In this document: in pieces, positions 1 to 32,000 of the stretch | Numbering within the stretch: position 1 is the first letter of the stretch | Layout of the letters: every line of letters begins with the position of its first letter | Source of the DNA: Pseudoalteromonas tetraodonis | GTDB lineage: Bacteria; Pseudomonadota; Gammaproteobacteria; Enterobacterales; Alteromonadaceae | Length of the DNA: 32,000 bases | Direction: 5' to 3' | NCBI RefSeq assembly: GCF_002310835.1 | Contig: NZ_CP011042.1 | Location: 270,001 to 302,000 of the forward strand | Position numbers and translations under genes: made by a program | Notes under the pieces: generated by a model | Database searches by the model: none | What the model was told of the DNA's origin: nothing | What the model saw: the letters and a program-made list of their open reading frames with translations, nothing else

Positions 1-1
1 A

Positions 2-1294
2 GCGCAAGTTTTAATGTTAAATCGTGAGCAAAAAACCGGTTTAGATCATAGCGAACAATTATCAGCACTTAAATCTGAACTAGTTGAGATTGAACAGCAA
101 CTTGAACCATTAAATGAGCAGTTCAACGTTGAAAAAGGCATCGTTGCAGAATTAAACCAAGCGCTTGAATCGATTAACACCAACGATGCAGACTCTTCTG
201 CTGAAGTACTTGAGCAGTTAAAAGAAAGTAAGCTTAAGCTAGCCTCGTACGAACATAACATGGTGCATTGGCAAGTTGATGAAGAGCTGATTGCACAGGT
301 TATTTCTGATTGGACTGGTATTCCTGTTGGTAAAATGCATGAAGATGAAATTCATGGCATTTTAAATTTAGCTGCGCAAATGAAACAACGCGTAGTTGGC
401 CAAGATCATGCGCTTGAACTCATGGCTAAAGTAGTACAAACCTCTCGTGCTCAGCTTGCAGATGAAAGTCGCCCTAATGGTATATTTATGCTGGCAGGCC
501 CAAGCGGAGTGGGTAAAACAGAGACCGCGCTTTCACTAGCACAAGAAGTATATGGCAGTGAAGATAACGTAACAGTTATTAATATGTCTGAGTTTAAAGA
601 AGAGCATAAAGTGTCATTACTACTTGGCTCACCTCCAGGTTATGTTGGTTATGGCGAAGGCGGTATTTTAACCGAAGCAGTAAGAAGAAAACCATATAGT
701 GTGGTGCTGCTAGATGAAATGGAAAAAGCCCATCCAGGCGTGCAAGATATTTTCTATCAAGTATTCGATAAAGGCACCATAAAAGACGGTGAAGGCCGAG
801 ATATCGACTTTAAAAATACCATCATTATTATGACCTCAAATGTGGGTACTGATACCACAATGAGCTTATTTGAAGATGAAGAAAGTAAGCCAAGTATTAA
901 AGGCTTATTAAAAGCATTACAAGATGATTTATTAGGGGCATTTAAGCCTGCATTTTTAGGACGAATTAACGTTATTCCATATATTCCGTTAAGTGATGAA
1001 ATTCTTACCCAGATTGCTGCGTTGCAAATTAGTAAAATAATTAAGCGTGTTAAAAAGCACTATGATGCGCAATTAACGTATAACGATGATGTGATTGAGC
1101 ACATTATTGCAAATTGTCAAAATGCCGGATCGGGTGCACGAAATATTCACACCATATTACAGAATAAAGTACTACCTCTATTGTCTGAGATCTTGCTTTC
1201 AAGCATGGTTGAAGGTGAAAAAGTAACATCTATCTCATTGTTAATTAAAGATAATGAGTTCGATGTTGAATTAACTAAAGTTAATTCAAAATAA
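2..1294 (+). CDS. tssH: ClpV/TssH-type Clp/Hsp100 AAA+ ATPase, C-terminal part (5' end outside window)
   Basis: The reading frame is open to the window edge. Motifs of the second Clp nucleotide-binding domain are present: Walker A GPSGVGKT, Walker B VVLLDEMEKAH, GSPPGYVGY and GARNI. It lies directly upstream of hcp-vgrG, which favours ClpV over ClpB. Confidence 0.85.
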   Translation, partial: AQVLMLNREQKTGLDHSEQLSALKSELVEIEQQLEPLNEQFNVEKGIVAELNQALESINTNDADSSAEVLEQLKESKLKLASYEHNMVHWQVDEELIAQVISDWTGIPVGKMHEDEIHGILNLAAQMKQRVVGQDHALELMAKVVQTSRAQLADESRPNGIFMLAGPSGVGKTETALSLAQEVYGSEDNVTVINMSEFKEEHKVSLLLGSPPGYVGYGEGGILTEAVRRKPYSVVLLDEMEKAHPGVQDIFYQVFDKGTIKDGEGRDIDFKNTIIIMTSNVGTDTTMSLFEDEESKPSIKGLLKALQDDLLGAFKPAFLGRINVIPYIPLSDEILTQIAALQISKIIKRVKKHYDAQLTYNDDVIEHIIANCQNAGSGARNIHTILQNKVLPLLSEILLSSMVEGEKVTSISLLIKDNEFDVELTKVNSK

Positions 1295-1514
1295 CTTGTT
1301 TTTAAGGTTGTTTCTTTAGTTTTAGGGCATTATAATTCGTGTGTCTTATATAGAAACAAGGAATTTTTGAGACATTGTCTTCATCTAGGGAAAGGAATTC
1401 TGAAGACCTTTTCATTGCTGTTTTAAAGATAATGATTTCAAGGAATTTTGGGTAACCAAAGTAAACGAATCCACATAATGGATAATATTGTTTAATAAAA
1501 AGGAGCATTATCAA

Positions 1515-1994
1515 ATGCAAGCAAATACATATTTAAAATACGGTTCAATCAAAGGCGAAACTACTGCTGAGTCTTTCAAAGATTTAATTACAGTTTTATC
1601 TTTAGATTGGAACGTTAGCCGTGAAATTAGCGCAGCGACTGGTACGGCGATGGATCGTGAATCTAGCTCTACTCGTTTAGGCGATGTGACTATTACTAAA
1701 CTTCAAGATAAAGCATCTCCGGATCTTTTCAAAGAAGCAACTATTGGTAAAGGTCTACCTGCTGTTTTCCATATCACTAAACAAGGTGATAAAGTTGAAG
1801 AAATCATGAAAATCGAACTTACAGATGCCATGATCTCTAGCTACTCAGTATCAGTTCAAAACGACCGTCCAATTGAAACAATCACTATCAGCTACACTGA
1901 AATGATGATGACTGTTACACCTACTGACGACCAAAACAACATCACTGCACCACTTGTATATGGTTACAGCGGTGTTAAAGGTCAACAAATGTAA
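1515..1994 (+). CDS. hcp: Hcp (TssD) T6SS inner tube protein
   Basis: The ATG at 1515 is preceded by AGGAG at 1501-1505. The 159-aa product has an Hcp-like N-terminus (YLKYGSIKGETT...VLSLDWNVS). It sits between clpV and vgrG. The upstream start at 1488 in the ORF track has no RBS. Confidence 0.85.
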   Translation: MQANTYLKYGSIKGETTAESFKDLITVLSLDWNVSREISAATGTAMDRESSSTRLGDVTITKLQDKASPDLFKEATIGKGLPAVFHITKQGDKVEEIMKIELTDAMISSYSVSVQNDRPIETITISYTEMMMTVTPTDDQNNITAPLVYGYSGVKGQQM

Positions 1995-2012
1995 TATTTG
2001 TTACCCGATTGT

Positions 2013-2041
2013 AGCTCTGGGCTTTGCCCAGGGCTTTTTTT
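2013..2041 (+). terminator. Rho-independent terminator/attenuator after hcp
   Basis: A 10-bp stem pairs agctctgggc (2013-2022) with gcccagggct (2026-2035), with one G-U pair and a 3-nt loop. A T6 run follows at 2036-2041. Confidence 0.75.
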
Positions 2042-2067
2042 GATCTTCAGGATGGGAAAAGCAAGGA

Positions 2068-3921
2068 ATGCAAAAAGCAACACAAGATAAAAACGTAATT
2101 CAAATTAGTACTCCTGTTGGTAAAGATGCCCTTTATTTAACACGCTTCGTTGCTCAAGAAGCCATGTCAGATTTGTTTGTTATGTCGGTCAATATGTATA
2201 CCATAGGCCAACAAATTGCACATGAAGATCTGGTTGGCAAGCCTGTTTCTATCAAGGTAAAAAATGCCGAGGGTGGGGGAGAGCGTTTTTATCACGGTAT
2301 CGTGAGTCAGCTTGTTTCTAACGGAAGCCGTACGGCGGATGTTGATGAGCAAAAAAATTACATTGATTATCAAGCTACCATTGTGCCTTTTGCCGCTTCT
2401 ATGCGTAATCGTAAAAACAGTCGCATTTTCCAAAAGAAAACAATTAAAGATATATTCGCTGATTTGTTTGGCCAACACAATGTGGCTTTTTCAGATAAAA
2501 CCAGTAAAACCTACCCCAAATACGAATACTGTGTGCAATACCAAGAGTCAGATTTTGACTTTATCCAACGCTTATTACAAAGTGAGGGGATTTTTTACTT
2601 CTTTGAGCATACAAAAAGTAATCATACATTAGTTTTAGCAGATGATATTACCGCATATGAAATGTGTGGTGAGGCTAAAGTTGTTCATTCAACTGGCCAT
2701 TTAAGTGAGTCTCATGTTTCGCGTTGGCAGGGCGGATTAAGCTTAGCGCCAGGTAGTTTCAAACGTTTGGGCTACGATTTTAAACAGCCATCACGTTACC
2801 CTGATGCAGAGCAAGCAAACGCAGAATTACCGACCCAATCGGTATCAGAAATTTTTGAATATACAGCTGAAGCAGAGTGTCATCCCCGCGCGGCTAATTT
2901 GGCATCAGTTCAACTAGAGTCACTGCAAAGAGACATGAAGCTCTCGAGCGGGCGCAGTGACTGCCGCTCATTCTCTGTTGGTAAACTGTTTAGTTTCAAA
3001 AAACATGAAGACCCACGCCTTGAAGGTAAAACCTTTGCTATCACCTCGATGATGACGTCGATTGTGGTACCAAACCAATCAGGCGCTGCACAAGCATCGA
3101 GTGAAGAAGTGTATTCTAACCACTTTGAATGTGTGCCAAAAGACATTCCATACAGAGCGCAAGTGAGCAAAAAGAAACCGGTTATCAACGGCGTACAAAC
3201 AGCCATAGTAACGGGTGATAGCGCCGATGAAATTATGATTGACCAATATGGCCGCGTTAAGGTGCAATTTGATTGGGATCGTGAAGGTAAAAAAGACTCT
3301 AAAAGTTCATGCTGGATCCGAGTTGCACAAAATTGGGCTGGCAAAAAGTGGGGCGCCTTTTTCTTTCCCCGCGTAGGTCAAGAAGTTCTGGTTGATTTTA
3401 TTAATGGCGACCCAGATCAACCTATTATAAGCGGTGCTGTTTATAATGCAGACCTAATGCCTCCGTACGCATTACCTGGTGAAAAAACGCAAAGTGGTAT
3501 TAAGACTCGCTCAACTAAAGAAGGTGGAGCAGATAACTTTAATGAGCTGCGCTTTGAGGATAAAAAAGGCAGCGAGCTTGTGTATATGCAAGCCGAAAAA
3601 GATAAACAGCTTTACGTTAAAAACGATCAAAACGAAAAAATAGATAACGACCGTAATGTTGAAATCCTCAATAACGATAATCTCAAAGTCACAGCTAACC
3701 GTGTTGCTGAAATGGGTGAAAATGACACCTTAAAAGTCGGTAAAACACTTAATATTGAAGCGGGTGACGAAATAGTGATAAAAACAGGCTCTGCGCAAAT
3801 TAAAATGAGCAGTAGTGGCAATATTACTATTGAAGGTACAAACATTGATATTAAAGGCAGTAATGTAAAAGTAGATGGCAGTGCCATTACCTTATCTGCT
3901 GGTGTAATTAAGTTAAATTAA
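2068..3921 (+). CDS. vgrG: VgrG (TssI) spike protein, no C-terminal effector extension
   Basis: 617 aa. It carries the hallmark gp5-OB motif PRVGQEVLVDFINGDPDQPIISGAVYNA, followed by a beta-helix-like repetitive tail (NVEILNNDNLKV...GSNVKVDGSAITL). An RBS (aagga) precedes the ATG. Confidence 0.92.
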   Translation: MQKATQDKNVIQISTPVGKDALYLTRFVAQEAMSDLFVMSVNMYTIGQQIAHEDLVGKPVSIKVKNAEGGGERFYHGIVSQLVSNGSRTADVDEQKNYIDYQATIVPFAASMRNRKNSRIFQKKTIKDIFADLFGQHNVAFSDKTSKTYPKYEYCVQYQESDFDFIQRLLQSEGIFYFFEHTKSNHTLVLADDITAYEMCGEAKVVHSTGHLSESHVSRWQGGLSLAPGSFKRLGYDFKQPSRYPDAEQANAELPTQSVSEIFEYTAEAECHPRAANLASVQLESLQRDMKLSSGRSDCRSFSVGKLFSFKKHEDPRLEGKTFAITSMMTSIVVPNQSGAAQASSEEVYSNHFECVPKDIPYRAQVSKKKPVINGVQTAIVTGDSADEIMIDQYGRVKVQFDWDREGKKDSKSSCWIRVAQNWAGKKWGAFFFPRVGQEVLVDFINGDPDQPIISGAVYNADLMPPYALPGEKTQSGIKTRSTKEGGADNFNELRFEDKKGSELVYMQAEKDKQLYVKNDQNEKIDNDRNVEILNNDNLKVTANRVAEMGENDTLKVGKTLNIEAGDEIVIKTGSAQIKMSSSGNITIEGTNIDIKGSNVKVDGSAITLSAGVIKLN

Positions 3922-4280
3922 TGATGGAAATAGTCAATAACTTTCAATCAGGATTTAGAAACGGCATTGCAAATAACGGGCACGTTGTTTACTGCCGTTA
4001 TGGTTTACCGCATTTAGTGTGTTTACCGATAAACAGGCCAGACGATCCATTACTAAGCCCGGCTTTAAGTCATTTAAAAGCCATGAATGGCTATTATGCA
4101 CAGCAGTTTTTTATTCATTTAAGTGATGCACTTAATAGTGAAAATGTAATTTCAAACTTATATCAATATGCAACTCAAAGCGCTGTGGCACTTTCTGATC
4201 ACAGTAAAGATGAGTTAATTGAAGAAATTTCGCTACTGGTAACCAGTAACAAGCTATTAGTTATCCCGCTTTATGAATAG
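3921..4280 (+). CDS. Hypothetical 119-aa protein translationally coupled to vgrG (candidate spike-associated adaptor)
   Basis: Its ATG overlaps the vgrG stop (TAATG at 3919-3923). I recognise no motif. It is not PAAR-like. Confidence 0.6.
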   Translation: MMEIVNNFQSGFRNGIANNGHVVYCRYGLPHLVCLPINRPDDPLLSPALSHLKAMNGYYAQQFFIHLSDALNSENVISNLYQYATQSAVALSDHSKDELIEEISLLVTSNKLLVIPLYE

Positions 4281-4318
4281 CATTTCATAAACCAACAAAG
4301 ACACGACAAGGAGTCAAA

Positions 4319-4609
4319 ATGGGTAAACCCGCTGCTACAATTGGTCATATGCATGTATGCCCTAAAGTGACCGCTAAAGTTCCACATGTGGGTGGACCTA
4401 TAGTTGCTGGCTCTGGCAATGTGTTAATAGGTGGCATGCCCGCTGCCCGCAAAGGCGATATGATAGTGTGTGTTGGCCCGCCAGACAGCGTAAAAACAGG
4501 CTCGGGTAGTGTTCAAATTAATGGTAAACCTGCCGCCAGAATGGGCGATGATAGTGGCCACGGCGGAAAAATCGTTGTGGGCAACCCAACCGTGTTAATT
4601 GGTGGTTAA
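4319..4609 (+). CDS. Stand-alone PAAR-domain spike-tip protein
   Basis: 96 aa with two literal PAAR motifs (GGMPAARKGD, NGKPAARMGD) and a Gly-rich beta pattern. A strong RBS (aaggag, 4308-4313) precedes it. Confidence 0.92.
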   Translation: MGKPAATIGHMHVCPKVTAKVPHVGGPIVAGSGNVLIGGMPAARKGDMIVCVGPPDSVKTGSGSVQINGKPAARMGDDSGHGGKIVVGNPTVLIGG

Positions 4610-4611
4610 CT

Positions 4612-5637
4612 TTGCTAGCGACCTATTTAAGTGATCATCAAGCACAATTACTACAAATTAGTAACGCTCAACTGTGCCCGTTTACGTGTGTAGGTCATGT
4701 TCGCTATTTAAGAAAAACGCTATTAGAAAGCTGTTGGTTAACGGCAAAAAACAATAATCAAAAAAATAACTTTGAATTGCCCACCACTGAGCAACTAGTC
4801 GAAATAATAACTAACACCAAAAACGATGAATTAGTTGCCCAAGCATGTATTGAAGTTATGGCTAACTTGCCACAAAATAAAAATATTATATTTATAAATG
4901 AATTACTTAATGAGCCAGCGCTGAGTGCTTTTTTTAAAATCATTATAAATAAAGTCGTTATCCAACAGCATAGCTTTAACTTAATTCGGCTACTAAATTT
5001 AAACACCTTGTTTTTTGCTTACAGTGCTGAGGAAGAGATTGCCCCGCAAACACTGGTCACTATAAATCAAATTACCAGCCTTGCGCAGCACCACGATAGA
5101 CAGATATTAACGGCTATTTTTGATGCATTAAGTGAGCAAGCCCATCTATCACCCTTAATGTCGTTATTTTTGTTGTCGTTAAATTTTGAGCAAGTAAACA
5201 GCTTAAGTAATCATGCCAGTAATACCTTATCGGTTGATCACACATTGCATATTTTATTACAAAGCGGTTTTGTAAAACTAATTGTTTTGGCTAATTCTTT
5301 ATTACAACAGGTAGAGCAACCCGCGTTAATTATTGCGCTAATAAGACGCATGTTAGGTGATAAACTCGATCAGCTAGTGGAGTACGATATCCAGCGACTC
5401 GCTTGGCAAGGTGATGAAAGCGCGCTAATAGATTTTCAGCAGCAGTTAAAACATAACTGGCCTAAATATGAAACCGCCATGTCGAGTTTACGACTGATTG
5501 CAGGGCACCCTCTTGATGAAGTGCCTAATGCCATTTATTTATCGGCCATGGATAGCTATAGCCAAGGGGTGTTTAATTTATATCGCTATTATCAACATCT
5601 CGCTGCCAATAAAACTCAGGACGAGGTGGCACCATGA
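4612..5637 (+). CDS. Hypothetical 341-aa Leu/Asn/Gln-rich (probably all-helical) protein; candidate effector chaperone/adaptor
   Basis: A TTG start lies 2 nt after the PAAR stop, with GGTGG 7 nt upstream. The next in-frame Met is about 80 codons downstream. I see no DUF4123-, EagR- or DUF2169-type motif. Confidence 0.6.
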   Translation: MLATYLSDHQAQLLQISNAQLCPFTCVGHVRYLRKTLLESCWLTAKNNNQKNNFELPTTEQLVEIITNTKNDELVAQACIEVMANLPQNKNIIFINELLNEPALSAFFKIIINKVVIQQHSFNLIRLLNLNTLFFAYSAEEEIAPQTLVTINQITSLAQHHDRQILTAIFDALSEQAHLSPLMSLFLLSLNFEQVNSLSNHASNTLSVDHTLHILLQSGFVKLIVLANSLLQQVEQPALIIALIRRMLGDKLDQLVEYDIQRLAWQGDESALIDFQQQLKHNWPKYETAMSSLRLIAGHPLDEVPNAIYLSAMDSYSQGVFNLYRYYQHLAANKTQDEVAP

Positions 5638-6479
5638 GTGCATTTTCAATCGAGATGACATGCTTTTCTGTCCCAAATATTAGCAGCGTAGACACATTAT
5701 TATTTGACGATAACAGTGCTGTTTTTAATGAGTTGCAATGGCAGTCTTGGGATGCATGTGTTTACGATTGCATAATTAAATCTAAAGAATTAATGGCAGA
5801 AGTCACAGACAGCACATTGCCGATGATTTGGTTACTACCGGCATTATCATTTCAAGATGAGCTAAAACAGTTATTAGCTCAAAGCTTACAACAGTTATAC
5901 CCCGATCATAGCAACGAGCTGATTTTTCATGGAACAACAGGTGCACACTCTGCTATAGCTTTGGCTGGTGAAAAAAAATGGCAAAAATTTAATGTAATTG
6001 CTTTAGATGCAACTTTTAAAGCAAATAAACAGCAACAGTTTGTATATCAAGGTGTAGGTGGTGCGTTGGCTGTAGTTGAAATGGTGCCTTGCGGGTGGTC
6101 GCAGGTAAGCCATGAGATTGCAGCATCTATTGATTTTAGCAAACATAATCAGCTAGCAGGTATGCTTACGCGATTAGCTGAACAAACAGAGAATAAGATT
6201 GATCTAATTTTTGCACCGGGAAATGGGGTAGATGATGATAGTTGGCTAAACAATTTACAGCTACTTACTAGCTTAATTGATGAGCACACATATTACGAAC
6301 TACCCAATTATAAATTAGGGAAAATAGGCGCACTAGAAGGGTTAGTTAATTTGTACCAATTAACCACAAGCCCTGCAATTGTTGAGCATTTTAGTTATGC
6401 ATTAATGCTCTCCCAAGAGCAAGCTAAGCATCAAGGTGCAGCATCATACTTATGGATAAGTGAGGAAGTAGACAGCTAA
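5634..6479 (+). CDS. Hypothetical 281-aa protein; candidate effector chaperone/adaptor
   Basis: An ATGA start/stop overlap joins it to the upstream gene, and a TAATG overlap joins it to rhs downstream. No signal peptide and no recognised motif. Confidence 0.6.
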   Translation: MSAFSIEMTCFSVPNISSVDTLLFDDNSAVFNELQWQSWDACVYDCIIKSKELMAEVTDSTLPMIWLLPALSFQDELKQLLAQSLQQLYPDHSNELIFHGTTGAHSAIALAGEKKWQKFNVIALDATFKANKQQQFVYQGVGGALAVVEMVPCGWSQVSHEIAASIDFSKHNQLAGMLTRLAEQTENKIDLIFAPGNGVDDDSWLNNLQLLTSLIDEHTYYELPNYKLGKIGALEGLVNLYQLTTSPAIVEHFSYALMLSQEQAKHQGAASYLWISEEVDS

Positions 6480-9400
6480 TGCAAAGTAATACCGTTGTTT
6501 TACAAGGAATAAGTTACCCAATTTGCCTCGTCGCTGGTAAAGGTTCTGCGCCGTCGGGCTTTGTTGCTGTAGCAGCTAACACGCCTGAAAGTGCCAAAAA
6601 TCAAATTGCGCAAATAGGCAGTGCGCTTACTAGCGACGCCGCTAAACGTTTAGACGTTATTAACTTGCTTAACCTTGCAGGAGTGAGCTGTTCGCGCGGT
6701 GCGTCAGCCCGTGAAACCGCGAGTGTATTAACCCAAGCTTTGGTTGCAGATAAAATTAGTTGTTATCACCAAAAAGCTAAGTCGGCTATTCAAGTAAGCG
6801 ATAACACTAATAGCGGCGCAGCAGGTAAAAAGCCAAGTAGTAAGAGCAGTTCAACAGCCTCAGGTAAAAGTGCCTCTCAAGCGCCGGCTAAAAACAGTGG
6901 CGGTGCAAGTAATAATACCCCAAGTGAAGAACCTATCACCAAACAAGAGTGCCGCTCTGATCCAGTTTCTATGCTCTCGGGTGAAGAAATACTGCCGCTT
7001 ATTGATTTCACCTTAGCAGGTAGCAAACAATTAATTTGGCGACGCCTATACCGTTCATCGCATGCGGATGTATGCAGTGTAATGGGTAATGGTTGGCGAC
7101 ATGACTTTATGGTGCAGTTAACTGAGCATTACTTACCGCCACCTAAAGTAGGCCCAAAACAAAAAGGCACCTACTGGTTAGAATACCAAGATGAGCATGG
7201 CGCTAAACACCGCTTTGAAAAAGTAAAACCGGGGCAATCGAGCTATCAGCTAAGCAGTAATTTGGCGTTGCATTACCAAACTAATGGTAAGCAAGTATTG
7301 GTAACGCCAGATGATCAGCATCTTACGTTTAAAGCTGGCGAAAACTCATGGTTGCTCGAAAAAGTTATTAATGAAAAAGGCCAAAGTATTGGTTTTTATT
7401 ACGATGCGAAAGAGCGCTTGCATCGCGTTGAGGTTAATAAAGCACGCGGCTGTATTTTAAAATATAACCCGCAAGGGTTGCTGGCAAACATTTCGGCTTA
7501 TCGTACAGGTGATAACAACAAGCCAGTATTACTAACGCCGTTACTTGCGCAATATGATTATGATGAAAACAAAAATCTCGTTCGCGCGACCAATCAACAA
7601 GGTGAAACAGAGCATTATGGCTATAACGCCGCTAATTTATTAACTAAGCGTACCCGTGCCAGTGGTTTTAGCCATCACTTTGAATGGGATAGTTACTCAT
7701 CAAGTGCTAAGTGTATAAAACAATGGGGCGATAACAACACCTATACGTATCAGTTTGAATATAATTTAGACGCTGGTGAAACAACCTGTATAGACTCGCG
7801 TGGGCATAAAGAACACTTTGTACATAACGCGCAAGGTAAGTTAGTTAAGCACACCGATCCTAATGGTAATGTTTGGCACTACCGCTATAACGCACAAGGC
7901 CAAAAAATAACGGAAATAAAGCCAGACAGCAGTGAAATAAAATACAGTTATACCCCTTACGGTCAGTTAGAATCAATAACGCAGCCAGATGGCAGTGTCA
8001 CTAAATTTGCTTACAACCAATTGGGTCAGCGTGTATTAACCACCTTGCCTGATGGTCAAACAATAACCCGTAAATACAGTGTGGCGGGTTTGCTGCAAAG
8101 TGAAACCTTTGGCGACGGTCGCACCGTACTTTACAGCTATGACAAATTTGGCCAGCTAACCCAACACATAAATAAAGATGGTCAAGTCACTAAATTTGTA
8201 TGGAACGAGCAAGGCGAGCTTTTAGCCAAACACCATAACGATGAGCTCATTCGCTACAGCTACGACAGTTTAGGCCGTGTAAATGCCACCATTAATAACG
8301 CAGGTTTGCTGACTCAATATAAATACAATGAGCACGGCCAGCTTGCGCAAACTATTGCCTTTGACGAAAAAGACCCTGAAAATAAACAGCATCAACATTT
8401 TAGTTACGATGATGCAGGGCGGTTAATTAGCTCGCAAAACAGTAAGGGTGATACCACCGAGCAACACTTTGAAGGGCTAAGCCAGCCACATTGTGTTATT
8501 CAGCCCGATGGCAGTGCATTGCATTTAACTTACGATAAAGAGCGCAACCTAACCGCTATCGAACGTAGCGACGGCCATGTATACCGCATAAGTTATGACG
8601 CTAACGAAAACCCAACGCAAGTAACTGGATTTGATGGCACGCTACAGCAATATAAATACGATGCTTGCAACCGCTTAACCTCGGTTACACAAAGCGATAA
8701 ACGCCATGTAAAAATAGAGCGTGATAAATTAGGCCGCGTGATTGCGCAGCATGCCAGTTTGGCAACCGATACTCACATCGTTAATAACGCCAATTACTAC
8801 AGCTATAACCTGCAAGGTAAAATTACTCGTGCGCACAATGCACAATCAACCTTAAAGCAGCAGTTTGATAAAGGCGGGCGATTAGTACGTGCTGAGCAAG
8901 TACATAATCAGCAACAAGCCCATACCTTAAAATACAGTTACGACGACTACGGCAGAAGGCAATCACTGACCTTGCCAGATTCAAGCAAACTGAATTACAG
9001 TTATAATAAATTTGGTCAATTGAGTGGCATTCACTTACAGCAAGCCAATAGCACGGCTGTTGAACTTGCAGCGCTTAGCTATGACAGTCAAGGTAATATT
9101 CAAACGCAAAAGTTTGGTAATGACATAACCCTTACCCAACAATTTGATGTATTTAACCGCCTAACACAACAGCAGTTAACCCATCCTGCGCAAGCACTAT
9201 TTGATACCTGTACGTACATCTACGACAGCGTAAACCAGCTGATTGCGCGTAAAGAGGAAGGTGTTAGTAGTCATAATATTAATTTTGAGTACAACAGCCT
9301 AGGCCAGTTAATTCAACAAAATCTAGTAAGTTCTGAGAACACAAAAACCACGCAATACCAGTGGGATAGCTTTGGTAACCCAGTTAGCCAGTCAACGGTT

Positions 9401-11176
9401 AAAAATGACGAATTAGCTGAGCAGCAAACTCCTCAGCACAATGATGATAGCGACGCCAGCAATAAGGTTGAAAGTAACCAGTCAGAAAGCACACCTAATG
9501 TAATTAATAGCGAATATAACGATTCAAATGCAGCAACGTTTGCTAGTGATTTAAGTGATAATGATGATGTTATTACAGGTACCACTGATGCCGACCGGTT
9601 AACTCACTTTGGCGACAGCGACTTTCATTATGATGAATTTGGTAACCAAATACGCGAAACCGGCAAAGGTATAAAAACCCGCCGCGAATACAATGCATTT
9701 AATCAGCTAAGTTGCTTTAACAACAACGGTACGCTTACTCAATACGATTACGACCCACTCGGGCGTCGTATCGCCAAACACACCGAGCAGGGCAAAATTG
9801 ACTACATTTGGGATAACGACCAGCTAATTGGCGAATACCAACAGGGTGAATATACCTGGTATATCAACCTGCCAAATCAATTTCACCCAGTCGCGCTGAT
9901 TAAAAAAGGTGAGGTGTACTACTACCACCTAGACCAACTGAATACTCCACGTTTTGTAACCAACAACAAAACAGAAGTAGTCTGGGAAAACCAAGCAGAT
10001 GTATATGGTTATGAAGAGTCAGAGGCAAACACTACAAATAGCTTCACTCAGCCAATACGTTTTCAAGGGCAATATTTAGATATCGAGAGTGGCTTACATT
10101 ACAACCGCTACCGCTACTACAGCCCCAAACAACAACGCTTTATAAACCAAGATCCGATTGGCCTTGTGGGTGGCATAAACCACTATCAATATGCGCCGAA
10201 TCCAGTTAATTGGGTGGACCCGTTTGGGTTGAGTTGTAAGGAAGGAGATGCTAAAAGGGTTGTTTTTGCTGGCCATGGGATTATAGATGAGACTAAATCT
10301 GCAATAGTCCCTGTGGGAAGTACTCTAACGGTATATGCATTTAATGGAGCGACAATAACAGATGACCTTGGGCAATTAATAGAAAGTGGCGGGTCCTTAA
10401 ATAGTAATGTATATAAAAAGGTATATGTTGCTGGTGATGTTATCCCCGGGTATGTGTTACTTGATAACCCTGGAGATATCGAGCTTCTCGATAGTTCAGT
10501 TCAAGTTTCTAAACCAACAGATATATCAGAACTTCTAGCCGAAAATGTAGGGGATTGCCATTGGGCTGCATGTGCTTCAATCTTTGGGCATGAAAACGAG
10601 AATGTGATTCACCATACTGAGGGCATTTTCAAAAAAGAATCAAATAAATTTTATCAGCTACAAGATGACGATAGTTGGAGTGAGTTGCTTGAAGATAATG
10701 CTAGTGAAGATACTCGAAGTATAACTAAGCCATATGGCATAGAACAGTCAGCTTTGGAAAAAGCTTTAATTAATGATATCAATCCTGACAAGGTAATTAA
10801 CGGTCGAAAAATAATTAACTCGGATCTAGCAGGTACTATTGTTAAAACTAAAGGCGGGGATGTTGCGTTCGATACCGATGGTTTCCCTGATTTTACTCCA
10901 TACTCACAAAAAACAGTCTCCGTAGAGGGCTTGACTGGGGATATGCTAAATGATGTACCCTTAGCAATGGAAAAAGCTGGTATTGAAGTATACGATAAAA
11001 CTAAATATGTTTGGCATCATCACCAAGATGCTAAAACAATGATGCTCATTCCTAAATCTGTGCACTCTGTTAGAAATGGAGGTGTTGCACATACTGGAGG
11101 CAGGGCAGTGATAAAACATAACAAAGATAATCCTAATAACGTATTGAATTATAAGTCTCCAAAAGAGCTTGTATAA
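6479..11176 (+). CDS. rhs: Rhs-family T6SS polymorphic toxin (1565 aa) without an N-terminal PAAR
   Basis: The Rhs plug region is CRSDPVSMLSGEEILPLIDFTL...WRRLYRS. Dozens of YD repeats follow (YSYDSLGRV, YKYNEHGQL, FSYDDAGRL, YKYDACNRL and others). The Rhs-associated core ends ...YNRYRYYSPKQQRFINQDPIGL...PNPVNWVDPFGL (DPFGL = nt 10217-10231). Confidence 0.95.
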   Translation: MQSNTVVLQGISYPICLVAGKGSAPSGFVAVAANTPESAKNQIAQIGSALTSDAAKRLDVINLLNLAGVSCSRGASARETASVLTQALVADKISCYHQKAKSAIQVSDNTNSGAAGKKPSSKSSSTASGKSASQAPAKNSGGASNNTPSEEPITKQECRSDPVSMLSGEEILPLIDFTLAGSKQLIWRRLYRSSHADVCSVMGNGWRHDFMVQLTEHYLPPPKVGPKQKGTYWLEYQDEHGAKHRFEKVKPGQSSYQLSSNLALHYQTNGKQVLVTPDDQHLTFKAGENSWLLEKVINEKGQSIGFYYDAKERLHRVEVNKARGCILKYNPQGLLANISAYRTGDNNKPVLLTPLLAQYDYDENKNLVRATNQQGETEHYGYNAANLLTKRTRASGFSHHFEWDSYSSSAKCIKQWGDNNTYTYQFEYNLDAGETTCIDSRGHKEHFVHNAQGKLVKHTDPNGNVWHYRYNAQGQKITEIKPDSSEIKYSYTPYGQLESITQPDGSVTKFAYNQLGQRVLTTLPDGQTITRKYSVAGLLQSETFGDGRTVLYSYDKFGQLTQHINKDGQVTKFVWNEQGELLAKHHNDELIRYSYDSLGRVNATINNAGLLTQYKYNEHGQLAQTIAFDEKDPENKQHQHFSYDDAGRLISSQNSKGDTTEQHFEGLSQPHCVIQPDGSALHLTYDKERNLTAIERSDGHVYRISYDANENPTQVTGFDGTLQQYKYDACNRLTSVTQSDKRHVKIERDKLGRVIAQHASLATDTHIVNNANYYSYNLQGKITRAHNAQSTLKQQFDKGGRLVRAEQVHNQQQAHTLKYSYDDYGRRQSLTLPDSSKLNYSYNKFGQLSGIHLQQANSTAVELAALSYDSQGNIQTQKFGNDITLTQQFDVFNRLTQQQLTHPAQALFDTCTYIYDSVNQLIARKEEGVSSHNINFEYNSLGQLIQQNLVSSENTKTTQYQWDSFGNPVSQSTVKNDELAEQQTPQHNDDSDASNKVESNQSESTPNVINSEYNDSNAATFASDLSDNDDVITGTTDADRLTHFGDSDFHYDEFGNQIRETGKGIKTRREYNAFNQLSCFNNNGTLTQYDYDPLGRRIAKHTEQGKIDYIWDNDQLIGEYQQGEYTWYINLPNQFHPVALIKKGEVYYYHLDQLNTPRFVTNNKTEVVWENQADVYGYEESEANTTNSFTQPIRFQGQYLDIESGLHYNRYRYYSPKQQRFINQDPIGLVGGINHYQYAPNPVNWVDPFGLSCKEGDAKRVVFAGHGIIDETKSAIVPVGSTLTVYAFNGATITDDLGQLIESGGSLNSNVYKKVYVAGDVIPGYVLLDNPGDIELLDSSVQVSKPTDISELLAENVGDCHWAACASIFGHENENVIHHTEGIFKKESNKFYQLQDDDSWSELLEDNASEDTRSITKPYGIEQSALEKALINDINPDKVINGRKIINSDLAGTIVKTKGGDVAFDTDGFPDFTPYSQKTVSVEGLTGDMLNDVPLAMEKAGIEVYDKTKYVWHHHQDAKTMMLIPKSVHSVRNGGVAHTGGRAVIKHNKDNPNNVLNYKSPKELV
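10232..11173 (+). other. Rhs C-terminal variable toxin region (~314 aa): unknown N-proximal module plus C-terminal WHH-type HNH/EndoVII nuclease
   Basis: It starts immediately after the DPxGL demarcation. The C-terminal part reads DGFPDFTPY...KYVWHHHQDAKTMMLIPKSVHSV..GVAHTGG, with WHH at nt 11012-11020. This fits the WHH clade of HNH-fold polymorphic toxins as I remember it. G+C and codon choice drop relative to the core. Confidence 0.65.
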
Positions 11177-11186
11177 GGTGTGATGT

Positions 11187-11564
11187 ATGACTGAAATTAA
11201 GAGCATTAAACATATAATTAAAAGAGTATGGCGAGAGCCAGAATGTACCTTACTGTTATCTTCACAAGTTGACACCACACTGTATAGTGAACTTAGTAAA
11301 GAAATCCCAGATAAATATTTAGTTATAGAAGAAGTTTTTTGTGATGAAGAGCTAGATGATATATGGGAAAGCTTTAAAGGATATTTAAGTGAATACGAGG
11401 TTTTTCCTTTTCTAGGTTTATTTGGTGGGGCCGTTATATGTGTAGGTTATGGAGAGAATAACATTGGCAAAATATTTTATTTTGACTTCGACTTTGGTTG
11501 TTTGCAGTTTGACCGTGATGATTTGAATCAATTTATTAGTAAATTGAAGTGTGTTGATGCTTAG
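11187..11564 (+). CDS. Probable cognate immunity protein, SUKH (SMI1/KNR4)-like
   Basis: 125 aa, starting 11 nt after the rhs stop with an RBS (aaggtg). The pattern LYSELSKEIPDKYL ... FPFLGLFGGAVICVGYGENNIGKIFYFDFDFG resembles the SUKH layout. It is very AT-rich. Confidence 0.6.
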   Translation: MTEIKSIKHIIKRVWREPECTLLLSSQVDTTLYSELSKEIPDKYLVIEEVFCDEELDDIWESFKGYLSEYEVFPFLGLFGGAVICVGYGENNIGKIFYFDFDFGCLQFDRDDLNQFISKLKCVDA

Positions 11565-11640
11565 TTTTGTGAAAATTAGCTTGGTAACAAACAGAGAAAT
11601 ATATTTAAATTTTTAATTGTTCTCATTTAAGGTACTGCTG

Positions 11641-11994
11641 ATGATATCTTATAAAAGAAATGATGTACGTATTGATTTAACACTAATGACAGAAAATTTC
11701 CAATCATTAAAGGATAGGGACGTGTTTCTTGATTGGTTTTTATTAGCATTAAGGCAAGCCCAGATAATAAATAAATTACGAAGTGTTGAGGTTTGTCCCA
11801 GATGCAAGACGTATATAACATTTGGTACTAATGGTAAAAAGATTTCCAGTTATGAATATAGGATTCCAAATGGTGAGTTTAATATTGTAATTAATTCGTC
11901 TATTTTACATCTTGTTTCAGTACATAATCTTGTACCTGATACTACAATTGTTTCTGCCTTAGAAAATTTATATTGCAAAGCACCTGAATATTAG
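11641..11994 (+). CDS. Hypothetical small protein (CxxC-containing); possible second or orphan immunity protein
   Basis: I prefer the ATG at 11641 over the TTG at 11617. The product contains CPRCKT. Its position in the post-rhs array suggests immunity; there is no recognisable family. Confidence 0.45.
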   Translation: MISYKRNDVRIDLTLMTENFQSLKDRDVFLDWFLLALRQAQIINKLRSVEVCPRCKTYITFGTNGKKISSYEYRIPNGEFNIVINSSILHLVSVHNLVPDTTIVSALENLYCKAPEY

Positions 11995-12004
11995 TTTGTT
12001 CATT

Positions 12005-12307
12005 ATGGCATGTATAAATATCAAAAATTTAACACTTCAAGACGTCGCTTCATTTACGCTAAAAAATAACCCCAGCAAGCAATTTAAAGAAAAATGGGGT
12101 GACGAGTATTTTAGCCGCGCAATGTCATTATGGCGTGGAGTAAAGGAATGTTATTCAAAAAGTAAAGAATGTAACTTCACTACACAAGAGCTTTTATTTG
12201 CAATGAACTATGAATATGCAGTTGCTCCTTACAGCTCTGAGAATAATAACGCTATTGAATTTTATAGATGGTGTTTTGAAAATTTAAATAAAATCAAGGA
12301 TAGATAA
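12005..12307 (+). CDS. Hypothetical small protein, translationally coupled to the downstream ChaN-like gene
   Basis: Start is the ATG at 12005 (or the TTG at 11996). Its stop overlaps the next start (TAATG at 12305-12309). No recognised motif. Confidence 0.45.
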   Translation: MACINIKNLTLQDVASFTLKNNPSKQFKEKWGDEYFSRAMSLWRGVKECYSKSKECNFTTQELLFAMNYEYAVAPYSSENNNAIEFYRWCFENLNKIKDR

Positions 12308-13080
12308 TGAATAAAATAAACACGGATGTAAATTACAGAACAATGGCCGGTAATGCGCGTTTAGTTATGTTAGGCGAATCGAGCCATAGTGCTGCTGGCT
12401 ATAAATATGAGGCTATAAAAGCGATTAGGCAGTTAAAGGCTGCGGGTTTTACACATTTTGCTATAGAAATGCTGCCTAGCTCGATGCAGGAAAAAATTGA
12501 ACTGTATCAACGAACAGGTAAAGGCTTTAACATAATACAGCAATATTTTGATAAATATTGGACACATGGTGATTTTACTCCTCAAGCCTATGGTGAGCTG
12601 GTAAAGGCGGCACGCAATGCAGGAATGAAGATAGTTGCATTGGATGTTTCTGTAGAAACGATGGAAGTAATGGATAGTGTATGCCCATCGACAAAAGCCG
12701 TGACTGGAGAGTGTTTTGACGCGCATACGTTTAGAAACGATCTTTGGGCTTATAATTTAGCTACAATCCTCAAGAGAGCTAAGCAGAATAAAATTGTTGC
12801 TTTTATGAGTCGATGGCACGCAGTTAAGAATTTAAAGTATCAAATAGGTATTGATTCTTTAATTAAAGAGCACGGTATTCAAAATGTTCGTTTTATTGAT
12901 TTTATTGGTGGCTTATCTTGTTACAGCGACAGGCCGTGTAAGGGCATGTCTAGCCAACAAGAGACTTTGAAAGGACAATACTTCTACAAAGAGGGTTTTC
13001 CGTATGAAAGTACGGTTAAATCATTTCAAGTCCACCTACCAGAAAAGCGTATTAATAATGATGGGTCATTCCAATGGTAA
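12307..13080 (+). CDS. EreA/ChaN/Tiki-superfamily protein (ChaN-like), cytoplasmic form without signal peptide
   Basis: The superfamily motifs occur in the expected order: LVMLGESSH, GFTHFAIEM, YGELVKAARNAGMKIVALD, FRNDLWAYNL, KIVAFMSRWHA. The N-terminus is not hydrophobic. Confidence 0.65.
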   Translation: MNKINTDVNYRTMAGNARLVMLGESSHSAAGYKYEAIKAIRQLKAAGFTHFAIEMLPSSMQEKIELYQRTGKGFNIIQQYFDKYWTHGDFTPQAYGELVKAARNAGMKIVALDVSVETMEVMDSVCPSTKAVTGECFDAHTFRNDLWAYNLATILKRAKQNKIVAFMSRWHAVKNLKYQIGIDSLIKEHGIQNVRFIDFIGGLSCYSDRPCKGMSSQQETLKGQYFYKEGFPYESTVKSFQVHLPEKRINNDGSFQW

Positions 13081-13661
13081 AAGCACCAGTGACACTTGTG
13101 TTAGCAATTGGTTTTTTTATTTTTACGGATGCTAAAGCATCTATGTTTGCGAATATTGATATTAATGATCCGAACTTAACCGTTGAAATTGCAGCTAAGC
13201 AATGCGAAAAAAGCTATATGCACGCACCTAACAAATTAGAAGAATGGTGTGAAAAAGCTTACGAAATGGGTCACTTGGAGTCCTTGTATTATATTGGTAT
13301 GTATACTGGGAATGGGTCCCGTTATTTAAATGAATTAAATATTCGAATTGAACAAGGTGAAGCTAATGCTATTAATACATTAGCTTGGTTATACCAAAGC
13401 GGCCGTTTAGTTAAAAAAGATTTAAGTAAAGCTGCACGCTTATACCAGCTTTATTTAGCACAAGAAAATAACCAAGCAATTACACTTAAAACTTCTACAC
13501 ATTTTGAGTTAGCTACAATTTATAGAAAGCTGGGTATGTGGGATAAAGTAATAACTCATACTCAATATGTAATTGATAAGGCAAAAAGAGAAGGTCGTAG
13601 GGAACTTGCACAGAGATGGCGAGATGAGGCTGAAACATATTTGAAAGAAAGTAATTTGTGA
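13074..13661 (+). CDS. Secreted Sel1-like repeat (SLR/TPR) protein, paralog 1
   Basis: Signal peptide MVKAPVTLVLAIGFFIFTDAKA. Sel1 signature INTLAWLYQSGRLVKKDLSKAARLYQ. Its start overlaps the upstream stop (ATGGTAA). Confidence 0.75.
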   Translation: MVKAPVTLVLAIGFFIFTDAKASMFANIDINDPNLTVEIAAKQCEKSYMHAPNKLEEWCEKAYEMGHLESLYYIGMYTGNGSRYLNELNIRIEQGEANAINTLAWLYQSGRLVKKDLSKAARLYQLYLAQENNQAITLKTSTHFELATIYRKLGMWDKVITHTQYVIDKAKREGRRELAQRWRDEAETYLKESNL

Positions 13662-14275
13662 GTTTTTCACGCGTATATAGCTTTTCACTTGGCAGTCATG
13701 TGACAAAGTATTTATTAATTAGTGCACTGTTTACTTTTAGCTTAATTAGTAATGCCGCTGGCCCTCGATGGGATAATTCAATAGATATAAATGCTCCAGA
13801 TTTGACTGTATTAGCTGCCGCAGAGCAGTGCCATAAAAGTTTAATTAACGCGCCTGAGTATCTTGAAGAGTGGTGTGAAAAAGCTTATGGAATGGGATAC
13901 TGGAAGGCACTGGTTACACTAAGCCTCCATAATGGAGATGGAACTCGATTATTAGAGGAGGCCAAAAAGCGGGTTGCGGCAAAAGAGCCAAAAGCTTATT
14001 CAACTTTAGCTTGGTTATATGGCAGTGGTATGTTTGTGGAGCAAGATATTAATTATGCTATTGCCCTTTACAAAGAATTTTTAGCATTAGATGCAGAATT
14101 ACCAAATTCGTTAGTTGCGGCTGCGCACTTTAAGTTAGCAAACTTATATGAATCGCAGCAGGATTGGCTTGCAGTAAATGAGCATGCACAATATGTTATT
14201 GACCACAGTCCTTTAGCTTATGATAAAGAACGAGCTGTTGATTTGATAAAGTTAGCTAAAAAAATTTTTGATTAA
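13658..14275 (+). CDS. Secreted Sel1-like repeat protein, paralog 2
   Basis: The GTG at 13658 overlaps the upstream TGA. An alternative in-frame GTG at 13700 would give MTKYLLISALFTFSLISNAAG. Sel1 signature YSTLAWLYGSGMFVEQDINYAIALYK. It shares the block LEEWCEKAY.MG with paralog 1. Confidence 0.75.
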   Translation: MSFSRVYSFSLGSHVTKYLLISALFTFSLISNAAGPRWDNSIDINAPDLTVLAAAEQCHKSLINAPEYLEEWCEKAYGMGYWKALVTLSLHNGDGTRLLEEAKKRVAAKEPKAYSTLAWLYGSGMFVEQDINYAIALYKEFLALDAELPNSLVAAAHFKLANLYESQQDWLAVNEHAQYVIDHSPLAYDKERAVDLIKLAKKIFD

Positions 14276-14312
14276 GAATAAATCATTGAATAAAAACTGA
14301 TACAAAAAGGAG

Positions 14313-14340
14313 CTATAAACGCCAAATTAAGGCGCTATAG
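14313..14340 (+). terminator. Possible terminator hairpin after the Sel1 pair
   Basis: ctata..cgcc (14313-14323) pairs with ggcg.tatag (14331-14340). The 5+4 bp stem has an internal bulge and a 7-nt loop. The downstream U tract is weak (aattatt). Confidence 0.35.
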
Positions 14341-14347
14341 AATTATT

Positions 14348-14614
14348 ATGGAACAACAAAACCAACATACACTAACCAACCTTGTATACGATATTTACGA
14401 GGATCCAACCAAAATTGAAGAGCATCAAGAGCTTATTCAACCATTATTGAGCGATTTAGTCGCAACTGCCCCTGCGGGTTTTGAAGGCATAGCGACGATG
14501 ATCAATACCCACATATCAAACGGGTTTAAGTTTAAAAACCCTAAAATACAAAAGTTTGAGCTTGAGTCGGGCTTATTAAAGCTTAAAACCTACTTTCAAA
14601 AAATAAACCTTTAA
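14348..14614 (+). CDS. Hypothetical 88-aa protein
   Basis: An ORF with coding-like composition. No motif recognised and the RBS is weak. Confidence 0.4.
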   Translation: MEQQNQHTLTNLVYDIYEDPTKIEEHQELIQPLLSDLVATAPAGFEGIATMINTHISNGFKFKNPKIQKFELESGLLKLKTYFQKINL

Positions 14615-14674
14615 TTAGTTTCGAAATTGCCAATACTCTCGGCGCAGTGTGTTGGCAGTAATCAAGGATGATAA

Positions 14675-15460
14675 ATGACTCTTATAAACACCTGCATTTT
14701 AATGCTGTTTTTACAGCCATTATTTGTTTATTTAGCACTTTTTAAACAGTCAAAATACAGCGTTGAGCCTAAAAGTTCGTTAGATAATGAAGATTCAATG
14801 TTTTTATTTATTGCCCCTGGCTTATCGGTTTTTTATCTTGATCAGTTTTGGGTCGCGCTGCTTTATTTAGGTAGTGTGTGCTTATTGGGTGTATTGCTAG
14901 CTAAAATTGTAGAAAGTAAAGCAAACAAGCGATTAACCAGAGACGATTCAATAGGGTTTATGGTCGCCAGTTTTATCTTTTTTGGAATGATAAAGTTAAT
15001 TATTGTTGCGGTAGCGTATTTTTTTACCGATGACGCTTCAAGCGCGATAACAGAAGATTTAAGCCCAGCTAAAGAGCCCTCATTAACGATTAGCCAAATG
15101 TTTAGTGTGGATTATTTATATAGCCAGTTTAAACCTACGGTTTATTTTTTAGCATTAATGGTCGTGACCTTGGTGCTCAAAATTATTGAGTATAAGTTTT
15201 CTCTGAAGGAGGCGCTTTCAGGCATACTTATTATGCTAAGTGCGTTATTAGTCGGTATTTCCCCATTATTTGGCGAAGCTTATATATTAGGCTTAATTGC
15301 TAACTTTTTTATCTTTTTTATAGTGTGCTCTACATGTATTGAAATAGACAAAATAGGGGATGCATCGGGTGGCGCTATTGCTATTTTGTATGGCTATATA
15401 TTAATGATGGGACTAGGGTTTAGCATTATATGTAAGCTGGTTTATGAAGTGTTTTTTTAG
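14675..15460 (+). CDS. Polytopic inner-membrane protein of unknown function (261 aa)
   Basis: There are at least six long hydrophobic segments, for example FLFIAPGLSVFYL, ALLYLGSVCLLGVLLA, FMVASFIFFGMIKLIIVAVAYFF and ILGLIANFFIFFIVC. Confidence 0.65.
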   Translation: MTLINTCILMLFLQPLFVYLALFKQSKYSVEPKSSLDNEDSMFLFIAPGLSVFYLDQFWVALLYLGSVCLLGVLLAKIVESKANKRLTRDDSIGFMVASFIFFGMIKLIIVAVAYFFTDDASSAITEDLSPAKEPSLTISQMFSVDYLYSQFKPTVYFLALMVVTLVLKIIEYKFSLKEALSGILIMLSALLVGISPLFGEAYILGLIANFFIFFIVCSTCIEIDKIGDASGGAIAILYGYILMMGLGFSIICKLVYEVFF

Positions 15461-15628
15461 GGAAAGATTTATTGCTTGTTTTTTGCTCTAAATGCTTGCA
15501 GTGCGCTTTGTACCCAATTAGAATAAATTTTAGTTGAAATGGCAATTTCATTAACGCTGATAGTTAAGAGTTTAAAACGTCATTAAATAGCAATACGACA
15601 CGTATATTTTGAGGCTAATAGTAGGGAG

Positions 15629-16150
15629 TTGTATATTTTGTTATCGCGTTTTAAAGCTTACTTTTTGGTAGTTGTATCTATTACTATTATTTTTACTACA
15701 ACACAGGCTTGTGCAGATATGTTTGGTTTTTTTAATAAGCAGGATTTTGTTTTATCGGCTCCGATGAAGGGGCAGTTGTTAGATAAAGGGCAGCCTGTTG
15801 CAAATACTAAGGTTGTACGTGCGCTTACTTATGGTGATGAATATAAAGATGAAGCAATAACCGATGAAAATGGTTTTTTTACCTTCACAGAAAAATCTAT
15901 AAAAACGAGTAAGCCTGCAAACATGTTTGATAATGAATCACTGGTTCAGCATGTTTATTTAGAAAATGGTACGCCTGAGGGCGTTGTACTTTGGTACACA
16001 ACCGTGTCTATGCACGAAGGGAGTGATACCCTAAAAAACTTACTCGCTAACTTAGAGTGTGATATTGCCGAAGAGCCACAAACATACGACATACCTATAG
16101 AAGAAGCACCAGAGCATTTCTTTACGATATATGGTGCATGTAAAATGTAA
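15629..16150 (+). CDS. Small exported protein or lipoprotein (candidate lipase immunity protein)
   Basis: The hydrophobic N-terminus ends in a lipobox-like TTQAC. The motif TDENGFFTF suggests a transthyretin/carboxypeptidase-regulatory-like beta domain. It ends 30 nt upstream of the lipase gene. The start codon is uncertain (TTG at 15629 or 15638). Confidence 0.55.
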   Translation: MYILLSRFKAYFLVVVSITIIFTTTQACADMFGFFNKQDFVLSAPMKGQLLDKGQPVANTKVVRALTYGDEYKDEAITDENGFFTFTEKSIKTSKPANMFDNESLVQHVYLENGTPEGVVLWYTTVSMHEGSDTLKNLLANLECDIAEEPQTYDIPIEEAPEHFFTIYGACKM

Positions 16151-16180
16151 CTTTTAACATAATCATTTAAAGGGAATTTT

Positions 16181-17347
16181 ATGAATACTTTAACTCCTAC
16201 ACAAGCTGTACAAGTTGCTTTGCTTGCTTATAAAGCAAAGAGTATTAAAAGTACCACGTTACTTAATAATTCTTTGCATCCTTCTCTGCGAGGTAGCTTT
16301 AACTTTGGGGTTAGCCCTGAAGCAGTACAAGGAATATCTGGTGGTTTTTTCTCTCATTTATTTGGTTTAAGCACTGGTTTTGGTTTGCTAGGACATGGCC
16401 AAGGGCTGTATCAAGGTGATTCAGTAATCACTATTCGCGGCACGGCCTCTCTTAGAGATGGCCTAACAGATGCACACTTTGGGTTAAGCGGTGGCTCTAA
16501 TGGCAGTATGGTACATGCTGGGTTTAATAAAACCTTTTATAGCATGAAGCCCGCTTTACAAGAGTTTGTAGCGGCTAACATTCGAGACAAAATAACCGGC
16601 TGTGTGCACATTGTTGGTCACAGTTTAGGTGGTGCATTGGCTACGCTTTCAGCCGATTGGATAAAAGCAGAGTATTCGTTACCCGTTAAATTATATACAT
16701 TTGGCTCGCCAAGAGTAGGGCTTGATAACTTTTCGCGCGCTGCTACTTCTCGTATTGATAAAATATACCGCTGTACACACGGTGCTGATCCGGTTACAAA
16801 AGTGCCTTTGTGGCCATTTTCACATGCGCCCTACAATGGCCAAGAAATTCGTCTTGATAACGGTCAAGGTCTTAAAGGCGCAGCCCACAAGTTAAGTGGT
16901 ACGCCAGGCTATGTTAATACCGCAAACAGTAATGACTGGGGCAATTTAACTGTAAAAGCAAACCACTTCTTAAGCACACCGGTACGTTTAAAGTTTGAAG
17001 ACAGAAACCAAGCTTCATTTAGTTCACACTGGGCAGATAAACTGGGCGCTGCGTTAGTTACCTTATTAAAAGATTCGGGTTACTACAGTGCTGTTGCGGC
17101 ACAAGCAGCCATAGGTACAGGCTTAACTTTTTACGATATGCTCGCGCGAACGCTTGATAAAATAGCCAAAGCGTCAGCCTCATTTGCAACGCAAACCTTA
17201 GGTTTACTCGGCCACATGCTAGTGTTTGCTGGCAAAGTTATTAGTAAAGCCGTAGAGCTGACTTACAGTTTTATTAAATCAGTATTTGATTCAACTCTAG
17301 GGGCATTATATCGTGCTGCACGAGAAGGCTTAAATGGTCTAGATTAA
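16181..17347 (+). CDS. Class-3 (Lipase_3) lipase without signal peptide; candidate T6SS Tle-like phospholipase effector
   Basis: The Lipase_3 blocks occur in order: ITIRGTASLRDGLTD, MVHAGFNKTF, HIVGHSLGGALATLSA (GxSxG), LYTFGSPRVGL, THGADPVTKVP. The N-terminus is hydrophilic. About 100 aa of Ala/Leu-rich helical tail follow. Confidence 0.8.
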   Translation: MNTLTPTQAVQVALLAYKAKSIKSTTLLNNSLHPSLRGSFNFGVSPEAVQGISGGFFSHLFGLSTGFGLLGHGQGLYQGDSVITIRGTASLRDGLTDAHFGLSGGSNGSMVHAGFNKTFYSMKPALQEFVAANIRDKITGCVHIVGHSLGGALATLSADWIKAEYSLPVKLYTFGSPRVGLDNFSRAATSRIDKIYRCTHGADPVTKVPLWPFSHAPYNGQEIRLDNGQGLKGAAHKLSGTPGYVNTANSNDWGNLTVKANHFLSTPVRLKFEDRNQASFSSHWADKLGAALVTLLKDSGYYSAVAAQAAIGTGLTFYDMLARTLDKIAKASASFATQTLGLLGHMLVFAGKVISKAVELTYSFIKSVFDSTLGALYRAAREGLNGLD

Positions 17348-17360
17348 TGTCTTATAAGCC

Positions 17361-17822
17361 TTAATCTCGCTCTAACAAAATGGCACCACTTTGGGTTTCA
17401 CCTAAGTGGTCGTCTTTGTTATAAATAGGGCACTTACTCATTGATAAACACCCACAGCCAATACAGCCATCAACCCGCTCACGTAGACGTTGCATGTAAG
17501 CAATGCGCTCATCAAGCTGTGCTTGCCATTGTTTTGAAAGTGCAGACCAGTCTTTTTGGGTAGGTGTGCGCTGCTCTGGTAACGTTGCCAGTGTTTGTTT
17601 AATTTCTTCCAGCGTGATCCCCATCGCTTGTGCCGCTTTTATAACTGCGACTCGCCTTAGTACATCTGGTTTAAAACGTCGTTGGTTGCCACTGTTTCGC
17701 CAACTGCGTATTAGCCCTTTAGTTTCGTAAAAGTGCAGTGTAGATACCTTAACGCCACTGCGTTTAGCGACAAACCCAACCGTTAAGTTGGCTTCAGTAA
17801 GCTTTTTTTGTACCGCCATCAC
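17361..17822 (-). CDS. soxR: SoxR, redox-sensing [2Fe-2S] MerR-family activator
   Basis: MerR-type HTH (VAKRSGVKVSTLHFYETKGLI), NSGNQRRF, and the diagnostic cluster CIGCGCLSMSKCPIYN. Confidence 0.93.
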   Translation of the reverse strand: MMAVQKKLTEANLTVGFVAKRSGVKVSTLHFYETKGLIRSWRNSGNQRRFKPDVLRRVAVIKAAQAMGITLEEIKQTLATLPEQRTPTQKDWSALSKQWQAQLDERIAYMQRLRERVDGCIGCGCLSMSKCPIYNKDDHLGETQSGAILLERD

Positions 17823-17855
17823 TTTAATTCCTTTTAAAAATTAAATTATTTCTTA

Positions 17856-17886
17856 TTGACCTGAACTTAACTTGAGGTTTTAAGCT
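17856..17886 (+). promoter_or_regulatory. SoxR-box promoter with 19-bp spacer
   Basis: The -35 TTGACC (17856-17861) is followed by a 19-bp spacer and then TAAGCT (17881-17886). The spacer carries the imperfect palindrome CCTGAACTTAACTTGAGG (17860-17877), which is close to the E. coli soxS operator CCTCAAGTTAACTTGAGG. Confidence 0.8.
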
Positions 17887-17917
17887 TTGCTCCATCATAA
17901 GAAAAGGAGCTAACCCA

Positions 17918-18382
17918 ATGCAAGAAAAATCAGCACACCATATCGCAATCATATATTCAAGTGGTCGTAAAAATGGCAACACTACCGCGCAAGTTAATGC
18001 CTATAGTAAGCAACAAAGCGGCATTGTTTTTTGCTTAGATGATTATGTTATTTCACCTTATCGCTACGATAAGCAGTATCACAATGATGATTTTTATAAT
18101 TTGTTTGAAGTGTTACTTCGCTACGAACATTGGGTGTTCTCATCTCCTGTGTACTGGTATAACACCACGCCACAAATGAAAGCATTTATGGACAGGATCA
18201 CAGATTACATGGATGATGAGGCGTTAAAACCGAAGCTTAGAACTTTACGTCAAAAGCAGTTTTCACTGCTGTCTAATGCCGCATCTCCCTCTGCGCCAGA
18301 CGCATTTATCGATATGTTTAAACATACCTTTAATTATTTAGGAATGACTTTTAAATCGCATTCACATATTCAGGCTAGTTAA
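17918..18382 (+). CDS. Flavodoxin-like NAD(P)H-dependent FMN reductase family protein
   Basis: IAIIYSSGRKNGNT and WVFSSPVYWYNTTPQMKAFMDRI are typical of this family. An RBS (aaggag) is present. It is divergent from soxR. Confidence 0.7.
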   Translation: MQEKSAHHIAIIYSSGRKNGNTTAQVNAYSKQQSGIVFCLDDYVISPYRYDKQYHNDDFYNLFEVLLRYEHWVFSSPVYWYNTTPQMKAFMDRITDYMDDEALKPKLRTLRQKQFSLLSNAASPSAPDAFIDMFKHTFNYLGMTFKSHSHIQAS

Positions 18383-18429
18383 TCACGTTAAATAGCGTTA
18401 GGCTAAACAAAAAGTAAAAAGGATGATGT

Positions 18430-18954
18430 ATGAAAACGTTACTTATTGGCTCAAGCTTACTTTTGGCTAGCTTTAGTACTCTTGCTGCAGAGCCTGCGCC
18501 TGTTATTAAAGACTATGGTTATTTTTATAATGTGCCCGAGAATGTGTCTGATTTAAGCCAAGCGCAGTTTAAGATAGCTTTTGATGTAGGTAAAGGCGCT
18601 GAAAAGGGCGCGCAAAATAATCATATTAATTCGTTAGCGCGATTTATTAATATGCATGTGGCTCACGGCGTAAAACCAGAAAATATTCAGCTTGCGCTGG
18701 TGGTACACGGTGGAGCCAGCGTTGATGTACTGCAAAACAGTGATTATAAAGCTCGGTTTGAAAAAGATAACAAAACCGAATCTTTAATTAAACAGCTGCT
18801 TGCTAATAACACGCAGGTATATGTATGCGGGCAGTCGGCAATGCATATGAAGGTAGCAGCAGATCAGCTTATACCTGGGGTGAAAATGGCGCTTTCTGCG
18901 ATGACTGCGCATGCGCAGTTACAGCAACAAGGCTATACATTGAATCCGTTTTAA
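18430..18954 (+). CDS. DsrE/DsrF-like family protein with signal peptide
   Basis: Signal peptide MKTLLIGSSLLLASFSTLAA. The layout LALVVHGGASVDVL ... VYVCGQSAMHMKV fits DsrE-like proteins. Confidence 0.55.
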   Translation: MKTLLIGSSLLLASFSTLAAEPAPVIKDYGYFYNVPENVSDLSQAQFKIAFDVGKGAEKGAQNNHINSLARFINMHVAHGVKPENIQLALVVHGGASVDVLQNSDYKARFEKDNKTESLIKQLLANNTQVYVCGQSAMHMKVAADQLIPGVKMALSAMTAHAQLQQQGYTLNPF

Positions 18955-19571
18955 TGAATATTCTGTGTTTTGGTGATTCCAATACCTTTGGTATTTCTCC
19001 TGTTGATGGCAAACGGCTGAGCGAAATTGAACGCTGGCCTACTTTATTAAAGCAGCAGTTGGGCACCGGCTTTGAAGTGATTGAAGCCGGGGAGCCTAAT
19101 CGTACTTTAGTCAATAACCCCCCGTTTATGGGAGATAAATCGGGCATTAAATATTTAAAACCGTATCTGGAAGCGCACACTGTTGATGTTGTTATTATTC
19201 AGCTTGGCACCAATGACTTAAAAGCACGTTTTGCACTGTTTGTTATCGATATTGGCAAAGCGCTTGAGGAGTTAATTTTAGCCATTAAAGCCTTTTATCA
19301 TTGTAAAACAATATCAAAGATAATCATTATAAGCCCGCCCAAGGTTCGTGAAGTGGGAAGTTATAAAAGCATTTACGCAGGTGCAGGTAAAAAAGCTGAA
19401 CAATTATCCATTGAGTTCAAAGCCGCCTCTGATCGTCACACGTGTGAATTTTTAGATTGTTATCCGCTGATAAAACCATGCAAGAAAGAGGGCATACACT
19501 TACCCGTTAGTGCGCATAGAGAGCTTGCTAATAGGTTGACACCTATAATAAAAAAAGCCGCCGTGTACTAA
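18954..19571 (+). CDS. SGNH/GDSL-family hydrolase (arylesterase-like)
   Basis: The ATG at 18954 overlaps the upstream TAA. Block I is ILCFGDSNTFG, block III is QLGTNDL, and a C-terminal GIHL...H follows. The longer start at 18825 would overlap the DsrE-like gene by 130 nt. Confidence 0.8.
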   Translation: MNILCFGDSNTFGISPVDGKRLSEIERWPTLLKQQLGTGFEVIEAGEPNRTLVNNPPFMGDKSGIKYLKPYLEAHTVDVVIIQLGTNDLKARFALFVIDIGKALEELILAIKAFYHCKTISKIIIISPPKVREVGSYKSIYAGAGKKAEQLSIEFKAASDRHTCEFLDCYPLIKPCKKEGIHLPVSAHRELANRLTPIIKKAAVY

Positions 19572-19606
19572 ACACCGCGACTTTAATTTATTGCTTAGGG
19601 AGTGTA

Positions 19607-21855
19607 TTAAAATGCGTAACTAACACTTAAGCGTGTTGTACGCGGCATAATGTAACGGCCATTGGGGGCGTCGGCATTGCGTGGGTCGCCTTCAGTGATG
19701 CCTTGCTCGTCGGTTAGGTTATCTATGGCTAATTGCAGTTTAATGCCTTCCATTGGTTCAATAATTAAACCTAAGTCTACTTTTTCGTAGCCATCAAGTG
19801 TCACGGTGTTTTCGTTATTACCAAAGCGGTCATCCACCGCTGAAATTGTTCCATATAAAGTGGCATACATGCCGTCTACTTCAAAGTCATAGCTTGGTGT
19901 TACACGTACTTGCCATTTAGGCTGGCGCTGTGCTTCATTGCCTTTATTTTCTGGACTTTCAGTGATTTCGGTTTGTTGTAATGTGGTATTTAAATTAACA
20001 GAAAAGCCAGATTCATGATTAAAGTTGTAATCAAGTTCAACACCATACGCTTCGTTGGTTAAAATTTCAGCCGGCACACCCGGGCGACTTACAAAGGTAT
20101 CGCCTTTTACTTCATTGACAAAAAAGGTGGCGTAGAAGTCGGTAGAGTCTGAAATAAGCTTGTAACCTAGTTCGCCCTGCGTTACTTCTTTAATGAGTTT
20201 TTCACCCCCTTGGTATGCGCCAAAGTTATCTCTAAAGTCATCAAAATATGGCATTTTATAACCACGGTTAACACGTGCAAACACGCCCATGTCGTCATTA
20301 ATTGAATAGTTTAAACCGGTTGTCCATGAGGTTTTACTTTCATCGTAATCAACAGTTTTAGTGATAATACCGTCAAGGTCTTCATCAACACTGTACTGCA
20401 CATCATGGTTTTCTTTACGTACACCTAAATCAAGCGTAAATGCATCTGCAAATTTATATTGGCTTGTAAAGTAAAGGGCATTGGTGCGTGCATCGCCTGT
20501 TGAGCTAATATCGTAATTAAAACCACACCCGTCAGTGTTTTGGTTACATTCAATACCATTTAATAACTCACCACCAGCTTCCAGCACATGATACGCGGTA
20601 TTACCTAAGCTCCACCAATCGCTCGCAGATGTGCTTGCTGTGTAATAACCAAAAGTGGCTGATAAGTCACCAAATTGTTTTGAAAAAGCTAAGTCGTTAG
20701 TAAACGAGCTTATTTCTTTTAATACTACCCAGCGACCCAGTTGCTGAATCGCAGTGTCACTAGCATATTCGGTGTTAGTTACCGCACCGAATGCCGTTTG
20801 GCCATTGTCGGCCACTTCACCAACGGTTGTTGCTGAACCATTGGGTACTAGGCCAAATGTATTGGCATCGCCTTTGGTAATATTGAAGCGATCAATAAAT
20901 TGCCAGCCATTATCAAATTCAAGTTTAATACTACCGCCGGATACATGGCCATCCCATCCTCGGCCATCACCTAGGTCAATGTCGTGTGGTTGCGCATTTG
21001 GGCCGGTAAAAATCGTCGCTTGACGGTTAAGTGTGCCAAGTTGGGTATATTCAGCATCAATGCCATTAACATTGAGTGGTGTTGGTAGGTACCATGCGCC
21101 ATGATCGTCTGTTTGACGGGTATAAAAGTTAAGCTCGCCATTGTCTAACTCTTTAGTAATGTTAATTGTAAATTGGCTGCCTTTTTCAGAAGTAAAGCCT
21201 GCATCACGGATACCAGGAGAGCTTTTAACATAGCCGCCTACCATAAAATATAGGTCGTCGGTGATTTCACCACTTACTACAGCATCAACCCGTTGTAAGT
21301 CGTAATCTGAGGTGGTGTATTTAAATAAGCCTTGAGTATCTTCACTGCCACGTTTTAATCTAAAGTTGGTTGTTAAACCAGGCTGACCATTGGATAGCAC
21401 AGGATTAGGACCACCACGCAGTGCTTCCATTGTTTCGATCGTTTCATCGATTCTAAATAACGATGAGTTTTCTAAAAATGAAAGAGTAGGCGCAGGGTAA
21501 ACTGGCGAGCCTTCAATACTGAGTGTTAAAAATGGCGCATCACCACCTCCTGGAAACCCACGCACAAATACGTTGGCACCAGACTCACCGCCAGAGCTTT
21601 CAACCCACACACCGGGAACGGCTTTAAATAAGTCAGCAGTACTTTTAGGTGATAATTTTATAATTTGTGATGAATCAATATTTGTTACAGCGTAGCTGGC
21701 ATCAATCTTTCTGATCCCAACACCTGCGGGTGTACCAGAAACGCAATTCGCTCAACTTTTTTTTCTTTTGCTTGTTCTGCTGCAAGAGCAGCGTGTGTGC
21801 TTAGGGCTAAAGTAATTGCACAGGCTAGCATGCTTTTTGTTTTATTGAATTTCAT
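19607..21855 (-). pseudogene. TonB-dependent outer-membrane receptor interrupted by a frameshift near its 5' end (or a sequencing error)
   Basis: The ATG at 21855 gives MKFNKTKSMLACAITLALSTHAALAAEQAKEKKVERIA..., which stops at 21685-21687. The main frame (19607-21610 and upstream) reads ..SGTPAGVGIRKIDASYAVTNIDSSQIIKLSPKSTADLFKAVPGVWVESSGG. The two frames are offset by 245 nt, which is not a multiple of 3. The C-terminus is ...SVSYAF. Confidence 0.7.
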
Positions 21856-21957
21856 GTGTGAGATTCCGTTTTTAGTGTGTTAAACAGTGTGTATTACAGC
21901 GAGATTGATTAAATTTTAATGTAAACAGGCTGTATAAATTGAAACTCTAGAGATAAA

Positions 21958-21971
21958 TGCAAACGTTTGCA
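21958..21971. promoter_or_regulatory. LacI-family operator, perfect palindrome
   Basis: TGCAAACGTTTGCA lies in the divergent region between the TonB-dependent receptor and the LacI-type regulator. Confidence 0.7.
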
Positions 21972-22135
21972 ATATTTATTTGTAAATTATTTATTAATAA
22001 GGGCTGTTGTTTTATTGAGCGTAATTACACAAGAGCGTAATTTTTAAGTTAATGGGCAAGCCAGTAAAAAATAATAATGCTATATTGTCAGTAAGTTAGA
22101 TATAGCAACAGCCGCAGTGGAGCGTTTAGGGTTTT

Positions 22136-23143
22136 ATGAATAATAAAAAAATTAAATTAGCTGATTTAGCAAAGCTTGCTGGGGTGTCTACCTCAACGGT
22201 TTCGCGCGCGCTGAATAATAACCCGCTCATTAAGCAAGAAACCCGCGACAAGCTTCAGCAGCTTGCAAAAAAACATAATTTTAGCCTTAACACGGCGGCT
22301 AGCCGTTTGCGTACGCAAAAGACCAATGTTGTTGCCGTCATTATTAATCTTGATGAGCAAACCGAGCAATCAATCAGCGATCCATTTTTACTCAAGGTAG
22401 TGAGCGAAATTAACCTTGCGCTTAATCAACAGGGGTTAGAGTTGTTGTTATCTAACTCTATTATGGCGCAAGATGACTGGGCTAATTACTTTATTAATGG
22501 CCGCCGAGCAGATGGCATTATTGTTGTGGGGCAAGGAAAAAACCAAACTAATATAGAAGCGGCTGCCGATGCAGGTATTCCTTTAGTTGTATGGGGGGAT
22601 CCAAAAACACAAAGCAATTATCCTATTGTCGGCAGCGATAACTACTTAGGAGGAATGCAAGCGACCGCTCATTTAATAGAACACGGTGCTAAAAATATTT
22701 TATTTTTAGGCGATCCTGAGCATGGTGAAATTAGTGAAAGGCATCGTGGTTACGCTGCTGCACTTTCTACCCATAAACTTGAGCAGCATGTTATATCCAT
22801 TGATCTTACCAGTCGCTCTGCGTATCAAGCAATTAATCAATTATTACGTGAAAAAGGGTTGTATTTTGACGCGATTATGGCCTGTAGTGACATGGTTGCA
22901 CTGGGGGCGATGAAAGCGCTGAAAGAGCGCTACGTGAGTATTCCCAACGATGTGGCTCTGGTTGGATTTGATGACATTGCCATGGCTGATATCAGCCATC
23001 CTTCACTTTCTACAATTAAACAAAACACCCAATTTGCTGCGACTTTGTTAGTTAAAAAGTTAATACAACAGTTTTCAGGTGAAAAAGTCGAATCACAAGT
23101 TATTGATATAGAGTTAATTACTCGCCAATCAAGCAAACGTTAA
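22136..23143 (+). CDS. LacI-family transcriptional regulator (probable trehalose-locus repressor)
   Basis: N-terminal HTH KLADLAKLAGVSTSTVSRALNN, followed by a periplasmic-binding-protein-like sugar-binding core (VGFDDIAMADISHPSLSTI). Confidence 0.88.
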   Translation: MNNKKIKLADLAKLAGVSTSTVSRALNNNPLIKQETRDKLQQLAKKHNFSLNTAASRLRTQKTNVVAVIINLDEQTEQSISDPFLLKVVSEINLALNQQGLELLLSNSIMAQDDWANYFINGRRADGIIVVGQGKNQTNIEAAADAGIPLVVWGDPKTQSNYPIVGSDNYLGGMQATAHLIEHGAKNILFLGDPEHGEISERHRGYAAALSTHKLEQHVISIDLTSRSAYQAINQLLREKGLYFDAIMACSDMVALGAMKALKERYVSIPNDVALVGFDDIAMADISHPSLSTIKQNTQFAATLLVKKLIQQFSGEKVESQVIDIELITRQSSKR

Positions 23144-23179
23144 TCTAGTATGCATGTATATTAATTGTTAAATTTAAAA

Positions 23180-23193
23180 TGCAAACGATTGCA
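23180..23193. promoter_or_regulatory. LacI-family operator, second copy (13/14 identical to the 21958 site)
   Basis: TGCAAACGATTGCA lies upstream of the MFS transporter-trehalase genes. Confidence 0.65.
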
Positions 23194-23312
23194 ATGATAT
23201 TTATTCTACTCTAAACTCAGGATTCACTGACTAACACACACGGTAATTTACCAGTTATGGGTAATTTGCTTTATAAACGTTATGGCGTATGTCGCTATAA
23301 ACGAGGCACGCA

Positions 23313-24551
23313 ATGAGTAAAATAAAAATCACACTGGCAATTGCTGCAAGCTATTTTATTTTCGCAATTTTATTAAATAGCGTAGGCACTGTTATTTTGC
23401 AGGCTATAAACACATTAGGGGTAAGCAAAACAGAAGCGTCGGTTTTAGAGGGGTTTAAAGACTTATCAATTGCAATAATGTCATTTGTTGTTGCTTCATT
23501 TATACCACGTTTAGGCTACAAGCTTGCAATGCTGCTAGCACTGATAGTTGTCGCTATAGCGTGTTTGAGTACGGCTGTAATAAGTGACTTTTACATGTTT
23601 AAAGTGTTATTTGCTGCTGTGGGTTGTGGTTTTGCGGTCGTTAAGGTGTCGGTTTATTCAATTATTGGCCAAGTGACTGAGGATGCAAATAGTCACTCAT
23701 CATTACTGAACACCATAGAAGGCATTTTTATGGTGGGTGTATTAAGTGGCTATTGGGTATTCACCGCATTTATAGACCCTGTTGATAGCAATGCCTGGTT
23801 GAACGTTTATTACGTATTAGCAGCGCTTACGCTTTTGGTGATTATCAGTGTCGTAATAGCACCAATAAAGCCTGCTATCAAAGGTCAAAAAAGCAACTCG
23901 GGTTGGAGTGACTTTATTGCTATGCTCAAACTTACCTATCAACCGTTAGTGCTGATTTTTATTATTAGTGCATTTTTGTATGTGTTAATCGAGCAAGGGG
24001 TAGGGACTTGGTTGCCTACATTTAATAATCAAGTTTTGCAATTACCAGTAGCTATTAGTATTCAACTAGCGAGTATTTTTGCCGCAGCTCTTGCTTTAGG
24101 GCGTTTAGTGGCGGGCCAAGTATTAAAGCATATTCATTGGTTTGTAGTACTTAGCTGTTGTTTAGTTGCTATGGCTGCATTGATCATTATTACCTTACCA
24201 CTAACGGAAAACTTACCTAAAAGCGAGGTGAATAGTTTATTTGATGCGCCTCTGGCGGCGTTTGTTTTGCCATTAATTGGCTTTTTTATGGCACCCATTT
24301 ATCCGGTACTCAACTCAGTCATGCTCAGTGCGCTTCAAAAGCATCAACATGCTGCAATGACAGGGTTAATCGTTGTGTTTTCAGCACTTGGTGGCACCAC
24401 AGGGTCGGTGATAACCGGGTATGTATTTGAGCACTTTAGTGGCCAGCATGCTTTTTATCTTTCACTTGTGCCCATTAGTTTAATTTTTATTAGCGTGATT
24501 ATTTTTAAAAAACGCACCCATGCCATTTCACAACACGCAGTCAATAGTTAA
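23313..24551 (+). CDS. MFS transporter (probable sugar/trehalose importer)
   Basis: 412 aa with about 12 hydrophobic segments. It is co-oriented with and adjacent to the trehalase gene. Confidence 0.75.
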   Translation: MSKIKITLAIAASYFIFAILLNSVGTVILQAINTLGVSKTEASVLEGFKDLSIAIMSFVVASFIPRLGYKLAMLLALIVVAIACLSTAVISDFYMFKVLFAAVGCGFAVVKVSVYSIIGQVTEDANSHSSLLNTIEGIFMVGVLSGYWVFTAFIDPVDSNAWLNVYYVLAALTLLVIISVVIAPIKPAIKGQKSNSGWSDFIAMLKLTYQPLVLIFIISAFLYVLIEQGVGTWLPTFNNQVLQLPVAISIQLASIFAAALALGRLVAGQVLKHIHWFVVLSCCLVAMAALIIITLPLTENLPKSEVNSLFDAPLAAFVLPLIGFFMAPIYPVLNSVMLSALQKHQHAAMTGLIVVFSALGGTTGSVITGYVFEHFSGQHAFYLSLVPISLIFISVIIFKKRTHAISQHAVNS

Positions 24552-24566
24552 TAGATTAGGACAGTT

Positions 24567-26063
24567 ATGAGTTTTTTTAATAGCCAATTATTTAAAGATG
24601 TACAAACACAGCACATATTTAGCGACTGTAAAACGTTTGCTGATGCAACAGCGCGTGTTGATTGGCAAAGTGCCTGTAAACAGTATGAGCAAATAGCACC
24701 CCTTGATAAAACTCAATTAAGAGACTTTGTTGATGCGCATTTTATAACAACACCCTTATTAACAATGAAAGGGGCTGCAAATACCACCAGTGTAAAAGGC
24801 TACATAAACTCACTGTGGAGCGGCCTTCGACGTGAAGCCGATACACCCAAAGCTAATTCTTTACTCGCTTTAAAGCACAGCTATATTGTGCCTGGTGGAC
24901 GTTTTCAAGAAATTTATTATTGGGATAGTTACTTTACTGCGCTAGGTTTAATTGATGCAGATAAAAGTGATGTAGTAGAAGACATGCTACAAAACTTTAT
25001 AGACTTAATTAACGATTACGGCTGCATTCCAAATGGTAACCGCAGTTATTATTTATCGCGTTCACAACCGCCTATTTTAGCGCTGATGGTTGATCTTTTA
25101 TGGCAGCACACTCACAGTAAAACACATAATTTAGCTTGGCTTAAATTGTGTGTTGAAGCTTTAACAAAAGAGCACGCATTTTGGATGCAAGGAGCAGATA
25201 CACTCAGTGATACGCAAACAAGTGTAAAACGCGTGGTAACAATGCCATGTGGTGGGGTATTAAATCGCTATTGGGATGATGAGGCGGCTCCTCGCGCAGA
25301 GTCATTAAGAGAAGACTTAGCGCTTGCATCAGGGTTTAGTGATGATAAAAAAACTGAGTTTTATCGTAATATTCGTGCTGCGTGCGAATCTGGGTGGGAC
25401 TTTAGCTCGCGCTGGTTAGCCGAGTCAAACTTACTAAGCTCAATTCAAACGACAGATATTGTACCTATAGATTTAAATTGCCTACTGTACAATTTAGAAA
25501 ATCAGCTTAGTGAATGCTTTAAATTGCTTGGCAATGAGCAACAATCACAAACGTACAGCGACTATGCTGTAAAAAGAAAGTCACTTATTAATCAATATCT
25601 TTGGAGTAATGAGCAGCGTTTTTTTGTTGATTATAATCATAAGCTATCTAAGCCGTCTGCTATTTTAAGTGCAGCGGCAAGTACCCCGCTTTTTGTTAAT
25701 TTAGCCTCGCAACAGCAAGCTGAACTGGTTGCAAACGTATTGAGCGAGCAGTTTTTAAAAGTAGGTGGTATTGTAACAACGGTTGTTGATACTCCACAGC
25801 AATGGGACAGCCCGAATGGCTGGGCTCCATTACAATGGTTTGCGGTAAAAGGCTTGCGTAATTATGGTATTGATCAATTAGCTACACGCATAATGAAAAA
25901 TTGGCTAACAATGGTAGAACAAGATTTTATTGAAAATAAATGCTTGTTGGAGAAATATAACGTATGCACACCGCAACAAAAAGCCAGCGGGGGTGAATAT
26001 CAAGTACAACAAGGATTTGGTTGGACTAACGGTGTTACATCACGCTTTTATACCCTTTTATAG
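24567..26063 (+). CDS. treF: Cytoplasmic trehalase (glycoside hydrolase family 37)
   Basis: Both trehalase signatures are present: PGGRFQEIYYWDSYF and QQWDSPNGWAPLQW. There is no signal peptide. Confidence 0.92.
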   Translation: MSFFNSQLFKDVQTQHIFSDCKTFADATARVDWQSACKQYEQIAPLDKTQLRDFVDAHFITTPLLTMKGAANTTSVKGYINSLWSGLRREADTPKANSLLALKHSYIVPGGRFQEIYYWDSYFTALGLIDADKSDVVEDMLQNFIDLINDYGCIPNGNRSYYLSRSQPPILALMVDLLWQHTHSKTHNLAWLKLCVEALTKEHAFWMQGADTLSDTQTSVKRVVTMPCGGVLNRYWDDEAAPRAESLREDLALASGFSDDKKTEFYRNIRAACESGWDFSSRWLAESNLLSSIQTTDIVPIDLNCLLYNLENQLSECFKLLGNEQQSQTYSDYAVKRKSLINQYLWSNEQRFFVDYNHKLSKPSAILSAAASTPLFVNLASQQQAELVANVLSEQFLKVGGIVTTVVDTPQQWDSPNGWAPLQWFAVKGLRNYGIDQLATRIMKNWLTMVEQDFIENKCLLEKYNVCTPQQKASGGEYQVQQGFGWTNGVTSRFYTLL

Positions 26064-26166
26064 GGTAACTAAACTCATTGGCTCATACCAAAGAAGCATT
26101 GTGTTTTGTAGTTAGTTTAGGTAATGTGGCGATTGTTGTAAATCTAATGTTTCAAGGATTGGTTAT

Positions 26167-26856
26167 ATGTTAAAAAAAAGCTCAGCTTTTATTAAGACAA
26201 CGCTTCAATCGTCTTTCCATTCTCAAAACTACACAGTTATTTTAAGAACACTTCAAGCCATTTTTGGTGATATAAAAATGGACAGTACTATCCCACATAT
26301 TGATCAGCGTGGTGCTTATGACATTTTTCTAATTGATGGATCTCAAAATGATTGGCAGGACTTGATCCCAGCAGATTTAATTTGTTTGGCTAAACAGCAT
26401 AAAGTTGTGCTTTTTAATGTAGAACTAGAGCAAGTATGTGAAAAAAACTTATTAATCAATCATTTTAATGGGGTATTTTATAAATCGGCAGCAGCAGAAG
26501 ATATATTTAAAGGCTTAGTAAGAATTTCTACTGGTGAGCTTTGGTTTACTCGTAAAGTAATCTCTAAGGCCTTTAGTGATATTCTAAGTGTCGCCTCTTC
26601 GTTTAGCTCCTTAAGCGAAGATATCACATTAAATGAAGCTGACTATAAACATTTAACTAAACGAGAAAAGTCGGTTATTCATTTAATAGCACAAGGAGCG
26701 AGTAATAATAAAATAGCGGACAAACTAAACATTAGCGACCACACTGTTAAAACTCACCTTTATAGCGCATTTAAAAAAACTAATTCGCGTAATAGAGTTG
26801 AATTGGCCAATTGGGCGCAAAGATATATTTCAGTATTATTACCCGTTGAGAGCTAA
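26167..26856 (+). CDS. csgD: CsgD-like LuxR/FixJ-family curli/biofilm regulator
   Basis: NGVFYKSAAAEDIFKGLVRISTGELWF and LTKREKSVIHLIAQGASNNKIADKLNISDHTVKTHLYSAFKK closely parallel E. coli CsgD. It lies next to csgGFE. Confidence 0.85.
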   Translation: MLKKSSAFIKTTLQSSFHSQNYTVILRTLQAIFGDIKMDSTIPHIDQRGAYDIFLIDGSQNDWQDLIPADLICLAKQHKVVLFNVELEQVCEKNLLINHFNGVFYKSAAAEDIFKGLVRISTGELWFTRKVISKAFSDILSVASSFSSLSEDITLNEADYKHLTKREKSVIHLIAQGASNNKIADKLNISDHTVKTHLYSAFKKTNSRNRVELANWAQRYISVLLPVES

Positions 26857-26873
26857 TCGTTATTTGTGTTTGG

Positions 26874-28165
26874 GTAGTGTTTAGAAATCTGTGTCATTTC
26901 AGTAATATTAAGAAAACAGGAGTGACACATGACTCAATCTTTCGACTTCAACAAAGCATTAGCTGAACTTCAATCTGGTAAAGGGTTAACTGGTGAAGAT
27001 GGTGTTTTAACACCGCTAATTAAACAATTAACTGAAGCTGCACTCAGAGCAGAGCTAGAGCAGCATCTAGAATCTGATCTGCAACCAAACCGTAAGAACG
27101 GCACTAGCAAGAAAACCGTTAAATCATCTGTAGGTCAATTTGAACTTGAAACACCAAGAGACCGCGCTGGCTCCTTTGAACCGCAACTTGTTAAGAAAAA
27201 CCAAACTAAGTTAACGCCAGAAATTGACCAAAAAGTCCTATCTATGTTTGCGTTAGGCATGAGCTATCGTGATATTCGCAGTCACATTCAAGAAATGTAT
27301 GGCATTGAAGTATCAGAAGCCACAATAACCGCTGTGACTGACCAGCTAATACCAGAGCTTAAAGCGTGGCAATCTCGCAGTCTTGATGCGTTGTATCCAT
27401 TTATCTGGCTTGACGCTATTCACTATAAAATCAAGGAAAATGGTCGCTACGTTAGCAAAGCGGTTTATACTGTGCTGGGTATTAATATTGAAGGCCGTAA
27501 AGAATTACTTGGCCTCTACGTATCAGAAAGCGAAGGTGCTAACTACTGGTTATCAGTGCTGACCGATTTACATAATCGTGGCGTATCCGATATTTTAATC
27601 GCCTGTGTTGATGGACTAAAAGGTTTCCCTGAAGCCATTGGCAGTATCTATCCTGAAACAGAGGTTCAACAGTGCGTTATTCATCAAATTCGTAACTCGA
27701 TGAAGTACGTAGCCTCTAAGCACCAAAAAGCCTTTATGGCTGACTTAAAACCCGTTTATCGTGCAGCAACTAAAGATGCCGCAGAAGCAGCACTGGATGA
27801 GCTAGATGATAAATGGGGCAAGCTATATCCCATTGTTATCGACTCTTGGCGTCGTAAATGGACGAACCTGTCGGTTTACTTCAAGTACCCAGATTACGTG
27901 CGAAAAGCCATTTATACCACCAATGCTATCGAGGCGGTTCACCGCCAGTTTAGGAAATTGACCAAGACTAAAGGCGCATTCCCGAATGAAAATAGCTTGA
28001 TGAAATTATTGTATGCAGGCATATTGAACGCCTCGAAGAAATGGACAATGCCAATCCACAGTTGGAACCTGACATTGTCGCAATTAGCCATTCACTTCGA
28101 AGGTAGGTTAGATGGCGTGATAGATATTTAGCAATTTAGGCTGACACAGAATTCTGAACGCCCTC
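26874..28165 (+). mobile_element. IS256-family insertion sequence (~1.29 kb) flanked by a 7-bp direct repeat
   Basis: Terminal inverted repeats gtgtttagaaatctgtgtca (26877-26896) and tgacacagaattctgaacgc (28142-28161) match at 17/20 positions. TGTTTGG occurs at 26867-26873 and again at 28166-28172. The exact ends are uncertain by a few nt. Confidence 0.8.
26929..28131 (+). CDS. IS256-family (Mutator-type) transposase
   Basis: 400 aa with the typical blocks YPFIWLDAIHYKIKENGR, ILIACVDGLKGFPEAI and QQCVIHQIRNS. An RBS (acaggag) is present. Confidence 0.92.
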   Translation: MTQSFDFNKALAELQSGKGLTGEDGVLTPLIKQLTEAALRAELEQHLESDLQPNRKNGTSKKTVKSSVGQFELETPRDRAGSFEPQLVKKNQTKLTPEIDQKVLSMFALGMSYRDIRSHIQEMYGIEVSEATITAVTDQLIPELKAWQSRSLDALYPFIWLDAIHYKIKENGRYVSKAVYTVLGINIEGRKELLGLYVSESEGANYWLSVLTDLHNRGVSDILIACVDGLKGFPEAIGSIYPETEVQQCVIHQIRNSMKYVASKHQKAFMADLKPVYRAATKDAAEAALDELDDKWGKLYPIVIDSWRRKWTNLSVYFKYPDYVRKAIYTTNAIEAVHRQFRKLTKTKGAFPNENSLMKLLYAGILNASKKWTMPIHSWNLTLSQLAIHFEGRLDGVIDI

Positions 28166-28169
28166 TGTT

Positions 28170-28195
28170 TGGCCACATCAATGACGTTGTGGCCA
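28170..28195. other. Perfect 8-bp stem-loop between convergent csgD and csgG (possible transcript-end structure)
   Basis: tggccaca (28170-28177) pairs with tgtggcca (28188-28195) around a 10-nt loop. There is no flanking U tract on either strand. Confidence 0.35.
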
Positions 28196-28209
28196 TCTAC
28201 AAGAGTACG

Positions 28210-28983
28210 TTAAGTTGCCTGTTTAGCCCATAAGCCTTTATCAATACCTTTGGTGATAAGATCTGTAAGCGCTTTTTCTATTGCTTGCGTTACGCAAATG
28301 CTCATTGGTTCATTATCACTAAAGCCCGCCTCAGCTTCCGCCAGACGTTTATAGCTAACATACCTAAAAAAACCTGCTCGCATTTCTTGGCTCAATACTT
28401 TTTTGCTGGTGGCTACTGATAACAATACCTGGCCAGTTCTTACATCTACGGCACGTAAATAGATTGATATTGCATCTTCACGATATAGCTCTGATGCGCC
28501 AATACCAAAATATTCCATTCCTAAGCCACCCGTTTTTACATTAGTGTCGTAACTAATTATACCGCCTTCTAAAATGATTTTCGCAGTGGTTAACGGCGGT
28601 AGCTCGCCTTGATTAGGGTTAGTCGCTTGTGCCGCTCTAATAATTTTTCGCTCAGTCAAAATATTTTGCAAACCCTCACGTTCAACCGGCGTAAACCAGT
28701 CAGACTCATGTAATGCTTGCACTAGAATAGAGTTTGCACCTTGAGTGACTGCCGTTGAAAAAGAGCTAACATTAGTCTGTGGTTTATATTGACCGGTTTG
28801 ATCGCGAAATGAATAAACCGAGACTGGAATGCTGCCCGCAGGTTTAGGTAAGCTTTTTAAATCAGAAAAAACATCTGTTGGCTCTAACGTTACCGCACTT
28901 TGTTTTGACGGAGGGATTAAATTACCCATAGTAGAGCAACCACTAAGAGAAAGAGCGATTGTTATTATTATTAATTTATACAT
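28210..28983 (-). CDS. csgG: CsgG curli secretion channel lipoprotein
   Basis: Lipobox ALSLSGCS. CsgG-like core (VSVYSFRDQTGQYK..., ILEGGIISYDTNVKTGG). Its start overlaps the csgF stop (TAATG). Confidence 0.9.
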   Translation of the reverse strand: MYKLIIITIALSLSGCSTMGNLIPPSKQSAVTLEPTDVFSDLKSLPKPAGSIPVSVYSFRDQTGQYKPQTNVSSFSTAVTQGANSILVQALHESDWFTPVEREGLQNILTERKIIRAAQATNPNQGELPPLTTAKIILEGGIISYDTNVKTGGLGMEYFGIGASELYREDAISIYLRAVDVRTGQVLLSVATSKKVLSQEMRAGFFRYVSYKRLAEAEAGFSDNEPMSICVTQAIEKALTDLITKGIDKGLWAKQAT

Positions 28984-29405
28984 TATCCAAACCTCGGTAC
29001 TTCGATAACCACAACCGAGTCATCAATTACATTTGTTATTCTAACCGTGATAGTGTCGGTTGTACTGGTGATCACTTCTATTTGATAATCACCGCTCATA
29101 AAAATGGAGTCTTGATTAAAAATACTGTCTTCAATATTTTCCCCAAAAGCCATGTCGGTGATTTCTCTCACCATTCGATTTAAGTATGTCCGCTCTAATG
29201 AATCTTTAAACTGGTCTGCATACCCTTTTTCGACAACCGGCGCTTTATGTTTATTTTGTGCTTGTGCCTTACTAAGCAACATATTGGCATTGAGAGGGTT
29301 GCCACCAAAACTCGGGTTAATAGGGGTATAAATAATTTCAGTTGCGCAGACTGAAAAGCTTAAAGTTGTTATTATTGTTAATGCTATTTTTTTCATTGTT
29401 ACCAT
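28983..29405 (-). CDS. csgF: CsgF curli assembly component
   Basis: After the signal peptide comes the hallmark IYTPINPSFGGNPLNANMLLSKAQAQN. An alternative start at 29396 (MKKIALT...) is equally plausible. Confidence 0.88.
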   Translation of the reverse strand: MVTMKKIALTIITTLSFSVCATEIIYTPINPSFGGNPLNANMLLSKAQAQNKHKAPVVEKGYADQFKDSLERTYLNRMVREITDMAFGENIEDSIFNQDSIFMSGDYQIEVITSTTDTITVRITNVIDDSVVVIEVPRFG

Positions 29406-29791
29406 CCATTCAATGCCATATCAGGACTCGCTGTTTGCATATTCGATCGCGCCATGGCGTCCATTACAGAGTGCACTGCTTGCTCTACTCGCTCGTCCAA
29501 AGGCTCTAACTTTCGTCCCAAATGGGTTGCATAAATAATCTTATGATTCATTATCAAAACTAATTTAGTACCAGCACGGGGTATAACTGTTTCTTTTATT
29601 TCTACATTAAAGCCAGCTGTTGAAGGCAGTTCACGCCAATAATTTGAAAATTCACTGTAAAATTGATACCCAAAGCGACTAATACTTTTGTTTAGTAATA
29701 ATCCATCGATTTCTAAATCAGCACTGGCATTACTCAAAGGAGTAAAAAAAGTTAAAAGTATAAAAAGATAGATATATTGTTTATTTTCCAT
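29399..29791 (-). CDS. csgE: CsgE curli secretion specificity factor
   Basis: I prefer the start at 29791 (MENKQYIYLFILL...SNASA). EIDGLLLNKSISRFGYQFYSEFSNYW matches the CsgE N-terminal motif. Confidence 0.85.
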   Translation of the reverse strand: MENKQYIYLFILLTFFTPLSNASADLEIDGLLLNKSISRFGYQFYSEFSNYWRELPSTAGFNVEIKETVIPRAGTKLVLIMNHKIIYATHLGRKLEPLDERVEQAVHSVMDAMARSNMQTASPDMALNGW

Positions 29792-29802
29792 AGTTAAAAT
29801 AA

Positions 29803-29821
29803 GGGAGAGGGTTACTCTCCC
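29803..29821 (-). terminator. Intra-operon hairpin (attenuator-like) between the curlin gene and csgE
   Basis: On the coding (minus) strand the sequence is GGGAGAG-uaacc-CUCUCCC followed by UUAUUUU. It lies 12 nt after the curlin stop codon and just before the csgE start. Confidence 0.55.
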
Positions 29822-29832
29822 CATCTCATCAA

Positions 29833-31269
29833 TTACATTTGTGTAATTGTTGCTGTATTACCATCACCAAGTTGAGTGACAGAGAATGTACTGTTAAAGC
29901 CAATTGCGCTACCTTCAACAGTGTTGTAGTTACCGGTTTGAGTAACAGAGAATGAAACGTTTTCACCGCCTAATAAAAACGGTGAATCTCCAGTTCCACC
30001 TACCCAGTTACCTTCGCCTTGCTGTGCAATATCAATAGAGTGATTACTGCCTTCTACCATTAAGTCAATAACGTTAATATCACCATTTTGAGCAATATCA
30101 ATTTGGTTTGCGTTACTATCAAGGATACCCGCTAGTGTAACAATCGCCTCGTTTTGATTACCGACTTGATTAACATCAATATCGTTATCGTTTGAAGTGA
30201 GAGAAACATCAGGGTATGAAGACTGCACTAAAATTGCGTTTTCATCGCCACCTGATTGGCTAAGATCAACATCGTTACCGCTACCATTAAAGTTAGCTAA
30301 ATGAACCGAGTTAAAATCACTAACCTGGGTTACTGTAAATTCATTATTTGAACCAATGACACCCATGTATGCTTCATTAGTGTTACCAACTTGCATTGCT
30401 GTAAGCTCATTGTTATCGCCCATTAGCTCAGTAGTCGCAAGGTTTTCATCACCAATTTGATTAACTGTTACTTCATTGAATGAACCGTCAAAAAGACCAG
30501 ACTCAATAGCATTATTCGAACCTTCTTGGTCTAGTTTTATTTCATTATCATTACCAGCAATATCAGTGAATGTAACGATGTTACGTGAACCATCTTGGCT
30601 AACGTCAATGTCATTTTCGTTACCGCGTAATGAGCCTACTTTAAATTCATTCCAGGTGTCTGTTTGTTCAATTTCAATAATGTTTTCATCGCCTGATAAG
30701 CTAAGTACTTCAAATTCTTGCCACATACCAGACTGAGATGAAATAATTTCGTTACCATTACCTCTCATGTCCATGTTGTAAAACCAGTGACCGCCATTTC
30801 CTTGTTCAACGTCAATATTATTATCGCTACCAGTGATAATATTGATTGATTCATTGTTTTGAAATAATCCTTGGCCGAATTGAGAAACATAAACGCCGTT
30901 GTTATCACCCGTTATGCGCGTAATGAACCCATTAGCAACACCATCTTGTGCATAAGTTTGTTGGTTGTTATCACCTGTTGTTTCAACTTCGGCGTAATTA
31001 CCATTTTGTAATTGAGCTATTTTAACATCGTTGTTGTTACCGATTTCAGTAGCTAGTGCAGTATTGCCATCGCCATCTTGAGAGACTAATGCCGTGTTGT
31101 CAGAAAATGATTGGTTAACTGTTACAGCATTCTCAATACTTTTTACAGATACTTTAGCTGCAAGCTCAGAAGTTGAACCCGCTTTTGTTTCTGTGTTTGC
31201 GTTTGCTGTAAAGCTGGCGCCCATTGCAATTGCAATTGCACAGCTTAAAAGTGATTTATTCAATTTCAT
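29833..31269 (-). CDS. csgA: Giant curlin-repeat protein (CsgA-like major subunit, 478 aa)
   Basis: Signal peptide MKLNKSLLSCAIAIAMGASFTANA. About 18 degenerate ~22-aa units follow with the curlin pattern N-x-(A/h)-x-h-x-h-x-G-x-x-N-x-h-x-h-x-Q-x-G, for example NTALATEIGNNNDVKIAQLQNG and NLATTELMGDNNELTAMQVGNT. An RBS (aaggaga) is present. Confidence 0.85.
   Translation of the reverse strand: MKLNKSLLSCAIAIAMGASFTANANTETKAGSTSELAAKVSVKSIENAVTVNQSFSDNTALVSQDGDGNTALATEIGNNNDVKIAQLQNGNYAEVETTGDNNQQTYAQDGVANGFITRITGDNNGVYVSQFGQGLFQNNESINIITGSDNNIDVEQGNGGHWFYNMDMRGNGNEIISSQSGMWQEFEVLSLSGDENIIEIEQTDTWNEFKVGSLRGNENDIDVSQDGSRNIVTFTDIAGNDNEIKLDQEGSNNAIESGLFDGSFNEVTVNQIGDENLATTELMGDNNELTAMQVGNTNEAYMGVIGSNNEFTVTQVSDFNSVHLANFNGSGNDVDLSQSGGDENAILVQSSYPDVSLTSNDNDIDVNQVGNQNEAIVTLAGILDSNANQIDIAQNGDINVIDLMVEGSNHSIDIAQQGEGNWVGGTGDSPFLLGGENVSFSVTQTGNYNTVEGSAIGFNSTFSVTQLGDGNTATITQM
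29836..31131 (-). repeat. Protein-level curlin repeat array (~18 units), diverged at DNA level
   Basis: The repeats were parsed by eye from the translation. I saw no long identical DNA repeats. Confidence 0.7.
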
Positions 31270-31839
31270 TATTATTCTCCTTGAAAGATAAAATAAAATA
31301 CCTTGATTATTTATTAAGTTTTAAAAAGGTATTTTCGTTGCAGCATGCCGTGCTGCCATAATGTGTGATTAGCTTTTTATTCTTAAACGTAAAATGCTGT
31401 TTTAAATATGAATTAGGGTTTGGTCATTAGTACTTGTTAAGGTGGTTTGCCATTCACTAATTCATAACTGCTCAGTCACTATATTCTTCAATGAGTTCAT
31501 TTTGAATCATCTTTTTTAATGGTAATTTAAATTCATAAATTTCAATTACTTACTCGTTTAATTTGTGTTTTCTATCTATTTACATAAAAAAACCAGTAAA
31601 AAATAATTAGTTAATTACATGTTAAAAATAAGTTATTTAATTCATTAAAATGGCTGTTATTAGTGTTTTTTTACTGTATTTCTAGTTAAAAATAATGGTT
31701 TTGTTCCTGATTTTGTTTTTTTTACTTGAGTTAGTGACTGATTACCCGTTTTCTTAATGCTTGCCACGTGATTACTTAAATTCATAAACGTAAATATTTC
31801 GCTTAGTAAAGCTAAGTTAACTTAATTACGGATAAAACA

Positions 31840-32000
31840 ATGAAAACAAAATTATCTATTATTACACTTGCACTTTTACCTTGTTTAGCTGCGGCTAAAT
31901 TGCCTGATGTTAACAGTACAACTCAAAAAGTAACTGCGAGCAGTGACTCGATTATTGTTAAATATAAAAAGAATGCTTCGCCGGAAATGCGTAAGCAAGC
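31840..32000 (+). CDS. 5' part of a secreted protein (possibly a subtilisin-type protease with an I9-like propeptide); continues beyond the window
   Basis: The ATG at 31840 gives MKTKLSIITLALLPCLAAAKLPD... (a signal peptide). SSDSIIVKYKKNASPEMRKQ follows, which is reminiscent of subtilase propeptides. The function call is weak. Confidence 0.45.
   Translation, partial: MKTKLSIITLALLPCLAAAKLPDVNSTTQKVTASSDSIIVKYKKNASPEMRKQ

What the first reader, a model, noticed from the sequence alone, without database searches (positions are those of the whole stretch)
10232..11173. Composite Rhs C-terminal toxin: unrecognised ~200-aa module fused to a WHH-type HNH nuclease, on a compositionally foreign segment
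Seen in sequence: the ~314 aa after the DPFGL demarcation (10217-10231) split into two parts. The first is an N-proximal region, VVFAGHGIIDE...TLTVYAFNG...VYVAGDVIPGYVLLD...GDCHWAACAS, that I cannot assign. The second is a C-terminal region, DGFPDFTPY...YVWHHHQDAKTMMLIPKSVHSV..GVAHTGG, typical of the WHH clade of HNH/EndoVII toxins. Hand counts of sampled 60-nt stretches give about 48% G+C in the core (8521-8580). The toxin gives about 32% and 30% (10621-10680 and 10741-10800), and the immunity gene about 23% (11281-11340). Arg/Gly codons switch to aga/agg/gga. Established knowledge: Rhs C-terminal ends are displaced by horizontal transfer together with their immunity genes. Inference: the first module could be a second toxic activity, an intracellular trafficking or activation domain, or a His...Cys hydrolase. 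The last idea rests on a hydrophobic strand followed by GHG, then a hydrophobic strand followed by AAC, which is the same residue order as clan CD peptidases; the roughly 95-aa spacing is long for that clan, so this is weak.
Basis: partly seen in the sequence, partly recalled or inferred. Interest (0 to 1): 0.68.

Follow-up and report, generated by a model that had tools for sequence, protein, structure and literature searches.

The report
Two-toxin Rhs tip with nested immunity genes
The end of this bacterial Rhs weapon protein carries two toxin modules in a row, a little-understood "Stv" module and a well-known DNA-cutting enzyme. It is followed by two matching antidote genes, an arrangement that recurs in related marine bacteria with different DNA-cutting enzymes swapped in.

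Summary
The composite tip is real, but the first module is not "unrecognised". CT residues 1-153 (10232-10690) are a complete Stv domain (Pfam PF21527, E 5.6e-13). In about 140 of 150 relatives this domain is the last domain of the protein. His15, Glu51 and Cys114 are 98-99% conserved.

An acidic 24-aa linker follows. CT 178-314 is a WHH nuclease with extensive identity to the solved V. parahaemolyticus RhsP toxin (8BD1_A, E 2.5e-64). ORF 11187-11564 is its RhsPI-type immunity protein (8BD1_B, E 9e-40).

ORF 11641-11994 belongs, distantly, to DUF7919. That family lies immediately downstream of Stv-ending toxins in 25 of 29 loci, so the gene order is toxinA-toxinB-immB-immA.

At least four Pseudoalteromonas/Marinomonas variants keep Stv and the DUF7919-like gene while swapping the tail and its immunity gene. 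Two tails are WHH and LHH nucleases; two are unassigned.

Within the composite, Stv is under strong purifying selection (dN/dS 0.04-0.07). A confident model (pLDDT 92) has no match among solved structures, so clan CD membership is not supported.

The GC "break" is overstated. The cassette boundaries (10246-12017) are set by loss of homology, not by composition.

Verdict: a new variant of a known kind, of moderate interest.

The parts
6479..11176 (+). rhs gene (1565 aa): DUF6531, RHS repeats, RHS core and a composite C-terminal tip. It lies in a T6SS cluster (ClpV 14-1294, Hcp 1488-1994, VgrG 2068-3921, PAAR 4319-4609).
10217..10231 (+). DPFGL demarcation, the predicted autoproteolysis site. 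DNA homology with other Pseudoalteromonas rhs genes ends at 10245.
10246..12017 (+). Variable cassette (composite tip plus two immunity genes) bounded by loss of homology with Pseudoalteromonas sp. Bsw20308. GC is 34.5% against 39.2 +/- 2.6% for windows of the same size.
10232..10690 (+). Toxin module A: a complete Stv-family domain (CT 1-153; the Pfam match covers CT 10-115, i.e. 10259-10576). The AlphaFold2 model is folded over residues 9-152.
10274..10276 (+). His15 codon (GHG motif), conserved in 134 of 135 family representatives.
10382..10384 (+). Glu51 codon, conserved in 132 of 135.
10571..10573 (+). Cys114 codon (WAAC motif), conserved in 134 of 135.
10691..10762 (+). Acidic linker (CT 154-177, EDNASEDTRSITKPYGIEQSALEK). 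The model has low confidence from CT ~152 through this stretch to its end at CT 163. Between strains the linker shows 7 non-synonymous and 1 synonymous change. Composite relatives share only its first ~12 residues, up to a conserved Arg.
10763..11173 (+). Toxin module B: WHH-clade HNH/EndoVII nuclease (CT 178-314; WHHH at CT 261; the His of GVAHTGG at CT 287). It shares extensive identity with the V. parahaemolyticus RhsP toxin.
11187..11564 (+). Immunity B: RhsPI / SMI1-KNR4-type protein (125 aa, pI 4.35), a homologue of 8BD1 chain B.
11641..11994 (+). Candidate immunity A: a 117-aa DUF7919-like protein (pI 8.5). The likely start is the ATG at 11641, with AAGG 8 nt upstream. The ORF listing starts this ORF at the TTG at 11617.
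11996..12307 (+). 3' remnant of a PoNe-immunity (PoNi) gene left from an earlier cassette. Homology with the Bsw20308 locus resumes at 12018.

Best explanation
This is a two-toxin Rhs effector of a type VI secretion system.

Inferred from Rhs biology: the protein cuts itself after DPFGL. The 34-kDa tip is carried inside the Rhs shell and delivered into a neighbouring cell.

Shown by homology: the tip has two independent folded modules joined by a floppy acidic linker.
- Module A is a complete Stv-family toxin domain.
- Module B is an RhsP-type WHH DNase.

Inferred function: module A is most likely a thiol-dependent hydrolase that uses His15, Glu51 and Cys114 on a cytoplasmic target.

The producer is protected by two genes in nested order. 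The RhsPI-type protein (11187-11564) neutralises the DNase. The DUF7919-like protein (11641-11994) is inferred to neutralise Stv.

Inferred history: a toxin-immunity cassette was inserted between an Stv toxin and its own immunity gene. In this Pseudoalteromonas/Marinomonas lineage the Stv module plus a short linker now acts as a second, inner recombination platform. Tail toxins and their immunity genes are swapped on it.
For: Module A is a complete toxin-type domain:
- Stv is at the extreme C-terminus in about 140 of 150 representatives and in 29 of 30 genomic loci. These include many Rhs proteins where it is the only tip domain.
- The window module aligns end to end with those tips, which stop at about CT 152.
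- The model has pLDDT 92.4, is folded over residues 9-152 and is disordered afterwards.

A candidate immunity partner for Stv:
- A DUF7919 ORF follows Stv toxins immediately in 25 of 29 loci, in both Proteobacteria and Actinobacteria.
- The window ORF matches a profile built without it at E 1.4e-6. It was the only hit in the window's six frames.
- It is 54% identical to the second downstream ORF of the Marinomonas composite.

The cassette is bounded and recurs:
- The cassette boundaries 10246-12017 enclose exactly the tip plus both small genes.
- The same three-gene cassette occurs in P. aliena and in metagenome contigs at 90-99% identity.

Selection within the composite:
- dN/dS is 0.04-0.07 for Stv, 0.14-0.22 for WHH, 0.09-0.19 for immB and about 0.33 for immA.
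- The linker has 7 non-synonymous and 1 synonymous change.

Other composites keep the same layout:
- Pseudoalteromonas sp. S3178 has Stv (91% identical) + LHH, then a SUKH gene, then a DUF7919-like gene. Pseudoalteromonas sp. CNC9-20 and Marinomonas carry other tails.
- Elsewhere Stv precedes Ntox28, TNT and Endonuclease_NS tails.

Module B and its immunity match a solved toxin-immunity complex.

Charges are complementary: Stv pI 4.5 with immA 8.5, and WHH 8.2 with immB 4.35.
Against: - No toxicity, enzymatic activity or binding has been shown for any Stv domain or any DUF7919 protein. The immunity role rests on gene order alone.
- The window ORF scores only 17 bits against Pfam DUF7919, below the cutoff of 27.
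- Three Stv loci (L011-L013) have a different downstream family.
- The catalytic triad is inferred from conservation. I could not inspect model coordinates to check that His15, Glu51 and Cys114 lie together.
- In this clade two of the four tails are HNH-type nucleases and two are unassigned. A functional dependence between the modules, rather than two independent toxins, is therefore possible.
Confidence: 0.62

Rival explanations
1. Stv here is a cis-acting releasing peptidase. Its Cys-His site cuts the linker in the target cell to free the nuclease, as internal caspase-like and papain-like domains are proposed to do in polymorphic toxins. It may also be toxic in its own right.
For: - Zhang et al. 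2012 (PMC3482391) propose that thiol peptidase domains act as processing peptidases when internal and as toxins when terminal.
- Stv sits directly upstream of different terminal toxins in several lineages.
- His and Cys are conserved.
- The composite relatives share a short extension ending in a conserved Arg just before the variable tail.
Against: - Stv is terminal in more than 90% of proteins.
- A partner gene is kept in every composite locus. A pure processing domain would not need one.
- The linker evolves freely (7N:1S).
- The fold matches no known peptidase.
- The Rhs aspartyl autoprotease already frees the tip.
Confidence: 0.17
2. Stv in this clade is a non-toxic delivery or loading module. 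It could be an entry domain like the N-terminal half of CdiA-CT toxins, or a spike-binding region like the VIR segment that precedes the nuclease in RhsP.
For: - The layout is a constant N-proximal module with variable nucleases and immunity genes.
- In RhsP the about 113 residues before the same nuclease form a VgrG2-interacting region (citing Tang et al. 2022).
Against: - There is no sequence similarity to the RhsP segment.
- The catalytic-looking residues are kept under dN/dS 0.04-0.07.
- The domain stands alone as the only tip of many Rhs and WXG100-type toxins.
- The DUF7919-like gene is retained, also as orphan copies in immunity arrays.
Confidence: 0.1
3. Stv is an inert relic. A nuclease cassette recombined downstream of an older toxin, and the old module and its immunity gene are decaying passengers.
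For: - The locus does carry a relic of a previous cassette, the PoNi fragment at 11996-12307.
Against: - Stv is the most conserved part of the cassette: 17 synonymous against 3-5 non-synonymous changes.
- All near-invariant residues are intact.
- immA is full length in every copy.
Confidence: 0.03

Closest known systems
Vibrio parahaemolyticus RhsP (VP1517) with RhsPI (VP1518); PDB 8H8A/8H8B/8H8C and 8BD1
   Same: - It is a T6SS Rhs effector.
- Its C-terminal WHH nuclease shares extensive identity with CT 178-314 (E 2.5e-64).
- The immunity protein is homologous to ORF 11187-11564 (E 9e-40).
- The His of GVAHTGG, which is Ala in the 8H8A chain, is present here.
   Different: - In RhsP the about 113 residues between the cleavage site and the nuclease are a VgrG2-interacting region with no similarity to Stv.
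- No second immunity gene is described for RhsP.
- Here a separate PAAR gene is present.
Stv domain, Pfam PF21527 (De Silva et al., bioRxiv 10.1101/2022.08.23.504947)
   Same: - CT 10-115 scores 50 bits against a cutoff of 24.2.
- The conserved His and Cys are present.
- Occurrence at Rhs tips was already reported and read as a toxin.
   Different: - The authors saw the domain only at the C-terminus. Here, and in at least seven other proteins, it is internal and followed by another toxin.
- The link to DUF7919 is not in any searchable paper.
- In this clade the domain extends about 35 aa beyond the Pfam model.
"Double-blade" WHIX T6SS effectors (Fridman et al. 2025, PMC12135965)
   Same: One secreted polypeptide carries two toxic domains, and each needs its own immunity protein.
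   Different: - The WHIX blades flank a central secretion domain and mostly target the periplasm.
- Their immunity genes lie on either side of the effector gene.
- Here both modules are in tandem inside one Rhs-encapsulated tip. The immunity genes are nested downstream, and no WHIX domain was detected.
Caspase-like (clan CD) domains of polymorphic toxins and the MARTX/TcdB cysteine protease domain (Peptidase C80)
   Same: - His comes before Cys, each after a hydrophobic strand.
- The domains occur either internally or at the tip of polymorphic toxins.
   Different: - No sequence match (0 of 84 members).
- No structural match.
- The predicted fold is mostly beta, with two short helices.
- The His-Cys spacing is 99 aa.

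Membership tests
Rhs/YD-repeat T6SS effector | RHS repeats and an RHS-associated core | tested here: met
   PF05593 at E 6.7e-70 (10 stretches); PF03527 and DUF6531 also hit.
Rhs/YD-repeat T6SS effector | DPxGL demarcation before a variable tip, with homology to sister genes ending there | tested here: met
   DPFGL lies at 10217-10231. DNA homology ends at 10245.
Rhs/YD-repeat T6SS effector | Genetic linkage to T6SS spike genes | tested here: met
   ClpV, Hcp, VgrG and PAAR lie upstream on the same strand.
Rhs/YD-repeat T6SS effector | Autoproteolytic release and T6SS-dependent secretion | not testable with these tools
   Needs protein biochemistry and secretion assays.
Stv domain (PF21527) | Score above Pfam's gathering cutoff | tested here: met
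   50.1 bits against 24.2, E 5.6e-13.
Stv domain (PF21527) | Conserved His and Cys | tested here: met
   His15 and Cys114 are each present in 134 of 135 representatives, and Glu51 in 132 of 135. All three are present in the window.
WHH clade of HNH/EndoVII nucleases | Pfam WHH match and WHH motif | tested here: met
   PF14414, 51 bits against 25.1. WHHH is at CT 261.
WHH clade of HNH/EndoVII nucleases | Similarity to an experimentally characterised member | tested here: met
   8BD1_A at E 2.5e-64 over CT 182-314. The nuclease role of RhsP is as summarised in PMC12826047.
WHH clade of HNH/EndoVII nucleases | DNase activity | not testable with these tools
   Needs an enzyme assay.
RhsPI / SMI1-KNR4 immunity | Homology to the immunity chain of the solved toxin-immunity complex, encoded directly downstream | tested here: met
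   8BD1_B at E 9.4e-40. Copies 96% identical carry PF26352 RhsPI. The gene starts 10 nt after the rhs stop.
DUF7919 (PF25535), proposed here as the Stv immunity family | Score above Pfam's gathering cutoff | tested here: not met
   17.1 bits against 27. The 53%-identical L040 gene has a weak hit, and a 58%-identical relative (P0183) carries PF25535.
DUF7919 (PF25535), proposed here as the Stv immunity family | Significant match to an independent family profile and shared motifs | tested here: met
   E 1.4e-6 against a profile of six members that excluded the window, and the only window hit in six frames. Shared N-x-x-R, CxxC and H..V..H...P motifs.
DUF7919 (PF25535), proposed here as the Stv immunity family | Binds and neutralises Stv | not testable with these tools
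   Rests on gene order in 25 of 29 loci.
Clan CD cysteine peptidases (caspase, C80 CPD, gingipain, legumain) | His then Cys, each following a hydrophobic beta-strand | tested here: met
   VVFAGHG lies within predicted strand E9-25. Strand E107-113 ends in WAA, just before Cys114.
Clan CD cysteine peptidases (caspase, C80 CPD, gingipain, legumain) | Caspase-haemoglobinase alpha/beta/alpha fold | tested here: not met
   Foldseek of a pLDDT-92 model against PDB gave a best E of 1.5 with TM below 0.25 and no peptidase. The model is mostly beta with two short helices.
Clan CD cysteine peptidases (caspase, C80 CPD, gingipain, legumain) | Sequence match to a clan CD family | tested here: not met
   0 of 84 members hit any peptidase family at E<=1. 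A family profile searched against PDB sequences found nothing.

The most novel reading that the evidence does not exclude
Stv is a toxin enzyme with a fold not yet seen in solved structures. It uses a His-Glu-Cys centre for a chemistry not yet described among interbacterial toxins, and DUF7919 is its dedicated immunity family. In Pseudoalteromonas and Marinomonas the Stv module plus its short acidic extension has become a second-tier recombination joint, analogous to DPxGL or VENN. One Rhs protein is then polymorphic at two nested levels and fires two toxins at once. The inner toxin-immunity pair brackets the swappable outer pair.
Probability: 0.3. Interest if true: 0.7.

Novelty: new variant of a known kind. 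Interest (0 to 1): 0.5.

Why it matters
- It gives the widespread but uncharacterised Stv domain a testable role and a candidate immunity partner (DUF7919). The Stv domain has also been flagged in expanding Shigella lineages.
- It shows that an Rhs shell can carry two complete toxins in one 34-kDa tip. This is within the 38-kDa upper size reported for Rhs tips.
- It suggests how polymorphic toxins grow: a new toxin-immunity cassette is inserted between an existing toxin and its immunity gene, leaving a nested gene order.
- Two toxins delivered in one shot would make resistance through a single orphan immunity gene ineffective.

Tried and rejected
- Word-indexed homologue searches with the Stv region were almost blind. 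They returned 1 hit and 10 hits. The full HMMER scan was needed.
- NCBIfam gave nothing for the tip or the small ORFs.
- Foldseek of the Stv model against PDB and of the immA model against PDB found nothing. Against BFVD there were only weak hits to uncharacterised giant-virus proteins.
- A family profile against PDB sequences found nothing.
- I considered a link to Zhang et al.'s Tox-HDC or Tox-Caspase. No member hits those or any peptidase family.
- The Marinomonas tail could not be assigned.
- One dN/dS line (the L033 "core") is out of register and was discarded.
- Promoter hits were at chance level, and no terminators were found across 10900-12500.
- The retracted 2018 RhsP paper was not used as evidence.
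- I could not read model coordinates, so the His15-Cys114 distance is untested.
Full report
**What is in the sequence**

The ORF at 6479-11176 encodes a 1565-aa Rhs protein with DUF6531, ten RHS-repeat matches and the RHS core. It lies downstream of ClpV, Hcp, VgrG and a 96-aa PAAR gene on the same strand. DPFGL is at 10217-10231, and 314 codons follow it. The region is 78-88% identical in DNA to chromosome II ("plasmid" pPBSW1) of Pseudoalteromonas sp. Bsw20308, so the organism is probably a Pseudoalteromonas.

**The C-terminal half of the tip is a known toxin with its known immunity protein**

- CT 178-314 matches Pfam WHH (E 1.1e-13) and Colicin-DNase.
- It matches the solved toxin domain of V. 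parahaemolyticus RhsP (8BD1_A at E 2.5e-64; 8H8A/B/C). The alignment shows extensive identity and includes the WHHH motif.
- The His of GVAHTGG is present here. In the 8H8A chain that position is Ala.
- The next ORF (11187-11564) matches 8BD1 chain B, an SMI1/KNR4-family protein, at E 9.4e-40.
- Copies of that ORF 96% identical carry the Pfam RhsPI family.
- A 2025 review summarises RhsP as a WHH nuclease masked by RhsPI.

**The N-proximal half is not unrecognised**

- CT 10-115 matches Pfam PF21527 (Stv) at 50 bits against a cutoff of 24.2.
- A full HMMER scan of 1.84 billion representatives found 349 relatives.
- In about 140 of the best 150, the domain ends within a few residues of the protein's C-terminus. 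The same holds in 29 of 30 genomic loci.
- Several of these are Rhs proteins where Stv is the only tip domain.
- The closest stand-alone tips align with the window from the first residue after DPxGL to about CT 152, and stop there.
- AlphaFold2 with 84 sequences gives pLDDT 92.4 and pTM 0.85. Residues 9-152 are folded and confidence collapses afterwards.
- Module A is therefore a complete toxin-type domain of about 153 aa. The next 24 residues are an acidic linker, and RhsP homology begins at CT 178.
- Across 135 representatives, Gly14-His15-Gly16, Glu51, Gly68, Gly107 and Ala112-x-Cys114 are 98-100% conserved.
- My searches agree with that. Foldseek against PDB gave a best E of 1.5, and a family profile against PDB sequences found nothing.
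- No clan CD or other peptidase Pfam family is hit by any of 84 members.
- The model is mostly beta with two short helices, which is unlike the caspase fold.

**The second immunity gene**

- In 25 of the 29 loci with downstream sequence, the ORF that starts within about 20 nt of the Stv stop codon belongs to Pfam DUF7919. This holds from Gammaproteobacteria to Actinobacteria.
- The window's second small ORF is best read as 11641-11994. It is 117 aa, with AAGG 8 nt upstream of the ATG.
- It scores only 17 bits against the Pfam model.
- It does hit a profile built from six family members that excluded it, at E 1.4e-6. It was the only hit among all six-frame ORFs of the window.
- It shares the family motifs.
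- Its model is confident (pLDDT 89.5) but has no PDB match.
- No searchable paper mentions DUF7919.

**The cassette and its relatives**

- Against the Bsw20308 locus, homology is lost from 10246 to 12017. That stretch is the tip plus both small genes.
- The ORF at 11996-12307 is the 3' remnant of a PoNe-immunity gene from a previous occupant.
- The same three-gene cassette occurs in P. aliena GCA_947495475.1 and in four metagenome contigs, at 90-99% protein identity.
- Between the window and those copies, dN/dS is as follows:

| Segment | dN/dS or changes |
|---|---|
| Stv | 0.04-0.07 (17 synonymous, 3-5 non-synonymous) |
| WHH | 0.14-0.22 |
| immB | 0.09-0.19 |
| immA | about 0.33 |
| linker | 7 non-synonymous, 1 synonymous |

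Stv is therefore the most constrained part of the cassette.

**A recurring architecture**

| Source | Tip | Genes that follow |
|---|---|---|
| Pseudoalteromonas sp. S3178 | Stv (91% identical) + LHH nuclease | SUKH gene, then a 118-aa DUF7919-like gene |
| Pseudoalteromonas sp. CNC9-20 (orphan Rhs tip) | Stv + unassigned ~140-aa tail | two small genes, then an immA-like gene |
| Marinomonas spartinae | Stv (64-68% identical) + another unassigned tail | a 223-aa gene, then a 117-aa gene 54% identical to immA |

- DNA homology between the window and Marinomonas covers only the core end plus Stv, and immA.
- The composites share Stv plus about 12 acidic residues ending in a conserved Arg, then diverge.
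- Elsewhere Stv precedes Ntox28, TNT and Endonuclease_NS tails. The published statement that Stv is only ever C-terminal needs amending.

**Composition**

- Mean GC is 43.1% in the core, 38.2% in the tip and 39.0% in the window. There is no step at 10230.
- GC3 falls from 0.40 to 0.26. Most other genes in the window have GC3 of 0.24-0.36, so the core is the outlier.
- The codon shift is significant against the core (p=0.004 and 0.006) and marginal against the background (p=0.06 and 0.09).
- The whole cassette is at 34.5% GC. This is within the lowest 5.5% of same-size windows, driven by the immunity genes.

**Interpretation**

The best reading is a two-toxin tip with nested immunity genes (A-B-immB-immA). 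It would have arisen by insertion of a toxin-immunity cassette between an Stv toxin and its DUF7919 partner. The tail is now swappable behind a constant Stv.

- Shown here: the domain identities, the completeness of Stv, the gene order and its recurrence, and purifying selection.
- Inferred: that Stv is toxic, that it is a thiol hydrolase, and that the DUF7919-like protein neutralises it.
- Complementary charge supports the pairing only weakly (Stv pI 4.5 with immA 8.5; WHH 8.2 with immB 4.35).

Three rivals remain:
- A cis-releasing peptidase, following the positional logic of Zhang et al. 2012.
- A delivery module like the VIR segment of RhsP.
- An inert relic.

The retained partner gene, the terminal position of Stv elsewhere and the selection data argue against all three. 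The relic idea fares worst.

**Comparison and novelty**

- Two-toxin T6SS effectors that need two immunity proteins are known for WHIX "double-blade" effectors.
- Multi-toxin polymorphic toxins were noted in 2012.
- Both domains here are catalogued.
- New here are three things: the tandem arrangement inside one Rhs tip with nested immunity order, the constant-Stv and variable-tail sub-polymorphism, and the Stv-DUF7919 pairing.
- This is a new variant of a known kind, of moderate interest. The main open question is what Stv does.

Noticed in passing
window 11996-12307: This 103-aa ORF is the 3' remnant of a PoNe-immunity (PoNi) gene. DNA homology with the second PoNi gene of Pseudoalteromonas sp. 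Bsw20308 resumes at 12018. It is a relic of an earlier toxin cassette at this locus.
   Followed up: partly
window 12307-14275: A ChaN/Tiki-superfamily ORF (257 aa) is followed by two overlapping Sel1/TPR-like paralogues (42% identical). At least the first has a hydrophobic N-terminus. The set is conserved just after the variable cassette in several Pseudoalteromonas loci (L001, L033, L037, L040) and is duplicated in L001. It may be a separate effector-immunity module.
   Followed up: no
window 15629-17347: A DUF6795 ORF is followed by a class-3 lipase. The pair is conserved in L001 and looks like a T6SS lipase effector with a partner gene.
   Followed up: no
window 9381-9579: An Asn/Ser/Asp-rich low-complexity stretch inside the Rhs core has no DNA match in the otherwise collinear Bsw20308 and P. 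aliena genes. It appears to be a strain-variable insert in the shell.
   Followed up: no
window 3921-6479: A 119-aa ORF, and two ORFs of 341 and 281 aa between PAAR and rhs, have no Pfam hit. They are conserved in the same order in Bsw20308 and may be adaptors or chaperones for the Rhs effector.
   Followed up: no
L037 3072-7357 (P. aliena) and L041 5001-7488 (Pseudoalteromonas sp. CNC9-20): These are orphan Rhs tips and immunity arrays. L037 has an Ntox15 orphan tip with a Tdi1-type immunity gene and a second immA paralogue (55% identical) without a toxin. L041 has an orphan Stv + tail tip followed by the same 140/139/118-aa gene trio.
   Followed up: partly
Stv model m0c386900e3b2 (window 10232-10720): The only structural neighbours are weak matches to uncharacterised proteins of giant viruses (Indivirus, Klosneuvirus, Catovirus). 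The best is E 4.6e-3 with TM 0.41.
   Followed up: no
window 10961-11278, minus strand: A 105-aa antisense ORF overlaps the end of rhs and the start of the immunity gene. It is probably spurious.
   Followed up: no

What the first reader, a model, noticed from the sequence alone, without database searches (positions are those of the whole stretch)
12307..14275. EreA/ChaN/Tiki-fold enzyme coupled to two tandem secreted Sel1-repeat paralogs: candidate new T6SS effector/immunity module
Seen in sequence: a 257-aa protein with no signal peptide carries the ordered motif set of the EreA/ChaN/Tiki superfamily (LGESSH, FAIEM, ARNAGMKIVALD, FRNDLWAYNL, SRWHA). Overlapping stop/start codons link it to a 100-aa unknown upstream (TAATG at 12305-12309) and to two downstream signal-peptide Sel1-repeat paralogs (ATGGTAA at 13074-13080; GTGA at 13658-13661). 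The paralogs share the Cys-containing block LEEWCEKAY.MG, including a 17-nt identical DNA island (13245-13261 and 13871-13887). Established knowledge: periplasm-acting T6SS effectors are cytoplasmic proteins followed by exported immunity proteins, and tandem Sel1-repeat immunity paralogs are known for the Pseudomonas Tle5/PldB phospholipase. Members of this superfamily are esterases (EreA), metalloproteases (Tiki) or haem binders (ChaN). Inference: about 1 kb downstream of an Rhs effector, this arrangement fits an unrecognised effector class with duplicated periplasmic immunity. I know of no described T6SS effector with this fold. An alternative is that the enzyme is a detoxifying or immunity-type protein, or unrelated iron/haem cargo.
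Basis: partly seen in the sequence, partly recalled or inferred. Interest (0 to 1): 0.8.

Follow-up and report, generated by a model that had tools for sequence, protein, structure and literature searches.

The report
Candidate TIKI-fold T6SS toxin with Sel1 immunity
A small enzyme related to the toxins RRSP and HopBA1 sits in a Pseudoalteromonas type VI secretion island, always followed by an exported Sel1-repeat protein, and it evolves like a toxin/antidote cassette, so it is probably an undescribed family of antibacterial T6SS effector.

Summary
The ORFs, motifs, overlapping stop/start codons, N-terminal signal-like segments and the 17-nt identical island are all at the stated coordinates.

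The 257-aa protein passes Pfam PF04187. Its model matches HopBA1, ChaN and EreC. A family profile hits the RRSP endopeptidase at E=8e-13. The TIKI residue set (E24, H27, E54, H171; R143 nearly so) is conserved across relatives down to about 21% identity.

In the 18 intact copies from about 20 genomes (five Alteromonadales genera plus one Photobacterium), the gene is always directly followed by a Sel1-like gene with a signal-like N-terminus. In the Alteromonadales it lies downstream of PAAR/Rhs, among other effector/immunity-type cassettes (muramidase, class-3 lipase).

Enzyme and Sel partner co-diverge (r=0.83). Three genomes carry a broken enzyme gene next to an intact Sel gene. Four loci have an extra Sel gene with no enzyme. 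No intact enzyme lacks a Sel gene.

Three corrections follow:
- The window's second Sel gene is an orphan from another cassette lineage, not a local duplicate.
- Its start is probably 13700.
- The upstream 103-aa ORF is not a conserved partner.

Toxicity, T6SS dependence and substrate remain untested. I found no paper describing a T6SS effector of this fold.

The parts
12307..13080 (+). TIKI/ChaN-fold hydrolase of 257 aa (29 kDa, pI 9.1) with no signal-like N-terminus; the proposed toxin
   Evidence: PF04187 above threshold. AF2 pLDDT 80. Foldseek hits HopBA1, ChaN and EreC. Family profile hits RRSP at E=8e-13. E24, H27, E54 and H171 are invariant and R143 is nearly so. Four Cys are invariant among close homologues.
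13074..13661 (+). SelA: Sel1-like repeat protein with a signal-like N-terminus (MVKAPVTLVLAIGFFIFTDAKA|S); the proposed cognate immunity; overlaps the enzyme's stop (ATGGTAA)
   Evidence: The overlap is conserved in most loci. Profile hits PDB Sel1-repeat proteins at 1.5e-11. Co-diverges with the enzyme, r=0.83. Hydrophobic N-terminus.
13658..14275 (+). SelB: second Sel1-like protein; the proposed orphan immunity from another cassette lineage; real start probably the GTG at 13700 (191 aa)
   Evidence: Closest (73%) to the Sel gene that follows the clade-B enzyme in L016. DNA is 83-85% identical to L016 over 13850-14300, while the enzyme gene is only 51-72%. The start is inferred from the alignment.
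11996..12307 (+). 103-aa ORF overlapping the enzyme's start (TAATG); a variable left flank, not a conserved partner
   Evidence: Present in only 5 loci. In most other loci a different 147-152 aa ORF (c8) lies upstream. No Pfam or NCBIfam hit.
14348..14614 (+). 88-aa conserved ORF that follows the cassette; the right-hand conserved flank, possibly a third cassette gene
   Evidence: Follows Sel in most loci and is duplicated together with the cassette in L008 and L013. It is 87-95% identical across Pseudoalteromonas even where the enzyme is only 50% identical. DNA identity jumps to 91-97% at about 14300.
1488..11176 (+). T6SS context: Hcp 1488-1994, VgrG 2068-3921, PAAR 4319-4609, two unknown ORFs, and Rhs with a WHH nuclease C-terminus 6479-11176
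   Evidence: Pfam hits.
15629..17347 (+). Neighbouring cassette: DUF6795 protein with a hydrophobic N-terminus (15629-16150) plus a class-3 lipase (16181-17347), a Tle-type effector/immunity layout
   Evidence: Pfam hits. N-terminus. Conserved in 14 loci.

Best explanation
The 257-aa protein is a cytoplasmically made hydrolase of the TIKI superfamily, with the 2His/2Glu plus Arg active-site set. It is exported as a cargo effector by the adjacent Hcp/VgrG/PAAR T6SS and acts in the periplasm of rival Gram-negative cells on an envelope substrate, through a peptide or ester bond that is not yet known.

SelA, translated from an overlapping start and carrying a signal-like N-terminus, is the cognate periplasmic immunity protein. 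It would bind and block the enzyme. SelB is an orphan immunity gene acquired from a different cassette lineage, and would protect against the clade-B enzyme made by other strains.

Cassettes are exchanged by recombination between conserved flanks: the left flank or the enzyme's conserved 5' end, and the 88-aa ORF on the right.

Shown here: the fold, the conserved catalytic residue set, the contrast in N-terminal hydrophobicity, the synteny, the co-divergence, the orphan and decay patterns, and the mosaic structure. Inferred: toxicity, T6SS dependence, periplasmic site of action, neutralisation by binding, and the substrate.
For: Fold and chemistry:
- PF04187 scores 38.3 bits against a cut-off of 27.7.
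- The AF2 model (pLDDT 80.3) matches HopBA1 at 2.7e-6, ChaN at 2.4e-5 and EreC at 9.6e-5.
- A profile of 30 diverse relatives hits RRSP at 7.9e-13 and HopBA1 at 1.1e-5. The RRSP alignment pairs GE.H, E, R and H with the family's E24/H27, E54, R143 and H171.
- E24, H27, E54 and H171 are invariant and R143 is at least 90% conserved. They match the catalytic sets described for RRSP (PMC6254334) and EreC (PMC7979712).

Context:
- Hcp, VgrG, PAAR and Rhs lie upstream.
- The same island layout recurs in Pseudoalteromonas, Shewanella, Thalassotalea, Pseudocolwellia and Colwellia, with Rhs down to about 40% identity.
- Neighbouring cassettes pair a PF11860 muramidase with proteins that have hydrophobic N-termini, and DUF6795 with a class-3 lipase.

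Toxin/immunity behaviour:
- All 18 intact enzymes are followed by a Sel gene.
- All 19 full-length enzymes lack a hydrophobic N-terminus and all 27 Sel proteins have one.
- Pairwise identities of enzyme and cognate Sel correlate at r=0.83, with 0 of 5000 Mantel permutations reaching that value. Sel diverges faster.
- Broken enzyme genes sit beside intact Sel genes in L008 (two copies), L015 and L020. Extra Sel genes without an enzyme occur in the window, L001, L014 and L019.
- Two divergent complete cassettes share one genome in L005 and L013.
- Identity shows sharp steps: 93-97% in the flanks against 57-62% inside the cassette.
- The two Cys pairs are conserved independently of each other. 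P0038 and P0045 keep only the first pair. This fits disulfides that form outside the cytoplasm.

Distant relatives at about 30-40% identity are also followed by true Sel1 proteins.
Against: There is no experimental evidence for toxicity, secretion or binding.

The T6SS linkage rests on one syntenic island type in Alteromonadales, so it amounts to few independent observations.

The distant enzyme+Sel1 pairs lie outside any visible T6SS context. L017 sits between MFS/LysR and APH genes, and the others are on short contigs.

None of 128 remote relatives is fused to PAAR, Rhs, VgrG, MIX or another delivery domain. No recognised adaptor gene is adjacent.

The co-divergence of two adjacent genes can come from linkage alone.

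The pseudogenes are in draft assemblies and could be sequencing errors.

Confidence: 0.7

Rival explanations
1. The enzyme and the Sel1 protein form a two-gene functional unit unrelated to the T6SS. It could be a toxin/immunity pair delivered by another route, or an envelope-maintenance pair. It would simply be a passenger in a recombination-prone island.
For: Remote enzyme+Sel1 pairs lie in non-T6SS surroundings. No fusion to a T6SS delivery domain appears among 128 relatives. No known adaptor gene is nearby.
Against: In five Alteromonadales genera the pair always sits in the PAAR/Rhs island, among cassettes typical of T6SS effector/immunity pairs. T6SS effector/immunity pairs away from the main cluster are common (established knowledge). 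An enzyme with no signal-like N-terminus paired with a partner that has one needs some export route for the enzyme.
Confidence: 0.15
2. The enzyme is an anti-eukaryotic effector like its nearest solved relatives RRSP and HopBA1. The Sel1 proteins would be secreted host-interaction factors or helpers, not immunity proteins.
For: The best PDB sequence matches are RRSP and HopBA1 and the best structural match is HopBA1. Sel1-repeat proteins are virulence factors in some pathogens (my own knowledge).
Against: The asymmetric decay pattern is what immunity genes show: intact Sel beside broken enzyme, extra Sel without an enzyme, and never an intact enzyme without Sel. RRSP needs a large N lobe for activity (PMC6254334), which is absent here. 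The hosts are free-living marine bacteria.
Confidence: 0.07
3. The enzyme is itself protective. It would be a cytoplasmic immunity-type or detoxifying hydrolase acting against an incoming toxin or small molecule.
For: It lies in an array that also holds orphan immunity-like ORFs after the Rhs gene. EreA-type relatives detoxify macrolides (PMC7979712).
Against: It does not track the variable Rhs C-terminal toxins. It is the gene that decays while its partner is kept. The strict coupling to a partner with a signal-like N-terminus, and the conserved Cys pairs, are unexplained by this reading.
Confidence: 0.05
4. It is a ChaN-type haem or iron uptake protein, as its database name ('ChaN family lipoprotein', 'iron-regulated protein') implies.
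For: The Pfam family name and the source names. A TonB-dependent receptor gene lies at 19607-21610 on the other strand.
Against: There is no hydrophobic N-terminus and no lipobox cysteine. No transporter gene is adjacent. The receptor is 6.5 kb and eight genes away, and is absent from the Shewanella and Colwellia loci. The hydrolase residue set is intact. ChaN is a weaker match than RRSP or HopBA1.
Confidence: 0.03

Closest known systems
RRSP (Ras/Rap1-specific endopeptidase, MARTX effector domain; PDB 5W6L, 6A8J)
   Same: It is the best solved relative by sequence profile (E=7.9e-13). It has the same TIKI core and the same 2His/2Glu plus Arg set, and it is a metal-independent hydrolase toxin (PMC6254334).
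   Different: RRSP is one domain of a giant T1SS-exported toxin. It acts in the eukaryotic cytosol on Ras/Rap1, needs an N-terminal membrane-localisation and substrate lobe, and has no immunity protein. The protein here is a stand-alone 257-aa protein paired with a partner that has a signal-like N-terminus.
HopBA1 (Pseudomonas syringae type III effector; PDB 5T09)
   Same: It is the best structural match (E=2.7e-6, TM 0.54/0.62) and a profile match (1.1e-5). It is a similar-sized single-domain effector of the same fold.
   Different: It is delivered by the T3SS into plant cells and has no immunity gene. The window protein does not reach Pfam HopBA1 (PF22079) at E<=1.
ChaN (Campylobacter jejuni haem-binding lipoprotein; PDB 2G5G; Pfam PF04187)
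   Same: The Pfam family is assigned above threshold and there is a fold match.
   Different: ChaN is an exported lipoprotein of an iron-uptake locus. Here there is no signal-like N-terminus or lipobox, no uptake genes, and an intact hydrolase residue set.
Erythromycin esterases EreA/EreC and Bcr135/136
   Same: They share the core fold and the same E-x-x-H / E / R / H residues (PMC7979712).
   Different: Ere enzymes are about 400 aa and carry an extra helical minor lobe. They are cytoplasmic resistance enzymes and the sequence match is weak (0.016-0.086).
T6SS effectors with Sel1-like immunity: P. aeruginosa PldB/Tle5b with PA5086-5088, and K. pneumoniae VgrG4 with Sel1E
   Same: They have exported Sel1-like repeat immunity proteins, sometimes several in tandem, encoded next to a T6SS effector. 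This is from my own knowledge; PMC7108748 appeared but I did not read it.
   Different: Those effectors are a PLD phospholipase and a VgrG C-terminal domain, not TIKI-fold enzymes. Here the second Sel gene is an orphan from another lineage and not one of several immunities to a single toxin.

Membership tests
TIKI / EreA / ChaN superfamily | Alpha/beta fold with a parallel beta-sheet core shared by ChaN, Ere/Bcr135, HopBA1, PMT-C1 and RRSP | tested here: met
   PF04187 scores 38.3 bits against 27.7. Foldseek top six hits are HopBA1, ChaN, EreC and Bcr135/136. The profile hits RRSP, HopBA1, ChaN and EreC.
TIKI / EreA / ChaN superfamily | Catalytic 2His/2Glu motif plus a conserved basic residue, as found in the active members | tested here: met
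   E24, H27, E54 and H171 are invariant and R143 is at least 90% conserved in 30 relatives of 21-75% identity. They align with the RRSP GE.H, E, R and H positions. Spatial clustering could not be measured because no coordinates were available.
ChaN haem-uptake lipoproteins | Lipoprotein signal peptide, i.e. an exported protein | tested here: not met
   The N-terminus MNKINTDVNYRTMAGNARL has no hydrophobic stretch. The maximum 12-residue hydropathy is 0.77-1.27 in 19 homologues, against 1.9-3.6 for the Sel proteins.
ChaN haem-uptake lipoproteins | Encoded next to a TonB-dependent receptor or other iron-uptake genes | tested here: not met
   The neighbours are Rhs, small ORFs, Sel1-like genes and a lipase cassette. 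The nearest receptor gene is 6.5 kb away on the other strand.
ChaN haem-uptake lipoproteins | Binds haem | not testable with these tools
   This needs purified protein.
T6SS periplasm-acting effector/immunity pair | Encoded in or next to an hcp/vgrG/PAAR cluster | tested here: met
   Hcp, VgrG, PAAR and Rhs lie upstream. The same island recurs in five genera. Remote relatives are not in such a context.
T6SS periplasm-acting effector/immunity pair | Effector without a Sec signal, followed by an adjacent immunity gene with an export signal | tested here: met
   (hydrophobicity and visual inspection; no signal-peptide predictor was run). The 7-nt overlap ATGGTAA is conserved in most loci.
T6SS periplasm-acting effector/immunity pair | Polymorphism: co-diversifying pairs, orphan immunity genes, effector decay with immunity kept | tested here: met
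   r=0.83, Mantel 0/5000. Orphan Sel genes occur in four loci, and three genomes have a broken enzyme with an intact Sel gene. Mosaic boundaries are visible.
T6SS periplasm-acting effector/immunity pair | Effector is toxic and is neutralised specifically by its immunity protein | not testable with these tools
   This needs expression assays.
T6SS periplasm-acting effector/immunity pair | T6SS-dependent export and killing | not testable with these tools
   This needs secretome and competition assays.
Sel1-like repeat (SLR) proteins | Repeated Sel1 motifs that pass the family threshold | tested here: inconclusive
   The window proteins on their own score 17.0 and 12.1 bits against 30.7. The 20-sequence family profile hits solved Sel1-repeat proteins at 1.5e-11 and HcpC at 1.3e-8. 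Partners of remote relatives pass clearly, at 6e-29 and 5e-56.

The most novel reading that the evidence does not exclude
This is the first TIKI-fold (RRSP/HopBA1-like) hydrolase used as an interbacterial, periplasm-acting T6SS toxin. It would have a new envelope substrate and Sel1-repeat immunity. It would belong to a wider, unrecognised class of 'TIKI enzyme + Sel1' toxin/immunity bicistrons spread beyond T6SS islands. Its substrate could also point to the still unknown biochemistry of HopBA1.
Probability: 0.5. Interest if true: 0.7.

Novelty: new variant of a known kind. Interest (0 to 1): 0.6.

Why it matters
T6SS effector/immunity pairs are a well-known kind of system, but I found no described effector built on the TIKI/ChaN/EreA fold. 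The databases name these proteins 'ChaN family lipoprotein', which this analysis suggests is misleading.

If it is confirmed, three things follow:
- A new enzymatic activity joins the antibacterial T6SS arsenal, and with it a possible new envelope target.
- An antibacterial branch is added to a fold known from Wnt-cleaving Tiki, Ras-cleaving RRSP and the plant-cell-death effector HopBA1.
- A wider set of enzyme+Sel1 bicistrons is flagged as candidate toxin/immunity modules.

The family is taxonomically narrow: about 31 clusters at 90% identity, mostly Alteromonadales. New T6SS effector families are reported regularly, so the surprise to a specialist would be moderate, not large.

Tried and rejected
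Readings rejected:
- Haem uptake (ChaN). The protein has no signal-like N-terminus, there are no uptake neighbours, and the hydrolase residues are intact.
- Macrolide esterase. The match to Ere is weak and the minor lobe is missing.
- The 103-aa upstream ORF as adaptor or partner. It is present in only 5 loci and is replaced by other ORFs elsewhere.
- The two Sel genes as a recent tandem duplication. They are 42% identical, and SelB is closer to the cognate Sel of another lineage.

Searches that found nothing:
- Fusions of the domain to T6SS delivery domains. Pfam on 128 remote relatives gave only PF04187, HopBA1, TraB, one LysM and a few others.
- NCBIfam gave no hit for the enzyme or for SelB.
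- Literature searches for Tiki, ChaN, erythromycin esterase or PF04187 together with T6SS found nothing relevant. Hits for 'Chan' were author names and hits for 'DUF399' were DUF3992 and DUF3996.

Things that could not be done or were uninformative:
- Model coordinates are not exposed, so distances between residues could not be measured.
- The promoter and terminator scans were uninformative.
- The repeat finder did not list the 17-nt island. A direct pattern search did.
Full report
**1. The observation**

The overlaps TAATG (12305-12309) and ATGGTAA (13074-13080) can be read. The 17-nt string TGGTGTGAAAAAGCTTA occurs exactly twice in the window, at 13245-13261 and 13871-13887, with none expected by chance. 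It encodes the conserved WCEKAY block. SelA and SelB are 42% identical, E=3e-43.

Upstream lie the C-terminus of ClpV, then Hcp, VgrG, PAAR, two unknown ORFs and a 1565-aa Rhs protein with a WHH nuclease C-terminus that ends at 11176. Downstream lie an 88-aa ORF, a 261-aa membrane protein, a DUF6795 protein and a class-3 lipase. After that come unrelated genes: MerR, FMN reductase, DsrE, a GDSL lipase, a TonB-dependent receptor, trehalase, a transposase and curli genes. GC content dips to 0.32-0.37 across 11-16 kb, against about 0.40-0.42 around it.

**2. What the 257-aa protein is**

Pfam assigns PF04187 (Cofac_haem_bdg, 'Tiki superfamily, ChaN') at E=1.9e-9 and 38.3 bits, above the 27.7-bit cut-off. 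An AlphaFold2 model built on 23 homologues has mean pLDDT 80.3 and pTM 0.77. Its best PDB matches are HopBA1 (5T09, E=2.7e-6), ChaN (2G5G), EreC (6XCS) and Bcr135/136. PMT (2EBH) is a weaker match.

A profile of 30 relatives of 21-75% identity hits RRSP, the Ras/Rap1-specific endopeptidase of MARTX toxins, at E=7.9e-13. It then hits HopBA1 (1.1e-5), ChaN (2.7e-3) and EreC (0.086). In that diverse alignment E24, H27, E35, E54 and H171 are invariant, and R143 and H243 are at least 90% conserved. In the RRSP alignment these fall on the GE.H, E, R and H positions. Those positions are the 2His/2Glu plus Arg set described as catalytic for RRSP (PMC6254334), and correspond to E47, H50, E78, R261 and H289 of EreC (PMC7979712). 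So the protein most likely is an active hydrolase. Its nearest characterised relatives are secreted toxins, not haem binders.

It has no hydrophobic N-terminus, so the database name 'ChaN family lipoprotein' does not fit this subfamily. Four cysteines (C126, C136, C205, C211) are invariant among close homologues. More distant relatives keep only the first pair. That fits two separate disulfides better than one four-Cys metal site, and it suggests the protein works outside the cytoplasm. This last step is inference.

**3. Comparative genomics**

The close family is small: 31 clusters, mostly Pseudoalteromonas, Shewanella, Colwellia, Pseudocolwellia and Thalassotalea. A scan of one genome per species gave about 20 true loci.

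*Context.* In the Alteromonadales loci the gene lies downstream of PAAR and Rhs, with Rhs identity to the window falling to about 40% in Shewanella and the Colwelliaceae. The space between Rhs and the conserved right flank is a shuffled array of cassettes. One common cassette pairs a PF11860 N-acetylmuramidase (E=1.2e-64), which has no signal-like N-terminus, with one or two small proteins that have hydrophobic N-termini. Another pairs DUF6795 with a class-3 lipase. These have the layout of periplasm-acting T6SS effector/immunity pairs, so the enzyme+Sel pair sits in an array of such cassettes.

*Pairing.* All 18 intact enzyme genes are followed at once by a Sel gene, usually with the same 7-nt overlap. 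All 19 full-length enzymes lack a hydrophobic N-terminus, and all 27 Sel proteins have one.

*Co-divergence.* Pairwise identities of enzyme and cognate Sel correlate at r=0.83, and none of 5000 Mantel permutations reached that value. Sel diverges faster: about 65% enzyme identity goes with about 36-42% Sel identity. Linkage alone could produce much of this correlation, so I treat it as showing that the pair moves and diverges as one unit, not as proof of binding.

*Asymmetric decay.* The enzyme gene is broken while the downstream Sel gene is intact in L008 (both copies), L015 and L020. An extra Sel gene with no enzyme occurs in the window, L001, L014 and L019. No intact enzyme lacks a Sel gene. 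This asymmetry is what a toxin/antidote pair is expected to show.

*Multiple cassettes and mosaicism.* L005 and L013 each carry two complete cassettes whose enzymes are about 55% identical, each with its own Sel type. At DNA level, the window against L004 is 93-97% identical in the flanks (12050-12350, and from 14300 on) but 57-62% inside the cassette. Against L016 only the SelB segment is 83-85% identical. The window is therefore a mosaic: an L004-like left flank, an L001/L002-like enzyme+SelA, an L016-like SelB, and an L004-like right flank.

**4.

- SelB is not a local duplicate of SelA. Its closest relative (73%) is the Sel that follows the clade-B enzyme of L016, which is only 50% identical to the window enzyme. 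SelB is best read as an orphan immunity gene against a non-self variant.
- Homologues align their first Met to the GTG at 13700. SelB therefore probably starts there (MTKYLLISALFTFSLISNAA|GPRW), and the GTGA overlap at 13658 is likely an ORF extension. Either start keeps a usable export signal.
- The 103-aa ORF occurs in 5 loci only. In most loci a different 147-152 aa ORF (c8) lies upstream. It is a variable neighbour, possibly an orphan Rhs immunity gene.
- The 88-aa ORF downstream is the consistent neighbour. It is 87-95% identical across Pseudoalteromonas and is duplicated along with the cassette in L008 and L013. Its role is unknown.

**5. The Sel proteins**

On their own, the window proteins score below the Pfam Sel1 threshold. 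A 20-sequence family profile hits solved Sel1-repeat proteins (6ORK at 1.5e-11, HcpC 1OUV at 1.3e-8, HcpB 1KLX). Two cysteines (QC..KS and WCEKA) are invariant, which recalls the disulfide-bridged Helicobacter cysteine-rich SLR proteins.

Remote relatives of the enzyme, at about 30-40% identity, are also followed by clear Sel1 proteins. These are Photobacterium L017 (6e-29), L034 (4.9e-56), L031 (1.3e-9) and L036. The pairing is therefore old. Those loci show no T6SS genes nearby, although most are on short contigs. Two other remote relatives have a different gene downstream, or none that is recognisable.

**6. Most likely mechanism**

The enzyme is made in the cytoplasm, exported as a cargo effector by the adjacent T6SS, and acts in the recipient's periplasm. 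There its disulfides could form, and it would hydrolyse a peptide or ester bond in an envelope component. The producer and its kin would be protected by periplasmic SelA, and SelB would widen protection to a foreign variant.

My confidence is about 0.8 for 'toxin/immunity cassette', about 0.7 for 'delivered by this T6SS', and lower for any particular substrate. One remote relative carries an N-terminal LysM domain, which is a faint hint towards peptidoglycan.

Points against are these:
- The T6SS link comes from one island type.
- No fusion to a delivery domain occurs among 128 remote relatives.
- No known adaptor gene is adjacent.
- Nothing has been tested experimentally.

**7. Comparison with what is known, and novelty**

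Toxins of this fold are known from other delivery systems: RRSP in MARTX toxins, HopBA1 in the T3SS, and the inactive C1/C2 region of PMT. Sel1-like immunity proteins are known for other T6SS effectors (PldB with PA5086-5088, VgrG4 with Sel1E; from my own knowledge). I found no paper that links the TIKI/ChaN/Ere fold or PF04187 to a T6SS or interbacterial effector. This is absence of evidence within the library that was searched.

I rate it a new variant of a known kind of system: a new effector family within the T6SS effector/immunity scheme. Interest is 0.6.

Noticed in passing
window 14348-14614: An 88-aa acidic cytoplasmic ORF with no family hit follows the enzyme+Sel cassette in most loci. 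It is 87-95% identical across Pseudoalteromonas whatever the cassette variant, and it is duplicated along with the cassette in L008 and L013. It may be a recombination anchor or an accessory factor.
   Followed up: partly
window 6479-11176 and 11187-11564: The Rhs protein has DUF6531, RHS repeats, an Stv domain (residues 1261-1366) and a WHH/colicin-DNase C-terminus. The 125-aa ORF right after it is unique to this window among the loci and is presumably its immunity gene.
   Followed up: partly
window 11617-12307: Two small ORFs (125 aa with a weak DUF7919 hit, and 103 aa) travel together in L004. They look like orphan immunity-type genes left between Rhs and the cassette. L004 also carries orphan Rhs fragments.
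   Followed up: partly
window 15629-17347; L002, L005, L013, L015: A DUF6795 protein with a hydrophobic N-terminus lies upstream of a class-3 lipase, which is a Tle-like pair with the immunity gene first. Several genomes carry a second, divergent copy (lipase about 45% identical) elsewhere in the same array.
   Followed up: partly
window 14675-15460: A 261-aa multi-pass membrane protein with no family hit is conserved in 15 loci after the 88-aa ORF. Its function is unknown.
   Followed up: no
L001 8197-9953; L005 7969-9289 and other loci: There are further cassettes that the window lacks. One is a PF11860 muramidase with a PG_binding-like N-terminus plus one or two small proteins with hydrophobic N-termini. 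Another is a 272-290 aa protein with a similar N-terminus plus a 145-149 aa protein with a hydrophobic N-terminus.
   Followed up: partly
window 3921-4280, 4612-5637, 5634-6479: Three ORFs between VgrG, PAAR and Rhs (119, 341 and 281 aa) have no Pfam hit but are conserved in related islands. They are candidate Rhs or PAAR accessory or chaperone proteins.
   Followed up: no
proteins P0112 and P0133 (remote relatives): P0112 (705 aa) carries the TIKI domain at its C-terminus, after a long region that looks kinase-like by eye. P0133 has an N-terminal LysM domain. Twelve remote relatives also match Pfam HopBA1.
   Followed up: partly
window 26929-28131: A Mutator-family (IS256-like) transposase lies between a LuxR-type regulator and a curli (CsgG/curlin) operon.
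   Followed up: no
window 11000-16000: GC content drops to 0.32-0.37 across the cassette array, against about 0.40-0.42 in the flanking T6SS and housekeeping genes.
   Followed up: no
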